This document shows, in pieces, positions 1-64,000 of a stretch of 64,000 nt of DNA (the stretch's first letter is position 1; every line of letters begins with the position of its first letter). This stretch comes from Opitutales bacterium. GTDB taxonomy: Bacteria; Verrucomicrobiota; Verrucomicrobiia; Opitutales; PNEW01. The stretch spans positions 192,001 to 256,000 of the forward strand of contig CBDANS010000007.1 of NCBI GenBank assembly GCA_965197745.1, in the 5' to 3' direction. A program made the position numbers and the translations under genes. The notes under the pieces are model-generated. The model had not been told where the DNA came from. It saw only the letters and a list, made by a program, of their open reading frames with translations, and searched no databases.

Positions 1-346
1 GAACGATACTGAGAGCAAAGAGCGCAATAAAGCATGCCGCTACAGACCAGGTAAGCGACTTTCGCCACCAGATTATTTTAGAGTCATCGACAGGTTTCCC
101 GAATCCAGTGTCAGCTTCTGATAAGGGCATATTGTCGATGATCTTATCCTTGAGATCAAGGGGTGGGTCAATAGCCTGTAACTTTTGGGCGAAGCTCTGA
201 TCAAAGGACATTTCCTCTTCCAACCAGGCTTTTAGTTCCGAATCACTCTCTACCAGTTGAAAAGCTTCCTTGAATAGAGGATCACTGGTATCGTCGAGGT
301 GTGGGCGATAGGTTTGAAGAACAGATTTTGCTTCTTCCTTATTCAT
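1..346 (-). CDS. Putative membrane-anchored anti-sigma factor (partial, runs off the window start)
   Basis: Not in the ORF track. ATG at 346 reads MNKEEAKSVLQTYRPHLDDTSDPLFKEAFQLVESDSELKAWLEEEMSFDQ...WSVAACFIALFALSI (N-terminal helical domain then a TM segment), directly downstream of the ECF sigma gene. Confidence 0.7.
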   Translation of the reverse strand, partial: MNKEEAKSVLQTYRPHLDDTSDPLFKEAFQLVESDSELKAWLEEEMSFDQSFAQKLQAIDPPLDLKDKIIDNMPLSEADTGFGKPVDDSKIIWWRKSLTWSVAACFIALFALSIV

Positions 347-360
347 GTTCAAAGATGGGG

Positions 361-891
361 TTAATCTTTATTTAAATTATTTGATTTTTTTAAAAGTGCT
401 TTTCTAAGCTGAGTTTTACCTCTGGAGAGGCGGGACATCACCGTCCCTATGGGTAAATCCAACGATTCGGCAATTTCCTTGTAAGACAAATCTTCCAGAT
501 AAAATAAAGTCAAAGGCACCCGATAAATTTCATCTACTTCGGACAGGGTCCTGACAGCGCTGCTCGCATCCAGCGATGTAACAATATCATGTGTGGTGGC
601 TGGCATCTCGGACTCCAATGCTTCCGGTTCATAATTGGTCATCAGGTTGCTTCTGCGACGGACCCTAAGAAATTCTCGGTAGAGGGTAGTGAAAAGCCAG
701 GATTTAACCTTAGAGGAATCGCGCAATGAGGACCCTTTCGTGGCCCAAATATAAAATGCCTGTTGCGTCAGATCAGCGGCATCCTCCTGGTTACCTGCTA
801 GGCTGTAAGCAAAACGGTATAATGGTTTATAGTAAGTGTTCACTAAATGGGTGAAATCCAGGGTGTTCTTATCGTCCTTAGGAGTGCTCAT
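361..891 (-). CDS. ECF RNA polymerase sigma-70 factor
   Basis: Region 2 (LYRFAYSL..DAADLTQQAF..SWLF) and region 4 (LSYKEIAESLDLPIGTVMSRLSRGK) motifs. Confidence 0.93.
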   Translation of the reverse strand: MSTPKDDKNTLDFTHLVNTYYKPLYRFAYSLAGNQEDAADLTQQAFYIWATKGSSLRDSSKVKSWLFTTLYREFLRVRRRSNLMTNYEPEALESEMPATTHDIVTSLDASSAVRTLSEVDEIYRVPLTLFYLEDLSYKEIAESLDLPIGTVMSRLSRGKTQLRKALLKKSNNLNKD

Positions 892-941
892 ATCCTTGAA
901 TTATTCCCGATGGTGCAATCTTTCTACTGGTAGACTTAATA

Positions 942-2030
942 TTATAATATCAGCATGGCATCTCCGTAACTGTAAAAACGGTAATTCTTCTCTATAGCTC
1001 TACGATATATCGCTTTCAACCATTTAATGCCATCAGCATCATCCGGAGAGAGAAAAGCGGCCACCAGGCATAAGAGAGTCGAACGAGGAAGATGAAAATT
1101 TGTCAAAAGGGCATCGGTGCTCATAAAAGTAGAGGGAGGGTAGATAAAAAGGCCTGTTTCTGAATGAAAATCTGCATCGATATTTGCAGGATCCTGTTCA
1201 ATTCCCATCGTTTTATGCCAATAGTCTTCCATCGTTCTAACCGAAGTTGTCCCTACGGCAAGGCGCGTTCCGATGGACTTTGATTTAAGGGCGCGGCATG
1301 TTGCGGCGGGAATTTCATAGTATTCCCGATGAATGATGTGGTCTTCTATGATCGCTGTAGAAATCGGTCGAAAAGTATCCAATCCGACATGCAGGGTAAG
1401 GTTAAAACTTTGAACATTTTTCTTTTCGAGAGCATTTAAAATTGCGGGAGTAAAATGAAGACCGGCGGTGGGAGCAGCAGCAGCGACTTTTTTTTCGGGG
1501 TCGGCATAGACGGTCTGATAGCGTTGAAGATCGAATGCTTTATGAGGGTCACGGTCATTTCGATGAATATAGGGAGGCAAGGGCAATGTCCCAATGCGTT
1601 CGGCAAGACGCACAATTGATTCATTAAGTTCGGGAACTATTTTTACGCGACACTCACCCGATTTTAATTTTTCCATTACGGTTGCGTGAAACTGGCCTTG
1701 CAAACTGAAATCAGAACCGGGATGCAGTTTACGGGCTGGTTTAAGCAGGCACCACCACACTCGGGAATCTTTTGTGGGATGGAGCAAGAGACATTCAACT
1801 TTGCCGCCATGGGGACGTTGTGCATAAAGACGCGCTTTCAGAACGGTCGCATTGTTTCGAAAAATAGAGCAAGACTCAGGTAACAGTTTCGGTAAATCGA
1901 AGAATCTATGATCTTCAATATTCCCGGTCTGGCGATTAACGACGAGAAGTCGAGAATCATCTCTCTTTTCAGTGGGAAATTGCGCAATCAAACCTTCCGG
2001 GAGATCGTATTCAAATAAAGAAGTATCCAA
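942..2030 (-). CDS. queA: S-adenosylmethionine:tRNA ribosyltransferase-isomerase
   Basis: FEYDLP..LIAQ, LPLPPYI, YQTVYA, AAPTAGLHFT, AVGTTSVR, TNFHLPRSTLL and RFYSYGDAMLI motifs. Confidence 0.97.
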   Translation of the reverse strand: MDTSLFEYDLPEGLIAQFPTEKRDDSRLLVVNRQTGNIEDHRFFDLPKLLPESCSIFRNNATVLKARLYAQRPHGGKVECLLLHPTKDSRVWWCLLKPARKLHPGSDFSLQGQFHATVMEKLKSGECRVKIVPELNESIVRLAERIGTLPLPPYIHRNDRDPHKAFDLQRYQTVYADPEKKVAAAAPTAGLHFTPAILNALEKKNVQSFNLTLHVGLDTFRPISTAIIEDHIIHREYYEIPAATCRALKSKSIGTRLAVGTTSVRTMEDYWHKTMGIEQDPANIDADFHSETGLFIYPPSTFMSTDALLTNFHLPRSTLLCLVAAFLSPDDADGIKWLKAIYRRAIEKNYRFYSYGDAMLIL

Positions 2031-2144
2031 TGTTATGTTAATGAATCAGGTTTGCTTTATCGTTCCGTTCACGAGGGGAAAAGTTAAAAAACGTAAAATC
2101 CGATTTCGCTTTTCAACTCTAATAAATTGCATTATAGGAATATT

Positions 2145-2588
2145 ATGAATGATCGAGAAGATAAGGTAAGCAATCTTCTAATGCTGTGCCGCAAAAAGGG
2201 GATGAGAATAACCTCGGTTCTGGAAAAAATACTCCCCCTGCTTGCCAGTAAGGAGGGTCCCGTAACCGTTAAGTCGCTTTTTGAGTCAAAAAATATCAAA
2301 GGGAGCTGTGACCCGGCGACGGTTTACAGGTTACTTCAAAAGCTGGAGGAGAAGGGTATTATTCGCAAGTTAGGGCTTCACGACCGCTCAACACATTTTA
2401 TCTTAAATAACGAGGAACAGCACCATGACTATGTTGTTTGTATCGACTGTGGTGAGGTTGAAACGCTGGGAATGGCCTGCCCCGTAGAGGATCTGGAAAA
2501 TAAAGTCAGCAAAAGCACCGGCTTTCAAAATGTTTACCATGAACTGCAATTCTATGGGGTATGCCCAGAGTGTGCTGATAATAAATAG
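2145..2588 (+). CDS. Fur-family transcriptional regulator (Fur/Zur/PerR)
   Basis: ATVYRLL helix, HHDYVVCIDCG and YGVCPEC zinc motifs. ATG 2145 preferred over TTG 2127. Confidence 0.9.
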   Translation: MNDREDKVSNLLMLCRKKGMRITSVLEKILPLLASKEGPVTVKSLFESKNIKGSCDPATVYRLLQKLEEKGIIRKLGLHDRSTHFILNNEEQHHDYVVCIDCGEVETLGMACPVEDLENKVSKSTGFQNVYHELQFYGVCPECADNK

Positions 2589-2637
2589 CAGAATACGGCA
2601 TTTTCCCATCGGTTCGCATTCGATGGCAGCATCGCTA

Positions 2638-3495
2638 TTATGTTGAAATATCGAAAGCTCCTTTTTCCCGCAGCCAGTCGATCCACCTTTGTCTAATGGG
2701 GCTTCTCTCAGGATTGGCAATCCAGGTGGGGGGATACTGAGGATCGTCAGGTGAATTTCTTTTTCTAATCCGTCTATTAGCTTCCAGCATTTTCTGCGTC
2801 GCCTTCTCTTCTTCCGTTGTTTCGGGGTTTTTATGAAAGCTGCAACCGACGGCTCGGCGGTCTTTTGAACCGCCCCACGTGGCATGCCAGAGTTTCCCTT
2901 GAAAAATAACGACATCGCCCGGTTCTGATTTACACGCGTAAGCGGGTATCTCATTTAAACCCAACCCCGATCTGCTCAAATAAGAATCATCCGATTCCGG
3001 ACCTTCATTAGATCCCATCAGCCCGATTCTGTGGAGTTCCTCATTAAAAGGGCTTAAGTGAGAGCCAGGGATAACACGTAGCGCGCCACTGTTTGTATCA
3101 AGGGGTTGTAAATATAAATGAAATTTTGCTGAATACCAATGAGGGACATCAGTATCGGGATGCCAGGGTGTACGATCGCCCGAGAAGTGATTGGCCGTTG
3201 AAAATAATGCGACGGCACCCTTACCCAGGAGTTGTTCAGCTGCACCGCATATCCGCGGGTCTTCCGGTAGCTTTTCTAAATAGGGAGTTTCTGGACTGAA
3301 ATTTGACCAGTTCATTTGTCCTCGTGCGCCCCGCGGCTTCGTATTTTTCCCCCTGGTGACCTTAAGGCCATAATCATATTCTTCGTTTATTTGTTTTAGA
3401 TCATCCGCGTCAAAGACTGAACGTAGAAGGATGAACCCAAAAGTATTAAAATGTTCGACCTGTTGTTCGGTCAAAATTTTATTTTCCTTTATCAT
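2638..3495 (-). CDS. Phytanoyl-CoA dioxygenase (PhyH) family Fe(II)/2OG dioxygenase
   Basis: LTEQQVEHFNTFGF N-terminus, WHPD (HxD), GALRVIPGSH, PGDVVIF..LWHA. ATG 3495 chosen as start. Confidence 0.88.
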   Translation of the reverse strand: MIKENKILTEQQVEHFNTFGFILLRSVFDADDLKQINEEYDYGLKVTRGKNTKPRGARGQMNWSNFSPETPYLEKLPEDPRICGAAEQLLGKGAVALFSTANHFSGDRTPWHPDTDVPHWYSAKFHLYLQPLDTNSGALRVIPGSHLSPFNEELHRIGLMGSNEGPESDDSYLSRSGLGLNEIPAYACKSEPGDVVIFQGKLWHATWGGSKDRRAVGCSFHKNPETTEEEKATQKMLEANRRIRKRNSPDDPQYPPTWIANPERSPIRQRWIDWLREKGAFDIST

Positions 3496-3647
3496 ATTAT
3501 AAAAATAAATTCGAAGACCAGCAGGAGTCAAGCAGGATGGAGGAACAGGGTGATCTTAAAAATCAGCTTGCATAAGATATTTGATAAAACGTAAATGCAG
3601 CGACGATACACAGTGTAATACCTAATTCACTTAAAAGAAAAGAGATT

Positions 3648-6248
3648 ATGTTACTCCGAGTTTTAACCATTACTATTAAAACGATCATTAGAATATCGAA
3701 TAAAATAACTCTAAGCTTATACTTTTGTCTGAGTATAACCTTTACCCCTCTTGCTGCTGATGTTGGAGAAATAAAAAATGAAAATCATTTTAAAGGAAGT
3801 GAATTACCTCCTTTTCCGGTTACGGAAGCTATCCATGAACACACTGGTCTAAGCGGGGCATTTGCCGGTGTTCATAACGGCGTTTACATAATTGCTGGAG
3901 GTATTCGCGATGATAATAGTTTAACCGATGAGGGAGCAAAATTCTGGAGTGATAATATATATGTCCTGGAAAAAACGGGAACGGGCAGCTATCAATGGAA
4001 TGTCCAGGGATCTTTTAAGTTACCACGACCCCTTGCTCACGGCGTAGCGATAACGACAACGAAGGGCGTTTTATGCATAGGCGGCAGTGATGAAAAAGAA
4101 TGCTATTCAGATGTATTTCTTCTAAGATGGAACAGCGCCGGACAGCGAATTGAGATCGAGACATTACCGTCGTTACCGCGACCACTGGCTTTTATGAGCG
4201 GTGCTAAACTCGGTTCGTCAGTATTTCTCGCAGGGGGTCAGGAATCAATTGAAGAGGCGCGCGCGACAGATAATTTCTGGGTCCTCGATCTGGAAAAGAC
4301 AAACGAAGATTTATTCCAATGGCGTGAGCTTGATTCCTGGCCGGGACCTGTGCGAGTCGATGCGGTAGCGGTTGAGCAAAGCGATGGTGCAACTGACGCA
4401 TTTTATCTTTTCGGAGGGCGATCCCTGGACCCTGGAATGGAAGACAGTGAGCTAATGGATAACTACCACTATAATCCCAATACGGGAGTGTGGAAACGCA
4501 TTGCTGATCTAAAATCAGATTATTCTCTGAGTGGCGCTTCCGGATTACCTTACGGCGCTAATCATATTTTATTTTTCCGAGGAGCGGGACAACAAATCCT
4601 GGCCTATCATACGATTATCGATGCCTGGGTCGGTGTTTCAGATCCTCCGTCTCAGGGCCGGTTATCTTCAAATGTTGTTCGGTGGGACAATGCTTATGTC
4701 TTCCCCGTGGCGACACTTGAGGAAGGGAGGAAAACCACGAAATTCTGGAAGATCGAACACCAGATTATTCGCAAGTTTGGCTGGTTGAACTACACGGTCC
4801 TCATCCTCTTTTTTATCGTGCTCATAATTATGGGATGGTTCTTTTCCAAACGCGAAAAAAGCACGGATAATTTTTTTAAAGCGGGGAAACGTGTTCCGTG
4901 GTGGGCAGCGGGAATAAGTATTATCGGGACCGGACTAAGCGCCCTCACTTTTATGGCGGTCCCCGCCAAAGCCTTCGCTACGGACTGGCTTTATTATTTC
5001 GGTTATCTTTTTGGACCTCTCCTTGCCCCCGTCATTATCTATGCCTTTCTTCCTTTTTTTCGCCGACTCAATGTTACCACTGCCTATGAATACCTTGAAT
5101 TGCGGTTCAACCTGTCAGTCCGACTGATCAGCAGCATTACTTTTATTTTATTCCAGATCGGTCGCGTCAGCGTCATATTACTGCTACCCTCGATCGCACT
5201 TTCGGTTGCGACGGGTATCAATATCTTTCTCTCGATCACGGTATTAGGAATAATCTCAACGGTCTATACAGTAATGGGCGGGATTGAAGCCGTGATCTGG
5301 ACAGATGTGATTCAGGTTATTATTCTTTTTTTGGGAGCAATTATCAGCCTGATTATAGTTGTCTTCTACATGGACGGTGATTTTTCAGGAATGTATATAA
5401 CCGCGATGGAGAATAATAAACTTCACATCGTAGATTTTGCTTTTGATCTGACTATAGTGACATTCTGGGCGATCATTTTCAGTATACCTGCCGGGCTTTC
5501 AGCGGTTGCGGACCAGGCTACAATCCAACGCTATCTGACCACCAAGAATGAGAAAGATGCAGCTAAAAGTATCTGGATGACGCAATTGATAGGTCCTTTC
5601 TCGGGATTACTTTTTTTTGTCATCGGGACTGCGCTCTACTTGTTTTATAAAGCACATCCCGCAAAACTCACTCCGGGTCTTGAACAGACTGATGCTACTT
5701 TCCCTCTCTTTATTGTGACCGAGATGCCGGCGGGAATATCGGGATTGATCATTGCCGCAATTTTCGCCGCCGCGATGTCCAGCCTCGACAGCAGTATCCA
5801 CAGCTCATCAACGGCGATCGTCACTGATTTCTACCGACGGCTGAAAAACGAAGTATCTGATGAGCAATGTCTACGATTAGCGCGATGGTTGACTGCGTTA
5901 TTTGGGGTCTTCGGCACCAGCCTCGCTCTTTACATGGGCCAATTCGACATCAAGTCGCTATGGGACATATTTATCCAAATTGGAAATCTATTGACCGGCG
6001 GATTAACCGGGATTTTTGTCCTCGCGGTATTTACGAAGCGAACTCATGCGACCGGTGTTCTCGTAGGATTTTTTGCCAGCGCGATAATTCTGTACCTCTT
6101 TAAAAGTCATACAAATGTGCATTTTTGGTGGTATACTATAACGGGCATGAGCAGTTGCCTTGTTGTCGGTTATCTTACCAGTTTGATAATTCCCTCCAGG
6201 ATAAAATCCCTGGAAGGGCTCACTATTTATAGCATGCCAAAAGAGTAG
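3648..6248 (+). CDS. Kelch/NanM-like beta-propeller fused to a sodium:solute symporter (SSS)
   Basis: N-half has Kelch-type GG repeats (IAGG, CIGG, LAGG, LFGG). C-half has SSS motifs (NFFKAGKRVPWW, TAYEYLELRF, GGIEAVIWTD, AAAMSSLDS). Confidence 0.88.
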   Translation: MLLRVLTITIKTIIRISNKITLSLYFCLSITFTPLAADVGEIKNENHFKGSELPPFPVTEAIHEHTGLSGAFAGVHNGVYIIAGGIRDDNSLTDEGAKFWSDNIYVLEKTGTGSYQWNVQGSFKLPRPLAHGVAITTTKGVLCIGGSDEKECYSDVFLLRWNSAGQRIEIETLPSLPRPLAFMSGAKLGSSVFLAGGQESIEEARATDNFWVLDLEKTNEDLFQWRELDSWPGPVRVDAVAVEQSDGATDAFYLFGGRSLDPGMEDSELMDNYHYNPNTGVWKRIADLKSDYSLSGASGLPYGANHILFFRGAGQQILAYHTIIDAWVGVSDPPSQGRLSSNVVRWDNAYVFPVATLEEGRKTTKFWKIEHQIIRKFGWLNYTVLILFFIVLIIMGWFFSKREKSTDNFFKAGKRVPWWAAGISIIGTGLSALTFMAVPAKAFATDWLYYFGYLFGPLLAPVIIYAFLPFFRRLNVTTAYEYLELRFNLSVRLISSITFILFQIGRVSVILLLPSIALSVATGINIFLSITVLGIISTVYTVMGGIEAVIWTDVIQVIILFLGAIISLIIVVFYMDGDFSGMYITAMENNKLHIVDFAFDLTIVTFWAIIFSIPAGLSAVADQATIQRYLTTKNEKDAAKSIWMTQLIGPFSGLLFFVIGTALYLFYKAHPAKLTPGLEQTDATFPLFIVTEMPAGISGLIIAAIFAAAMSSLDSSIHSSSTAIVTDFYRRLKNEVSDEQCLRLARWLTALFGVFGTSLALYMGQFDIKSLWDIFIQIGNLLTGGLTGIFVLAVFTKRTHATGVLVGFFASAIILYLFKSHTNVHFWWYTITGMSSCLVVGYLTSLIIPSRIKSLEGLTIYSMPKE

Positions 6249-6373
6249 ACTAATCGCTTACTCATTGCTCATTTGTGGATTAATATCCTCAACGAATAGA
6301 GCTAAATGGCACTTGAAAGTAATATGCGTCTATTATAAGTTCTTTAACCCAGAAGTATTAATCAGCGATCAAT

Positions 6374-6946
6374 ATGAAGCGGTCAGAAATCAATCAGTCT
6401 TTTCTCTCAGCAAAAAAATGCTTCGCGAAAAATGGCTGGGCCTTACCACCCAATGCAAAATGGGACGTAACCGATTTCGGTTTGGGTGAATTTTCACGCT
6501 TTGGGCTGACCCTGGTCAATCTTGCGGAAGAGGGTGAGTATTGTGAAAAGATCATGTACGTGAAAAAAAATCAGATTACGCCTTCTCATTGTCATAAAAA
6601 AAAGAAGGAAGATATCATTAGTCGACATGGGGAACTGGCAATTGTTGTTTGGCCTCGGCATCCCGAAAAATCAAAAGAGGGTGAACATTTTAAAGTCAAT
6701 GTGAACGGATCACCGCGTGAGGTGACATCGGGAGAAAAAATAAGTCTGAAATCAGGTGAGCGGGTTACTTTGATTCCAGGTGTCTACCACGAATTTTATG
6801 CTGAAAGTGAAGAATGCATGATCGGTGAAGTATCAACGGCTAATGATGATCTACACGACAATTTTTTTATTAATCCGGAAATTGGTCGTTTCCCAGGTGT
6901 TGAAGAAGATGATGAACCCTTAGTCAGTTTAGTCAGTGATAAATAA
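6374..6946 (+). CDS. D-lyxose/D-mannose family sugar isomerase (cupin)
   Basis: MKRSEIN, WDVTDFGLG, YCEKIM, HCHKKKKEDII, GEVSTANDD..DNFF. Confidence 0.88.
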   Translation: MKRSEINQSFLSAKKCFAKNGWALPPNAKWDVTDFGLGEFSRFGLTLVNLAEEGEYCEKIMYVKKNQITPSHCHKKKKEDIISRHGELAIVVWPRHPEKSKEGEHFKVNVNGSPREVTSGEKISLKSGERVTLIPGVYHEFYAESEECMIGEVSTANDDLHDNFFINPEIGRFPGVEEDDEPLVSLVSDK

Positions 6947-7076
6947 AATCAATGGCATCGAGGCACCGATGACCTGATCCTGTGGGGTAAACCATAAATG
7001 GAGCAGAGTTATAAGCGCTGACATCAAGAGGACAGGCATAACAGCCGGCGGTAATTGGGTCATTGATCATGTTAAG

Positions 7077-8039
7077 GTGATTGACATCTATCCTCCCCAG
7101 GATGCCTTAGCGGTAGTTGAAGATGAATCGCTGGGCAATGGAGGAGGGCCTTATAATATCCTGAAGGATTTATCAAAAATGGGGGTGGAAATACCCCTCG
7201 CCGGTATTGGTCTGGTAGGTGACGATAGTGATGGTCACTATATACTCGAAGATTGCAAAAAATCCGGCATCGACTGTCATTCAATAAAAGTAACGACCGA
7301 AGCGCCAACCTCCTACACCGATGTAATGTCGGTAAAATCTACGGGGCGGCGAACTTTTTTTCACCAGCGTGGCGCCAATGCGCTTCTCGACGAAACCCAT
7401 TTCGATATAAATGAAAGCAATGCCTGGTTATTGCATCTCGCCTATCTCAATCTCCTCGATTCATTAGATATCATTGATGATAGTGGTAATACCGGAGCGA
7501 CCCGCGTATTGAAAAAGGCGAGGGAGTTAGGTATGAAAACCTCTATCGATCTGGTCTCAGTAGAGAGTGACCTGTTTTATCGAGTATTAAAACCGTCACT
7601 GCCTTTTGTGGATTTTTTTCTCCTTAATGAGATTGAAGCCGAACGCATTGCTGGTATTCGACTCGTGAATGGGGAATCAGTAGATCTGGAATTAGTGGAA
7701 AAAGCCGCTGAGAAGCTCATCGGAATGGGTATTGGTAACCTTGTCGTAATACATTTTCCTTCTGGCGCGTTAGCAATGGATACAGACGGTAAGAAGTATG
7801 TTCAAGGTTCCGTGCGTGTGCCCGCAGAAATGATAAAAGGTACGGTTGGAGCGGGAGACTCTTTTGCGGCGGGTTTACTTTATGGTTTACACGAAGACTG
7901 GCCTATTGAGAAATGCCTCGATCTCGCGGTCTGTGTGTCAGCAAGCTGTTTATACGATGCAACTTCTTCGGGGGGAATATTACCTTTAAAGGAAAGTCTC
8001 GCGCTGGGTAAAAAGTACGGTTACCGCGATAGCGTATAA
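7077..8039 (+). CDS. PfkB-family carbohydrate kinase (true start probably about 7011-7023)
   Basis: GGGPYN, GLVGDDSDG, NEIEA and GTVGAGDSF PfkB signature. A conserved-looking GITAGGNWVIDHVK lies in frame upstream of the GTG. Confidence 0.88.
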   Translation: MIDIYPPQDALAVVEDESLGNGGGPYNILKDLSKMGVEIPLAGIGLVGDDSDGHYILEDCKKSGIDCHSIKVTTEAPTSYTDVMSVKSTGRRTFFHQRGANALLDETHFDINESNAWLLHLAYLNLLDSLDIIDDSGNTGATRVLKKARELGMKTSIDLVSVESDLFYRVLKPSLPFVDFFLLNEIEAERIAGIRLVNGESVDLELVEKAAEKLIGMGIGNLVVIHFPSGALAMDTDGKKYVQGSVRVPAEMIKGTVGAGDSFAAGLLYGLHEDWPIEKCLDLAVCVSASCLYDATSSGGILPLKESLALGKKYGYRDSV

Positions 8040-8081
8040 TCTGAAGCAAACAATAGAGAATAACAGGATTAAATCAGCATT

Positions 8082-10055
8082 ATGGTAATGCATTATTCCA
8101 TGAGCAGACTGGCGGAGACCATTGGATTACTTGTTTTTTCCTTTAATCTGCTAGCGGGTGATCCAATGCCGGGGTCAAGCAAAGATGATTTTAAAGAAGC
8201 GGCAATCGCCCTGGATGAGGTATTAGTCCTGGTAAAACCTATCCAGGAAGAGTTGCTTATTCGAAAAATGGGGGACAAAATCAGCGTAATTACAGATAAG
8301 CAGATTGATGCTTTAAATGCCCATGATGTGGCAACTGCTTTGCGTAGGATTCCGGGTGTGACGATATCGCGTTATAATATAGTGGGTGCCTATGGGGGTG
8401 CGAATGGTGGCAGTGTATTTATCCGAGGTCATGGTTCAGGGCGACCCGGAGGAGAAATTTCAACGATGGTTGACAGTATCCCGCGATTTTCAGGAGTATG
8501 GACACACCCGCTTCTGGATCTTATTGCCGTTAATAGTGCTGAACGGATCCATGTCTATAAAAGTCCCCAGGCAGTATTATTGGGTAATATGTCGTTTGGA
8601 GGACTTAACGTGGTCCCGAAAAAGAGAACGAAACAAGGGGTTGAAGGGAGACTGCAATCTACCTATGGATCTCATGGAACCTGGACATTACGAGGTGAAA
8701 TTGCAGGTAAGACCGAACAATTAAATTACACCCTGGGCAGCAGTTATCAAGAAAGCGACGGGCATCGATTAAATGCTGATGGAAGGGTTGATTCCATTCA
8801 TGCGCGTTTTGGTTATCAAATCAATGAAGATTTGGAATTGTCTTTATTATTTCTTCACACCGTTAGTTATGCCAATGACCCGCGACCGATCTCCTCACCC
8901 CCTCTCCCTGTGGTTGAAAGCTATAAAACGGATGGCCAGTTTTATGTTCTTTCCTTGTCGCACGAGAGCGAGGATTTTGAAGGTTATATTAAACTGTATC
9001 TCGATGACGGCATAACAAGCTGGTATCAATGGCATCAACCGCCTCCACCGCCAACACCTCCCCAGTCTTTTAATAATGTAACACGCTTTGAAAATTACGG
9101 ATTGCGGGCACGCGATATTTTCTCTTTTAAAAATGATACTGAATTTATAATCGGCCTCGATATTGATTTTTACGGCGGCGAGGTGGAAGACACTTTTTCG
9201 GATGGCACGATGCGCTATCAAGAGAACATGACTTTCAGGAATATCGCACCTTACTTTATCCTGAGTAGAGTATTTGGAAATTCGACTCGGATCATTCCCT
9301 CTGCAGGAATACGGTATAATAATAGTCGCTATTTTGGAGACGACTGGGGCGCTCAAGCGGGGATAGTGACTGAATTTAAGAGGACTAAATTTTATGCCAA
9401 CTGGGCGAGAGCGTATAACCTGGCAGGTGTTTATGCTTCAGTGTTAGCTCCAAGCTGGGGTCTTGGTGAGCGGTGGAAGGAACTGGACGCAGAAATCGTG
9501 AATCATTTTGAATTTGGTATATCCAGGCAGTTGAATGATACATTGTGGATCGATTTGAGCTTATTCAGTGATGAGATAATGAATTCCATTCGTTTCGATC
9601 CACCACCTCCCCCTATTTCTATGACTAACGAGGGGAACTATACCTTAAAAGGAATTGAGACAAATATAGTTTTTTCTCCGACAAAAAATTTAAACCTGTT
9701 TATCGGAGGCACTTATAACGAAAGCGAACCACGCGACGTGCCCAATCTTCCTGAATGGACATTCTCTGCTGGCCTCACCTATAAACCCCATGATCGCTGG
9801 ATATTAAATATTGATGCGCAGTATGTAGACAGACAATATATTCTCAATCCACGTTTCAGTCCCGATCAAGTTTCAATCGAAGAGTATTTGCTTTTACATG
9901 GGCGTTTAGCATACCAATATACTGCGCCTGAAAGTAAATGGAAAGGGACATTATATTTAGCCGTGGAAAACATCGCGGATGAAGCCTATGAGTACCAACC
10001 CGGGTATCCCATGCCGGGGAGAGGAGTTACCATAGGGATGGATATTAAATTTTAA
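8082..10055 (+). CDS. TonB-dependent outer-membrane receptor
   Basis: Signal peptide, plug (ALRRIPGV, FIRG, ERIHVYKSP), barrel ending ENIADEAY...PGRGVTIGMDIKF with a terminal Phe. Confidence 0.9.
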   Translation: MVMHYSMSRLAETIGLLVFSFNLLAGDPMPGSSKDDFKEAAIALDEVLVLVKPIQEELLIRKMGDKISVITDKQIDALNAHDVATALRRIPGVTISRYNIVGAYGGANGGSVFIRGHGSGRPGGEISTMVDSIPRFSGVWTHPLLDLIAVNSAERIHVYKSPQAVLLGNMSFGGLNVVPKKRTKQGVEGRLQSTYGSHGTWTLRGEIAGKTEQLNYTLGSSYQESDGHRLNADGRVDSIHARFGYQINEDLELSLLFLHTVSYANDPRPISSPPLPVVESYKTDGQFYVLSLSHESEDFEGYIKLYLDDGITSWYQWHQPPPPPTPPQSFNNVTRFENYGLRARDIFSFKNDTEFIIGLDIDFYGGEVEDTFSDGTMRYQENMTFRNIAPYFILSRVFGNSTRIIPSAGIRYNNSRYFGDDWGAQAGIVTEFKRTKFYANWARAYNLAGVYASVLAPSWGLGERWKELDAEIVNHFEFGISRQLNDTLWIDLSLFSDEIMNSIRFDPPPPPISMTNEGNYTLKGIETNIVFSPTKNLNLFIGGTYNESEPRDVPNLPEWTFSAGLTYKPHDRWILNIDAQYVDRQYILNPRFSPDQVSIEEYLLLHGRLAYQYTAPESKWKGTLYLAVENIADEAYEYQPGYPMPGRGVTIGMDIKF

Positions 10056-10067
10056 AGAATCACCATC

Positions 10068-10619
10068 ATGAAAACATATGCCACGATAAATAATTCGAGA
10101 TTATTGAGCAAAGTTCAGGTGATAGAAACTGCCATTCTCCTGGAGATATCCCTGATACTGCCGGTCTTAATTCATTTAATTCCCATTTTTGGGGTCAGTT
10201 CCTGGGGGGCACGACTACTTCCGATTTATTATGCTCCTCTCATTGCCGCATTGTTCTACCGTGCGCATGTTGGTCTGATCGTTACCCTATGTCCGCCCTG
10301 GATAAATCATCTATTCACGGGCATGCCAAATATCCCTGTTACCTCTCTCTTAACCTGTGAGCTATTAATTTTCGTTCTATTAATAATATTTTTTGTCAAT
10401 CTCGCGGGACGTAAGTGGTTTTATGGACCGCTTGCTTACCTCGTAGCCAAAACGCTTTTTTTTATGGTCCTTTTATTCTGGCCCCCGGATTTTCTTTTAA
10501 ATCCCCCCCTCGATTATTTTAAAAATACCCTCTTTGTAGCAATTCCCGGCATACTCTTGCTCGGCCTTGTTAATTGGGGGGCGATAAGACTATCGCCCAA
10601 AAAAATATCCGATGGTTGA
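10068..10619 (+). CDS. Small polytopic membrane protein, ECF S-component-like
   Basis: About 5-6 hydrophobic segments with LPVLIHLIP..GARLLPIYY..NHLFTGMP pattern. Family call is inference. Confidence 0.5.
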   Translation: MKTYATINNSRLLSKVQVIETAILLEISLILPVLIHLIPIFGVSSWGARLLPIYYAPLIAALFYRAHVGLIVTLCPPWINHLFTGMPNIPVTSLLTCELLIFVLLIIFFVNLAGRKWFYGPLAYLVAKTLFFMVLLFWPPDFLLNPPLDYFKNTLFVAIPGILLLGLVNWGAIRLSPKKISDG

Positions 10620-11019
10620 TCTATCATTTGAGGAGATAGCCAACTGTATTCGGTCAACTCCATTCCCCGCTGTCGATTGTGTGCTTGGGATTCTCAATGG
10701 TGGTCTCGTTCCCGCTTCGCTTATCGCATACGAGCTAAAGAAACCCTTACATTTTATTTCTATTAATTACCGAGATGAAAATAATAAACCACTCTATGAA
10801 ACCCCGCAACTGTTCACGAATCATCTTCCCCAAATTACAGGCGAGCATGTTTTGGTGGTGGATGATGTTTCGGTGTCAGGTGAAACTTTACGATTGGCTA
10901 AAGCACAGTTGAAAGATTACCAGTTGATGTCTGCTGTTCTTATTGGTGAGGCCGATATTGTTCTCTTTCCCAATATTAAGGAGTGTGTAAACTGGCCGTG
11001 GCGTAAGCAGGATGCATGA
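10612..11019 (+). CDS. Type I phosphoribosyltransferase (purine PRTase-like)
   Basis: GILNGGLVPA, PRPP loop VLVVDDVSVSGETL, C-terminal VNWPW. Confidence 0.85.
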   Translation: MVDLSFEEIANCIRSTPFPAVDCVLGILNGGLVPASLIAYELKKPLHFISINYRDENNKPLYETPQLFTNHLPQITGEHVLVVDDVSVSGETLRLAKAQLKDYQLMSAVLIGEADIVLFPNIKECVNWPWRKQDA

Positions 11020-11093
11020 TGCAGGATACAGGATGCAGGATACAGGATGCATGATGCAGGATACAGGTTAGTGAACAGTAAACAGTGATCAGT
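11007..11093. repeat. Heptamer tandem repeat array
   Basis: Nine consecutive 7-mers (GCAGGAT, GCATGAT, GCAGGAT, ACAGGAT, GCAGGAT, ACAGGAT, GCATGAT, GCAGGAT, ACAGGTT; 11007-11069), then AGTGAAC AGTAAAC AGTGATC AGT. Confidence 0.9.
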
Positions 11094-11123
11094 CGAATGC
11101 TCAGGGTTGAATGCAGTTGCCAG

Positions 11124-12404
11124 CTAGGCAGGCGAGGATGACGGTTGCAGATAAGGGATTGTTTGGGGACCTTCGGGGAGGATCGCAACGGGGGCATCCC
11201 GACCATTAATTTTGAGTTCCTGTTCAAGGGCATCTTTCAAACTGGGAACAGGAATTAAGTGACTGCGCTCTACATCGCGAGGGTCTAACTCACTGAAAAG
11301 AGCAACGCGCACCCTTTCTAAAATAATGGCTAAAAGTTGCACTTGCCACTGATCACAAAGAAGGAACCCCGGTTGATTTATTGCCGATAAAAAAGCTGAT
11401 GGACTGTCATATTCAAAAAGAAGCTTTTTAAAATTTCCATGATCAGGAAACCCATCATTGCATTTCGCCGCGGTAAGGATGAGTCCATCATCTTCAACAA
11501 TTTGAGCCGCGGCTGACATACCCTTGACCGCTTGATAAAGGTTCTGGTCTAAGGGGTAGCCACTATTAGTGGTGATGACGATAGGGAAAGGTTCCGGGCA
11601 GGCAATCATCGCAGTTTCTTTGACAAAGGCGCAACCCTCATGGAAAGCAGCCATCGTATCCCCACAGAAGAATTTAGTAATTTCCCGGTTCCGATTTTGT
11701 GCGAGGTTTACACAAAAATCTATGGGTAAAAGTGACCCGTTTGCACAAATCTGTTCCTGGGTAGGATTATTATCCAAATTTCCCCAGGTACTGCGGGGAT
11801 CACCGATGACACTGGCGTTATGGTATTGCATAATCGCATCTCTATTTGCGATCCCGGGAAAGACAGCCTTATATCCTCCTGAGAACCCTGCCATGAAATG
11901 CGGTTCAATAAATCCCATGATGATACGCCTGTCCGCTTCCACGTAATACTGGTTAAAATAAACGGAATAGCCAAATTTTGACTCTCCCGCAAGGGCGTTG
12001 CTTGTCGGGTCATCACCCTTATGATCGACAACGCGATAATTCTCAACGATCTCTTTTCCAAGCATAAGCGCTAGCTCTTCGGGTGTATGCCCGCGATGCG
12101 TGCCGGTGCCGGTAATAATCGTGAAGTTTTTTTTGGGAAGATGTTTAAGTTCGTGAAACAACCAGGGAAGTAAGCGATCATTAGGCAATGGCCTGGTAAT
12201 ATCGGGAATTACCACCGCGACACGGTCGCCTGTTTGTATAATTTCGCGGAGAGGGGGTGATTGGATAGGATTACGAACAGCGTCTTCAAACGCTTTCTGT
12301 TCATCGGGGAGGCCATTTAAATAATGCGGTGTGAGGATAGTCGCATTGATCCCGTCCAGTTCGATTTCAAGACCTTCATTCCCATAATCCAAAAGTGTTA
12401 CCAT
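11124..12404 (-). CDS. larA: LarA-family nickel-pincer racemase/epimerase
   Basis: VVIPDITRP, GTGTHR, EPHFMAGFSGGYK, GYPLDQNLYQAVKG motifs. Substrate not determinable. Confidence 0.85.
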   Translation of the reverse strand: MVTLLDYGNEGLEIELDGINATILTPHYLNGLPDEQKAFEDAVRNPIQSPPLREIIQTGDRVAVVIPDITRPLPNDRLLPWLFHELKHLPKKNFTIITGTGTHRGHTPEELALMLGKEIVENYRVVDHKGDDPTSNALAGESKFGYSVYFNQYYVEADRRIIMGFIEPHFMAGFSGGYKAVFPGIANRDAIMQYHNASVIGDPRSTWGNLDNNPTQEQICANGSLLPIDFCVNLAQNRNREITKFFCGDTMAAFHEGCAFVKETAMIACPEPFPIVITTNSGYPLDQNLYQAVKGMSAAAQIVEDDGLILTAAKCNDGFPDHGNFKKLLFEYDSPSAFLSAINQPGFLLCDQWQVQLLAIILERVRVALFSELDPRDVERSHLIPVPSLKDALEQELKINGRDAPVAILPEGPQTIPYLQPSSSPA

Positions 12405-12439
12405 GACAAAATTTGGGTTTCGAAAAAATCAACCGCTAT

Positions 12440-13189
12440 TTATGCAGAGTCTAATTGCCCCTTAATTATGTCGTTCTGTTTTTCGGTAATTTCCTCAATA
12501 CCGTTGCGGGCAAGGGATATCAGTCGGTCCAATTGTTCCTGTGAAAAGCTTGCCTCTTCCCCACTGCCCTGCAATTCGACAAATTCACCTTTCCCGGTCA
12601 TGACAACATTGAAATCAACGCTGGCATCTTTGTCTTCAAGGTAATTAAGATCGAGAATTTCATGATCATTGTATACCCCAACGCTTACAGCAGCTACCGA
12701 ATCTCTCAGGGGGTTTTCTTCTAATTGCCCGTTTTGCAATAGTTTTTCTACTGCTATACGAGCAGCGATGTATGCGCCGGTGATGGACGCGGTGCGAGTT
12801 CCTCCATCAGCCTGGAGCACATCGCAGTCGATCCATAAACAATGCCCCGGCATTTTTTTTAAATCGGCAACGGCGCGTATTGATCGACCAATGAGACGTT
12901 GAATTTCCACGGTTCGTCCATCTGCTTTCCCTCTAGAAATATCACGTCTTTTACGTTCCAGGGTGCTATAGGGGAGCATCGAATATTCTGCGGTAATCCA
13001 GCCACCTTCTACACCCTGTTGCTGCATCCACCTGGGAAGATTCTTATCAATAGTGGCGGCACAGATTACTTTTGTCTCACCAAAACTGAAGAGGACAGAG
13101 CCCGAAGCATGAGGGGCAATTCCCGAACTAATAGTTATGGGGCGCAATTCATCCGGTTGTCGGTTGTCGGGACGATTAAAAGTTGGCAT
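12440..13189 (-). CDS. rph: Ribonuclease PH
   Basis: GWITAEYSMLP, RTVEIQRLIGRS, DCDVLQADGGTRTASITG. Confidence 0.97.
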   Translation of the reverse strand: MPTFNRPDNRQPDELRPITISSGIAPHASGSVLFSFGETKVICAATIDKNLPRWMQQQGVEGGWITAEYSMLPYSTLERKRRDISRGKADGRTVEIQRLIGRSIRAVADLKKMPGHCLWIDCDVLQADGGTRTASITGAYIAARIAVEKLLQNGQLEENPLRDSVAAVSVGVYNDHEILDLNYLEDKDASVDFNVVMTGKGEFVELQGSGEEASFSQEQLDRLISLARNGIEEITEKQNDIIKGQLDSA

Positions 13190-13282
13190 GATAAAACTAA
13201 TTAAATTGAGAAAAACAAACGGCGCTCACCCTATTGGAGTAAAACATGGGTCAACCGGCAATTATTACGATGAGGACAGACT

Positions 13283-15337
13283 TTAAGCAATGGCCGTTTC
13301 TTTTTTGGAAATTTCCGGGTCCGTCCATTTGCCATGTTCTTTAATCAATTCGATCAGTTTATCAACGGCATGTTCTTCGGGAATATGGTATTGAACACAT
13401 TTTTTTGCCACGTAAAGATTCACCTTACCGGGAGAACCCCCGACATAACCGAAATCCGCATCGGCCATTTCTCCTGGGCCATTGACAATACATCCCATAA
13501 TGGCGATGGTCACTCCCTTAAGATGATTGGTTTTGGATCGAATCCGCTGTGTTGTGGATTGAAGGTCAAAGAGTGTCCTTCCACAACTCGGGCAGGCGAC
13601 AAATTCTGTTTTAGAAATGCGGGCGCGCGCTCCTTGTAGGATATTGTAGGCAAGCACTGTAGCCCGCGCGATGTCGGGTTCAGTCTCGATACTGATCAAA
13701 TCTCCGAGACCATCACACAAAAGGCTGCCAGAGAGGATAGCAGCTTCCATGAGGCGGTCACTGTGATAATTTTTTAGATCGACTGTATTGCTTTCCGTGT
13801 TGCGTATCCAAAGCGGCGTTTTAAAACCCCATCCATTTAAAATAGCTGCCAGTTTGCGGTAAGCCCCTAAGGGATGCATGTTTTCGGGTGGATGTGAGAG
13901 GGTAAAGACCAGATTGAGATCGCCTGATACCTGCAGGGGTTTTTCCATTGCCGGCAATGCCTGAGGAGAAATATCCAGGGCGAGGGTAAGCCCTTTTTCC
14001 CGCGCAAATGCGATATAGTGTTCGAGGAGTTCACTTTCATCTGGAGCAAATTTTTTCAGGATCATCCAGTGGCTGTTACCCGGCCATGTAAATTCTTCCA
14101 GATTTTTGAGTATAATAGAATCATCTATATTTATGACAAAAAATGGGACGGAAGATTGGAGAGCGTTTTGAATCTCTATTAAATGTTGAAAATGATCACC
14201 GGTATCCAGTTTCAGGAGCAGCCCTTCTATCCTCGTATCTTTGAATTGAACTTGCGTTTGTGTAACTTCATTAATGATGTCCGTTGTTTTATGAAGGGAG
14301 TGATGAACGGGGACGATAACCCTTGGCGCCTGATCAGGGGCGATTACGCAACCTCCTTTTAGATCGATGGTCGTGATCTCGCGACGGTTGAAATCGTAGG
14401 GGTTTATACTGTCATATTTGTTTTGTTGAACGGTATTGTCCTTATGTGCTTGCCATAAAAGCATGGTTTTATCTGCCAAAGAACGGGCAACCGGAATTTC
14501 GTAAACGGGATCTTCTGTTAAAGAAACACGGATAGTGTCACCGAGGCCATCGAAGAGAAGACTACCGATACCAATAGAACTCTTAATACGCGCATCTTCC
14601 CCATCACCCGCTTCGGTTACACCGAGATGCAGGGGGTAATTCATATTTTCGGCATGCATCTTTTCCACGACAAGACGATATGCCTGGATCATGATTTTGG
14701 GGTTACTCGCTTTCATCGAAAGGATTATATCGTGATAACCATGTGATTCAGCAATACGCATGAATTCCAATGCGGATTCCACCATTCCCTTGGGGGTGTC
14801 ACCGTAGCGGTTCATAATGCGGTCAGAAAGAGAACCATGGTTGGTTCCTATCCTCATAGCCCTTCCCAGGCGCTTACACTTTTTAACCAAAGGAGAAAAC
14901 CCATCATATAGCTTTTGTATTTCTTCATCATATTGGGCATCGGTATATTCACGAATAGCAAATTTTTTTCTGTCCGCAAAATTACCGGGATTAATACGCA
15001 CTTTTTCCACGTGTTCAGCTGCTTCCATTGCCGCGCGTGGAAGAAAATGAATGTCGGCAGCAAGGGGAACATCAATTTTGGACTGCCGTAATTGTTTACT
15101 TATATCCCTGAGCGCTTGAGCGGCAGTCATGTTTTGCGCGGTGATGCGAACAATTTCACAGCCCGCTTCGACAAGGGCTATGGATTGTTTAACGGTGGCT
15201 TCAACATCCTGTGTTGGAGTGGTCGTCATTGACTGTACGCGAATTGCATTATCGCCGCCCACGCCGATATCACCGACCATCACCTCGTGGGTAGACTGTC
15301 GAATTGTCGCGTAGCGGGATTTACAGTAACCGGCCAT
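13283..15337 (-). CDS. ispG: HMBPP synthase, long three-domain form
   Basis: RVQSMTTT, ADIHF, VRINPGN, RIGTNHGSLS, HLGVTEAG, ACPSCGRT, IMGCIVNGPGE. 684 aa with a central insert. Confidence 0.96.
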   Translation of the reverse strand: MAGYCKSRYATIRQSTHEVMVGDIGVGGDNAIRVQSMTTTPTQDVEATVKQSIALVEAGCEIVRITAQNMTAAQALRDISKQLRQSKIDVPLAADIHFLPRAAMEAAEHVEKVRINPGNFADRKKFAIREYTDAQYDEEIQKLYDGFSPLVKKCKRLGRAMRIGTNHGSLSDRIMNRYGDTPKGMVESALEFMRIAESHGYHDIILSMKASNPKIMIQAYRLVVEKMHAENMNYPLHLGVTEAGDGEDARIKSSIGIGSLLFDGLGDTIRVSLTEDPVYEIPVARSLADKTMLLWQAHKDNTVQQNKYDSINPYDFNRREITTIDLKGGCVIAPDQAPRVIVPVHHSLHKTTDIINEVTQTQVQFKDTRIEGLLLKLDTGDHFQHLIEIQNALQSSVPFFVINIDDSIILKNLEEFTWPGNSHWMILKKFAPDESELLEHYIAFAREKGLTLALDISPQALPAMEKPLQVSGDLNLVFTLSHPPENMHPLGAYRKLAAILNGWGFKTPLWIRNTESNTVDLKNYHSDRLMEAAILSGSLLCDGLGDLISIETEPDIARATVLAYNILQGARARISKTEFVACPSCGRTLFDLQSTTQRIRSKTNHLKGVTIAIMGCIVNGPGEMADADFGYVGGSPGKVNLYVAKKCVQYHIPEEHAVDKLIELIKEHGKWTDPEISKKETAIA

Positions 15338-15415
15338 ATGAATCAGGAGTAAGGTAATATAACATTTAAATTGTTGAAGAGGTTATTTTACCGATTGAAT
15401 TGAAGCTATGAGAAA

Positions 15416-16912
15416 TTAATCATCAATGCTATTTTTCTCAGACTCGATATCAGTTTCATCTTTATTTTCGAAAATGGGATCGACGATATTGTCGAGGCGT
15501 TCTTGGTATTCGCGTTCATCATTTATATCTCTCCCTACGCGCTGGAAATCAAAAAACATAACATAGAAAAAGAGCCCCATTAACATAATTATAAAAGCGC
15601 CCTGGGTCCGTGCAATCATCATGGGTGGCAGTGCTCTCCCCCGGATTTTTGCCATCGTCGCAAATACCATATGGCCCCCATCCAAAACGGGAATGGGGAG
15701 CAGGTTGAGAATAGCGAGATTCACGTTGATTAACGCCGTCAGCACGAGGACCAGTCTTAAGTCGAATGAAACTCGATAGATGGCATAGACGATACCGGGA
15801 GGACCCGTAAGTTGATTGAGGCGAATATCTGACTGTGGATGAATCAGCCCCCAGAGTACCTGTAAGGTCATGGTTACATGCTGATAAATTTGCGTAAGGG
15901 GGTTGATATGTATAAGATATTGTTTTCGCTCCAATTGAAAACCAAGACTGGGGGCGGTATCACCATCCTTCGTGACGACAACAATATCGGGTTTTATTGA
16001 ATAGGTCAGGGTTCTGCCCGCACGGATTATAGTCAGCGCCATTATATTCTCATGATCGGATTGAAGATACTGGTTGAGGGCGTAGAAAGTCATTATCGGC
16101 TGACTATCTATGGAAAGAATTTGATCACCCGGCATCAATCCGGCGCGCGCGGCCGGTGAATTTTCCAGGACATTACCCAGGGTAAGCGTTTCTGCGGGTT
16201 GGACGCCAATCATCCGCATGCGCTCATCGGTGGCGAGGATAGGGAATAATTCAATATCAAGAATTTCACTGTCCCGTCTTACGGTAAAAACGCTGCGCGG
16301 CGCACCACCCTTGCTTCGCCCCGTGCCGGTTATCAGGGTATGTTTGAATTCAGACCAATCTTCGACAATAGTACCGTCTATTTTAGTAACGACGTCACCC
16401 GCTTTAAGACCGGCTTTAAACGCGGGGGATTCGACTTCTTCGCCCTCCGCGTTTTTCAGTGTTGGAAAGACGTAACCGATACGTGTGGTTTGCAAAATTT
16501 CCGTAGTCGGTTGTCCGACCATCCACAAGATGGTGGCGAGGACGAGAGCAAAAAGGACGTTAAAAACAGCACCCATTACGGCGACAATCATTTTATCAGC
16601 GTAGCTGATGGGCGGTAATTCTTCTTCCGTTGACTCAGACTCGCCTTCAATACCGCGCAGGTCAGCGAGTTGAGGAAGCGCTACATAGCCACCGAGGGGG
16701 AGCGCGGAAATGCGATATTCAACACCGTCTTTATTCCAGGAGAATAGTTTAGGACCAAAACCAATAGAGAATCGGTCGATCTTTAAACCGCGTCGGCGTG
16801 CTGCCAGGAAATGGCCCAATTCATGGACAAAGATAGATCCTCCAAAGAATAGAATAATCAAAAGGATAGACCAGAAACTGGAAAAGAGTGTTTTAAAAAT
16901 ATCAGGATTCAT
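15416..16912 (-). CDS. rseP: RIP metalloprotease RseP
   Basis: HELGH, FSIGFGP, two PDZ domains, NLLPIPVLDGGH. ATG 16912 overlaps the dxr stop. Confidence 0.95.
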   Translation of the reverse strand: MNPDIFKTLFSSFWSILLIILFFGGSIFVHELGHFLAARRRGLKIDRFSIGFGPKLFSWNKDGVEYRISALPLGGYVALPQLADLRGIEGESESTEEELPPISYADKMIVAVMGAVFNVLFALVLATILWMVGQPTTEILQTTRIGYVFPTLKNAEGEEVESPAFKAGLKAGDVVTKIDGTIVEDWSEFKHTLITGTGRSKGGAPRSVFTVRRDSEILDIELFPILATDERMRMIGVQPAETLTLGNVLENSPAARAGLMPGDQILSIDSQPIMTFYALNQYLQSDHENIMALTIIRAGRTLTYSIKPDIVVVTKDGDTAPSLGFQLERKQYLIHINPLTQIYQHVTMTLQVLWGLIHPQSDIRLNQLTGPPGIVYAIYRVSFDLRLVLVLTALINVNLAILNLLPIPVLDGGHMVFATMAKIRGRALPPMMIARTQGAFIIMLMGLFFYVMFFDFQRVGRDINDEREYQERLDNIVDPIFENKDETDIESEKNSIDD

Positions 16913-18071
16913 ATTCAGTGACTTTTTTTTGCGCAACTTCGCGCACTGACGCATCGAATTCTAAAACCTGCTCAAGGTTTTGAGGTTCGAAACTGGATAC
17001 GGTTTGAAATGTTTGTTCTATAATGCTTGGAATCGAAAGGTATTCAATCCGATTTTCAAGAAAAGCGCTGACGGCCAATTCGTTTGAAGCGTTAAACGCA
17101 GCAGGAGCAGTGCCACCCGTTTCAAGAGCTTCTCTGGCCAGATGCAGGCAGCGGAATCGTTCGAGATCAGGAGGGAAAAAGTCAAATTGCATGACTTGAT
17201 TGAAGTCAAGCGTCTCGTTCACCCCTTCACCCCGTTCGGGGTATAAGAGAGTGTGCTGAAGGGCAAAGGTCATAGAAGGAGGGGAAAGTTGCGCTAAGAT
17301 TGAACCATCGATGAATTCGACGAGTGAATGCACGATACTTTGAGGATGAACGACAACCTGGATATTTTCAGGTTCCTTGTTGAACAGCCAGTGAGCTTCA
17401 ATAATCTCAAGCCCCTTATTAGCCATGGTCGAAGAATCAACCGTAATTTTAGGCCCCATAGACCAGTTAGGATGTTTTAGCGCGTCCTCAGGAGTGATCG
17501 CTTTCATTTGCTCTAAGCTGTAGTCGCGAAAGGGACCGCCTGAAGCGGTGAGAATAACTTTTGCGAGATCTTTTCCATTGGAGTTCTGTAGGCATTGAAA
17601 AATGGCATTGTGTTCACTATCAGCCGGTAAAATTTGCCTTCCATGTTTTTTAGCCGCTTCCATTACGAATTTTCCTGCGAGGACCAGCACTTCTTTACTC
17701 GCGAGCGCAACGTCATTACCCGCTTCAAGAGCTGCCAGGGTGGGACGAAGACATATAGTTCCAGGAACCGCGATCACCGTAATATCAGCTTCCGGCAATG
17801 AAGCTAATTCAATGAGTCCTTCCATCCCACACGAGAAATGAACATCAGGGGAAAACAGACCGGATGAACACGCCTGCTTGTAAGCATTCTCATTGTATAG
17901 AGCAACGTGTTTGAGATCAAATTCACGCGCGATGCTTGCCAAGGACTCGTAGTTTGAAAAAGCAGCGATACCGGCAAGCCTGAGGCGTTCGTGATTACCG
18001 CGGAGGACACGGAGAGTATTTTCACCGATTGACCCGGTGGCACCCAAGAGAACGATACTTTTACGGTCCAT
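16902..18071 (-). CDS. dxr: 1-deoxy-D-xylulose-5-phosphate reductoisomerase
   Basis: LGATGSIG, LPADSEHNA, LTASGGPF, HPNWSMGPKITVDS. Confidence 0.97.
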   Translation of the reverse strand: MDRKSIVLLGATGSIGENTLRVLRGNHERLRLAGIAAFSNYESLASIAREFDLKHVALYNENAYKQACSSGLFSPDVHFSCGMEGLIELASLPEADITVIAVPGTICLRPTLAALEAGNDVALASKEVLVLAGKFVMEAAKKHGRQILPADSEHNAIFQCLQNSNGKDLAKVILTASGGPFRDYSLEQMKAITPEDALKHPNWSMGPKITVDSSTMANKGLEIIEAHWLFNKEPENIQVVVHPQSIVHSLVEFIDGSILAQLSPPSMTFALQHTLLYPERGEGVNETLDFNQVMQFDFFPPDLERFRCLHLAREALETGGTAPAAFNASNELAVSAFLENRIEYLSIPSIIEQTFQTVSSFEPQNLEQVLEFDASVREVAQKKVTEYES

Positions 18072-18073
18072 TT

Positions 18074-18913
18074 TTATACTAAAAAATAATATAATATAAA
18101 ATAACCTACAGGGGCACTCAGAATGATGCTGTCCAGAAGGTCAAGTGCACCACCGATGCCTGGAACCATAGTGCCTGAATTTTTTTCACCCGCATGACGT
18201 TTGAGAATCGATTCAACAAGATCAGAGAGAATGGCGACAAGCGCAACAGGGATGGCCAAGATAGCTGCTTTCCATGGGTAAAATGAAAGAGGAAAATATT
18301 TTGAAAAAATTAAAACAAAAACAAAAGCGGTGAGAACAGCGAAAATGATAGCGCCCAATGCGCCCTCCCAGGTTTTATGAGGACTGATTTCAGGGGCGAG
18401 AAAAGTCTTTCCTAACTTACGGCCAACGAGAAACCCGCCAACGTCGCTAAACTTTGCAATTACAACAATCCAGAGGGCTAAAAACAGACCGGTCTCCGGA
18501 CTCGTGAATTGGTGAATAAGTAATACCAGGTACTTCAGCATATAGGGAATATAGATAATTCCGAACAGGGTAGAGATTAACGATGAGGTCTTGTTACTTA
18601 ATTTATTAAGACGAAGGGTAGCAACCGCGCAAACAATTGCTGAGAACGTTAGCAAGTCTGCGTTCGCGAGCAAATTGCCGGATGCTGTATACAAAGGCAG
18701 ATAATAGGAACCGAGAATAATTAAAACCCCCAGGAATAGGCCCAGTCTTTGCATCGGGGCATGTCCTGCTTTATCCAGGAGGCGGTACAATTCATATTGC
18801 GAAAGCGCACTGAGAAGAGCGAGAATCCAGACACCTGCTGTTGATCCAGCGACATACAGGACTACAAGGAGGGCTACCCATAAACCCACCGTACTGAATA
18901 TACGTTGCGTCAC
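18074..18913 (-). CDS. cdsA: Phosphatidate cytidylyltransferase
   Basis: Polytopic; ISPHKTWEG, SDLVESILKR, PGIGGALD. Confidence 0.93.
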   Translation of the reverse strand: MTQRIFSTVGLWVALLVVLYVAGSTAGVWILALLSALSQYELYRLLDKAGHAPMQRLGLFLGVLIILGSYYLPLYTASGNLLANADLLTFSAIVCAVATLRLNKLSNKTSSLISTLFGIIYIPYMLKYLVLLIHQFTSPETGLFLALWIVVIAKFSDVGGFLVGRKLGKTFLAPEISPHKTWEGALGAIIFAVLTAFVFVLIFSKYFPLSFYPWKAAILAIPVALVAILSDLVESILKRHAGEKNSGTMVPGIGGALDLLDSIILSAPVGYFILYYFLV

Positions 18914-19680
18914 CTGTTTAAGATCGGCTCAGTTGGGCTTTGGCGAATTTGTTCTCCCGTTTTTCCGAAGCGTCGTTCCCGTTTCTTAAAACTTTCAATA
19001 GCTTCTATTAAATCTTTCTTGTCAAACTCAGGCCATAATTTGCGGGAGAAATAGAATTCAGAATAAGCGCCTTGTAAGAGCAGAAAGTTGCTTAATCGTG
19101 TTTCGCCAGAAGTGCGGATGATAAGATCAGGGTCGGGAATGCCATCTGTATAAAGGTATCCAGCGAAGTCATCCCATTGCAGGAAATCTGGGTTTTCGGT
19201 CCCTGCGAGGACGGCTCGGGAATAAGATTTAACAGCATCAACAACTTCGGTGCGGGCACCATAATTAAGCGCAAAAATAAGTGTTCGCTCATTATATTGA
19301 GAGGTATCCTCGGCCGCTTGATTGAGGAGAAGACACAGTCGGTGGGGCAAATCTTCTGCACGACCAATGACTTTAAGAGCGATCTGGTTTTTATGTAATT
19401 CCTTCACCTGAGTTTTAAGAAAGTGTTCCAGCATCTTCATCAGCGCTTCTACTTCTTCTGGGGGGCGATCCCAATTTTCAGCGGAGAAGGCATAAAAGGT
19501 AAGATACCTGATTCCGAGTTCCCGCGCGCACCCGACAATTTTCCTCACATTTTCAACACCCTGCCGATGCCCTTCGATACGCGGCAAACCATGCTGTTTA
19601 GCCCAACGGCCGTTCCCATCAGGAATTATTGCAACATGGATGGGTGATATTATATTATCGGCGTGGATTTTTTTTTTCAC
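18910..19680 (-). CDS. uppS: Undecaprenyl diphosphate synthase
   Basis: HVAIIPDGNGRWA, YAFSAENW, PDLIIRTSGETRLSNFLL, RRFG. Confidence 0.96.
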   Translation of the reverse strand: MKKKIHADNIISPIHVAIIPDGNGRWAKQHGLPRIEGHRQGVENVRKIVGCARELGIRYLTFYAFSAENWDRPPEEVEALMKMLEHFLKTQVKELHKNQIALKVIGRAEDLPHRLCLLLNQAAEDTSQYNERTLIFALNYGARTEVVDAVKSYSRAVLAGTENPDFLQWDDFAGYLYTDGIPDPDLIIRTSGETRLSNFLLLQGAYSEFYFSRKLWPEFDKKDLIEAIESFKKRERRFGKTGEQIRQSPTEPILNR

Positions 19681-19841
19681 GAAACTAGTTGAAAATAATA
19701 AAGCAATGAGTAGCCATTGCCTTTTTTGTTTAAGAGCTTACTTAGCCTATAAATTGAATAATTTCAATTTTTAGAGGAAAAGGCAAATGTAAAGGCCCAA
19801 TGGATTAAAAAGGCTGGCAATTAATGGATCAGTGGGCGGGC

Positions 19842-22055
19842 TCAATCAATAGGATGAAGGGCAAAAATTTTCCTCTGCAGATCAGTCTGCCGGGCAGTGC
19901 TCTTCTTATTACGGACCGCTATGGAATAAGCGACAGGATCTCCGACAATAAAAACTTTTTTCTGCCCGCGGGTAACAGCGGTATAGAGGAGATTCCTTTG
20001 CAACAACATAAAGTGCTGTTTAAGGAGGGGAATGATGACAATCGGAAACTCACTGCCTTGAGCTTTATGTACACTAATAGCGTAAGCAAGTTGGAGCTCG
20101 TCCCGTTCTGATCGATCGAAGTCGATTATTTGATTATCAAAGACCGCCGTAATAGATCCCGTTTCATGATTAAGATGTGTAATTTTACCCAGATCACCAT
20201 TAAATATGTTTTTATCATAATTATTACGTATTTGCAGAATTTTATCGTTAGGACAGAAAGTTCTTTGTCCCACGCGCAGACCGGAATGCTGCTTATTGAT
20301 GGCTTTCTGCATTTCGAAGTTAAAATTACTGATTCCAGCTACACCTCGATGCATGGGCGCGATTACCTGTACGTCAAGAAGCGGATCTACTGAATAGTAC
20401 TCCGGAATAAAATCGCGATAAAGACTTATTACAGTATTGAGACATGCCTGTGGATTGGTCTGGCGAATGAAATGCAAGTCGTTTTGAGGATTCAGCTCTC
20501 TTAAATTATCAACTAAAAATGGGGGTGTTGCATCACTGTTAAGAATTTTATAGGCGGTTGTGACAATCGGGCTTTGATCCTTTTGTCGAAATATCTTTCG
20601 CAAGCGGGTAACTTCGAATTTTCGACACTGTATAAGGTCGCGAAGAACATTGCCGGCTCCGATGGAGGGAAGTTGATCAACATCGCCGACCAAAACAACG
20701 TGAGCCATTGCGGGTACCGCGCTTAATAAAGCTGAGGCAAGCCTTACGTCAAGCATGCTTGCCTCGTCCACAATAATGAAATGAGTATTGAGAGGATTAC
20801 TTTCATCAATTTTAAAACGTCTCTTTGCCGGATCGAAATTTAGCAGTCGATGTATAGTCTGGGCATAAGCACCGGTAGTTTCGTGCATACGTTGCGCCGC
20901 GCGTCCGGTTGGCGATGCGAGTAACAGGCGCACTTTTTTGGCATTCAGGATATCAACAATGGCGCGAAGGATGGTGGTTTTACCGGTGCCGGGTCCCCCC
21001 GTAATGATAGAAAGTTTTCGGGTTAAACCGGAGCGGATGGCGCTGGCTTGTTCAGGCGCTAATTCGAAGCCCATACGTTCCTGCACCCAGTCGAGAGCAT
21101 TGTCCAATTTAATAGGGGGTAATGAGGATGGATGAGAGAGAAGTCTATGTACGCTCTGCGCAATTTTATCTTCGGCCATGGCGGTAAAAGCTAATTGGAG
21201 CAACCCATTTTCCGCAGATAAACGCAGGTTATTATTTTCTACGAGGACCTTAATTCGCTCATTAATATTACTCGGTTCAGTTTCAAGTAATTGCGCTGCA
21301 TAGGTGGATAATTCATCGCTGGAGATACAAGTATGCCCTTCGTCTTCAAGTTGCTGAATAGCGTAGATTATTCCAGCGTCGAGTCGGGGAGGACTATGAT
21401 TGGAAAATCCTAAATTAATGGCGATGCGATCAGCTGTTTTAAATCCGATCCCCACAATTTCTCGAGCGATAGTGTAGGGTTCATTTTGTATGACATTTTT
21501 GGCACTATTCCCGTATTGTTTAACCAGCTGCAGGCATTGCGCAGTTGATACCCCATAAGTATGCAGGAACATCATCACATCACGCATGGCTTGTTGTTCA
21601 TCCCACGCTTTTTTAATGGATCGCACCCGTTTATTACCGATACCCTCGACTTCGCGCAAACGCCCTGATTCCTCTGATATCACTTTCAGGGTCTCTACGC
21701 CAAATTGATCAACTATTTTATTGGCATAGACTTTACCGATGCCCTCGACGAGGCCACTGCCCAAATACGTTCGAATCCCATGCACGGAGGAGGGTAGAAC
21801 GGATTGAAAGGTGCTTATTTTAAATTGATTGCCGTGCTGAGGGTGATTTGTCCAATAACCCGAGAGATGAAGTGTTTCTCCACATTGCACACCCGGCAAG
21901 TTGCCGGTGATTGTGACCAGGGCACTTTTACCTTCCGGCCTTAATTCACCAACACAGAAATGCGTGTCTTCACTGGAAAATATAATGCGTTCGAGTACAC
22001 CGTTAAGTGACTCCTCACTCATTTTCGGAGTGATTTTATTTTCAGGCATGCTCAA
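19842..22055 (-). CDS. recD2: RecD2-like SF1B DNA helicase
   Basis: HhH N-terminal region, GGPGTGKTT, VDEASM, VGDVDQLPS, YAISVHKAQGSEF, YTAVTRG. Confidence 0.93.
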   Translation of the reverse strand: MSMPENKITPKMSEESLNGVLERIIFSSEDTHFCVGELRPEGKSALVTITGNLPGVQCGETLHLSGYWTNHPQHGNQFKISTFQSVLPSSVHGIRTYLGSGLVEGIGKVYANKIVDQFGVETLKVISEESGRLREVEGIGNKRVRSIKKAWDEQQAMRDVMMFLHTYGVSTAQCLQLVKQYGNSAKNVIQNEPYTIAREIVGIGFKTADRIAINLGFSNHSPPRLDAGIIYAIQQLEDEGHTCISSDELSTYAAQLLETEPSNINERIKVLVENNNLRLSAENGLLQLAFTAMAEDKIAQSVHRLLSHPSSLPPIKLDNALDWVQERMGFELAPEQASAIRSGLTRKLSIITGGPGTGKTTILRAIVDILNAKKVRLLLASPTGRAAQRMHETTGAYAQTIHRLLNFDPAKRRFKIDESNPLNTHFIIVDEASMLDVRLASALLSAVPAMAHVVLVGDVDQLPSIGAGNVLRDLIQCRKFEVTRLRKIFRQKDQSPIVTTAYKILNSDATPPFLVDNLRELNPQNDLHFIRQTNPQACLNTVISLYRDFIPEYYSVDPLLDVQVIAPMHRGVAGISNFNFEMQKAINKQHSGLRVGQRTFCPNDKILQIRNNYDKNIFNGDLGKITHLNHETGSITAVFDNQIIDFDRSERDELQLAYAISVHKAQGSEFPIVIIPLLKQHFMLLQRNLLYTAVTRGQKKVFIVGDPVAYSIAVRNKKSTARQTDLQRKIFALHPID

Positions 22056-22084
22056 TAAGAGGGTGTCGGAACAGTAATGCTATA

Positions 22085-22759
22085 TCAATCGATTGGCACT
22101 TCCATTGCATCCTTTGGAGCAGTAAATCCAAAAACTGCTTCGCCAAGCGCAAATAAATCAGGGTATACTCCTTCAGCTCCGGCATCAATCAGCGGTTCAC
22201 GCGTATGGGTGCCAGTAGTCACCGCATAACCGATCATATCAACTGCTGTTGCGGCGGCAATGTCAAAGGGCGAATCCCCAATGAGGCAGCAGTCATCCGG
22301 TGTAGTATTTAATTGAGTGAGAATATATTGAGTAAATTCGCGATCGGGTTTGCGATAGGGCGTATCTCCATGACCAACGATGGCGTCAAGATAACAATCA
22401 ATCTTCATGTGAGCGCAAAGTTGTCGGGAGCTATCGCCCCCTTTGTTGGTAAAGACTGCGGTTTTATAACCGCGTTCCTTAAGTGAATGGAGGATCCAAC
22501 AAACACCGGGGTAGATGACGATATCTTCAAGAAATATTTCATCAAAATGTTCCTGGAAATGGATAAGCGCCTCGGATAATTTTTCTTTTCCGATTAAGCG
22601 CTCAAGCGTTACCGGGACCGAACCGCCGATGGTGCGTTTGACGGTATCGAAATCAACGGGGTTGAGACCAATTTTTTTCTGAGCATAAACATAACAACGA
22701 TAAATTACGTTAAAATGATCGATTAGTGTTCCATCAAGATCTAATAATACGGCATTCAT
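22085..22759 (-). CDS. HAD-family hydrolase (phosphoglycolate phosphatase-like)
   Basis: DLDGTLID, TNK, KP and IGDSPFD motifs I-IV. Confidence 0.88.
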   Translation of the reverse strand: MNAVLLDLDGTLIDHFNVIYRCYVYAQKKIGLNPVDFDTVKRTIGGSVPVTLERLIGKEKLSEALIHFQEHFDEIFLEDIVIYPGVCWILHSLKERGYKTAVFTNKGGDSSRQLCAHMKIDCYLDAIVGHGDTPYRKPDREFTQYILTQLNTTPDDCCLIGDSPFDIAAATAVDMIGYAVTTGTHTREPLIDAGAEGVYPDLFALGEAVFGFTAPKDAMEVPID

Positions 22760-22876
22760 GGTGATAATTTAGTCATCAGGCAGCATTTGCCCGTGATAAC
22801 GGGTTGAATAAAATATAAATATTGTGTGACAAATATGGGATCACCTCTAAAGCTTAAGCCATAAGAGTCAATCAGT

Positions 22877-24016
22877 ATGGATTCTCAAGAACAAATAAAA
22901 CTGATAGAGAGCGTTCGAGAAGGCAATGATCTCACTCTTCGTCTTTCAGGGGATTGGTCGTTAATGGGAACCATACCGGAATTTAATACCATAATTGACA
23001 CATTTCCACTGGATACAGATATACAGGGTATTAAATTCGATGTCGCCCAATTGGTCACTTGGGAGTCAGGTCTGCTCACATTCCTGCTGAAAGTTATGGA
23101 ATATGGGAAAGAGCGTGACTTAGAAGTATATGTGGATTCATTGCCCGATAACATCCAGCGATTACTTCGTCTTTCACAGGAGGTTCCGGAAAAAGAGGAT
23201 GTGGGTAGAAGAGATGCCGAGCACGCTTTTTTACCACGGGTTGGTGCGTGGGGAGTCTCTCTTTTCGATGGAGGCTTAATTTTTACACGATTTGTCGGTG
23301 AGGTTTTTTTAAGTGTTCTTAAACTCATCAGTGGCCGTTATCATATGCGTTGGGGTGATTTTTTTGTCATCGTTCAGGAAACAGGGGCCAAAGCACTCCC
23401 CATTGTTTCACTCATCGCTATACTAATCGGGCTTATTGTTGCCTTTCTTGGATCTGTTACGCTTGCCCGTTTTGGCGCCGAGATTTATGTCTCCTATCTG
23501 GTAGCTTACGGGATACTCAGGGAAATGGGCGCGATAATGACGGGTGTCATCGTTGCCGGTCGCACGGGCGCGGCCTTTGCCGCACAAATCGGGACGATGA
23601 AGGTAACCGAGGAAATCGATGCGCTGAAAACCATGGGAATATCACCTGTAGATTTCATCGTTCTCCCACGTATGCTGGCACTTATTATTATGATGCCGCT
23701 TCTTGTTCTCTACGCGGATATCCTTGGTATTATCGGTGGGCTGTTGGTAACTACCCTCCTCCTGGATTTTTCAGTTTACCAGTTTCTTGAAGGGATGAAT
23801 GAGGCGGTTGCTTTACCCGATTTTTACTTGGGCATAATTAAAGGAACTGTATTTGGTGTTTTAGTTGCTATTTCCGGTTGTCTAAGGGGAATGCAATGCG
23901 GGAATAGCGCTGATGCCGTTGGTTTGGCAGCCACTTCTGCTGTCGTTACGGGTATAACCTTGATCATTTTTGCTAACGCTGTCATTGACTGGATTGCAGC
24001 CATCCATGGATTCTGA
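22877..24016 (+). CDS. mlaE: MlaE-family ABC permease with N-terminal STAS-like domain
   Basis: LREMG..AGRTGAAFAAQIGTMKVTEEIDAL, VGLAATSAVV. Confidence 0.88.
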   Translation: MDSQEQIKLIESVREGNDLTLRLSGDWSLMGTIPEFNTIIDTFPLDTDIQGIKFDVAQLVTWESGLLTFLLKVMEYGKERDLEVYVDSLPDNIQRLLRLSQEVPEKEDVGRRDAEHAFLPRVGAWGVSLFDGGLIFTRFVGEVFLSVLKLISGRYHMRWGDFFVIVQETGAKALPIVSLIAILIGLIVAFLGSVTLARFGAEIYVSYLVAYGILREMGAIMTGVIVAGRTGAAFAAQIGTMKVTEEIDALKTMGISPVDFIVLPRMLALIIMMPLLVLYADILGIIGGLLVTTLLLDFSVYQFLEGMNEAVALPDFYLGIIKGTVFGVLVAISGCLRGMQCGNSADAVGLAATSAVVTGITLIIFANAVIDWIAAIHGF

Positions 24017-24021
24017 TATAA

Positions 24022-24789
24022 GTGATGAACGTTATTTCTCAACCGAAAATTGAAGTGCAGGATCTGGACTTGGCCTATGGCTCCTTTGTTGTCATGCGTG
24101 ATCTAAAATTTTCCGTCAAGCAAGGTGAGATCATGATCATTATGGGGGGCAGTGGTTGTGGGAAAAGCACACTGTTAAAACACCTTATCGGTCTTATCGA
24201 TCCTGTCCGCGGCGATATTCTCTATGACGGAGTAAGTTTCGTGAATGCCGATCTGGACAAAAAACAAAATACCTTGCGAACCTTTGGTGTGCTCTACCAG
24301 GCGGGAGCGCTTTGGAGCTCAATGACACTGGAAGAAAACGTTTCCTTACCGCTTGAGGAATATACCAATCTCTCGAGCGGAGAAATTCGTGATATTGTCA
24401 CCTATAAGTTGTCTCTTGTCGGGTTAAAAGGCTTTGAGGCGTTCTATCCTTCCGAAATCAGCGGTGGCATGCGCAAACGCGCCGGGCTGGCCCGCGCGAT
24501 GGCTTTAGACCCTGAGATTCTCTTTTTTGATGAACCGTCGGCGGGGCTCGATCCGGTCAGTTCACGCCGGCTGGATGATCTTATTCTGCAACTTCGCGAC
24601 AGTCTTGGCTCAACCGTTGTGGTGGTGACACATGAATTAGCGAGCATTTTCGCGATCGGTGACAATTCTATCTTCCTCGATGCTGAAAGCAGGACAATGT
24701 CGGCGATGGGAAATCCGGGTGAGCTTTTCAAGAATCCACCCAATGAAAACGTGCGATACTTTCTTTCTCGCGGTGAAAAAGCGAATTAA
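24022..24789 (+). CDS. mlaF: MlaF-family ABC ATPase
   Basis: GGSGCGKS, ISGGMRKRAGLARA, FFDEPSAGLDP, VVVTH. Confidence 0.9.
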   Translation: MMNVISQPKIEVQDLDLAYGSFVVMRDLKFSVKQGEIMIIMGGSGCGKSTLLKHLIGLIDPVRGDILYDGVSFVNADLDKKQNTLRTFGVLYQAGALWSSMTLEENVSLPLEEYTNLSSGEIRDIVTYKLSLVGLKGFEAFYPSEISGGMRKRAGLARAMALDPEILFFDEPSAGLDPVSSRRLDDLILQLRDSLGSTVVVVTHELASIFAIGDNSIFLDAESRTMSAMGNPGELFKNPPNENVRYFLSRGEKAN

Positions 24790-24849
24790 TTTAATTTTAA
24801 AGTCCCTTAGTCTGGAAATAAAAATTTTGATCATGAATAAGCAGATAAA

Positions 24850-25863
24850 ATGAGTTTAAAAGCCAGTCCTACGGTAATCGGTGTTTTCGTTTTAGGGGCG
24901 TTAGCTATCGCAGTTGCAGGGATCATCATTGTCGGGTCGGTCAAAATTTTTACCGAAAATGAGGAATTTATCATTTATTTTGATGAATCAGTGAGCGGAT
25001 TGGATATTGGCTCTCAGGTTAAATTTCGTGGTGTTCCCATCGGTCAAGTCACCGAGATAATGATTCGTTATAATCAAATCGAATTATCAGGCCATATCCC
25101 TGTGGTGATTGAAATTGGGACAAGCCGGCTCGCGAATCAGTTGGGGGTTCCCGTGGACTTAAAAGATGATATTGTTTTCCTGGACCAGATAAATACAGGA
25201 CTGCGAGCCCAATTGGTTATGGAAAGTTTTATCACGGGACTTTATTATATCGATTTATCCTACCTCGAGGATGCCCCTCCCCCTATTTTTATCCAGGACA
25301 AGGTCATATATAAAGAAATACCTTCCATAAAATCACCCTTTGCCGAGATCGGTCAGAGCGCAAATGAATTCATTGCTAACTTGAGTAAACTGGATATAGA
25401 GAAACTTAATAAAAAATTGTTTACTCTTCTGCAGAGTGCCAATGACGCGATTGATGATGTAAACTTCAAAAAAATCAGCGACAATTTTATCGAGGTGACC
25501 GCATCGATTACGGAGTTGGTTAATTCAGAAAATGTGCTGGAGGTATTGGAAAATTTAAAGACGACCTTAGTGGAATTACGTAATCTGGCGGCGAAGATAG
25601 AAAAAAATATTGATCCTGTTCTGGCGGGAGCTAAGGCAACGAATGAGAAAATTCAGCTTACATTAGTCAGCTTGAGAAATACTGCTGATCGAATTGAAAA
25701 TGTTCTCACCCCTGAATCGTCAATGCGCTATGAAGTCGAACGCGCTTTAAGTGAACTGTCAGCCGCCGCTCAGGCAATCCGCCAACTCAGTGACCATCTT
25801 GAACGCAATCCAAAATCACTTTTAACCGGTAAAAACCCACCTGATAAGGTAATAGAAAAATGA
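24850..25863 (+). CDS. MlaD/MCE-domain protein with helical tail
   Basis: N-terminal TM, SVSGLDIGSQVKFRGVPIGQV, coiled coil, C-terminal LERNPKSLLTG. Confidence 0.88.
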   Translation: MSLKASPTVIGVFVLGALAIAVAGIIIVGSVKIFTENEEFIIYFDESVSGLDIGSQVKFRGVPIGQVTEIMIRYNQIELSGHIPVVIEIGTSRLANQLGVPVDLKDDIVFLDQINTGLRAQLVMESFITGLYYIDLSYLEDAPPPIFIQDKVIYKEIPSIKSPFAEIGQSANEFIANLSKLDIEKLNKKLFTLLQSANDAIDDVNFKKISDNFIEVTASITELVNSENVLEVLENLKTTLVELRNLAAKIEKNIDPVLAGAKATNEKIQLTLVSLRNTADRIENVLTPESSMRYEVERALSELSAAAQAIRQLSDHLERNPKSLLTGKNPPDKVIEK

Positions 25864-26510
25864 AGATTCCGACATCGCTGATGTATGTTCTCCTCTCCAT
25901 AAGCCTGCTCATTTGGCTGAGTGGGTGTATCAATCTTGATCCCAAGGCTGATCCGACAAGGTTTTACCTGATCACTGTGAAAAATGAGGGGAAAAAAGCA
26001 CAAATTATCGACGACGATAGTGGGATTAGCATTGGACTGCAACGTGTGGATATTCCCGCTTATCTCAATAACAGAAAAATCGTTGTGCGTTACGACACTC
26101 AGGAAATTCGCTACGCAGAATACCATCGGTGGGGTGAGGATTTAGAAATTGCGATAAGCCGGGCCGTGGCCGTCGATCTCCTTAAGAATGATTGGGTGAA
26201 ACGAGTATCAATCGTTCCCTGGCAAGATGTTGCTGTCCATGACCTCGAAGTAAAGATTCGTATTATGCGATTTGATGGTGATGTCAGAGGGAAAATTACC
26301 CTTCGCGCACTATGGGAAATCAAGGATCCCGATAGTGGTAAAAACCTCTTGAGTGGTGATACCACGGTTAACCGCAGTGGCTGGAATAGTAAGGATTATG
26401 AACGACTGGCCGCGTTAATGAGCGAGACTTTGGCCACATTATCTGCTGATCTTACGGCAGCGATAAGTAAATTACCACCGCCATCAGATGATGAAGCAGG
26501 TGAGCTATAA
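25860..26510 (+). CDS. PqiC-like ABC auxiliary lipoprotein
   Basis: Lipobox LSGC, IPAYL..KIV, HRWGEDL, RFDG; last gene of the MCE operon. Confidence 0.8.
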   Translation: MKIPTSLMYVLLSISLLIWLSGCINLDPKADPTRFYLITVKNEGKKAQIIDDDSGISIGLQRVDIPAYLNNRKIVVRYDTQEIRYAEYHRWGEDLEIAISRAVAVDLLKNDWVKRVSIVPWQDVAVHDLEVKIRIMRFDGDVRGKITLRALWEIKDPDSGKNLLSGDTTVNRSGWNSKDYERLAALMSETLATLSADLTAAISKLPPPSDDEAGEL

Positions 26511-26512
26511 AG

Positions 26513-26544
26513 TTAATAATCGGCCTTTAGGGGACGATTATTAA
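26513..26544. terminator. Inverted repeat between convergent pqiC-like gene and leuA (likely bidirectional terminator)
   Basis: TTAATAATCG (26513-22) pairs with CGATTATTAA (26535-44). Confidence 0.55.
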
Positions 26545-26551
26545 TCAGGTA

Positions 26552-28276
26552 TCACGCTTTTACTTTTTCCTCAGTGGGGGCGACGTAATCCCCCTTAACG
26601 CCTTTCGGATTAGTGCGATTGTAGGCGCTGACTAAAGCTTTCAGGCCGGCCATTTCAATATTAGTATCAATACCCACGCCCCAAAAGCATATTTTATTAT
26701 CGATGTGTTCAATCTCGATATAAGCGGCGGCATCAGCAGCAGATCCACGGGTTATAGCGTGCTGGCGGAAGTCGAGCAATTGGAAGTTTTTCAGTCCCGC
26801 TTGATCCATGGCATTAACAAAGGCGGCAATAGGCCCATTGCCAACTCCCTCAATATGCATCTTTTCATCAGCATATATAATTTCCGCCTGGCAGTTCACA
26901 TGGTGGTGATCGGAGGGATCGGTAATTATGTTGTAGGATTTTAAATCGAGAGGACTTTTGCGATCAATATATTCACGATAGAAAGCATCGTGAATTTCCT
27001 CTGCATTCAATTCCCTGCTTTCGGAGTCCGCGATGATATTAACTAAATTCCCAAATTCAGGATGCATTTTTTTAGGCATTTCCAATCCAAATTCGCGTTC
27101 CATAATATAAGCTACGCCGCCTTTGCCACTTTGGCTGTTGATACGTATAATCGCCTTATAAGTACGACCGATATCTTCAGGGTCGATAGCGAGATAAGGG
27201 ACCTGCCACAAAGCGCCTGGAGTGGGGGACATTTTTTCCATGCCTTTTTTGATAGCATCCTGGTGAGAACCTGAAAACGCGGTAAATACCAAATCCCCAC
27301 TATATGGATGGCGATCGTCTACTGTCATTCGCGTGCAACGTTCGTAAATGTCGCGTACTTCCCTGATTATGGTGAGGTCAAGATAAGGGTCTATTCCCTG
27401 AGAATATAGGTTTAGCGCGACGGTTACGATATCGAGATTTCCGGTGCGTTCACCGTTGCCAAAAAGCGTTCCTTCGACGCGTTCAGCGCCGGCCATCAGA
27501 GCTAACTCCGTGGCAGCCACGCCGGTGCCACGATCATTATGGGTGTGCAAGCTGATCACTGCTTTATTTCGCTCTTTAATATGGCGGCAGAACCATTCGA
27601 TCTGGTCGGCATAGATATTAGGTGTAGCTAATTCTACAGTAGCGGGAAGATTGAGAATAATGCGCTCTTTTTCTGTCGAATCCCAGGCTTCCATTACCGC
27701 TTCGCATACTTCGAGGGAATAATCCAACTCTGTGTCTGAAAAACTTTCCGGTGAATATTCATACCTGACGTGAGTATCCGGAACTGTTGAAACAAGACTT
27801 TTAACCAGTTCGGTCCCTTTAACGGCAATAGCTTTGATCTGCTCTTTACTCATCCCGAAAGTTACTCGCCTCTGCAGAGGGTTGGTTGAGTTATAAAGGT
27901 GGACGATGGCTTTTTTGGCGCCGCGAATGGATTCAAAGGTGCGCCGAATGAGATGTTCGCGCGCCTGGACTAATACCTGTATTTCGACATCATGTGGAAT
28001 TAAATCGTTTTCAATTAAATGCCGCGTGAATTCATATTCGGTATCAGAAGCGGAGGGAAACCCTACTTCAATCTGTTTAAAGCCGAGACGGCACAACAGC
28101 TTGAACATCTCGAGCTTTTCTTCGATGTTCATGGGAATGGCCAGGGCCTGGTTGCCATCGCGTAGATCGACACTACACCAGGTAGGCGCGCTGTCTATGA
28201 CCTTGTTCGGCCATTGACGATCGGGTAAATCGATCTTTTTAAAGGGTCGGTATTTTGAAATAGATTTTTTTTTCAT
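26552..28276 (-). CDS. leuA: 2-isopropylmalate synthase (LeuA2/yeast type)
   Basis: VDLRDGNQAL, HLYNST, YSPESF, HTHNDRG, GNGERTGN, FSGSHQDAI, RINSQSGKGG. ATG 28276 chosen as start. Confidence 0.96.
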   Translation of the reverse strand: MKKKSISKYRPFKKIDLPDRQWPNKVIDSAPTWCSVDLRDGNQALAIPMNIEEKLEMFKLLCRLGFKQIEVGFPSASDTEYEFTRHLIENDLIPHDVEIQVLVQAREHLIRRTFESIRGAKKAIVHLYNSTNPLQRRVTFGMSKEQIKAIAVKGTELVKSLVSTVPDTHVRYEYSPESFSDTELDYSLEVCEAVMEAWDSTEKERIILNLPATVELATPNIYADQIEWFCRHIKERNKAVISLHTHNDRGTGVAATELALMAGAERVEGTLFGNGERTGNLDIVTVALNLYSQGIDPYLDLTIIREVRDIYERCTRMTVDDRHPYSGDLVFTAFSGSHQDAIKKGMEKMSPTPGALWQVPYLAIDPEDIGRTYKAIIRINSQSGKGGVAYIMEREFGLEMPKKMHPEFGNLVNIIADSESRELNAEEIHDAFYREYIDRKSPLDLKSYNIITDPSDHHHVNCQAEIIYADEKMHIEGVGNGPIAAFVNAMDQAGLKNFQLLDFRQHAITRGSAADAAAYIEIEHIDNKICFWGVGIDTNIEMAGLKALVSAYNRTNPKGVKGDYVAPTEEKVKA

Positions 28277-28320
28277 TTGATTGAAAAATTTAGCATTAAT
28301 AAATTCGATAGTTCCAACGG

Positions 28321-28475
28321 AAGCCACTGATGATTAGATTACCCTGAATAGTGGCTTGTGCGGATATATATCCGCACAACGGTAACAGAAAATAGTACGA
28401 CAAAACTTCTCCCCCTCAGGGGAGGAGGCTGAGAAGAGCGATAAGGTCAATTTGCCGGTTGATGCTCATCTTCAT
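28321..28475 (-). promoter_or_regulatory. Putative leucine attenuator of leuA (leader peptide plus alternative hairpins)
   Basis: uORF 28475-28416 encodes MKMSINRQIDLIALLSLLP* (5 Leu in the last 9 codons). Stem CTTCTC..CTCCTCCCC/GGGGGAGAAG spans the stop. Perfect 24-bp palindrome at 28356-28379. AAGCCACT/AGTGGCTT pair at 28321-28 and 28350-57. Confidence 0.72.
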
Positions 28476-28660
28476 TGTAGAGCTTATGATTTCTTAAATG
28501 GTTGTATTTGTCAAGTCTGTGCGGTGAAGTCTTTTCATTGCCATAGGGGTGGCATATACTAAATTAGAGGGGAATGATTTTTAGTGAAGATTAAAGGATT
28601 AGTATAGTATATTTATTTAAAGACCTGTTAATATACCGGATCAATCAATTATTATTTTAG

Positions 28661-29218
28661 ATGAAAGGAGCGATTAAAAATAAGATTATTGTCTTGGGAG
28701 TAACGGGATCCATTGCAGCCTATAAATCAGCGGACATTGTCAGCCAGTTAAATAAAGAGGAAGCTGAGACCTATGTCGTGATGACGCGGGAAGCCGAGGC
28801 CTTTATAACACCGATGACGCTGCAAACGCTCAGCCGTAATCCTGTCTCAACAGATCTATGGGAAGAGGGTAACGGCTGGCAACCCGGCCATATCGAACTG
28901 GCGGACAAGGCCGATCTCTTGTTGGTGGCCCCTGCTACGGCCAATATTATTGCTTGCTTTGCCTATGGCCTGGCCCCCGATTTATTAACTTCTATCTACT
29001 TGGCAACTCCTGCCCCGGTAATGATCGCCCCCGCGATGAATGGTAAGATGCTGTCTCATCCCGCCACGCAGCAAAACCTTAAGGTATTAAGGGATCGGGG
29101 TAATATAATTATAGAACCCGACCAGGGAATGTTGGCATGTGGTTATGAAGGCAAGGGAAAGCTCAGCAGTGTTGAGACAATTTTATCCGCGATCGAGACT
29201 AATTTTTCAAGCCGTTGA
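28661..29218 (+). CDS. coaC: Phosphopantothenoylcysteine decarboxylase (stand-alone flavoprotein domain)
   Basis: GVTGSIAAYK, HIELA, APATAN, APAMN, LACGYEGKG. No CoaB half. Confidence 0.85.
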   Translation: MKGAIKNKIIVLGVTGSIAAYKSADIVSQLNKEEAETYVVMTREAEAFITPMTLQTLSRNPVSTDLWEEGNGWQPGHIELADKADLLLVAPATANIIACFAYGLAPDLLTSIYLATPAPVMIAPAMNGKMLSHPATQQNLKVLRDRGNIIIEPDQGMLACGYEGKGKLSSVETILSAIETNFSSR

Positions 29219-29330
29219 ACATTTTAGTGAAGGAGAACGAATCGGGCTTTTAATTAACAGTGAGTTCTTAATTGCTGGCTTGCCTGTAAAAAGGATACCC
29301 GTCTAATAGTTATAAGATCATTTTTTCCCT

Positions 29331-31625
29331 ATGGCTTCCGAAGACAATTCTCAAAACGGACTCGACTTATCCGACGAATTCCTGACACCGGGTGAAAAAT
29401 TCGGCGATCACCAGGTAATGCAGTGCTTGAGTTTTGACATGTTGTGCGGTATCTACCGGATGCAGAATATCAGAAACTTTGAAGAAGTATGTATCGCGGT
29501 ATTTTCACAAAAAGTGTGCGCTACAACTGATTTTTCTGATCGGTTTTCTTCTGTAGGTGAGAAACTAAAAAAACTCAATCATCCCAATGTTCTTCAGGTT
29601 ACTGATTACTCGATAATCGACGAACATTACGTTCTTCAGATGGAACCCTTTGCCGGGGCCAACATGGTTGACTACCTGGAGACTTATGTTGAAGAGCGTC
29701 AAAAGAATACAGAAGAAGGTGAGGCAAGCACTCAGGATATCGCTGAAGGATCAGTAAAAGAGATGTTGGGGGAACAGGTATCAGGGTTGCCAGCCCTGGA
29801 AATAAAAAATGTAATCAAGCAAGCAGCTGAAGCGATGGAAAGTGCCTCTCAGGCCGATGTTCATCATTATAATCTTAACCCCACATCTCTTATCCGGTCT
29901 CCTGAAGGCCATGTAAAAGTGTCGGGGATCGGGATAATTGAGATCGCGGGTAATGAGTTGGTCGAAGAATTAGTGGCGACTGAGATGCCAACCGTAAATA
30001 TTGGGGCTGATAATATTCTGATTAATACTTTAAAGGCGCTCAGCCCGGAAGTGGCTCTTGGTCAGGAATCCGATGAGCACAGTGACTTTTTCGGGCTTGG
30101 CTACTGTGCTTACTATCTTCTTACGGGGAAAAGACCTGAGGGTGAATACGATGCTCCCTCCAAAATATCAGCGCGTATTCCTGAAGGGTGGGATACGTTC
30201 ATTAATCGGTGTTTGGAGAAAGAACCATCCAAGCGCCATACCAATGCCAGGATACTGCTTAACGAGGTGGAAAGAATTGATCGCGCGTCGATACCCGGGG
30301 AAGTATCTGACGATGCCTTGTCCCGGCAAATTGAAAGGATACCGCTACCTAAAAATCTGGAAAAGCGCTTGAATCCAAAAAAACTGAAAATTATACGCTT
30401 ATGCATATTAGGTATATTCGCGGTCCTGGTAGTACGTCTGGCGACATTTTCTTACTCAGTCCTTTTCAAGGATGAACAAACGTCTTCGGCTCCAATTGTC
30501 AGCCTGGCTGAAGAAGGGTCGGAGCCAAAGCTACGGCTGGCAGTCAAGCCTTCCATTGCCAAGGTGACATTTAAGGGGCGGGGGAGCAGTATATACTTTG
30601 TTCTTAAGGACGGGAAACTCAACGTAGATATCCCTTCGGGTAATTATACAATGATCATAGAAGCCAAAGATCACAAGTCCAAGATGGTTCAGCTTGATGT
30701 GGGCAGAGATCCCATAAGTGACAAGCACATTCGATTGGAACCCGCCTGGGCGCTGCTTGAACTGAGCGGGAACCCGGGGGCAAGCGTTCAAGCAATTAAT
30801 GAGGACGGTGACCAGTTTGAATTAGGTGTTATTCCGGATAATGGAGTTTTACGCGTGGAAAAAACCCTCGTTACCGGTAACTATAATATTATTGTCTCAC
30901 TTCCGAACTACCTGACCCTGACTACCGAGTCTATACTCCTCCCCCTCGGTGAACTGAAAGAACACGCGGTATCGCTGGCACCGGCACCTTGAAAATTAAA
31001 TATCCTATCTAATCCATCCGGTGTCATGGTTTCATTAAATGGAAAATCTATCGGCGAAACCCCCCTGGAAGTGAGCGATCATCCCGTGGATAGCCTTACC
31101 TGGAATAAAGCAACGGCCTTTTGTCGAAAAATTACGGAACAGGAGCAGAAAGCCGGGCGACTCCCTTTAAATTATACCTACCGTTTACCCACAGAAGCAG
31201 AATGGAATTACGCCTGCCGGGCGGGTAGCGATACTCCTTTTTCCTTCGGGGACCAGGCTGATCCCACACAAGGGAATTTCAGGGGTGGATACCCGCGTGA
31301 ATATGCTGAAACACTTAACCTCAGTAAGATCTATGGATCACAAATGCATGGAAGCTATGAGCCCAATGCCTGGGGTCTTTACGATATGCATGGCAATGTA
31401 AGCGAGTGGTGCTATGATCGTTTTAACTCGCGCTATCCAGGAGGTGTAACAACCGATTATGCCGGACCCCAAAGTGGTGAAGATCGCGTAATTCGTGGAG
31501 GTGGCTGGGAGGATTTTGCCCATAATTGTCGAACCTCAAGCCGTATTCGGCGAAATCCAGTTACGATAAGTCCGTCAACAGGATTTCGTATTGTTCTTGC
31601 TCCAATCACCAAGTGGGACAATTAG
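29331..31625 (+). pseudogene. Ser/Thr pseudokinase-TM-PEGA-FGE/sulfatase-modifying domain gene interrupted by an in-frame TGA
   Basis: ORFs 29331-30992 and 31026-31625 share one frame. Reading through TGA 30990-92 gives APAP*KLNILSNPSGVMVSLNGKSIGETPLEV (PEGA consensus). C-terminal YRLPTEAEWNYACRAG, NAWGLYDMHGNVSEW and RGGGW are FGE motifs. Confidence 0.65.
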
Positions 31626-31747
31626 TATAATTTATCACAGGTGAACTTTCGGTATTACTCTTATCAGCTTATTCATCCTATATCGATAGCGCGTATATTA
31701 CTATTTATGGGTTGATATACAGGATAAAATATTAGATTACAATTGTT

Positions 31748-31843
31748 GGCCGGGTCCTATGCAATGTCGTACCGGTGAACTCCGCCAGGCCCGGAAGGGA
31801 GCAACGGTAGCCAGGATTCGCATGTGCCGTAGGGTGCCTGGCC
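31748..31843 (+). ncRNA. ffs: Signal recognition particle 4.5S RNA
   Basis: Helix-8 motif GCCAGGCCCGGAAGGGAGCAACGG, closing GGCC(G/A)GG terminal stem, and the usual position upstream of dnaX. Confidence 0.92.
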
Positions 31844-31974
31844 ACTTTTATTTATCTCATTATCTGCCCGGGTAATGTATTTGGTATGGGTATGCATCTT
31901 AAATATTTTATTAACTCCGGGTGAAATCCCTTGTCTTCCCAACCCTTGTCTTTCATATAGTAAATTAACAGACA

Positions 31975-33387
31975 TTGATGGAAGCAGGTTACCAAGTAAT
32001 AGCCCGTCGCTGGCGGCCCAAGCAATTTGATGAAATTGTTGGACAGGATCACATCGTACGGACACTTAAGAATGCCATTTTAACAACGCGTATTGCTCAC
32101 GCCTACCTCTTTGTCGGCCCTCGGGGCACGGGAAAAACGAGCATGGCGCGGTGTCTCGCCAAAGCGTTGAACTGTGAAGATGGACCCTCTGTTCATCCGC
32201 GAGAAGATTCTCCTCTCTGCCAGGATATTATGAAAGGGAGTTGCATGGATGTCATCGAAATCGATGGGGCTTCTAATAATTCCGTCGACCAGGTCCGTCA
32301 ACTGCGTGAAGATTGTCAATACGCACCGGCCCAATGTAAGTATAAAATATACATTATTGATGAGGTGCATATGCTTTCCACTTCCGCTTTCAATGCTTTG
32401 CTTAAGACGCTTGAAGAACCACCACCGCATGTAATATTCATCTTCGCCACTACAGAATCGCATAAAGTAATTCCCACTATTGTTTCTCGCTGTCAGCGAT
32501 TCGAGTTCAGGCCTATTCCGGATCCTGTTATAGCCCAGCAACTGGCAACGATCGCGGAAGCAGAGGAAATAACAGTAGAGAACAATGCGCTTGATTCCAT
32601 TGCCCGCCTCGCTAATGGGGGCATGCGTGACGCCGAGTCCATTCTCGACCAATTGATTTCATTTTGTGGAAAAACAATAAATGAAAGCGATGTTCTTGAT
32701 GTATATGGACTTGCATCACAAGAGCAAATTGAAATGCTGACCCAGGCCATGGCCGCAGCTGATTATGAGGAAATCGTCACGCGCGTGGATGAACTTGCTG
32801 GAGAAGGGCGAGATCTCTATCGCGTATTGCTTGATCTGGAGGAGTCAGTGCGTAGGGCATTACTCGACGCTATTCGACAAAAAGGAAAATCCGACAAGCT
32901 CGGGTCCATGCTAAGCACGGAGTCGCTTCTGCGCATCCTTGATGCGCTTCACGCTGGCGAAGCTGCGGTGAAAACGGGTCTTTCGGAGAAAGTTAATTTT
33001 GAAATAACCTTGCTGAAGGCAGTCGAAGAAAGTCGCGCACGCGCCATCGACTCACTGATTAAAGAATTTACAGGTCTTGCCTCCAGTCTACCGAAGGAAT
33101 ACCAGGAAAAAAAAAACCAGGTAGAGCGACAACCACAAGAGGTTACTCCCAGGACCTATCCTGACCGGGATGAAACAACCCATCCCGAACCGGGAGAACC
33201 CGTGGGCACGGTGGAAGAAAGTGCAAATCTATCCGACGGGGAGATGCCCCCAGCACCTTCTGAAAGCAATGATGAACTCGAAAAGTGGGTGAGCAAGATT
33301 CCGGCATCGACACGGGAACTTCTTGAAAAAAAATTCCGTGGGCACTTTGTCGCAGTACGATCCGTGGAGATTGAAAAGACGGACTGA
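31975..33387 (+). CDS. dnaX: DNA polymerase III subunit gamma/tau
   Basis: [54 protein letters not shown]. Confidence 0.97.
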
Positions 33388-33448
33388 TTTTCTTTCAAAT
33401 AATCATATTCAATGAAAATGAGCTTGTTGGAAGACACCTGCTCTGACC

Positions 33449-33478
33449 TTGACTCACAATTTGCAAAATACCTATAAC
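33449..33478 (+). promoter_or_regulatory. Possible sigma70 promoter of the cupin-dehydrogenase/Tm-1 operon
   Basis: TTGACT-N18-TATAAC upstream of ATG 33501. Confidence 0.35.
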
Positions 33479-33500
33479 ATAAGCTTTTTCAGATCATCCC

Positions 33501-34838
33501 ATGGGTTTTCACAAAGGAATTATTAAAAAAGGTTTTCTCCTGCCGGAGTGTGAAAAACATTTTCACGACTACGACGAGACGTGGCTGATTCTAAAAGGCA
33601 GTGGCAACGGTTATTGGTTGGATCACAATGGGCAAAGGGAGGATTTTGAATTAGAAGCGGGTGACGTTTGGATGATTCCAGCCGGTTACGAACATGGAAG
33701 TGAAGGGCCCAACTCTGATGATTTTGAAATAAGTGCTTTTATTGGGACCCAGGCACCCGGCAGTCACCCACCAAAACATTACTACGTCGAAGAAGAGGGA
33801 TACATCCCATCCTTTCAGCTTTTAAAACATCCCACCCGTCGATATGCTGTCAGCAGTTCCATTCCGAAAACGATGAAAGGGCTGACTATTGTTGAAAAAG
33901 GTAAAGCCGTTTTAGAGGAGGAGCCGACTCCAGAGTGTGAAGCGGGGCAACTTTTATGTAAGACACTCTATTCAGGTTTAACCAATGGGACAGAACGCAA
34001 TGTATTAGTCGGCGGTAACTACGGAAAATCGTGGCCTAATCGTAGTGGCTACCAGGTTGTCGGACGCGTTCTCGAAGTGGGATTTGGCGTGGAAGGGTTT
34101 GAAGTAGGGGACACGGTTTATTCAGGTGAGCATTGCGGGCATGTGGAATACTTCAAAGTTCCGGAGGTCACAGGGGGAAATATTATGAGGAAGCTGATAA
34201 TCAAACTCCCTGCCACCATAGAAAAAAAAGAGGCCGCGCTATTTGGCATGGCCAGTGTTGCCCTGCATGACGTTCGCCGCGCGGGAACAAAACTGGGTGA
34301 CAAAGTGCTGGTCGTTGGGGCGGGTCCTGTCGGTCAGTTCACGGCTCAAGCAGCCCAGGCTGCTGGCGCGATCGTAAGTATTTGTGATATTGACGAGAAG
34401 CGCCTGGAGAAGGCGCAAGAATTAGGGATTGCCAGCAGATTTAAAAGTGAAACTGATGAAGATTGGGTGAAGATTAAAGATCATGGCCCTTATGAAATAA
34501 TATTTGAAGACAGCGGAGCGGCACTGCTCGATCGAATCATAGGTATTGACAGGCAGCGAGGTGTTTTAAAAAAACAAGGTAAAGTGATCATTGTTGCGGG
34601 GAGGACTGATGTTGGGTACGATTTTAATGCAGGACAATTCAGTGAGATTGAAATTAATCACGCCAGTCATTTTGAATTCGATGACCTGGTACAAGTAGTA
34701 AGATTAGTTGAAGCGGGGGTGATTAAAGTTGGCCCTGTAATTCAGGAAGTCGTCCCCATTCATAAAGCAGTTCAGATCTATGATCGTCTGCGTGATGCTC
34801 CGGGCAGTTTGCTTGGCACCGTTTTTTCATGGGAATAA
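33501..34838 (+). CDS. Cupin domain fused to an MDR-family dehydrogenase
   Basis: HFHDYDETW...GDVWMIPAGYEH cupin, then YSGLTNGTE, GYQVVGRV and VVGAGPVG MDR/Rossmann motifs. Confidence 0.8.
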   Translation: MGFHKGIIKKGFLLPECEKHFHDYDETWLILKGSGNGYWLDHNGQREDFELEAGDVWMIPAGYEHGSEGPNSDDFEISAFIGTQAPGSHPPKHYYVEEEGYIPSFQLLKHPTRRYAVSSSIPKTMKGLTIVEKGKAVLEEEPTPECEAGQLLCKTLYSGLTNGTERNVLVGGNYGKSWPNRSGYQVVGRVLEVGFGVEGFEVGDTVYSGEHCGHVEYFKVPEVTGGNIMRKLIIKLPATIEKKEAALFGMASVALHDVRRAGTKLGDKVLVVGAGPVGQFTAQAAQAAGAIVSICDIDEKRLEKAQELGIASRFKSETDEDWVKIKDHGPYEIIFEDSGAALLDRIIGIDRQRGVLKKQGKVIIVAGRTDVGYDFNAGQFSEIEINHASHFEFDDLVQVVRLVEAGVIKVGPVIQEVVPIHKAVQIYDRLRDAPGSLLGTVFSWE

Positions 34839-34875
34839 AGATTTTAAAAATAATTGGGCTTATACCTGTATCGAG

Positions 34876-36105
34876 ATGGTTAAGATAATCTGTCTAATTG
34901 GCGCCTTTGACACGAAGGGGGTAGATTATAAATTTCTGCGAGAGAATATTTTGAGTAAAGGGCACGGTGTGTTTACGGTTAATACCGGTGTTCTCGGTTC
35001 AACTGAATTGTTTCCGGTCGATGTGGAGACCGATATGATTGTCAAAGCGGCAGGTGGTAATCTTGAAAAACTGCGCGAAAAAAGAGATCGAGGTGAGGCG
35101 ATGAAAGTCGTATCGGCGGGAGCGGAAGAACTGATTAAATCACTTTACGTGGAGGGGAAATTTAATGGCATAATCGGAATGGGTGGTTCAGGTGGGACCT
35201 CGGTGATCACCTCTGCCATGCGCGCATTGCCACTGGGGGTGCCCAAGGTATGTGTGTCCACGATTGCTTCGGGGGATGTGTCTGCTGAAGTGGGAACAAA
35301 AGACATCACCATGATCCCCTCGATCGTTGATGTTGCCGGTGTGAACAGGGTTTCGAGGATAGTCTATTCTCGGGCCGCAGGTGCCATCTGTGGAATGGTC
35401 GTTGAAGAAGTCATTCCTTCCGAAGTGGAGAAGCCTATTATTACCGCTTCCATGTTTGGCAACACTACCGACTGTGTGAACGCCTGTGTTAAATTGCTTT
35501 CAGATCAAGGATATGAAGTGCTCGTCTTTCACGCTACGGGAACCGGGGGCAAAACAATGGAGAGCCTGATTGATGAAGGTCTGGTCGATGCAGTACTCGA
35601 TATTACAACAACAGAGTGGGCGGATACTGTTTGTCATGGCGTCTTTGATGCGGGTCCAGAGCGCCTGGACGCACCGGGAAAAATGGGGATACCCCATTTA
35701 ATTGTTCCGGGCTGCGTTGACATGGCAAATTTTGGCGGCTCCCATACGATCCCTTCACAATATAAAGAGTCAGGGCGGCTCTTTTATGAATGGAATCCAT
35801 CGGTAACGTTGATGCGTACGAATGTAGAGGAAAATGAAAAGATGGGTAGGATTTTTGCGGAAAAAGCGAATGCGGCGTCGGGGCCAGTAGCTTTTCTCAT
35901 TCCCCTGAATGGAGTGTCCATCCTTGATGGTGACGGTGAACGTTTTTGCGATCGAGAAGCAGACAAAGCAATGTTTGACGCGATCAAAGCTAATCTTCGA
36001 CGCGATATCCTCTTAGTTGAGGTGGAACACAATATAAATGATCCGGAGTTTTCGACGAGAGCGGTCGAAATGATGCTTGACTTAATCAAACAAACAAAAA
36101 AATAA
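34876..36105 (+). CDS. UPF0261 / Tm-1-like ATP-binding domain protein
   Basis: [64 protein letters not shown] 34876 chosen as start. Confidence 0.88.
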
Positions 36106-36107
36106 AC

Positions 36108-36941
36108 ATGGCTTTCACACGAAAAGAAATTATTGAACGATTGAGAAAAAATACTGATGCAGGCCAACCAATCATAGGAGCCGGAGCCGGGACCGGTATA
36201 AGTGCAAAATTTGAAGAGGCTGGCGGGGTCGACCTGATCGTGATTTATAACAGCGGGCGTTTTCGCATGGCGGGTAGAGGATCGCTTGCAGGTTCCATGC
36301 CCTATGGAGATGCCAATGCTATCGTTATGGAAATGGCTGGTGAAGTGTTAACCGTGGTCAACGATACTCCTGTTCTCGCAGGAGTTTGTGGAACGGATCC
36401 TTTCCGGCAAATGAATATATTTTTAAAAGAGGTAAAAGAGATTGGATTTTCCGGTGTGCAGAATTTTCCTACGGTTGGGTTATGCGATGGTCTCTACCGT
36501 AAGAATCTGGAAGAAACCGGTATGAGTTATCAACTCGAAGTAGAGATGATAGGCAAAGCCCGTGAAATGGATCTTTTTACTTCACCCTATGCCTTTAATC
36601 CTGAGGAAGCTGAAGCAATGACCCAATCAGGAGCCGATGTCATCGTCGCGCATATGGGACTAACGACGAAAGGTGCCATTGGCGCTTCCACTGCTTTGAC
36701 CTTGGAAGAAGCGCCGGCAAAAGTTCAGGAAATATGTGATGCCGCTAAAGGCATCAATTCGGAGGTCATCGTATTATGCCACGGAGGCCCCATTTCGATG
36801 CCTGAAGATGCTGAATTTGTTCTTCAAAGAACAAAGCGTGTAGATGGATTTTACGGGGCATCGAGCATGGAACGTCTCCCTGTCGAAACTGCGATCACCG
36901 ATCAAATAGCGCAGTTTAAGGCGATAAGATTTAAAAAATAA
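36108..36941 (+). CDS. TIM-barrel signal transduction (TBST / PEP-hydrolase-like) family protein
   Basis: [58 protein letters not shown]. Confidence 0.88.
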
Positions 36942-37026
36942 ATCATCACGGGGGATTGGTAGGGAACCCTGTATTTAATTTGCTTGACCCCCTGTAAGGA
37001 CATAAGAGTCTAATTTAGAATCATAG

Positions 37027-37449
37027 ATGAGTGAGAAAAACAGGGAGTTTAACAAAGTCGTCGACTTGATTGTTAAGGATGACTTACGGTTTGATAAAGG
37101 CGCCTATTATTTTATGCGTGAAGCGCTCGACTACACTTTAAACGGTCTTAAAAGAAAAAAGAAAGTGCAAAAGACCAACCACGTATCGGGGCAACAATTA
37201 CTGGAAGGCATCCGTGATTTTGCCTTGGATCAATACGGGCCCATGACCATGACATTATTTGAGCAATGGGGTGTAGGTAAATGTTCAGATTTTGGTGATA
37301 TAGTTTTCAATCTGGTTGAATACGGAGTATTTGGTAAAACCGAGAACGATCAGAAAAAGGATTTTAGCGAGGGTTATGATTTTCAAGAGGTATTTGTCCA
37401 CCCCTTTCTTCCCCTGAGGCCAGATGGGACGGATAACAACGGGGACTAA
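37027..37449 (+). CDS. Minf_1886-family PVC-restricted protein
   Basis: AYYFMREALDYT, HVSGQQLLEGIR..ALDQYGPM, WGV..DFGDIVFNLVE pattern. Confidence 0.8.
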   Translation: MSEKNREFNKVVDLIVKDDLRFDKGAYYFMREALDYTLNGLKRKKKVQKTNHVSGQQLLEGIRDFALDQYGPMTMTLFEQWGVGKCSDFGDIVFNLVEYGVFGKTENDQKKDFSEGYDFQEVFVHPFLPLRPDGTDNNGD

Positions 37450-37519
37450 AACCGATATTGATTTAAATTCAGTTTTATTGATTTTCTGTTCAGGTTATGG
37501 TGACAATTAAGGGATATTC

Positions 37520-40090
37520 ATGGATGTGGATCGCAATATGAATAATCCTGCCGCAATGGAGCATATTCTGGAGACTCTGTTCTGTGAGAAAGAAGAGCGA
37601 TTTACGCTTTCAAATGGTTTGACGGTTTTACTCAAAGAAGAGCATGCCCATAAAATCGCGTCAGTCCAGGTGTGGGTAAAGACCGGCAGCATTCACGAGG
37701 GAGAAATGCTTGGCGCAGGTCTGTCCCATTTCCTCGAGCATATGCTTTTTAAAGGTACCGATCGTCGATCTGGAGAAGAAATTACACGATCGGTTCAGGC
37801 TGCAGGTGCTTATATTAATGCTTACACCACATTCGATCGAACGGTTTATTACATCGAAACACCAAGTGAAGAGATCGCACTCGCCGTCGATATCCTGGCC
37901 GATGCTGCTCTCAACTCCGCTTTACCTGGCGAGGAAGTCGTAAAAGAACGCGATGTTATTCTACGTGAAATAGACATGGGGCAAGACGATCCGGATAGAC
38001 AATTAACGCGCACCCTTTTTAGTAATGCTTTCCATGAACATCCCTATCGGTATCCGGTCATTGGCTACCGTGAAATATTTGAAACCGTTACCCGCGAGGA
38101 TCTTTTAAGCTATTACCAGGCACGCTATGTTCCCAACAACATGGTCCTGGTGGTCGTCGGTGACTTTTGTTCGCTCGAGCTGAAGGAAAATATCAAGCAA
38201 AGTTTTAGTCCCTTTTCCCGTAAGCGTCTATCGCTCCCCTATGTGCCGGAGGAACCATTGCAGCTTGGCCTGCGTGAAGAGCATCTGGGGGGAGAAGTCA
38301 ATATCTGCCGGGGCAGTCTGGCTTTTCGAATTCCGGGATTAAGGCACAAGGATACCCCCGGTTGTGATATCCTGGCATCAATTTTGGGAAACGGGTATAG
38401 CTCTATCCTATGGCAACGTTTACGCGATAATAGAAAGATTGTCCATTACGTCGATGCCTCATGTTGGAGTCCGGGTAATGCAGGTTTATTTTGGATCAGC
38501 TATTTATGCGACCCCGGGAAGCAGGAGAGCGCCCAGGAATCTATCCTCGAGGAGTTGGCCGTTATGGGTAAAGAAGGAGTGAAATCGGAACAGGTAGAAA
38601 AAGCCGTGAGACAGGTCCTGGTCAGTGAAGTGAGCTTGAGGAAAACCGTAAGTGGTCAGGCTTCTCGATTAGGTATGGCCGAGGTTGTGGTCGGAGATTT
38701 GGACTACCAACGCACGTATCTCGAAGGGATCCAGAAGGTCAAACCTGATACCGTGAGAAATTTATCTAATAATTATCTCAATAGCGATCGATTGACAGCG
38801 GTTTCTTTAAACACGATCGAATCAAAGAAATCGGTAGCATCCACGCAAAGCAGACATAGCGATTTAGCCGAGATTCAAACCCATATTCTGAATAACGGAG
38901 TGAGGATAGTTTATCAAGTCGATCAACGACTTCCGAAGACGCATATGAAGGTAGTCAGTTTAGGAGGATCATTATATGAAAAGAATACGCAACGTGGAAT
39001 TACCGGGCTATTATCCACACTATTGACCCGCGATACTGAACGTCGAAATGCGACTGAAGTTGCAGATACAATCGAAAAGATAGGGGGCGATTTCAGCGAG
39101 TTCTGTGGCAATAATACCTTAGGACTCTCCATGGAGGTAATGTCTCAGGACTATAAACTGGCATTGGAGTTACTGGGAGATGCACTCCTTACACCCGTGT
39201 TTGAAGAAAACACATTTACCACTGAATGCACTGCGCAAGTAGCTCAAATTAAAGAGGAAAATGATGACATTGTTCTTTATGGGCGCAAAAAACTAAGAGA
39301 AATATTTTTCGGTGATCATCCTTTCAAGATAGAATCGATTGGTAGCGAAGAGACATTGCAAAGCCTGAAGGTCGGCGATATAAAAGATCATTATAAACAA
39401 CTAATCAGTGGAAAAAATGTAGTCGCCGCTATCTTTGGCGATTTTGATCCCGATACTGTCATCCCCGAAATCAATGCCGTCTTAGGTAATTTACCCGATG
39501 GAGTTTTCGGTGTAAAAAAAGGGTCATTTAATGGACCATTAAAAACCGGTTCATTTGAATGCCAACTTCCCCGTGAACAGGCGGTGGTCTTTCAAGCGTA
39601 TCCCGATGTGGGTATCTACTCTAATGAATTTTACATCAGTGAAATAATCGATGAGCTTTTCAGTAATATGTCAGGCCGCCTTTTCGAACGCGTGCGCGAG
39701 GAAAAGAGTCTGGCATATTTTGTCGGAGCCCAGCGTATTGCGGGGCTGGAAAACGGGATGTTTTATCTCTATGCCGGAACTCATCCGTCTACCTACGAGG
39801 AAGTGATAGAAGAATTTAATCTTGAGGTAACTCGGGTCCAGAGCGGAGAGGTGAGCGAGGACGAACTGCGACGTTGTCAGAGGCGGTTGAAGGCTCAGAA
39901 ACGCATGAGCTTGCAGACCATTGGCGCCCGTGCCACCCAGGCGGCGTTAAATTTTACTTATGGGAAACAAGCCGACGAGTGGAAGCAGTATGATAACCAT
40001 ATTGAAGCGGTTACAGGCGATGATCTGAAACGTTTTACGAACCAATATTTTGTCAAAGAGAGAATGGTAAACCTCGTGGTAAAACCGTGA
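37520..40090 (+). CDS. M16-family zinc metallopeptidase (tandem domains)
   Basis: HFLEHMLFKGT (HxxEH), NAYTTFDRTVY, HPYRYPVIG; second half has RVREEKSLAY. Confidence 0.92.
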   Translation: MDVDRNMNNPAAMEHILETLFCEKEERFTLSNGLTVLLKEEHAHKIASVQVWVKTGSIHEGEMLGAGLSHFLEHMLFKGTDRRSGEEITRSVQAAGAYINAYTTFDRTVYYIETPSEEIALAVDILADAALNSALPGEEVVKERDVILREIDMGQDDPDRQLTRTLFSNAFHEHPYRYPVIGYREIFETVTREDLLSYYQARYVPNNMVLVVVGDFCSLELKENIKQSFSPFSRKRLSLPYVPEEPLQLGLREEHLGGEVNICRGSLAFRIPGLRHKDTPGCDILASILGNGYSSILWQRLRDNRKIVHYVDASCWSPGNAGLFWISYLCDPGKQESAQESILEELAVMGKEGVKSEQVEKAVRQVLVSEVSLRKTVSGQASRLGMAEVVVGDLDYQRTYLEGIQKVKPDTVRNLSNNYLNSDRLTAVSLNTIESKKSVASTQSRHSDLAEIQTHILNNGVRIVYQVDQRLPKTHMKVVSLGGSLYEKNTQRGITGLLSTLLTRDTERRNATEVADTIEKIGGDFSEFCGNNTLGLSMEVMSQDYKLALELLGDALLTPVFEENTFTTECTAQVAQIKEENDDIVLYGRKKLREIFFGDHPFKIESIGSEETLQSLKVGDIKDHYKQLISGKNVVAAIFGDFDPDTVIPEINAVLGNLPDGVFGVKKGSFNGPLKTGSFECQLPREQAVVFQAYPDVGIYSNEFYISEIIDELFSNMSGRLFERVREEKSLAYFVGAQRIAGLENGMFYLYAGTHPSTYEEVIEEFNLEVTRVQSGEVSEDELRRCQRRLKAQKRMSLQTIGARATQAALNFTYGKQADEWKQYDNHIEAVTGDDLKRFTNQYFVKERMVNLVVKP

Positions 40091-40124
40091 GGAACAGGAT
40101 ACCACGGTAAAAGGGTAGTGGTCT

Positions 40125-41120
40125 TTAATTTTGGATACCGACAAAAGCCCCACCGTGCTGGTAGGTTAATTCACGCATGAGATTGGCAAATTTCAATCCC
40201 GTTTTTGTATAGTGACGCTCGAATTTAACAATATGAGGGAAACCAATTGCGTTAATTGTAATCAATCTATTTCCCTCTTCGTCTGCCGGGTTTAGTTTGT
40301 CAATTCGGGTCAGCACTCTTTCTGCCGTATCGGTAAACTCGTCACCAAAAACAAAAATACCTATTTTTTTTTCGGGGTCATTGGGGTCGAGGAAGACTTT
40401 TATAGCCTTGGTGATACCGGGAACCGGGTTGCTCTGACTGTGGAAACCGTAAAAAGAAAGGGCGCGTCCAATAGCCGACCGCACGGTGGGACTGTCTGGT
40501 ATCCATTGTCCGGCAGACGGTCTCAGAACATAGTTGCCATCAGCATCCATAACTTGAATGGAGTTGACGATTGGGTAAATCTCAAGAGTTTCCTGGATTT
40601 TGCTGATTACGATATTCCAAATTCGACCGGATCGCGGATCACGCATGCTGCCTGATGTATCGAGAATGAAAATGAGATGGTTGCTTTCGACGGGGACCCC
40701 AATAGGGAGATCACTCTCTATATGTTCTAATTCGACGATAGCTTGTTGGGCGTCAACAAATTCCTTTACCTGATCTAATTCTACGAGCAGGTTTTCTTTA
40801 CCGTAAATAGCTTCCTTGATTTTCCTTTCGAGAATTTCAATTTCAACTTTCATCGAGGCCACGGTATCTTTCTCAAGTTCCATAGCGTCTTTTTTCGTTT
40901 TTAAATCTTGAGTTAAATGAATTGTTTTACCCTTGATAGCGTCAAGTTCGGTCATTCTTTCCTGATAAAGCTTGAAGAGCGTATCGCGAATATCCTTGAT
41001 CACCAGGCGCTCCGAACCAAGTGAGATCACGAATAAAAGGATTATCGCCCCAAACCCGCAACTTATACAGTCGAGAAAGGAAAGGCTGAACACAGCAATA
41101 TCGCGTCTTGGTTTTATCAT
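40125..41120 (-). CDS. Membrane-anchored coiled-coil vWA-domain protein (intact MIDAS)
   Basis: TM FLDCISCGFGAIILLFV, coiled coil, FILDTSGSM (DxSxS), FVFGDEF, INAIGFP. Confidence 0.8.
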   Translation of the reverse strand: MIKPRRDIAVFSLSFLDCISCGFGAIILLFVISLGSERLVIKDIRDTLFKLYQERMTELDAIKGKTIHLTQDLKTKKDAMELEKDTVASMKVEIEILERKIKEAIYGKENLLVELDQVKEFVDAQQAIVELEHIESDLPIGVPVESNHLIFILDTSGSMRDPRSGRIWNIVISKIQETLEIYPIVNSIQVMDADGNYVLRPSAGQWIPDSPTVRSAIGRALSFYGFHSQSNPVPGITKAIKVFLDPNDPEKKIGIFVFGDEFTDTAERVLTRIDKLNPADEEGNRLITINAIGFPHIVKFERHYTKTGLKFANLMRELTYQHGGAFVGIQN

Positions 41121-42181
41121 GTATCGGGCCAGGATCGTGCAGGTGAAATAAAAGATCCCTTAGTTTTATTGGCGAGGAGCCAGAATCGCGCCGGAGCGTC
41201 CGGATCGCGGTACCCGGAAGCCAAAAGAATAGTATTAATAGGCACACCGCTGAGGATTTGCTGCTCGGCTGCCCGATACATGTTTAGTCGCTTGATAGGA
41301 TCATTGCCATCGCCACTGATACTATCACTCAGTGTGGGCAGACCATCGGCGATGAGGATAACATTGTCAGGAAGCGGAAATAATTGTCTGGAATTCCAGA
41401 ACGCCCGTTCCAGATTAGCTCCTCCCTGGGGCACGATTTCATTCAATTTGATCAAGACCTCGCTTATCGTCTCTCGATCATCCAGATTCAGCCATTCATT
41501 GCGCTTGTTTTCCAGTAAGGGGAAAGTTTCCCGGTTAAAATAATATATTTGAATTTGTGTGGGTGGCAGCATCGAACCTAATAGCCATTCTACGGATCGG
41601 ACCACGCGGCGCCATTTTGGGGCCTGCCTTTTTTCTTCATCGGTATCTTCAAGCCTTTCAATAATCGCATCGGTGTCATCGTCAAGCATCCCCCCCGATG
41701 CTTCAACAAGGATAAGAACGCGTTCGCCATCCATTTTAAAATCAGTTAGATATTGTCGCCGAACGTAATTGGGAATCGGGATGGGGACCTCATCATCCGT
41801 CATGGGTATTTCTTCAAGTTCGCCGAGGAGTGTCTCTTTTGAATCTTCAAGTTCTGCAAGCAAGGAGAGGAGTAACTGCAGGTCCGTTTTTTTATCCTCG
41901 AGGATTTCATCAAGCGTTACCTTTTCTGAGGTCAGCTTGGTCAGCTTGGCTTGATGTTCTTGAAGGAGGCTGGCGAGAAGTCGCATGCGGGCGTCTTCAT
42001 CCAGAATGGACTTCTGCAGCATACCGAGGTCAATTTTTACATCAGAGAGCTGTTCGTTGAGAGCCTCAGATTTCTTCCCACTTGTCAGGACAAACAGCAA
42101 AATAACCGCACCAAATCCACAGCATATGCAATCGAGAAAGCTGATGCTAAACGGTTGAAACTGTTTTTTCCTTTTTAGCAT
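41117..42181 (-). CDS. Membrane-anchored coiled-coil vWA-domain protein (degenerate MIDAS)
   Basis: TM FLDCICCGFGAVILLFV, coiled coil, LILVEASGGM, ILIADGLPT, PINTIL. Confidence 0.78.
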   Translation of the reverse strand: MLKRKKQFQPFSISFLDCICCGFGAVILLFVLTSGKKSEALNEQLSDVKIDLGMLQKSILDEDARMRLLASLLQEHQAKLTKLTSEKVTLDEILEDKKTDLQLLLSLLAELEDSKETLLGELEEIPMTDDEVPIPIPNYVRRQYLTDFKMDGERVLILVEASGGMLDDDTDAIIERLEDTDEEKRQAPKWRRVVRSVEWLLGSMLPPTQIQIYYFNRETFPLLENKRNEWLNLDDRETISEVLIKLNEIVPQGGANLERAFWNSRQLFPLPDNVILIADGLPTLSDSISGDGNDPIKRLNMYRAAEQQILSGVPINTILLASGYRDPDAPARFWLLANKTKGSFISPARSWPDT

Positions 42182-42254
42182 GACTGCTTCGGTATATTTA
42201 TGGCATCGGGGTGAGTGCTGTTAATGAAAAATAATCATTACCACAACTAAACCA

Positions 42255-43754
42255 TCAAGTGTTACAATGTATAAGAAGCAGATCTATCTTGGGATCTTTA
42301 TTTCCCAGGGAAATGGCATCGCCCACCGTTAAATAGCGTTCATTGGAGATCAATTCGTGGTTAAGGTAGGTTGTTTCGCGATTATCGGTTTCGATCTTAA
42401 TCCCCTTCTTTTCATTATAAATACGACAATGGTGCTTTTCTATACCCTGATTAGAGGATGACAATCGAAGACCGTTTTGTTTATCGGGAATATCAGTGCC
42501 TATCTCAAAATGATCATTGCCTAAAGGATAAGCAATCCCTTCATAGACGATGTGTGTCGGCCGTAGACTTATTTCATCACTGCTCGAATCATTTGTGGTT
42601 TCATCGCCCGCGATCGAATCCTCTTTGATCTCCAGAGGGGGAGTGTTAAATGCTGGCTGGTCAACGGGTATGCGTGTAATGACCGGGGTGTGATCGAGGT
42701 CATCGACAAGAGGAATATCGCCGGCGTATGCCGTTGCTCCAAAAGCGGCGGAAGCAATATCCAAATGAATGAGCTGACATTCAGTGCCTGAACCCAGTTT
42801 TTCAGAGAGACCTGGAACGCGTGATACGCGCTCAGTCAAATAAAGTTTCATTGGGCCGAGGCCAGCGGTGGAGACCGCTTTTTTTACAAATTGAAGGATG
42901 GAGTCATTGACTGTATCAAGATGCCTGGCCAAAGAATCGCGTGTGACTACCATCTGCCGTGGGCGTTTGAGACCTCCAAGTTCTAAGGCGCATTCAGGTG
43001 CGGTTCGTAAGGCATCGATGAGACGCCGGATCTGGTTATAGAATGCCTGTTCAGTGTTGGCATCGTGAGTGACGTCAAAAGCGGTCTGACTTAGAAAACG
43101 ATTGGCCAATTTTGGCATGAGTTCATTTATTATTTGATTATTTCCGATATCGGAAGAATGCAAGAGGTGTTGGCGTTCTATTACCGCACCCACTTTTATA
43201 ATAGATACAAGGACCGCGTGTTGGTGAATGTCCAGATGCAAGGCGGTAAAGGGGAGATCACGCATCGCATGAAGTTGAGGAATGAGTGAGGCACAGGCCA
43301 TGTCTACGATACCGGCCAGAGGTATTTGTAGATCATGCACCATGCTTAAAATAAGCCCGATTTCCAATTCCTCTTCACTATCATCAGCAAGATATTGTCC
43401 GGGCAGGGCAAAAATAACTTTTTCCGCGGGAAGCCCGCTACTGTTTAGTCGCTGCCAAAGATGTTTTAAGTGATGGAATGCCAATTCAGAGTATAATGGA
43501 ATTTTATCACCTTCGGCGATGCTTGAGGAGCGAAGTGAGAGCAGATCCCAACAAGTATCGGTGACATTACGCGGGTGAATTCGCGATTGCCCTTCAGCTT
43601 CTCTCCCGGTTATATAACGGTTTCCTTTGAAGTAAACAAAACCCGGACTTGAGGGACCGTCATCTTCGAGTGGGATTAGACGTTCCTGACCGGCTACCCG
43701 TGAAGCCGCTAAAAAACCTTCATCACAAAATTCCAGACCGAGCGTATTAATCAT
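42255..43754 (-). CDS. Degenerate Hsp70/actin-fold protein with C-terminal FHA-like domain
   Basis: Segments collinear with the Hsp70 NBD (LGLEF, SSPGFVYF, VIFALPGQY, LHLDI, SRVPGL, AFGAT). Tail FEIG..HHCRI..TYLN..LTVGDAISLG resembles FHA. Confidence 0.6.
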   Translation of the reverse strand: MINTLGLEFCDEGFLAASRVAGQERLIPLEDDGPSSPGFVYFKGNRYITGREAEGQSRIHPRNVTDTCWDLLSLRSSSIAEGDKIPLYSELAFHHLKHLWQRLNSSGLPAEKVIFALPGQYLADDSEEELEIGLILSMVHDLQIPLAGIVDMACASLIPQLHAMRDLPFTALHLDIHQHAVLVSIIKVGAVIERQHLLHSSDIGNNQIINELMPKLANRFLSQTAFDVTHDANTEQAFYNQIRRLIDALRTAPECALELGGLKRPRQMVVTRDSLARHLDTVNDSILQFVKKAVSTAGLGPMKLYLTERVSRVPGLSEKLGSGTECQLIHLDIASAAFGATAYAGDIPLVDDLDHTPVITRIPVDQPAFNTPPLEIKEDSIAGDETTNDSSSDEISLRPTHIVYEGIAYPLGNDHFEIGTDIPDKQNGLRLSSSNQGIEKHHCRIYNEKKGIKIETDNRETTYLNHELISNERYLTVGDAISLGNKDPKIDLLLIHCNT

Positions 43755-43781
43755 AAAGAAAAGCGAAATAGATTTTGATTA

Positions 43782-44642
43782 TCAGGTAATTGAAATCTCG
43801 CTCTCTTCCTTAAAGGGAATCTTCATGACAGCGAGGAGTTGATTGCGGCAATAATCTTCTGTTTCTAAAATCAGGCTTTCTTGCCGTGACTGCAGGAGGT
43901 GAATAAAGTACATGAGTATGATGCTTAGAAATAAAGCGATAAGGGTAGAATTAAAGGCCAAGCCGAGAGATTCGGTAACCCCTTGAATATCACCTTTGAT
44001 AGCCTGATCAGCCTTGGTAAGTGCTTCACCAATACCCCGCACGGTACCGATAAACCCCACGGAGGGGATAGCCCATGCGATATAGCGGACAAGAGAGAGC
44101 TCGGAATCCAGTCTATCTGATTCCGATTCAGATATTTCTCTAACCGATAGAGAAACATCCTGAATGGAGTGCGAGGAGTGAAATCTCCGAAGAGCGGTGA
44201 GCACCACGCGAGGCAATAGTTTATCTTCGTAATGCGGTATATTGGTGAAACGCATTTCCACTCCTTTGGAGTGAGCAAGCGCTTCTTCAGGGATGATCCT
44301 TTCACCCTTTTCTATATCCAAAAGATTTTCGTTCAGAATCGATTTTTCCTGCCAGACCTGGCGAAGTTTATAAATGACAATCATCATCGCCCAAATTAAA
44401 AGAGTAAAACAAACCTGTTGCTCATAGTCTTTTATAATAATAAAAATTGATCGATCAGGGACAGAAGCTGTATCCGATTGCTGGGCTGCTTTCAATTCGT
44501 TGGCATACATGTCATCCTCTGCACGGGGGCGAATAAAAAATTTATAGGTAAGACCGATCAGGACGATGGAAATCACCAGCCCGGCAAATTGGTAAATATT
44601 CTCTCTGGAAAAAAGGCTGCTTTTTGAATTATTTGCTGGCAT
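43782..44642 (-). CDS. MotA/TolQ/ExbB proton-channel family protein
   Basis: IPSVGFIGTVRGI (PxxGxxGT), LGLAFNSTLIAL, four predicted TMs. Confidence 0.88.
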   Translation of the reverse strand: MPANNSKSSLFSRENIYQFAGLVISIVLIGLTYKFFIRPRAEDDMYANELKAAQQSDTASVPDRSIFIIIKDYEQQVCFTLLIWAMMIVIYKLRQVWQEKSILNENLLDIEKGERIIPEEALAHSKGVEMRFTNIPHYEDKLLPRVVLTALRRFHSSHSIQDVSLSVREISESESDRLDSELSLVRYIAWAIPSVGFIGTVRGIGEALTKADQAIKGDIQGVTESLGLAFNSTLIALFLSIILMYFIHLLQSRQESLILETEDYCRNQLLAVMKIPFKEESEISIT

Positions 44643-45050
44643 GATAATGGGATATGATCGATGAGCTATTGTATCTTCGATTGATCAAATATATATAGTT
44701 AGAGCGCTGAATGTAATATTAGTGCCCAAATATTTAACTTTTATCACTTCTAAAGGTGATAATTAACGCCATAAATTGTTAATAATAAACAATACGGGGT
44801 GGAACAAGTCATTTTTTCCCTTGTCTGATCAGAGATTATCTTTTCAATTGCTTTTCCCACCAGTTTTTACTTGATAAAACAAGGATTCAGTTTTAGAATT
44901 TATGTGCTTATTGGTCATACAAAGTTCAAGTATTGTGATTATTAATTATGACATGATAAACAAGGGAATATTAGGTCTATGAAACGCTCGTATCAAACAC
45001 CTCAATTTACATTCGGACAAGTATTTAAATATCATTTTTAGTTGAAGGTT

Positions 45051-45620
45051 ATGGCTTCTTTTAATCTCGGGAAAAAATTTTTGTTCAGCTCGCTTGTGGT
45101 AGCCATAGCCACCACAACGGGTTGTAATACGACGACACAAACGTCGCGTGGGGCTGTCAAAGGTGGCACTCTTGGAGCGGCGACAGGGGCAATTATTGGT
45201 CACCAAAGTGGTGAAACAGGTGAGGGCGCGGTCATCGGCGCGGCTGCGGGTGCGGTTATCGGTGGATTAATCGGTGCGGCAAAAGAGGCTCAAGAAAGAA
45301 AAGATCAGGAAACACTTGCCCAGCAGAGAGCACACCAGCAAGACCTGGCAAGAATACGTAAGGCGAAAGCAGAAGCCGAAGCATCGCGTCAAAAACAATT
45401 AGCGATTGCCGAAGGTATGAGAATTACTGAAACCGAAGTGAATGAAGCAGAAATTCGAGCGCGTGAAGCAGAGAAAAAACTTAAAGAGCTCCAATCGGAA
45501 TTGGATGCTGCCCTTTCACGCAGTGAAGCTATCGGCGATGCTGAAGGACGTAAACTGGCAGCTGAGGGGGAAATTCTTCGTCTTGAAAAGAAGCTGGAGG
45601 AACTACGGGCCAACAATTAA
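45051..45620 (+). CDS. Glycine-zipper lipoprotein with coiled-coil tail
   Basis: Lipobox TTGC, GGTLGAATGAIIG..GAVIGAAAGAVIGG, then a heptad-rich C-terminus. Confidence 0.75.
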   Translation: MASFNLGKKFLFSSLVVAIATTTGCNTTTQTSRGAVKGGTLGAATGAIIGHQSGETGEGAVIGAAAGAVIGGLIGAAKEAQERKDQETLAQQRAHQQDLARIRKAKAEAEASRQKQLAIAEGMRITETEVNEAEIRAREAEKKLKELQSELDAALSRSEAIGDAEGRKLAAEGEILRLEKKLEELRANN

Positions 45621-45683
45621 ATTATTATAGAATACTGATCAGCAGGATACATATTTTTTCATCATAATTATTAGCAGTGCACA

Positions 45684-46409
45684 ATGTGGAAACATAAAAA
45701 CACTATATTCACTTACCTCATTACTTTTATTGCAGCGATTGTTATTAGTGGTTGTAATTCAACCTACTCGTTTAAAGTCGATGCTATAAATAATCCGGAT
45801 CCCACAGTTAAGGAGCTTAAGTCTTATAAAATCGTTAGTTCGAATGCCCAAATTAACGAGGAAGATTTGGAATTTAAGGAAGTTTCTCATTATATTAAGA
45901 CCGCATTATCAGGGAAAGGATATTATGAAGCACCGGATCTCCAGAAAGCCGATATGGTTATCGATGTATCCTATGGGGTGAGCGAACCTCAGACTGATTT
46001 TAAAACAAAGACCAGCCCCATCTATGGTCGTTCAGGCGGAGGGTACCGCTCGATATCTACACCTGTCATAGACAAAAATGGCAAAGTCAGGTATGTGAAT
46101 AGTACAGTTTTTACTCCCCCCCGAGTGGAAATGATCGGTGTCCAGGAACAAATAGTGCCGATCATCACCTATGAAAAGTACCTGAGGATGACATCCCGTG
46201 ATAACCGGGAAGTAGAAAATAATGAAAGTCCGACACAAGTGTGGAGCATTTATGTGAAGAACAAAGATGAAAGTGAGGATTTAAGAAAGTATGTCCCCCT
46301 CATGGCCGCGGCCGCGCTCCCTTACGTTGGAGAGAATACCGAGAACCAGCAGGAGATAAAGATCAAGGAGGAAGATGATATTGTCGACTTTGTAAAGAAA
46401 GGTTTATAA
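45684..46409 (+). CDS. Lipoprotein, DUF4136-like
   Basis: Lipobox ISGC, ALSGKGY..ADMVIDVSYG. Family call is inference. Confidence 0.55.
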   Translation: MWKHKNTIFTYLITFIAAIVISGCNSTYSFKVDAINNPDPTVKELKSYKIVSSNAQINEEDLEFKEVSHYIKTALSGKGYYEAPDLQKADMVIDVSYGVSEPQTDFKTKTSPIYGRSGGGYRSISTPVIDKNGKVRYVNSTVFTPPRVEMIGVQEQIVPIITYEKYLRMTSRDNREVENNESPTQVWSIYVKNKDESEDLRKYVPLMAAAALPYVGENTENQQEIKIKEEDDIVDFVKKGL

Positions 46410-46454
46410 GGGAAGAAAATACTCAATTGCGACCCTCTCATAAATTAATTTATG

Positions 46455-46492
46455 ACAAGCGAACCCAGATCTCGGGTTCGCTTGTTTATTAT
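46455..46492 (+). terminator. Rho-independent terminator
   Basis: ACAAGCGAACCC-AGATCTC-GGGTTCGCTTGT followed by TTATT. Confidence 0.75.
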
Positions 46493-46584
46493 TAGCGCCA
46501 ATGAAATCCGGGGAGACGATTCAAAGGTCGCAGAGAAGATAACATTGGCATTTCTTTATAAGAAAAATTGATCTCAATTTACTC

Positions 46585-47088
46585 ATGGAAGAAGATGAAA
46601 TATTTGATGTGGTCGACGAAAAAGATTCGGTAATAGGGCAGGAGTCACGTGCGGTGGTCCACCGAATGAAGTTATTGCACCGTGCCGTCCATATTTTAAT
46701 ATTTAATTCCCAGGGGCAGATTTTTTTGCAAAAACGATCCATGCAAAAAGATAATTTCCCAGGTTTGTGGGACTCGTCAGCGGCAGGTCATCTGGATACT
46801 GGTGAAAATTACGAAGCGGCTTGTATTCGCGAGGTAGGAGAAGAGCTTGGGATACAATGTGAAATCCCTCCCGAGAAGCTCTTCAAAATTGATGCCTGTT
46901 CTCAAACAGGACAAGAATTTGTCTGGGTCTATCGTATCAACCACAACGGTCCCTTTATCCTTCACCCTGAAGAAATAGATTATGGTGATTGGCTTGATTG
47001 TGATGAAGTCACCGCCTGGATAAAAGAAAAGCCCGAGGATTTTGCCAGCGCTTTTATTTATATATGGGAATTATATATAAAGAGATAA
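46585..47088 (+). CDS. Nudix hydrolase (YfcD/Idi-like)
   Basis: HRAVHILIFN..LQKRS..K..PGLWD; Nudix box GENYEAACIREVGEELG. Confidence 0.85.
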   Translation: MEEDEIFDVVDEKDSVIGQESRAVVHRMKLLHRAVHILIFNSQGQIFLQKRSMQKDNFPGLWDSSAAGHLDTGENYEAACIREVGEELGIQCEIPPEKLFKIDACSQTGQEFVWVYRINHNGPFILHPEEIDYGDWLDCDEVTAWIKEKPEDFASAFIYIWELYIKR

Positions 47089-47197
47089 CATCAATATTCT
47101 CGCCCCCAAAGATTTATATGCTAAAGACTCCTTGCCTATATGAAAATATTTTAAGCGTTAGCACCTGCAACTATGAGACGATTATAGTCGTTGAGAA

Positions 47198-48472
47198 ATG
47201 GATTTTGAAATAAATATCTGGGCACTCTGGATCCTCTGGTCGCTTCAGGGGCTATTCGGTTGGTTTAATGTTTTTATGTACCGAAAAAGAATGAGGTGGC
47301 AGGATGAACGTCTGGAAGCACAACTCGATAAACCGCCTCACCCGGCAGCTTTATTATCGCCAATGAAAGGGGTGCGCCACAATTTCGAACCTTATATAAA
47401 TGGATTGCTCAATCAGGATTATCCGGACTACCAGCTGATTTTCTCTGTTGAGTCAACACGCGAACCCCTTTACACCAAGCTTAGAGACAGGTTGGGGCTG
47501 AGCGATGAAAAATTAATCTGGAACCCAGGATTGGAGGCCGCCCCCGTGGGATCACCGGTGGTCTCGTCCGGGTTAAAGCGGGTGCAAATAGTCGTTGCCG
47601 GGATTTGTGAAACCGGCGCTCAAAAGGTGCATAATCAGCTCCAGGCATTAAAGGAGTTGCGCGAAGAAGATGCGCTTATCGCTGCTTGTGATGCTGATAT
47701 TCTACCCCCATTTGATTTGTTGGGAAAGCTACTCAAACCACTTAACCAGGGAACCCACATCGCATCGACCGGGTACCGTTGGATTATTCCTATGAACCAA
47801 AGACTCAGTGTGCTGACTGCAACCGTCATCAATGGATCGGTAGCTACGATGGGGGGGCCGGAGTGGTGTAACCTAATGTGGGGTGGGGCACACGCCTTAA
47901 CGAGGGAATTTCACGAAGAAATAAATCTATCTGAAAAATTTGTGGGCGCTTTTAATGATGACTTACAGACGGCCCACCACGTACGTAAAGAAGGTAAAAA
48001 AATTGCCTACATAAGGTCTCTCATGCTGCCCAGTCCCGAGGATTATGACTGGTCCATGATGTTTGAGTTTGGTTGGCGGCAATATTTTCATGTACGGGTA
48101 TATGCACCCTGGGCCTGGTGGTCGGGGCTATTTATTACGACCCTGTATCTCTGGGGATTGATCACCGCCTGGGGCGCATTAATGACGGGAAATCTGAAAG
48201 CCTTTATCCCCATTGCTCTCGTCTTTGTGCTTAATGAAATGCGCGCCCATGAGCGGATTCAATTGATTAAAATATTGTTCTCACCTGAGCATATAGAGGC
48301 GTTGAAACCCACTTTTTCCCTGGAACGATTTGGCACATTTTTCTGGATGTTCGTCCATTTCCTCACCGTCTGCCGTTCTGGAATGGGGCGGATCGTTACC
48401 TGGTCCGGCATTACTTACCGCGTTACCGGAAGACAAAAAACTGAAGTAATTTTAAGGAAGGAAATAAGTTAA
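47198..48472 (+). CDS. GT2/GT21-like glycosyltransferase (ceramide glucosyltransferase/HpnI-like)
   Basis: N-terminal TM, SPMKG, QDYPDY, QKVHNQ, CDAD (DxD), STGYRW, WGGA, NDDL, WRQ, C-terminal TMs and VTWSGITY. Confidence 0.75.
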   Translation: MDFEINIWALWILWSLQGLFGWFNVFMYRKRMRWQDERLEAQLDKPPHPAALLSPMKGVRHNFEPYINGLLNQDYPDYQLIFSVESTREPLYTKLRDRLGLSDEKLIWNPGLEAAPVGSPVVSSGLKRVQIVVAGICETGAQKVHNQLQALKELREEDALIAACDADILPPFDLLGKLLKPLNQGTHIASTGYRWIIPMNQRLSVLTATVINGSVATMGGPEWCNLMWGGAHALTREFHEEINLSEKFVGAFNDDLQTAHHVRKEGKKIAYIRSLMLPSPEDYDWSMMFEFGWRQYFHVRVYAPWAWWSGLFITTLYLWGLITAWGALMTGNLKAFIPIALVFVLNEMRAHERIQLIKILFSPEHIEALKPTFSLERFGTFFWMFVHFLTVCRSGMGRIVTWSGITYRVTGRQKTEVILRKEIS

Positions 48473-48474
48473 TT

Positions 48475-51400
48475 TTATATAGGGATATGCGTTTGTTTAT
48501 TATAGTCGCGAAAATCCACGCGGAAAAGAATAGCGTAGAGAACGGGAACAATCCCGAGGACGAGCAAAGTTGCGAACAATAATCCAAAAATAATCGCGGC
48601 TGCCATGGGTTGAAAAGTAGGGTTTCCTCTGAAGTATAGAGGGATAATACCGCCTATAGTCGTTATCGTAGTGAGGAGGATGGGGCGCACCCTGTTGAGT
48701 GACGCTTCGACGATGCTGTCCTGAGGCGAAAGTCCTCTCAAGTCGTTATTGATGCGGATACGGTCGATAAGAATGATCGCATTATTTACGACAATACCGA
48801 TGAGAGAGACTACGCCGACAAGAGTCATAAAGCCGAAAGGTTGTCGCGTAATTATTAAGCCGATTACGACACCGATGAGTCCCATCGGAACCGCGGACAT
48901 TATTATAAAAGTGCGCCGAAAAGATCGTGTCTGGCGTATGAGAAGAAGGACGATCAAAAAAGCGGTCCAGGGCAGCTTGTTGATAATAGACTTGTTGGCC
49001 CTTGCAGACTCCTCGCTCTCACCGCTAATGAGGATACTGTATTCATCTCCCCATGTATCTTTCTGCATTTTTATCCACTGCGTTAATTGTTTATCTATTT
49101 CTTTAGGATCGGCATTTTCTCGCAAGTCAGCTCGCACCGTAACCATTCGCTGATAATGTCGCCTGACGATTGAAATCGTCTCGCGGACTTCTTCTATTTC
49201 CGCTATGTCTCCAAGGGTAACGGTTGTCCCTGGTTTGATTCTTGAGTGAATATTCAGCGCTTTTATTTTTTCTATCTCGTTGTCACTGTCGACCATGGCG
49301 TGGACATTGATAGGGATAATCATGGTCCCATCGCGTATACTGTTAGCGGGGATGCCTGTGAGCAGGGATTGTAATGAAATCGCGACATCAAAGTGGGTGA
49401 TACGGGAGCGAAAAGCTTCCATTTCATTGATGACGACGCGGTATTTCTTTACCGGAGGCCCCCAATCATCATGTATATTGTAGATCCCTTGTAATGCGCC
49501 AAGTTTGTCTTTTACCTCATCGACAATATTGAACATCCCATCAATATCCTCTCCCAAGACACGAACTTTGATAGGATATCCAACGGTGGGGCCCGATTCC
49601 AGGGCACGGGCTCGAATTTGAGCCTCGGGTAATAAGGCAGTGCAATATTCCTCTATCTTATTGATCATCTCCGGGATCAGTTTAATCGACGTCAGGTTGA
49701 AGAGAAAGTAAGCATATTCGGGTTTACGTTCTACGGTTCGATGGTTAAGAATGAACCGTGGTGCATTTCTACCAATAAAAGTCGCCCAATTGGTAATACC
49801 TTGCCCGTCGTTTAAATCGGCGAGGAGATCTGATTCTACATAGGCGTCTATTGAACTTACAGCTTTATGTGTATATTCTATGTCTGTGCCCGCGGGAAAT
49901 TCAACTTCCAGGGTGATTATCGGTCTGTCCGAAGGAGGAAAAAATATTTTTGGGATATAGCGGAAACAATATAATGAACCCAAAAATAAAAGAAGGGTGA
50001 GGGTCACAACGAGAAAGGGACGGGGCAACATACAAAGGAGAATATGGTGATACCAACGGTAACCCGGTTTTTCCAATAATGTTTTCACTTTGTGCGGTTT
50101 AACTTTAAAAAGTGAAACTGAGAGTAAAGGGGTTAAAGTGAATGCGAATAAAGTTGAACAAAGAAGGGTTATCGCAACGACCGTAAAAAGAGATGAGACA
50201 TATTCCCCCGCGTTTGATTCTGCCAGATAGATGGGAAGAAATCCGGACAATGTGCTTAAGGCCGCCGTAATGAGAGGACTATGTAACTCTTGAGGCGATT
50301 TTTCAGCTGCAACCATGGGTGCTTCACCGCGTTCACGCAGGGTTATAATGCGCTCGGAGATGACAATATGCGTATCGACGATGATTCCGAAAACGAGAAT
50401 GAAAGCAGCAAGAGCGACAAGGTTTAAATTCATATTACAACCCAGCATTACGACGAGCGAGGAGAGAAAAGCCAACGGCATCATACTGGCAACAATCGAG
50501 CCGGTGCGCACACCGAGGGCAATCATAAGAATTAACATTACGATAACGAGACTTTGTGCGAGATTACCGAAAAAAGAGTTAATACGATTAGCCACACGCT
50601 CTGGTTCGAAGGCGATAAAGTCTAACTCCACACCATCCGGGACCTTGGCCGAAAAAGTTTTTATCAAGGCTTTAACTTCCTGCCCCATCTTTTCTATATT
50701 TCCGCCACTCTTCATGGAAACTGCGAGGCCCATGCAGCGTACCCCTGAAGATTTCATTATACTGTTCGGTGGTTGGTTCAGTTTACGGGTAACCTCAACC
50801 AGATCGCCAAGATAATAGGATTCTTCTTCATCGGGGAGGATAACTTCAAGATTCTGAATATCCTCTACAGATGTCAGCTCACTACTCAACTCCACGGGGT
50901 GCCTCAAATCCCCTTCCAGAATGCTTCCTCCTGGAGCTATCACATTCTGGGCTTCAAGATACATTTTCAATTGGTATGGGGATACTCCTGCCTCAGCCAT
51001 GTCGGTATCGTAAAAATCGACATATATTTTCTCTTCCTGGTCACCCAGGGAGATTACTTGAGATACATTACCGAGACGAAGTAATTTATCGTGGACCTCT
51101 TCGGTGAGTTTTTTTAATTTTGCATAGGTGATATCTTTTCCTGAAACGGTAACAATTGTGCCGTAAACCTCACCATACTCGTCGTTCAAAACAGGTTCCT
51201 GTACCCCTTCAGGCAAATCACTTTTTACCCGATCAATTTTGCGTTGTAACCGTGACCAGATAGGACGCATTTTCTGGTGGCGATCCGCTATTTTGACTAA
51301 AATTATCGAAGCATTTTTTCTTGAGATACTGTGCGCAAACTCCACTTCCGGCACTTCCCTTACCGCTTCTTCGATTTTCCGTGAAACCAAGCTCTCGACT

Positions 51401-51573
51401 CTTTGAGCTGATGCACCGGGATATATAGTGACAATTAAGGTGTATCGAAAGACGATTGGTGGGTCTTCAGTACGCGGCAACTGCATAAAAGCAATAATTC
51501 CCCCTATAAATAAAAAAAATGAGGTCAAAAGAGTGAATCTTGCCTCTTTCAGCGCAATAACCGTAAGTTTCAT
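48475..51573 (-). CDS. RND efflux permease (AcrB/AcrD/AcrF family)
   Basis: LPRTEDP, YPGASA..VE, GIIVD..IVISE, FFPPSDR, GIVVNNAIILID, RVRPILLT, MAAAIIFGL. ATG 51573 chosen as start. Confidence 0.93.
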   Translation of the reverse strand: MKLTVIALKEARFTLLTSFFLFIGGIIAFMQLPRTEDPPIVFRYTLIVTIYPGASAQRVESLVSRKIEEAVREVPEVEFAHSISRKNASIILVKIADRHQKMRPIWSRLQRKIDRVKSDLPEGVQEPVLNDEYGEVYGTIVTVSGKDITYAKLKKLTEEVHDKLLRLGNVSQVISLGDQEEKIYVDFYDTDMAEAGVSPYQLKMYLEAQNVIAPGGSILEGDLRHPVELSSELTSVEDIQNLEVILPDEEESYYLGDLVEVTRKLNQPPNSIMKSSGVRCMGLAVSMKSGGNIEKMGQEVKALIKTFSAKVPDGVELDFIAFEPERVANRINSFFGNLAQSLVIVMLILMIALGVRTGSIVASMMPLAFLSSLVVMLGCNMNLNLVALAAFILVFGIIVDTHIVISERIITLRERGEAPMVAAEKSPQELHSPLITAALSTLSGFLPIYLAESNAGEYVSSLFTVVAITLLCSTLFAFTLTPLLSVSLFKVKPHKVKTLLEKPGYRWYHHILLCMLPRPFLVVTLTLLLFLGSLYCFRYIPKIFFPPSDRPIITLEVEFPAGTDIEYTHKAVSSIDAYVESDLLADLNDGQGITNWATFIGRNAPRFILNHRTVERKPEYAYFLFNLTSIKLIPEMINKIEEYCTALLPEAQIRARALESGPTVGYPIKVRVLGEDIDGMFNIVDEVKDKLGALQGIYNIHDDWGPPVKKYRVVINEMEAFRSRITHFDVAISLQSLLTGIPANSIRDGTMIIPINVHAMVDSDNEIEKIKALNIHSRIKPGTTVTLGDIAEIEEVRETISIVRRHYQRMVTVRADLRENADPKEIDKQLTQWIKMQKDTWGDEYSILISGESEESARANKSIINKLPWTAFLIVLLLIRQTRSFRRTFIIMSAVPMGLIGVVIGLIITRQPFGFMTLVGVVSLIGIVVNNAIILIDRIRINNDLRGLSPQDSIVEASLNRVRPILLTTITTIGGIIPLYFRGNPTFQPMAAAIIFGLLFATLLVLGIVPVLYAILFRVDFRDYNKQTHIPI

Positions 51574-51915
51574 ATAATTGAATCCTGATGGAGAATAACC
51601 ATAATTGATTTTATTTCTTTTGGTAGATTTCCGATCCTCGGTCAATCCAACTTATACACCTTATTATTGCTTTGTTTGTCAGAAAGGCATCATTCTAACG
51701 GATTTTCTATCTTCTCCCTTTGCTTATTGACTGATAGCCTTATTTTTTCCAAAAATGGGCTTTAATTGTGTTTGGCAGTTATCTTAAATGATAAATGGTC
51801 ATAATATTCTTTAAAAATTAATAATGATTCTTATTGAATAATTATAAATTAGCTACATTAACGATGATCATCAGTAGAAATGTTTACCGGATATGTATAT
51901 CGATTTTGTTAACGG

Positions 51916-52170
51916 ACAGAACCGATGGCGATTGTTGGTATCTAATTAACCTGCCAGAAATGGCATGAAATACCAGAGTGATTCTGCAGGTTCTTTTCGA
52001 GAGCTATAATAGTTTTCAGTATCCAATAAACGTCGAACTAAATTTTGAAAGATAAGTGAACAAACCCGGCCCGATGATCGTAATTGATCACCTGCACAAT
52101 CTTATTCCAAGAGACCTTCACTTGGATAGCTTTTTTATGATTAATAAAGCTGACACGAGAAGCATTTTGA
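51916..52170 (+). pseudogene. Possible heavily decayed ketosynthase N-terminal relic
   Basis: One frame reads TEPMAIVGI*...IPE*FC...NP...LTREAF with multiple stops. Spacing from PMA to REA is 234 nt versus 237 nt in the intact KS downstream. Confidence 0.4.
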
Positions 52171-52334
52171 GAACATCAATTCACAGTTTCTAATCTGAAT
52201 TTTTTATCATTTACCTAGACAAGAGAAGGGTCCAAAGCATTAAGATTAATTGAGAATTATAGTATGAAAATTGTGTATCGAATGCATGCTCTAGAGAAGA
52301 GCAGGCCTAGCTCTTTATTGTGGGAGGCAACCGA

Positions 52335-55300
52335 ATGATTAATCAAGGGAAGCGCCCCATAGCGATCATAGGAATAGGTTGCCGGTTTCCTGGTGGTGCA
52401 AAGAACTCAGCCTCTTTCTGGACCTCATTGCGCAATGGCCAGAATGCTATAGTCGAAGTTCCTGAGGATCGCTGGAATCTACAGCGATTTTATGATCCCA
52501 ATCCTCAATTGCCGGGTAAAATGACAACCCGTTGGGGGGGGTTCCTCGATACCATTGATCAGTTTGATGCTCAATTCTTTGGAATTTCGCCCCGCGAAGC
52601 ATTGAGGATGGATCCTCAGCAGAGATGGCTGCTGGAAGTGGCATGGGAGGCACTCGAAGATGGAGGATTAGCTCCCGATCAAGTAGCAGGGTCACGCACC
52701 GGTGTTTTTGTCGGCATTTCAAGCAATGATTATGCGAATATCCAAATGAAAGGGCCCCAGGATGTTGATATGTATACCAACAGTGGGAGCACCCTGAGCA
52801 TAGCTTCTGGCAGAATTTCTTATTTGTTTGATTTAAAGGGTCCAAGCCTGTCGGTTGATACCGCATGTTCATCGGCTCTTGTTGCCGTAAATCTTGCCTG
52901 CAATAGTATCTGGGATGGGCAGTGTGACACAGCTCTGGCAGGTGGAGTAAATGCACTGCTAACCCCTGATTCTTCTATAGGATTCAGCAAAGCGTCCATG
53001 CTGTCACCTGACGGCCGGTGTTACACCTTCGATGAACGGGCAAATGGTTATGTGCGTGGTGAAGGAGCGGGGTTAATCGTGCTCAAGCCGTTGGACGATG
53101 CACTGGAAGATGAAGATCCCATTTATGCCGTAATTCGCTCTAGCATTGTGAATCAAGATGGTCGCACGAGTTCAATGACGGTGCCGGGGCAATTTTCTCA
53201 GGAAGCTATGTTGAACGAAGCTTATGAACAAGCGGGAATCTCGCCGTCGAGAGTTTGTTACATAGAAGCGCATGGCACGGGAACACCGGTAGGGGACCCG
53301 ATTGAAGTTCTTGCCTTAGGGAATATTTTGTCCAAGGGAAGAAAAGCTGAAGATAAATGTGTAATTGGGTCGGTTAAAACGAATATTGGTCATTTAGAAT
53401 CTGCATCAGGTATAGCGGGTCTTATAAAAGCGGCACTGGTTCTAAAATATAAAGAGATTCCTCCTAATTTACATTTTGAAACCCCCAATCCCCATATTCC
53501 CTTTGAAAAACTTAAACTACGGGTTCCAACAAAGTTAGAGTCAATCCCGAAAGGATCAGACCCGGCGGTGGTCGCCGTTAACTCTTTTGGTTTTGGAGGC
53601 ACTAATGCCCATGTGGTATTAGAAGAAGCGCCGGTCATCGCTAAAAGACGGAAAAAAATAAATAAAGATGATGCCCCCAGGCCCTACCTTGTCCCTCTAT
53701 CGGGAAAAGGACAGCAGTCATTAAAAAAGAGTGCTGAGAATCTGGTTGATTTACTATCCGGACAATCGAATGGCACTGAAATATTCCTGCCTGATCTTGC
53801 CCACACGGCAAGCTTGCGCAAGGGGCACCATGACCATCGATTAGCACTCGTTGCGTGTTCGGAAAATGAAGTTATAGTAAAGCTTAATGGGTATCTTTCC
53901 GAGAATAAGGTGAAAGGCCTTGTTGAAGGAAGAGCAAAAACTGAAAATCAAAAAGAAATTGTTTTTATATTCACCGGTCAGGGTCCGCAATGGTGGGCGA
54001 TGGGGCGTGAACTTTTGGAAAAAGATCCGTTATTTCGTAAAAAGATAGAAAAGTGTGACAAACTGTTGAGCGAATACACCTCCTGGTCACTCGTTGAAGA
54101 ATTATCCCGAGATGAAGCCAGTTCCAGGATAGACGATACATCCGTTGCACAACCGGCGATTTTCGCTTTACAAATAGCCTTAGCTGATTGGTGGAAGGCG
54201 AGGGGCGTGTCCCCCACCTGTGTTATCGGGCATAGTGTAGGCGAGGTTGCTGCCGCTTACTGTTCCGGAATCTATACCCTCAACGATGCCATCAAGATAA
54301 TATATCACCGCAGTCACTTACAAGCAACAACGCGCGGCTCGGGACGTATGGTAGTGGTGGCCATTTCACCGGATAAAGCTAAGGCCTTAATTCAGGGGTT
54401 TGAAGATCAAGTGACGATTTCCGCGATCAACAGTCCGGGCCTTGTGACTTTAGCCGGAGATACAAAAGTTTTGGAATCAATAATCGAACCGCTTGAAAAA
54501 GATCAGGTATTTATCCGCTGGCTGGATGTCGATTATGCCTTCCATACAAATAAGATGGACCCTATTAAGGACGATTTACTTCAAGTCCTTTCAGAGATCA
54601 GACCACGCGCTTCAAAAATTCCCTATTACTCAACCGTCAGCGGAGAGGTTATGGACGGAAAGAAGTTAGACGCCAGCTATTGGTGGCGTAATATACGTGA
54701 AACCGTACTTTTTGGTCCGGCGATAGACGTTATTATTAGTAAGGATCACGACCTTTACCTGGAATTGGGCCCGCATCCTTCGCATTCCAGTTCTGTCTTA
54801 GAATGTCTGGCCCACAAAGGGAAGAATGGATCGGTTTTGCCCTCGTTGCGACGAAAAGAGTCGGATCAGCAGACTTTGCTTGAAACTCTAGCCACTTTAT
54901 ATACCCGGGGATATCCCATCCAATGGGATGCGCTCTATGGAAAGGAAGGACAATTTGTTCAATTGCCATCCTACCCCTGGAAGTCTGAACGACTATGGTT
55001 AGAATCACCCGTCTCTGAAGAGTACCGTTTTGGATCCATTGTGCATCCCCTCCTCGGGGAAAAAGTAAATGCTCCGAGCCCAACATGGGAATGCGAGCTT
55101 GATCCCCGCGCCTTACCCTACCTCGCCGATCACAGACTTCACGATTCCATGGTATTTCCAGGCGCCGCCTATGTTGAGATCGCGCTCGCGGCCCTTAATG
55201 AGCTATATCCCAATGAACCTTTTGTCATTGAAGATATCAAAATTCTTAAAGGGTTGTTCATGTCAGAAGACGGTGTCATTACCATTCAAATGGTCTGTGA

Positions 55301-58300
55301 TAAAACTGATGATTCCTTTAATATATTCAGTTCTACGGATACGACTGCTGGGGAATGGGAAATTCACGCCCAGGGACGCTATCAGAAATTAGCACCGCGT
55401 GATCCTGGCAATTTGGCTGTCGATCAAATTAAAGACGCGATGGAGGAGGAGATCGATCACGCCAAAATTTATTCAGATTTTGATGATGTTGGATATCAGT
55501 TCGGTCCCTGCTTCAGAGAAGTACAAAAAATCTGGAGAAAAGATGGGGAATCGTTGGCTGAGATTCAGGTAACAGACGCGGTTTTAGAAGATATGGAGTC
55601 AAACTTCTTTCAACCTGCAGTTTTGGATGCCTGCTTTCAAAGTGGCAAGGAATCCAGAGTTAAGGATGAAAACAGAAAGGCACGCGACAATTTTTATATG
55701 CCTATCGCTCTGAAAAGAGTGAGGTTCTTTAAAAGTCCGACTCCCCGTCTTTGGTGTTATACGCAATTAGTGAGCGACGAAGGAGACCGCGTTGAATATG
55801 ATCTTAAAGTCGCCAATGACGATGAATCTATCATCGCCGAGATCAAAGGCTTTTGCGTTCAGCGGGTAGATCAGTCTGAGACAAAAGCAGAAGAGGATCT
55901 CGAAAATTGCTATTATCAATTTCACTGGCATCCCTCATCGCTTCCCGGAGCGCGGCGTGACCCAATTGAACTCATAAGTCCCGAACGGCTTATAGAAGTA
56001 TTGGATCCTGAAATTATCCCTACCTACGATAAATATAATCTTGATGGTTACGTTAGTGATTTTATGCCTCAAATGGAAACTTTGAGCTTTAATTTCATTC
56101 TCACGGCTCTCCGAAAAATGGGATGGAAGCCGGCAATAGGTGATCGGGTATCGATTGACAGTTTAATCGAAGAATTGGGCATCATGGAGCAACATCACCG
56201 CTTATTGCAGCATTCCATATTTGAGACATTGAAAAAAGAAGCGGTGATTCAAGCGACCGAGGATGGAGAATGGGAAGTAGCCCGTACCCCTGATTCATTA
56301 AATTTAGAAGATCTATGCAGTGCCCTAAGAAATAACTTTCCTCACTTATGGGCGGAAATGGATTTGCTCATAGATTGTGGGTATGTTCTGGCAGAAGTGC
56401 TTACGGGTGAAAAAGATCCGCTCGATGTCATTTTTCCTGCCGGTGATCAGAAAAAAATTGAAAGTTTTTATAAGGATTCTTCTGACTTTCAGGCCTACAA
56501 CAGCTTGCTCCAAAAGGCCATCGACAAGCTTGCCAGTGAGCTGCCAGAAAAGGGCAAGCTGCGTATTCTGGAAATTGGAAGTGGCACCGGTTCTTTGACG
56601 GAAAGCTTGCTTGAAGTCTTATCCCCCGATCGTACCGAATATTACTTTACCGACATATCTCCCTTATTCATCGCATCGGCGAAAGAAAATTTTAAAAATT
56701 ATGATTTTATAGAATATAGTATTCTCGATATTGAGAAACCACCGGGAGAGCAGAAATTTGATCTCCAATCATACGATTTGGTTTTAGCTACGAATGTCCT
56801 GCACGCCACTAAAGATTTAAAGCAAACACTCCGTCATATTAATCAGCTGATGACGGAAGAAGGCCTTTTGCTATTTCTCGAAGTTACGACTAAAAGGTTA
56901 TTTTTGGATCTGGTTTTTGGTCTGCTTCCCGGCTGGTGGAGATATTCAGACGATGAATTGCGGACGACACATGCTTTGATTACTCGCCAGGAGTGGGAGG
57001 GGCTTCTTAATGAAAGTGGTTTTCGAAACGTAAATTCCTTTGTCAATACAATGGAGGAAAGCCACGCCAATCAATCCGTGTTCTTAGCCAACGCCTCCGA
57101 GCTTTTAACGGAGATGGATCGCAAAGAAGCCATCGATGAATCCTCAGATAAGAATAAAACCTGGTTGATTTTCGCTGATCAAAGCGGTTTTGCCGAGTCT
57201 CTAGTGAATCAAATGGAAGAGAGGGATAGCACATGTATCATGGTTACCCCGGGTGAATCCTTTGTCGAGGTGGGAGAACGCTGCTACCAGATTCATCCCG
57301 AACAATTGCAAGACATGGAGGATCTATTCACTCATCTCGAGCTTGATCCGAATGCCCTGCAAGGAATTATTCACATGTGGAGCCTTGACCATCCCACCGC
57401 TGATATAACAACACCTGAATCTCTCGAACTTGCTCAACAAACAGGATGCCTCAATGTTTTAAATCTCATTCAAACGCTTGTGAAATCAGAGCCCGATCCC
57501 GCACCACGGGTTTGGATGATCACGCACGGCATGCAGTTGGTTTCCGATACGGATAGAAACGAACGCATTGCTTCAGCTCCTTTAATCGGGCTCGCCCGGG
57601 TCGCCAATAATGAGCATTGGGATTATCACTGGACAGCTATTGATCTGGAATCTTCGAGCACTCCATTGGAATTAGAATTTTTAGTTAATGAGATCTGTTC
57701 TGCGGACGATGAATTGGAAATTGCTTACCGTGGAGGGGAGCGGTTTGTTAATCGAATAGAGAAAACGGTTAAGGATGAAATACCAGCAAGAACAAAAGAT
57801 GCGGTAAGACGTGATGGGGTAATTCCTTACCGACTCGAGATACCGACTCCCGGAATTCTTAATAATTTACGATTAAATGAGACAGAGCGCAGCGCGCCAG
57901 GACCTCAGGAAATAGAAATAAAAGTTGCTGCGGTCGGCCTGAACTTCCGTGACGTGATGAAAGTTTTAGGCATGTACCCGGGTAACAGCAGAGATTTGAA
58001 GTGGCTTGGGGACGAATGTTCGGGAACCGTTGTTTCTGTTGGTGAAGAAGTGAAAAATTTCCAGGTGGGTGATGAAGTTATAGGCATGATGGTTCCCTAT
58101 TGTTGTCGATCTTACGCCATCGTGAATGAGGCACTTGTTTTTCACAAACCTTCCAAGCAGTCATTCGAAGAGGCCGCGACCCTGCCGATTGTTTTCCTCA
58201 CCGCGCATTATACTTTGAACCATTTAGCCCACCTTCGTAAAGGTGAGAAAATATTAATACACGCGGGTGCAGGCGGTGTCGGCCAGGCTGCTATTCAAAT

Positions 58301-61300
58301 GGCTAAGCACATCGGGGCCGAGATTTTTGCAACCGCAGGTTCACCTGAAAAACGTGAGTTTCTTAAAAGCCAGGGAATAGCCCATGTCATGGACGACAGG
58401 ACATTGGATTTTGCTGATGAAGTCATGGAAATTACTGAAGGGAAAGGTGTCGATGTCGTATTGAACCAATTGGCTGGTGACTTTATCACGAAGAGTTTAT
58501 CGGTGCTCGCTCCCTTTGGAAGGTTTCTGGAAATCGGGAAAGTAGATATCTATCAAAACACAAAAATTGGGCTCGAACCATTTAAGAAGAACCTGACCTA
58601 TTTTGCCGTTGATCTTTCGAAACATATAGAAGAACGACCCGAGATAATTACCATGATGCTTCAAGAGTTATCGGTAATGTTTGAAAGAGAAGAGCTGAAG
58701 CCATTACCGTTTAAAGCATTTCCTATCACACAAGCAGTCGAGGCTTTCCGTTATTTTGCTCAATCGAAACACATCGGTAAAAATGTACTCTCACTGCAAG
58801 AGGATTCTATCCTTGTTGGCTTGCCTTCCGAGCAAAAAACACTGTTCCGTGCTGATGGAACATACCTTATCACCGGTGGATTAGGGGGATTCGGTCTGGA
58901 AGTTGCCAAGTGGATGGTAAAATCAGGGGCGAAAAATTTAGTCCTCATGGGACGTTCGGGTGCATCGACCGATGATGCCATGGAAGCTTTACAGACGATG
59001 CGAAATAACGGCGCCCAGGTGGTAGTGGCCAAAGCCGATGTAGTCATCCATGACGATGTAGAACGCGTCTTAAACAAGATCGATGAGGAAATGCCTCCTT
59101 TAAAGGGGGTCATTCATGCTGCTATGGTTTTGGATGATGGATTCCTTGTTCAGATAGACACTGAGAAATTCAAAAAGGTACTGCGTCCAAAAATGATAGG
59201 CGCCTGGCATTTACATCAGCTGACTCAGCAGATGCATATAGATTTCTTCGTGCTCTTTTCTTCTGCTTCGTCAATGCTTGGACCGAACGGACAGGGAAAC
59301 TATGCTTCGGCCAATTTCTTCCTGGATGCGCTCGCCCATTATCGCAATGCCATGGGTCTTCATGCCCTCACGGTCAACTGGGGTGCATTATCCGAAGCCG
59401 GATACGTGGCCCGGAATGAAAACGTTGCCAAGTATCTGGATATTCTGGGCCTGGAAAGTTTCACTCCGCAGGAAGCACTCAGCATTTTTGCTCAAATCCT
59501 GCCGAAAAATCCAGTTCAACTGGGAGCTTCCCATGTGAACTGGAAAACGATTTCAAAGATAAATCCACAGATGGGTAGTTCGAAGTTGTTCTCCCTGGTT
59601 ATAAGCCAGGATGCACTTTCAGAAAAGACCGGAGCCCACGCCCATTCATTCAGGCCTCAACTTCTTGGCGCTGCGCCTGAAGACCGGCATAAAATGGTAG
59701 AGAATTATATAAGTGAACAGGTAGCTCAAGTCTTTGGCACCTCAGCCGATAAAATTGATCGCGATACACCCCTGACCACGATTGGCCTCGATTCATTGAT
59801 GGCCATAGAGTTGATGAACCGCCTGGAATCTAATTTAGGAATTAATTTGCCCATGGGTAAATTCCTGCAAGGGCCGAATATTTCTCAACTTGCCATTCCC
59901 GTTCTCGAATTACTGGTTAAGTCTGATTCCGGTTCGGATACAGCGAGTTCGCCTCGAAATGTAACGGCGGGAGAAGAATTGATGGAGTTTCCCTTATCCC
60001 AGGGACAACGAGCGCTCTGGTTTTTACACCGCCTCGCGCCAAGCAGCGCTGCCTACAACCTGGTCTTCAGTTCGCGCATTACTCCTTATGTCGACATTGA
60101 CATTATGAAAAAGGCTTTTGCCCGTATCTTTCATTCCCATCCGATGCTCGACATTGTTATCTCCACGGTCGATGGAGAACCCATGCAGACATTGCAAAAA
60201 GGACGCAGTGTCGATTTTCGAGAACACGATGCAACCCAACTTAGCGATGATGAACTTAAGGCATTGCTCGTAGAGCACGCGCATAAACCCTTCAATCTTC
60301 AAACCGGCCCGGTTATCCGTTTGGAGCTGTTCCGTACTGCGACGGGGTCCCATGTGACGCAACTGGCTATGCACCACATTGTTTCCGATGCATGGTCTAT
60401 CGTGATTGTTCTCAACGAGCTCATGGAAACTTACTTGGCCATCAAGGCCGGTCGTGAGCCTGACGTTCAACCCCCTGAATTCAGGTATTCAGACTATGTA
60501 AACTGGCAGAAAAACCTCTTGCAAAGTCCTGAAGCTGATCGTTTGGGCAGTTATTGGTATGAATATCTCGCAGACTCATCGATGGTCCTTGATTTACCCA
60601 CGGACCACCCGCGTCCACCAGTCCAGTCTTTTAACGGCGCGACCTTTGGTTTCAAACTTGAAGAGGACCTTACGCAGAAGGTTTTGAAACTGGCTGAGGA
60701 GAAAAGAGTCACCCTTTATACTACCCTTCTGTCCGTATTTAATATTTTAATGCATCGTTATTGTAATCAAGAGGACATTATCATCGGGAGTCCTTTATCC
60801 GGACGTATAAATAAAGAATTTCATCATATTACCGGTTATTTTATCAATCCCGTTGCGTTGCGTAGCAGAATGGGTGATGACCCCGCTTATTTTGATTACC
60901 TGGATCGTGTCTATCAATCGGTAATTGGCGCTTTAGAAAATCAGGATTATCCATTTCCACTTCTTGTCGATCGACTTAAAGTAAAGCGTGATCCCAGTCG
61001 ATCGCCTATATTCCAGGCCAGCTTTTCTATGGAGAGAACACCTGGAGTTGATGATCAGGGCATAGCTGTATTTCTTATTGGTCAGGGCGGGCATAAATTT
61101 AATGCCGAAGACATGGTGATCGAGTCGATAGATCTTACTTTGCGCATGGCACAATTTGAGATTACACTCGTGGTGGAAGAAGCAGGGGGCAATATTTACG
61201 GCTGCTGGCAATATAACAGCGATCTGTTCGAGCCTGAAACGATTAGTCGTCTTAGCGGTTTTTATAAACAGTTGCTTAACGAAATCGTATCTCATCCTGA

Positions 61301-64000
61301 GAAAAAGATTTCCGAGTTTAATTTGCTTTCAGCGGATGAAGAAAAACAGGAAATAGTAGACTGGAACGCAACTGCCTCTAAATATCCTGAGCATTTATGC
61401 CTCCACCATATTATCTCTGACCAGTCAGCTAAAACACCCCATTCAACGGCGATCAGTTTCGATGGGGAATCCATGACTTATGAGGAATTGGAGAGAAAAT
61501 CAAACGGCCTGGCCCTAGCATTACATCAGAAAGGTATCGGTCCGGACACCCCCGTTGGGCTCTATCATGAACGGTCCATGAACATGGTTGTCGGGTTACT
61601 AGGTATACTTAAAGCTGGTGGTTGTTATGTGCCTCTGGATCCAGAATTCCCACCCCTCAGGCTGGAACAGATGCTCGACAATGCAAACCCATCTGTGGTG
61701 GTTACACAAAGCGAACTGGCGAGTGCCTTACCTCAAGGTCAATGGGAATCTATCTTTGTCGAAGAAGTGAGTGAGGCGGAGACAACACCTCAAGTCGATG
61801 GCCTGAATCCCGATTCGCTTGCTTATATTATTTATACATCCGGGTCTACAGGCGTGCCAAAGGGTGTGGAAATTTCCCATCAGTCTCTGGTTAACTTTTT
61901 ATATTCAATGCAGAGGGAGCCAGGTTTAAGTGATGAGGATAAACTTTTAGCAGTAACGACACTTTCTTTTGATATTTCAGGATTGGAACTCTACCTGCCA
62001 CTGATTTCCGGTGCTCAGGTTATTCTGGCCTCTCGTAAAGTCGCAGCTGATGGCAGACAGCTGGCAGCTCTCATAAAAAGCACCAATCCCACCATTATAC
62101 AGGCTACCCCGGCTACCTGGCAGATGTTACTGGATTCGGGCTGGTACGGAAAACAAAACCTTCGGATACTTTGTGGAGGTGAACCCCTACCACCGGATTT
62201 GGCGGAGCATTTATGTGAAATGGGTGCGGAAGTTTGGAATCTTTATGGTCCGACCGAAACAACCATCTGGTCTACGGCGTCACAAATTGAAAAAGGTGAT
62301 GATGTCGTCTCTATCGGCCGCCCCATCGCCAATACAAAAATATACATTTTAGATGAGGAAGAAAAACCCCTTCCCACGGGCTTTGCCGGCAATCTTTACA
62401 TTGGCGGTGACGGTCTGGCCCGAGGCTATCACAAACAACCTGAGCTCACTAAGGAATCATTTGTTGAGTTGTCGTTAAATCAGCAGGAAACTGAGCGCGT
62501 ATACAAAACCGGTGACTTAGCGCGCTATTTATCCGATGGCTCAATTGAATGCATTGGTCGCCGCGACTCTCAAATTAAACTGCGTGGTCACCGTATCGAG
62601 CTAAGTGAAATCGAAACGGTGCTTCGTGATCATCCCGCTGTAAAAAGTGCTTTGGTCCTGATGCGCAAAGATATGCCGGGAGGTCCGGGTATTGCCGCTT
62701 ATATTATACCCATGGAAAATAACGACAGATTAGTTCCGGATCTGCGATCACACCTCACTGAGCGCTTGCCTCAATATATGCAGCCTTCTGCTTATATGGT
62801 CCTCGATGAATTCCCGCTCACCCCCAATAATAAAATTGACCGCAATCATCTCCCGCTTCCCTCTTTAAAGCGTTCCGATTTGCGAACAGATTATTTGGCA
62901 CCCCAAACGCCGACTGAGAAGATTCTCTGTGATATATTAAATCAGGCTTTCAAGAGTGATAAGATTGGCATTCACGACAATTTCTTCGAGTTGGGTGGCG
63001 ATTCACTAATGGCGGTGGAAATATTGTCGAGTATCACTTCCGCTTTTAACCGTGAATTACCGATTGAGGTCTTTTTGCGCAATCCTACGGTGGAAAGTCT
63101 GGGCTATTATTTTGAACTCACTCCCGAAAATATTGAGGTGAATTCCTCCCCCCATAAGAATGGAGATTCAAAGGTTAATAACATTGATGACTTGTTTAAA
63201 AGCAGTTATCTGGATATCGAGCATGTAAATGGTAAAAATGGGGATCGCACTAAGTTCCCTGAGGTGGATGCCGTTGCTCTTGCTTACATCCCCGATGCTT
63301 TCCTCCCCCTCACGGGTCTTTCCAAAGATGAAATTTCACGTCAGTGGTTTCAACATCAGCCTTTTGTCAGCAATTACTACGAGACTCCATTTGGAAAAAT
63401 CGCTATCGTCATGTTACCGCGGTTAGGAGCTGAACTTTACAAAGATCAAGTGCCTCTCGGTGATAATATCTTAAGCTCCTTAAAATTGGCTGCCGATATG
63501 GGGGCCAGTACCGTATCCCTGACCGGCCTCATCCCCTCGGCTACTGACTATGGAAGAAGTATCTCACACTGGATAAACGGCCACGACAATTTACCCGCCA
63601 TAACTACGGGGCACGCCACAACCACAGCAACGATCGTGAAAACGATTACCGGTATGCTTGAGCAGACAATGCGTGACTTCAGTGAGGAAAAAATTGCCAT
63701 CGTCGGTTTGGGATCCATCGGCTATGCCACACTGCGACTTATGCTTGAAGTGATGCCGCATCCGGTTGAGCTTATCCTCTGTGATCTTTACCGAAAAGCG
63801 GACATTCTTGAGAATATTAGAAGTGAACTGATTGAAAAGGTTGGCTTTAAAGGAGCTATCCGTGTGGTGACAACGCGAGGCCAATTGCCCGACGCCATAT
63901 ACGATGCATCTTTTGTCCTTGGGGCCAGCAATGTTCCTGGTATCCTGGATATCAATCGCCTGCGTCCCGGCACCTTATTGGTAGACGATTCATTTCCACC
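52335..64000 (+). CDS. Hybrid type I PKS-NRPS (partial, about 3888 codons in window): KS-AT-DH-cMT-ER-KR-ACP-C-A(Gly)-PCP-acyl-ACP-reductase-like
   Basis: GGGAGG RBS at 52322, ATG 52335 (MINQGKRPIAIIGIGCRFPGG). Same-frame motifs: DTACSS 52857, HGTGT 53271, GHSVG 54228, YAFH 54534, DHRLHDSMVFP 55128, LRILEIGSGTG 56559, LIHAGAGGVG about 58254, YLITGGLGGFG about 58863, IGLDSLM 59781, MHHIVSDAWS 60369, LAYIIYTSGSTGVPKG 61818, DNFFELGGDSL 62976, ITTGHATT 63600, GLGSIG 63705. No stop seen before the window end. Confidence 0.93.
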   Translation, partial: MINQGKRPIAIIGIGCRFPGGAKNSASFWTSLRNGQNAIVEVPEDRWNLQRFYDPNPQLPGKMTTRWGGFLDTIDQFDAQFFGISPREALRMDPQQRWLLEVAWEALEDGGLAPDQVAGSRTGVFVGISSNDYANIQMKGPQDVDMYTNSGSTLSIASGRISYLFDLKGPSLSVDTACSSALVAVNLACNSIWDGQCDTALAGGVNALLTPDSSIGFSKASMLSPDGRCYTFDERANGYVRGEGAGLIVLKPLDDALEDEDPIYAVIRSSIVNQDGRTSSMTVPGQFSQEAMLNEAYEQAGISPSRVCYIEAHGTGTPVGDPIEVLALGNILSKGRKAEDKCVIGSVKTNIGHLESASGIAGLIKAALVLKYKEIPPNLHFETPNPHIPFEKLKLRVPTKLESIPKGSDPAVVAVNSFGFGGTNAHVVLEEAPVIAKRRKKINKDDAPRPYLVPLSGKGQQSLKKSAENLVDLLSGQSNGTEIFLPDLAHTASLRKGHHDHRLALVACSENEVIVKLNGYLSENKVKGLVEGRAKTENQKEIVFIFTGQGPQWWAMGRELLEKDPLFRKKIEKCDKLLSEYTSWSLVEELSRDEASSRIDDTSVAQPAIFALQIALADWWKARGVSPTCVIGHSVGEVAAAYCSGIYTLNDAIKIIYHRSHLQATTRGSGRMVVVAISPDKAKALIQGFEDQVTISAINSPGLVTLAGDTKVLESIIEPLEKDQVFIRWLDVDYAFHTNKMDPIKDDLLQVLSEIRPRASKIPYYSTVSGEVMDGKKLDASYWWRNIRETVLFGPAIDVIISKDHDLYLELGPHPSHSSSVLECLAHKGKNGSVLPSLRRKESDQQTLLETLATLYTRGYPIQWDALYGKEGQFVQLPSYPWKSERLWLESPVSEEYRFGSIVHPLLGEKVNAPSPTWECELDPRALPYLADHRLHDSMVFPGAAYVEIALAALNELYPNEPFVIEDIKILKGLFMSEDGVITIQMVCDKTDDSFNIFSSTDTTAGEWEIHAQGRYQKLAPRDPGNLAVDQIKDAMEEEIDHAKIYSDFDDVGYQFGPCFREVQKIWRKDGESLAEIQVTDAVLEDMESNFFQPAVLDACFQSGKESRVKDENRKARDNFYMPIALKRVRFFKSPTPRLWCYTQLVSDEGDRVEYDLKVANDDESIIAEIKGFCVQRVDQSETKAEEDLENCYYQFHWHPSSLPGARRDPIELISPERLIEVLDPEIIPTYDKYNLDGYVSDFMPQMETLSFNFILTALRKMGWKPAIGDRVSIDSLIEELGIMEQHHRLLQHSIFETLKKEAVIQATEDGEWEVARTPDSLNLEDLCSALRNNFPHLWAEMDLLIDCGYVLAEVLTGEKDPLDVIFPAGDQKKIESFYKDSSDFQAYNSLLQKAIDKLASELPEKGKLRILEIGSGTGSLTESLLEVLSPDRTEYYFTDISPLFIASAKENFKNYDFIEYSILDIEKPPGEQKFDLQSYDLVLATNVLHATKDLKQTLRHINQLMTEEGLLLFLEVTTKRLFLDLVFGLLPGWWRYSDDELRTTHALITRQEWEGLLNESGFRNVNSFVNTMEESHANQSVFLANASELLTEMDRKEAIDESSDKNKTWLIFADQSGFAESLVNQMEERDSTCIMVTPGESFVEVGERCYQIHPEQLQDMEDLFTHLELDPNALQGIIHMWSLDHPTADITTPESLELAQQTGCLNVLNLIQTLVKSEPDPAPRVWMITHGMQLVSDTDRNERIASAPLIGLARVANNEHWDYHWTAIDLESSSTPLELEFLVNEICSADDELEIAYRGGERFVNRIEKTVKDEIPARTKDAVRRDGVIPYRLEIPTPGILNNLRLNETERSAPGPQEIEIKVAAVGLNFRDVMKVLGMYPGNSRDLKWLGDECSGTVVSVGEEVKNFQVGDEVIGMMVPYCCRSYAIVNEALVFHKPSKQSFEEAATLPIVFLTAHYTLNHLAHLRKGEKILIHAGAGGVGQAAIQMAKHIGAEIFATAGSPEKREFLKSQGIAHVMDDRTLDFADEVMEITEGKGVDVVLNQLAGDFITKSLSVLAPFGRFLEIGKVDIYQNTKIGLEPFKKNLTYFAVDLSKHIEERPEIITMMLQELSVMFEREELKPLPFKAFPITQAVEAFRYFAQSKHIGKNVLSLQEDSILVGLPSEQKTLFRADGTYLITGGLGGFGLEVAKWMVKSGAKNLVLMGRSGASTDDAMEALQTMRNNGAQVVVAKADVVIHDDVERVLNKIDEEMPPLKGVIHAAMVLDDGFLVQIDTEKFKKVLRPKMIGAWHLHQLTQQMHIDFFVLFSSASSMLGPNGQGNYASANFFLDALAHYRNAMGLHALTVNWGALSEAGYVARNENVAKYLDILGLESFTPQEALSIFAQILPKNPVQLGASHVNWKTISKINPQMGSSKLFSLVISQDALSEKTGAHAHSFRPQLLGAAPEDRHKMVENYISEQVAQVFGTSADKIDRDTPLTTIGLDSLMAIELMNRLESNLGINLPMGKFLQGPNISQLAIPVLELLVKSDSGSDTASSPRNVTAGEELMEFPLSQGQRALWFLHRLAPSSAAYNLVFSSRITPYVDIDIMKKAFARIFHSHPMLDIVISTVDGEPMQTLQKGRSVDFREHDATQLSDDELKALLVEHAHKPFNLQTGPVIRLELFRTATGSHVTQLAMHHIVSDAWSIVIVLNELMETYLAIKAGREPDVQPPEFRYSDYVNWQKNLLQSPEADRLGSYWYEYLADSSMVLDLPTDHPRPPVQSFNGATFGFKLEEDLTQKVLKLAEEKRVTLYTTLLSVFNILMHRYCNQEDIIIGSPLSGRINKEFHHITGYFINPVALRSRMGDDPAYFDYLDRVYQSVIGALENQDYPFPLLVDRLKVKRDPSRSPIFQASFSMERTPGVDDQGIAVFLIGQGGHKFNAEDMVIESIDLTLRMAQFEITLVVEEAGGNIYGCWQYNSDLFEPETISRLSGFYKQLLNEIVSHPEKKISEFNLLSADEEKQEIVDWNATASKYPEHLCLHHIISDQSAKTPHSTAISFDGESMTYEELERKSNGLALALHQKGIGPDTPVGLYHERSMNMVVGLLGILKAGGCYVPLDPEFPPLRLEQMLDNANPSVVVTQSELASALPQGQWESIFVEEVSEAETTPQVDGLNPDSLAYIIYTSGSTGVPKGVEISHQSLVNFLYSMQREPGLSDEDKLLAVTTLSFDISGLELYLPLISGAQVILASRKVAADGRQLAALIKSTNPTIIQATPATWQMLLDSGWYGKQNLRILCGGEPLPPDLAEHLCEMGAEVWNLYGPTETTIWSTASQIEKGDDVVSIGRPIANTKIYILDEEEKPLPTGFAGNLYIGGDGLARGYHKQPELTKESFVELSLNQQETERVYKTGDLARYLSDGSIECIGRRDSQIKLRGHRIELSEIETVLRDHPAVKSALVLMRKDMPGGPGIAAYIIPMENNDRLVPDLRSHLTERLPQYMQPSAYMVLDEFPLTPNNKIDRNHLPLPSLKRSDLRTDYLAPQTPTEKILCDILNQAFKSDKIGIHDNFFELGGDSLMAVEILSSITSAFNRELPIEVFLRNPTVESLGYYFELTPENIEVNSSPHKNGDSKVNNIDDLFKSSYLDIEHVNGKNGDRTKFPEVDAVALAYIPDAFLPLTGLSKDEISRQWFQHQPFVSNYYETPFGKIAIVMLPRLGAELYKDQVPLGDNILSSLKLAADMGASTVSLTGLIPSATDYGRSISHWINGHDNLPAITTGHATTTATIVKTITGMLEQTMRDFSEEKIAIVGLGSIGYATLRLMLEVMPHPVELILCDLYRKADILENIRSELIEKVGFKGAIRVVTTRGQLPDAIYDASFVLGASNVPGILDINRLRPGTLLVDDSFP

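Follow-up and report, generated by a model that had tools for sequence, protein, structure and literature searches.

The window analysed here, a stretch of 64,000 nucleotides, ends inside a very large forward-strand gene for a megasynthase, with a divergent gene for an RND permease upstream and, on the contig continuation, a sulfotransferase gene directly downstream (window-equivalent 64443-65564). The ORF listing gives an open frame at 52320..63998 (+) of 3893 aa with no stop up to the window end, and translation from the ATG at 52335 yields 3888 stop-free residues inside the window, in agreement with the earlier note on this DNA, which had read a single frame from that ATG to the window's edge. 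Beyond the edge the frame continues for 139 further codons to a stop at window-equivalent 64416-64418, 418 nt past the window, and we found that translation of the window together with the contig continuation meets neither an internal stop nor a frameshift, giving one unbroken frame of 4027 aa. A gap of 24 nt divides the end of this frame from the sulfotransferase gene. We prefer ATG 52335 to the in-frame GTG at 52320 because a Shine-Dalgarno sequence (GGGAGG, 52321-52326) stands 7 nt 5' of the ATG, and from the ORF listing, the translation and this site we place the megasynthase ORF at 52335..64000 (+), with its end at window-equivalent 64418. The RND permease, a presumed exporter, is encoded at 48475..51645 on the reverse strand (ACR_tran, 8.5e-135), its true start being probably 15-25 codons inside the ORF. 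Inspection of the sequence between these two genes revealed 689 bp of AT-rich, divergent intergenic DNA (51646..52334, given no strand) in which promoters are presumed to lie; it has no Rfam match, and a scan of it for promoters and terminators found promoter-like sites no commoner than in shuffles and nothing above chance.

Pfam analysis resolves the megasynthase into the order KS-AT-DH-cMT-psiKR-ER-KR-ACP-C-A-PCP followed by a terminal domain, so that one polypeptide carries a fully reducing, C-methylating PKS module together with a single NRPS module. The earlier note had stated the same domain order and architecture, and each of the motifs it quoted (HAGAGGVG, LDD, YASAN and the KS Cys/His/His) was found where the corresponding domain lies. 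All of the catalytic motifs checked are intact and are conserved across 89 collinear homologues. The KS (aa 7-382, 52353..53480 (+); PF00109 2.7e-100, PF02801) does begin at residue 7 without a loading or docking region, as had been proposed, and contains Cys178 (DTACSSA), His313 (EAHGTGT) and His353 (NIGHLE), with its motifs retained in 88-89 of 89 family members. It is followed on the same strand by the AT (aa 543-858, 53961..54908; Pfam), which has GHSVGE and a YAFHT motif present in 85/89 family members and is read as malonyl-CoA-type, xAFH having been associated with malonyl specificity (PMC3908369). The DH (aa 904-1182, 55044..55880; H933xxxDxxxxP, GYQFGPCF, LDACFQ) and the C-methyltransferase (aa 1391-1566, 56505..57032; LEIGSGTGS, NVLHAT, LLFLEVT) were both assigned from Pfam and motif conservation, and the best solved relatives of the cMT are the CurJ cMT (210 bits) and LovB (207 bits). 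Next come a structural (pseudo-)KR subdomain (aa 1610-1720, 57162..57494; PF21394, 4.9e-13), the ER (aa 1856-2152, 57900..58790), whose nucleotide-binding motif HAGAGGVG is intact as first noted, and the KR (aa 2175-2353, 58857..59393; TGGLGGFG, LDD, Y2323-ASAN), the last two again from Pfam and motif conservation. The PKS half closes with the ACP (aa 2458-2520, 59706..59894; Pfam), whose motif (GLDS2487LMA) occurs in 89/89 family members. The succession DH-cMT-ER-KR is the general order in fully reducing type I modules.

The NRPS half opens with a Condensation domain (aa 2551-3005, 59985..61349 (+); HHIVSDAWS; Pfam, motif conservation), and the genome holds no second Condensation-domain match. 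The Adenylation domain (aa 3029-3500, 61419..62834 (+); Pfam) has a code that we read from its motifs as D-I-L-Q-L-G-L-I-W-K and that is kept across the family as DILQ[LF]GL[IV]WK. Glycine codes of the form DILQLG.IWK have been published, for example DILQLGMIWK and DILQLGVI (PMC12283262, PMC5466765), and the resemblance suggests that the A domain selects glycine. The PCP follows at about aa 3530-3595 (62922..63119 (+); Pfam PP-binding in 2 stretches; GGDS3557LMA).

Straight after the PCP, at the C-terminus, stands a domain to which Pfam assigns no family: a search with the terminal 427 aa returned nothing, including no NAD_binding_4 or SDR-type R match. In a PDB sequence search, the same region matched the crystal sequence of the CarI "terminal amidation domain" (TAD; 9e4s_A) with an E value of 7.7e-89, residues 40-420 of the query aligning with residues 39-416 of the chain in one stretch that takes in both the N-terminal and the Rossmann subdomains. 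The terminal domain is homologous in sequence to the CarI TAD, and we annotate it as an AAR-like TAD at aa 3640-4020, of which the first 249 residues are in the window (63252..64000 (+)). An R/Dieckmann terminal domain of the kind found in fungal hybrids was considered and rejected on these two results. The TAD has been described as an NAD-binding, acyl-ACP-reductase-like fold with an invariant Cys (PDB 9e4s/9e4x; Rankin et al., bioRxiv 10.1101/2024.10.28.620694), its motifs being defined in that work as TTG, GxGxxG, an NAD-selecting Asp, an Asp-Asp-Ser-Gly-cisPro loop and the Cys. Similar to CarI, whose TAD likewise occupies some 400 aa following the last PCP, the domain studied here has TTG-His (3757-3760), GLGSIG (3791-3796), the NAD-selecting Asp3817 and the loop V-D-D3885-S-F-P inside the window, and the predicted catalytic Cys3956 (ITGC) beyond its end; within the loop Phe replaces Gly (D-D-S-F-P vs D-D-S-G-cisPro) and both Asp are retained. 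The TADs of CarI, VatR and HcaD are NRPS termini for carmabin, vatiamide and hectoramide; CarI-type TADs end long cyanobacterial peptide lines, whereas here the TAD ends a one-module PKS and a glycine module.

Up to the PCP the megasynthase has the order of the fungal HR-PKS-NRPS hybrids (PsoA, and LovB-type enzymes for the PKS parts), KS-AT-DH-cMT-ER-KR-ACP-C-A-T, and the earlier description 'fungal-style' holds to that extent; however, its sequence affinity is bacterial and its terminal domain differs. Using scores to solved structures as a proxy for a KS tree, we found that KS-AT reaches 653-791 bits to bacterial PKSs (among them CurL 739, PikA 714, DEBS 657 and Mas 653) compared with 489-517 bits to the fungal PsoA (489) and LovB (517), that the ER-KR region has its best match in Mas (416 bits), and that C-A-PCP has its best solved relative in LgrA (residues 782-1791, 816 bits vs 268 bits for PsoA). 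Each of the three segments is, by these scores, far closer to bacterial than to fungal enzymes. Fungal hybrids moreover terminate in R/DKC, whereas the megasynthase has a TAD, plus an intact ER motif. That the gene is a horizontally acquired fungal-type HR-PKS-NRPS, as its PsoA-like order up to the PCP might suggest, appears extremely improbable considering these scores, a GC content like that of the remainder of the window, a family spread vertically in Verrucomicrobiota, and a terminal domain of bacterial type, of which the authors of the preprint found no homologue in eukaryotes (bioRxiv 10.1101/2024.10.28.620694).

The gene is no orphan: it is a member of a large, collinear family of about 4000 aa in Verrucomicrobiota that accounts for 89 of the 120 matches listed. 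Among the matches listed every named family member (n=10) comes from Verrucomicrobiota, the nearest relative being an Opitutales MAG, and the verrucomicrobial host suggested earlier, here one of the Opitutales, is upheld. Public databases already list the family, though with a generic name; our literature search found no paper characterising it or its product, and the SSN cluster lists of the preprint may include members. A search of genome contigs for related loci with the TAD gave only one locus. In a phylum sample the TAD of the megasynthase was found in 0/400 other genomes, a Tyr-type TAD query likewise gave 0/400 genomes, and a class sample gave no further carrier (0/400), results that point to rarity among the sampled genome stretches searched and not to absence. 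Two lineages can be told apart by their terminal domains. In the Opitutales lineage the active site is still of the CarI type, with TTG-His and the loop Asp; the larger lineage has TTG-Asp and a loop Tyr, and in it an SGNH-like partner of about 740 aa replaces the sulfotransferase. The verrucomicrobial 'cluster 3' TADs of the preprint also have Tyr in the loop, in contrast to the Asp of the TAD studied here.

Across 60 related genomes the megasynthase is present in 8, and orthologues of both neighbours follow it strictly: the sulfotransferase (at least 49% identity) and the RND permease each occur in 8/8 megasynthase genomes and in 0/52 others, counts that are not independent because the genomes are related and the carriers come from four families. 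The sulfotransferase lies directly downstream in 7/8 relatives, and in the one exception (G447) it is found about 0.5 Mb from the megasynthase. In 7/7 relatives with a visible flank the RND gene stands upstream in divergent orientation, and the remaining neighbours vary. The earlier note had set the RND gene aside, but it proves to be a conserved partner, and the conserved core across the four families consists of RND, megasynthase and sulfotransferase and nothing else. The permease is only a distant relative of any named subfamily, scoring 394 bits where the cut-off is 1250, and no gene for a membrane-fusion or outer-membrane partner is adjacent to it. The sulfotransferase, whose only solved relatives are PDB 2zq5 and 2z6v, is a putative PAPS-type enzyme; an APS kinase and an Sfp-size PPTase are encoded in the genome. 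The text of the preprint on TADs mentions no such partner (the word 'sulfotransferase' occurs 0 times).

These observations together make it likely that the locus encodes a stand-alone reducing PKS of one module, joined to a glycine NRPS, also of one module, and to a TAD, at the core of a three-gene RND/megasynthase/sulfotransferase unit. Were the protein instead a module within a conventional modular line of several proteins, its partners would have to lie elsewhere, and a second type I PKS (KS-AT-DH-ER-KR-ACP) is indeed present on another contig. However, this second PKS is unlinked and has its own terminal ACP and an in-frame TAA, the genome has one C domain only, the KS starting at residue 7 leaves no N-terminal docking region, and the core conserved in four families holds no further synthase gene. 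Neither side of the megasynthase shows another PKS within 20 kb, and a check for loading or partner PKS or NRPS genes nearby, with the contig extended downstream, likewise found none; the earlier statement that no PKS gene lies upstream and that the RND gene (48475-51645, -) is divergent is correct. We therefore hold the modular reading to be very improbable. The 511-aa ORF that follows the second PKS was considered as a TAD and rejected.

Given a KS without a loading module, the PKS would be primed directly, either by an acyl thioester that primary metabolism supplies or by an acetyl- or malonyl-derived starter. The AT would feed malonyl units, and the cMT, KR, DH and ER would together give an alpha-methylated, saturated extension. 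Iterative use of the module is plausible, and we think it rather probable that it is used more than once, in a Mas-like manner. Among NCBIfam profiles the best match is Pks2 (1376 bits, under its 2400-bit cut-off), and the closest named profiles, Mas and Pks2, extend fatty-acyl primers; together with the absence of a loading domain this would also fit a module that extends a long-chain primer from fatty-acid synthesis just once, with methylation and full reduction, leading to a 2-methyl-acyl glycine derivative. Mas and Pks2 nevertheless work iteratively, and no gene for an acyl-activating enzyme is conserved next to the megasynthase. A single extension was deemed possible for the one-module sponge-symbiont PKSs (PMC3908369), although the bacterial one-module PKS-NRPSs of the PTM (polycyclic tetramate macrolactam) type iterate (PMC8399814), and we consider one round possible but the less probable course. 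The C domain would then move the finished acyl chain from the ACP to Gly-S-PCP, yielding an N-acyl-glycyl-S-PCP.

Release would begin with transfer of this chain by the TAD onto Cys3956 beside bound NAD. The TAD-ended pathways with known products that are cited by Rankin et al. lead to terminal amides (bioRxiv 10.1101/2024.10.28.620694), and because of this precedent we take a primary amide (N-acylglycinamide) as the most likely released end, while giving it only about an even chance. 'Amidation' is a hypothesis in itself, because in the sole study of TADs the activity of the CarI/VatR TAD could not be reconstituted by its authors (bioRxiv 10.1101/2024.10.28.620694). Moreover, an N-acylglycinamide has no obvious hydroxyl for sulfation, so that reductive release, or else an incompletely reduced chain, would fit the sulfotransferase better. 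In AAR-like reductive release, to which we attach a distinctly lower probability, the chain would leave as an aldehyde, an N-acyl-aminoacetaldehyde, which would pass through an N-acylethanolamine-type alcohol to an N-acyl-aminoethyl sulfate. The fold and catalytic Cys of the TAD match those of AAR, there are weak matches to the thioester-reductase part of PigE and to the acyl-ACP reductase TIGR04058, and the conserved sulfotransferase needs an acceptor, for which an alcohol is the usual one; the swf system provides a precedent, with a one-module PKS and a protein of reductase and sulfotransferase domains (PMC3908369). Against this, the known TAD products just mentioned are amides and not aldehydes or alcohols, the TAD keeps the Asp that chooses NAD(H) over NADPH together with a loop Asp argued to favour NAD+, and no second reductase is conserved at the locus. 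Whether released as the preferred amide or in reduced form, the product would be sulfated by the sulfotransferase and exported by the RND pump, and because the megasynthase is co-inherited with both, it is probably an exported sulfated lipid.

The mycobacterial Mas/Pks2 systems, with MmpL (RND) export and Stf sulfotransferases, likewise place an RND gene beside such a synthase, and Pks2/MmpL8/Stf0 is a possible functional parallel in its sulfolipid logic. The exporter there is MmpL-like and the one here AcrB-like; those systems take their branches from methylmalonyl-CoA and pass the chain to trehalose, whereas here methyl branches would come from the cMT acting on malonyl units and the chain would pass to glycine. 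Stand-alone PKSs of the Mas/Sup/Swf type end after the ACP (in Mas, with a C-like domain) and give a free or transferred fatty acid, whereas the megasynthase continues as C-A-PCP-TAD. Likened by description and not by sequence, the swf and sup clusters of sponge symbionts share with it a fully reducing stand-alone module without a loader and an xAFH malonyl-type AT (PMC3908369). In swf the pairing of SwfA (KS-AT-DH-ER-KR-ACP) with SwfB (reductase plus sulfotransferase) resembles that of TAD and sulfotransferase here, but swf has no NRPS module, TAD or cMT, and there the sulfotransferase forms one protein with an SDR-type reductase (PMC3908369). The PTM synthases (for example SkoA and the HSAF synthase) are bacterial PKS-NRPSs with an iterative module (PMC8399814, PMC11724479); they are described as KS-AT-DH-KR-ACP-C-A-PCP-TE with an ornithine-specific A domain (PMC8399814) and TE/Dieckmann release, lacking the cMT and ER that the megasynthase has and differing from its glycine code and TAD.

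We tentatively suggest, as one possibility, that what the triad makes and exports is an anionic lipid of a class not described before: an N-acyl-glycine amide, methyl-branched and sulfated, or the reduced form of such an amide. If so, the mycobacterial PKS/MmpL/Stf sulfolipid logic would have a verrucomicrobial counterpart, and marine Verrucomicrobiota, members of a phylum from which, to our knowledge, very few metabolites have been characterised, would be the source of a new class of lipids. TADs terminate many orphan NRPS and PKS lines, and the present family, which combines a single PKS module and a single glycine module with one TAD and two partners, is the simplest natural TAD system met in our analysis, in which the functions of the partners (sulfation, export) constrain the likely released end and for which the acyl-glycyl-S-PCP substrate is easy to synthesise. 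The two TAD lineages also form a natural experiment, His/Asp with a sulfotransferase vs Asp/Tyr with the SGNH-like partner, and if both types release chemically different ends their comparison could show what TADs do. Within the wider PKS background, the KS-AT search returned 50,389 proteins at E<=1e-30, and the resulting list, ranked by summed scores, consists mostly of multimodular PKSs.

We found that the megasynthase is encoded in a single open frame (52320..63998, +, 3893 aa in the window ORF scan) that is stop-free to the window end, and that the 3888 residues translated within the window from ATG 52335 onward contain no stops. On the source genome contig, where the window corresponds to G000:C7:192001-256000, a further 139 codons follow before a stop at window-equivalent 64416-64418. 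Counted from the ATG, the protein has 4027 aa, and the uninterrupted frame read in an earlier note made from the sequence alone is borne out. GGGAGG lies 7 nt 5' of ATG 52335, and the GC content of the gene is similar to that of the remainder of the window. Pfam places, all on the + strand, KS (aa 7-382), AT (aa 543-858), DH (aa 904-1182), cMT (aa 1391-1566), pseudo-KR (aa 1610-1720), ER (aa 1856-2152), KR (aa 2175-2353), ACP (aa 2458-2520), C (aa 2551-3005) and A (aa 3029-3500) domains, with a second carrier domain (PCP) after A, in agreement with the order the note had given, which ended in an extra domain; the Pfam search returned no family for the ~400 terminal residues.

When the last 427 residues were searched against the Protein Data Bank, they matched 9e4s_A and 9e4x_A (E 8e-89, ~380 residues aligned), whose molecule name is 'amino acid adenylation domain protein', and weakly PigE; in NCBIfam the domain likewise matched acyl-ACP reductase (AAR) and the PigE profile only weakly, below threshold. 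Judging from the match and the molecule name, 9e4s and 9e4x appear to be the crystal structures of the terminal amidation domain (TAD) of Rankin et al. (bioRxiv 10.1101/2024.10.28.620694). According to that preprint, CarI, VatR and HcaD, which make products with terminal primary amides, each end in a TAD; the domain has a fold similar to cyanobacterial acyl-ACP reductase, binds NAD(H) and not NADP(H), and has an invariant Cys within reach of the PCP arm and next to the nicotinamide. The preprint's authors did not obtain turnover. All the signatures described there are present in the megasynthase, namely T-T-G at 3757-3759, GLGSIG, Asp3817, the Asp-Asp-Ser loop, which here reads D-D-S-F-P (a Gly to Phe change), and the catalytic Cys3956, which lies beyond the window end and was therefore not visible to the earlier note. 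By these sequence features, the loop Gly to Phe change being the one departure, the megasynthase is a member of the TAD-terminated synthetases, with a putative amide-releasing activity.

A protein search with the TAD only found 285 matches at E<=0.001, ranging from 2214 to 7048 aa; among the 120 that were listed, 89 (query included) are 3900-4150 aa long and carry all eleven domains in identical order, with 63-87% KS identity. An organism is named for 10 of these listed collinear proteins, in all 10 cases Verrucomicrobiota and mostly 'Verrucomicrobiales bacterium', and the annotated product name, 'amino acid adenylation domain-containing protein', is a generic one. Searching contigs gave one relative, at 87% identity, labeled 'MAG: Opitutales bacterium'. 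Within the same order, 8 of 60 related genomes, spread over four families, have the TAD, vs 0/400 genomes of a class-wide sample and 0/400 other genomes of a phylum-wide sample, so that in the genomes searched the gene is uncommon and its distribution patchy. TAD-bearing frames in these eight genomes are 4030-4064 aa long, with one of 1332 aa in a fragmented assembly. At locus L021 (G403:C19), in an 82% complete fragmented assembly, the megasynthase is spread over three successive ORFs (553, 2172 and 1305 aa), which probably reflect assembly-error frameshifts and not a real split. Eleven listed proteins (P0102, P0103, P0105, P0108-P0110, P0112, P0115, P0117, P0119 and P0120) form a separate ~2500-aa group in which KS-AT-DH-ER-KR-ACP, without a cMT or an NRPS module, is followed directly by the TAD; by analogy with acyl-ACP reductase, their TAD would act on acyl-ACP. 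A search of the literature, with MIBiG and the preprint supplements outside its scope, found no paper characterizing the TAD-ended megasynthase family or its product.

An alignment of the megasynthase and 88 homologues of full length (3900-4150 aa, 89 rows in all, drawn from the 120 listed proteins, with the remaining 31, shorter or longer, left out) shows that all motifs checked are present in the megasynthase and conserved: DTACSS, EAHGTGT and N[IV]GHLE in the KS, GHSVGE and YAFHT (85/89) in the AT, HxxxDxxxxP and LDACF[HQ] in the DH, LE[IV]G[AS]GTGS, NV[ILV]HAT and LEVT in the cMT, HAG[AT]GGVG in the ER, TGGxGGFG, LDD and Y-x-x-x-N in the KR, GLDSLMA in the ACP (89/89), HH[IM][IV]SDAWS in the C domain and GGDSL in the PCP. 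The KS catalytic motifs, ER HAGAGGVG and KR LDD of the earlier reading are among them. By the rule given in PMC3908369, the xAFH form seen in this AT motif indicates malonyl-CoA selection. Such an AT fits the presence of a C-methyltransferase. Pocket residues of the A domain, located via the A4, A5 and A10 anchors in GrsA numbering, read D-I-L-Q-L-G-L-I-W-K in the megasynthase and DILQFGLVWK in the family majority of the same alignment, and the best solved relative of C-A-PCP (816 bits) is LgrA residues 782-1791, which in linear gramicidin synthase form the glycine module. The prediction of glycine for the A domain is thus well supported, both by this relative and by the match of the code to published glycine codes, among them DILQLGMIWK (in PMC12283262, where Gly-activating domains share a common code varying only at positions 299, 322 and 330) and DILQLGVI (in PMC5466765).

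The earlier note had called the enzyme fungal-style; its domain order is indeed shared with fungal hybrids, but its sequence affinities are bacterial. Among solved structures, KS-AT scores highest to 7zma (791 bits), followed by CurL (739), PikA (714), DEBS (657) and Mas (653), vs 517 bits for the fungal LovB and 489 for the fungal PKS-NRPS PsoA. For C-A-PCP the scores are 816 bits to LgrA vs 268 to PsoA; ER-KR finds its best match in Mas (416 bits), and the cMT is about equally close to CurJ (210 bits) and LovB (207 bits). An exhaustive protein search with KS-AT, ranked by summed score, gave only multimodular PKSs among the matches listed. DH-cMT-ER-KR is the usual order in fully reducing type I modules. 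Given these bacterial-leaning scores and the generality of that order, the likeness to fungal hybrids is on sequence evidence one of architecture only and not of descent, and we reject a fungal-type hybrid, to which neither KS-AT nor C-A-PCP scores as high as to bacterial enzymes. Nor is the enzyme near-unique, with 89 collinear proteins among the 120 listed.

That the megasynthase might be one module of a modular line is very unlikely. The only Condensation-domain match in the source genome is its own, the conserved core of the megasynthase loci is without a loading module, docking region, acyl ligase or carrier protein, and the second type I PKS is unlinked. KS matches in this genome comprise the megasynthase, three FabF/B-like genes, one weak 25-bit match and that second PKS, a KS-AT-DH-ER-KR-ACP protein of ~2130 aa at 9808-16209 (+) of L037 (G000:C5:300000-319999). 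It has a single in-frame TAA (L037:11629-11631) inside the AT at a conserved 'Q-I-A-Q-P' position, which may mark a pseudogene or reflect misassembly; downstream of this PKS come a 511-aa ORF that matches no Pfam family and is no TAD, and then a hybrid histidine kinase.

In the relatives, a sulfotransferase homologue (49-71% identity) lies immediately 3' of the megasynthase in 7/8, and an RND permease homologue (49-75% identity) is divergent and upstream in 7/7 with a visible flank, whereas the acetyl-CoA-synthetase-like, FAD-oxidoreductase and GT21-like neighbors seen in the window are shared only by relatives from its own family. Whole-genome searches found orthologues (at least 49% identity) of each partner in 8/8 megasynthase-bearing relatives vs 0/52 others, where five genomes have only sulfotransferase paralogues (31-34%) and the best RND match is 33%; the genomes are kin from four families, so these counts overstate independence. 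It is clear that RND, megasynthase and sulfotransferase form one unit. The exception is the genome G447 (locus L018; G447:C3:1382346-1383434; G447:C3:436274-439330), in which the sulfotransferase orthologue lies ~0.5 Mb away, its place after the megasynthase is taken by a MiaB-like radical-SAM gene, and a second RND copy (47% identity) is present. The sulfotransferase belongs to Sulfotransfer_3 (1.4e-29), has a GHWRSGTT PAPS-type loop and has 2zq5 and 2z6v as its only solved relatives; also present in the source genome are genes for an APS kinase and a single PPTase of Sfp size. The RND protein is AcrB-like, well under all named subfamily cut-offs, and no membrane-fusion or outer-membrane partner gene flanks it at 48475-51645 (-). 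Its ORF has a listed TTG start and 1056 aa; the relatives are shorter (1027-1043 aa) and align only from ~residue 17-25, so the true start is probably downstream of the TTG.

Combining the observed anatomy, intact sites, homologies and co-inheritance, we infer a pathway in which the KS would be primed directly, the AT would load malonyl units, and the cMT, KR, DH and ER would give methylated, saturated extension. We lean towards repeated use of the PKS module, Mas-like or PTM-like, which we rank somewhat above a single extension, a doubtful reading. The C domain would then form N-acyl-glycyl-S-PCP, and the chain would move onto TAD Cys3956 and be released, the product being sulfated and finally exported. 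In this the megasynthase would work like bacterial one-module PKS-NRPSs of the PTM type and like the Mas/Swf stand-alone reducing modules, though it belongs to neither group. An amide is our best guess for the released product, held at even odds, because amides are what the TAD-ended pathways cited by Rankin et al. yield where the product is known. The main alternative, AAR-like reduction by the TAD, is only a tentative possibility; after further reduction it would leave an ordinary hydroxyl acceptor for the sulfotransferase, and it has a precedent in the swf clusters, which according to PMC3908369 pair a one-module PKS with a protein containing reductase and sulfotransferase domains. Together, RND, megasynthase and sulfotransferase make up a well-defined orphan lipid pathway of three genes, through which the open question of TAD chemistry could become testable.

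Two types of TAD can be told apart within the family. The loop is VDDSFPP in 14 rows of the 89-row alignment (the megasynthase and Opitutales relatives) and VDYSFPP in the other 75, and this Tyr form matches cluster 3 of the preprint, mostly verrucomicrobial, where Tyr replaces Asp2170 (bioRxiv 10.1101/2024.10.28.620694). Across 139 TAD segments (120 listed proteins and 19 loci), 44 combine TTG-His with loop Asp and 92 combine TTG-Asp (once Asn) with loop Tyr; no mixed pair occurs in these 136, the loop pattern being unmatched in three rows. The co-varying residues of the megasynthase are aa 3760 (nt 63612-63614) and aa 3885 (nt 63987-63989). In a FastTree phylogeny of the 139 segments the Tyr type is a single clade (support 99, 92 rows) neighbored by the 22 rows of Asp-type PKS-NRPS TADs, which are separate from the 25 rows of other TADs, so that Asp/His, as in CarI, looks ancestral in this quick, midpoint-rooted tree. 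Opitutales loci are Asp-type in 8/8 cases, and all of the 11 metagenome loci retrieved by a Tyr-type query carry that type. The sulfotransferase adjoins the megasynthase in 8/9 Asp-type loci (window locus included) vs 0/11 Tyr-type metagenome loci within 10 kb downstream, the two sets coming from different queries and not being independent samples. On these data the sulfotransferase partnership is confined to the Asp-type (Opitutales) lineage. A ~740-aa protein with a GDSL/SGNH-like domain, found in 0/9 Asp-type loci, follows the megasynthase in 10/11 of the Tyr-type loci (L023-L033), for example at L030:11264-13480 (+).
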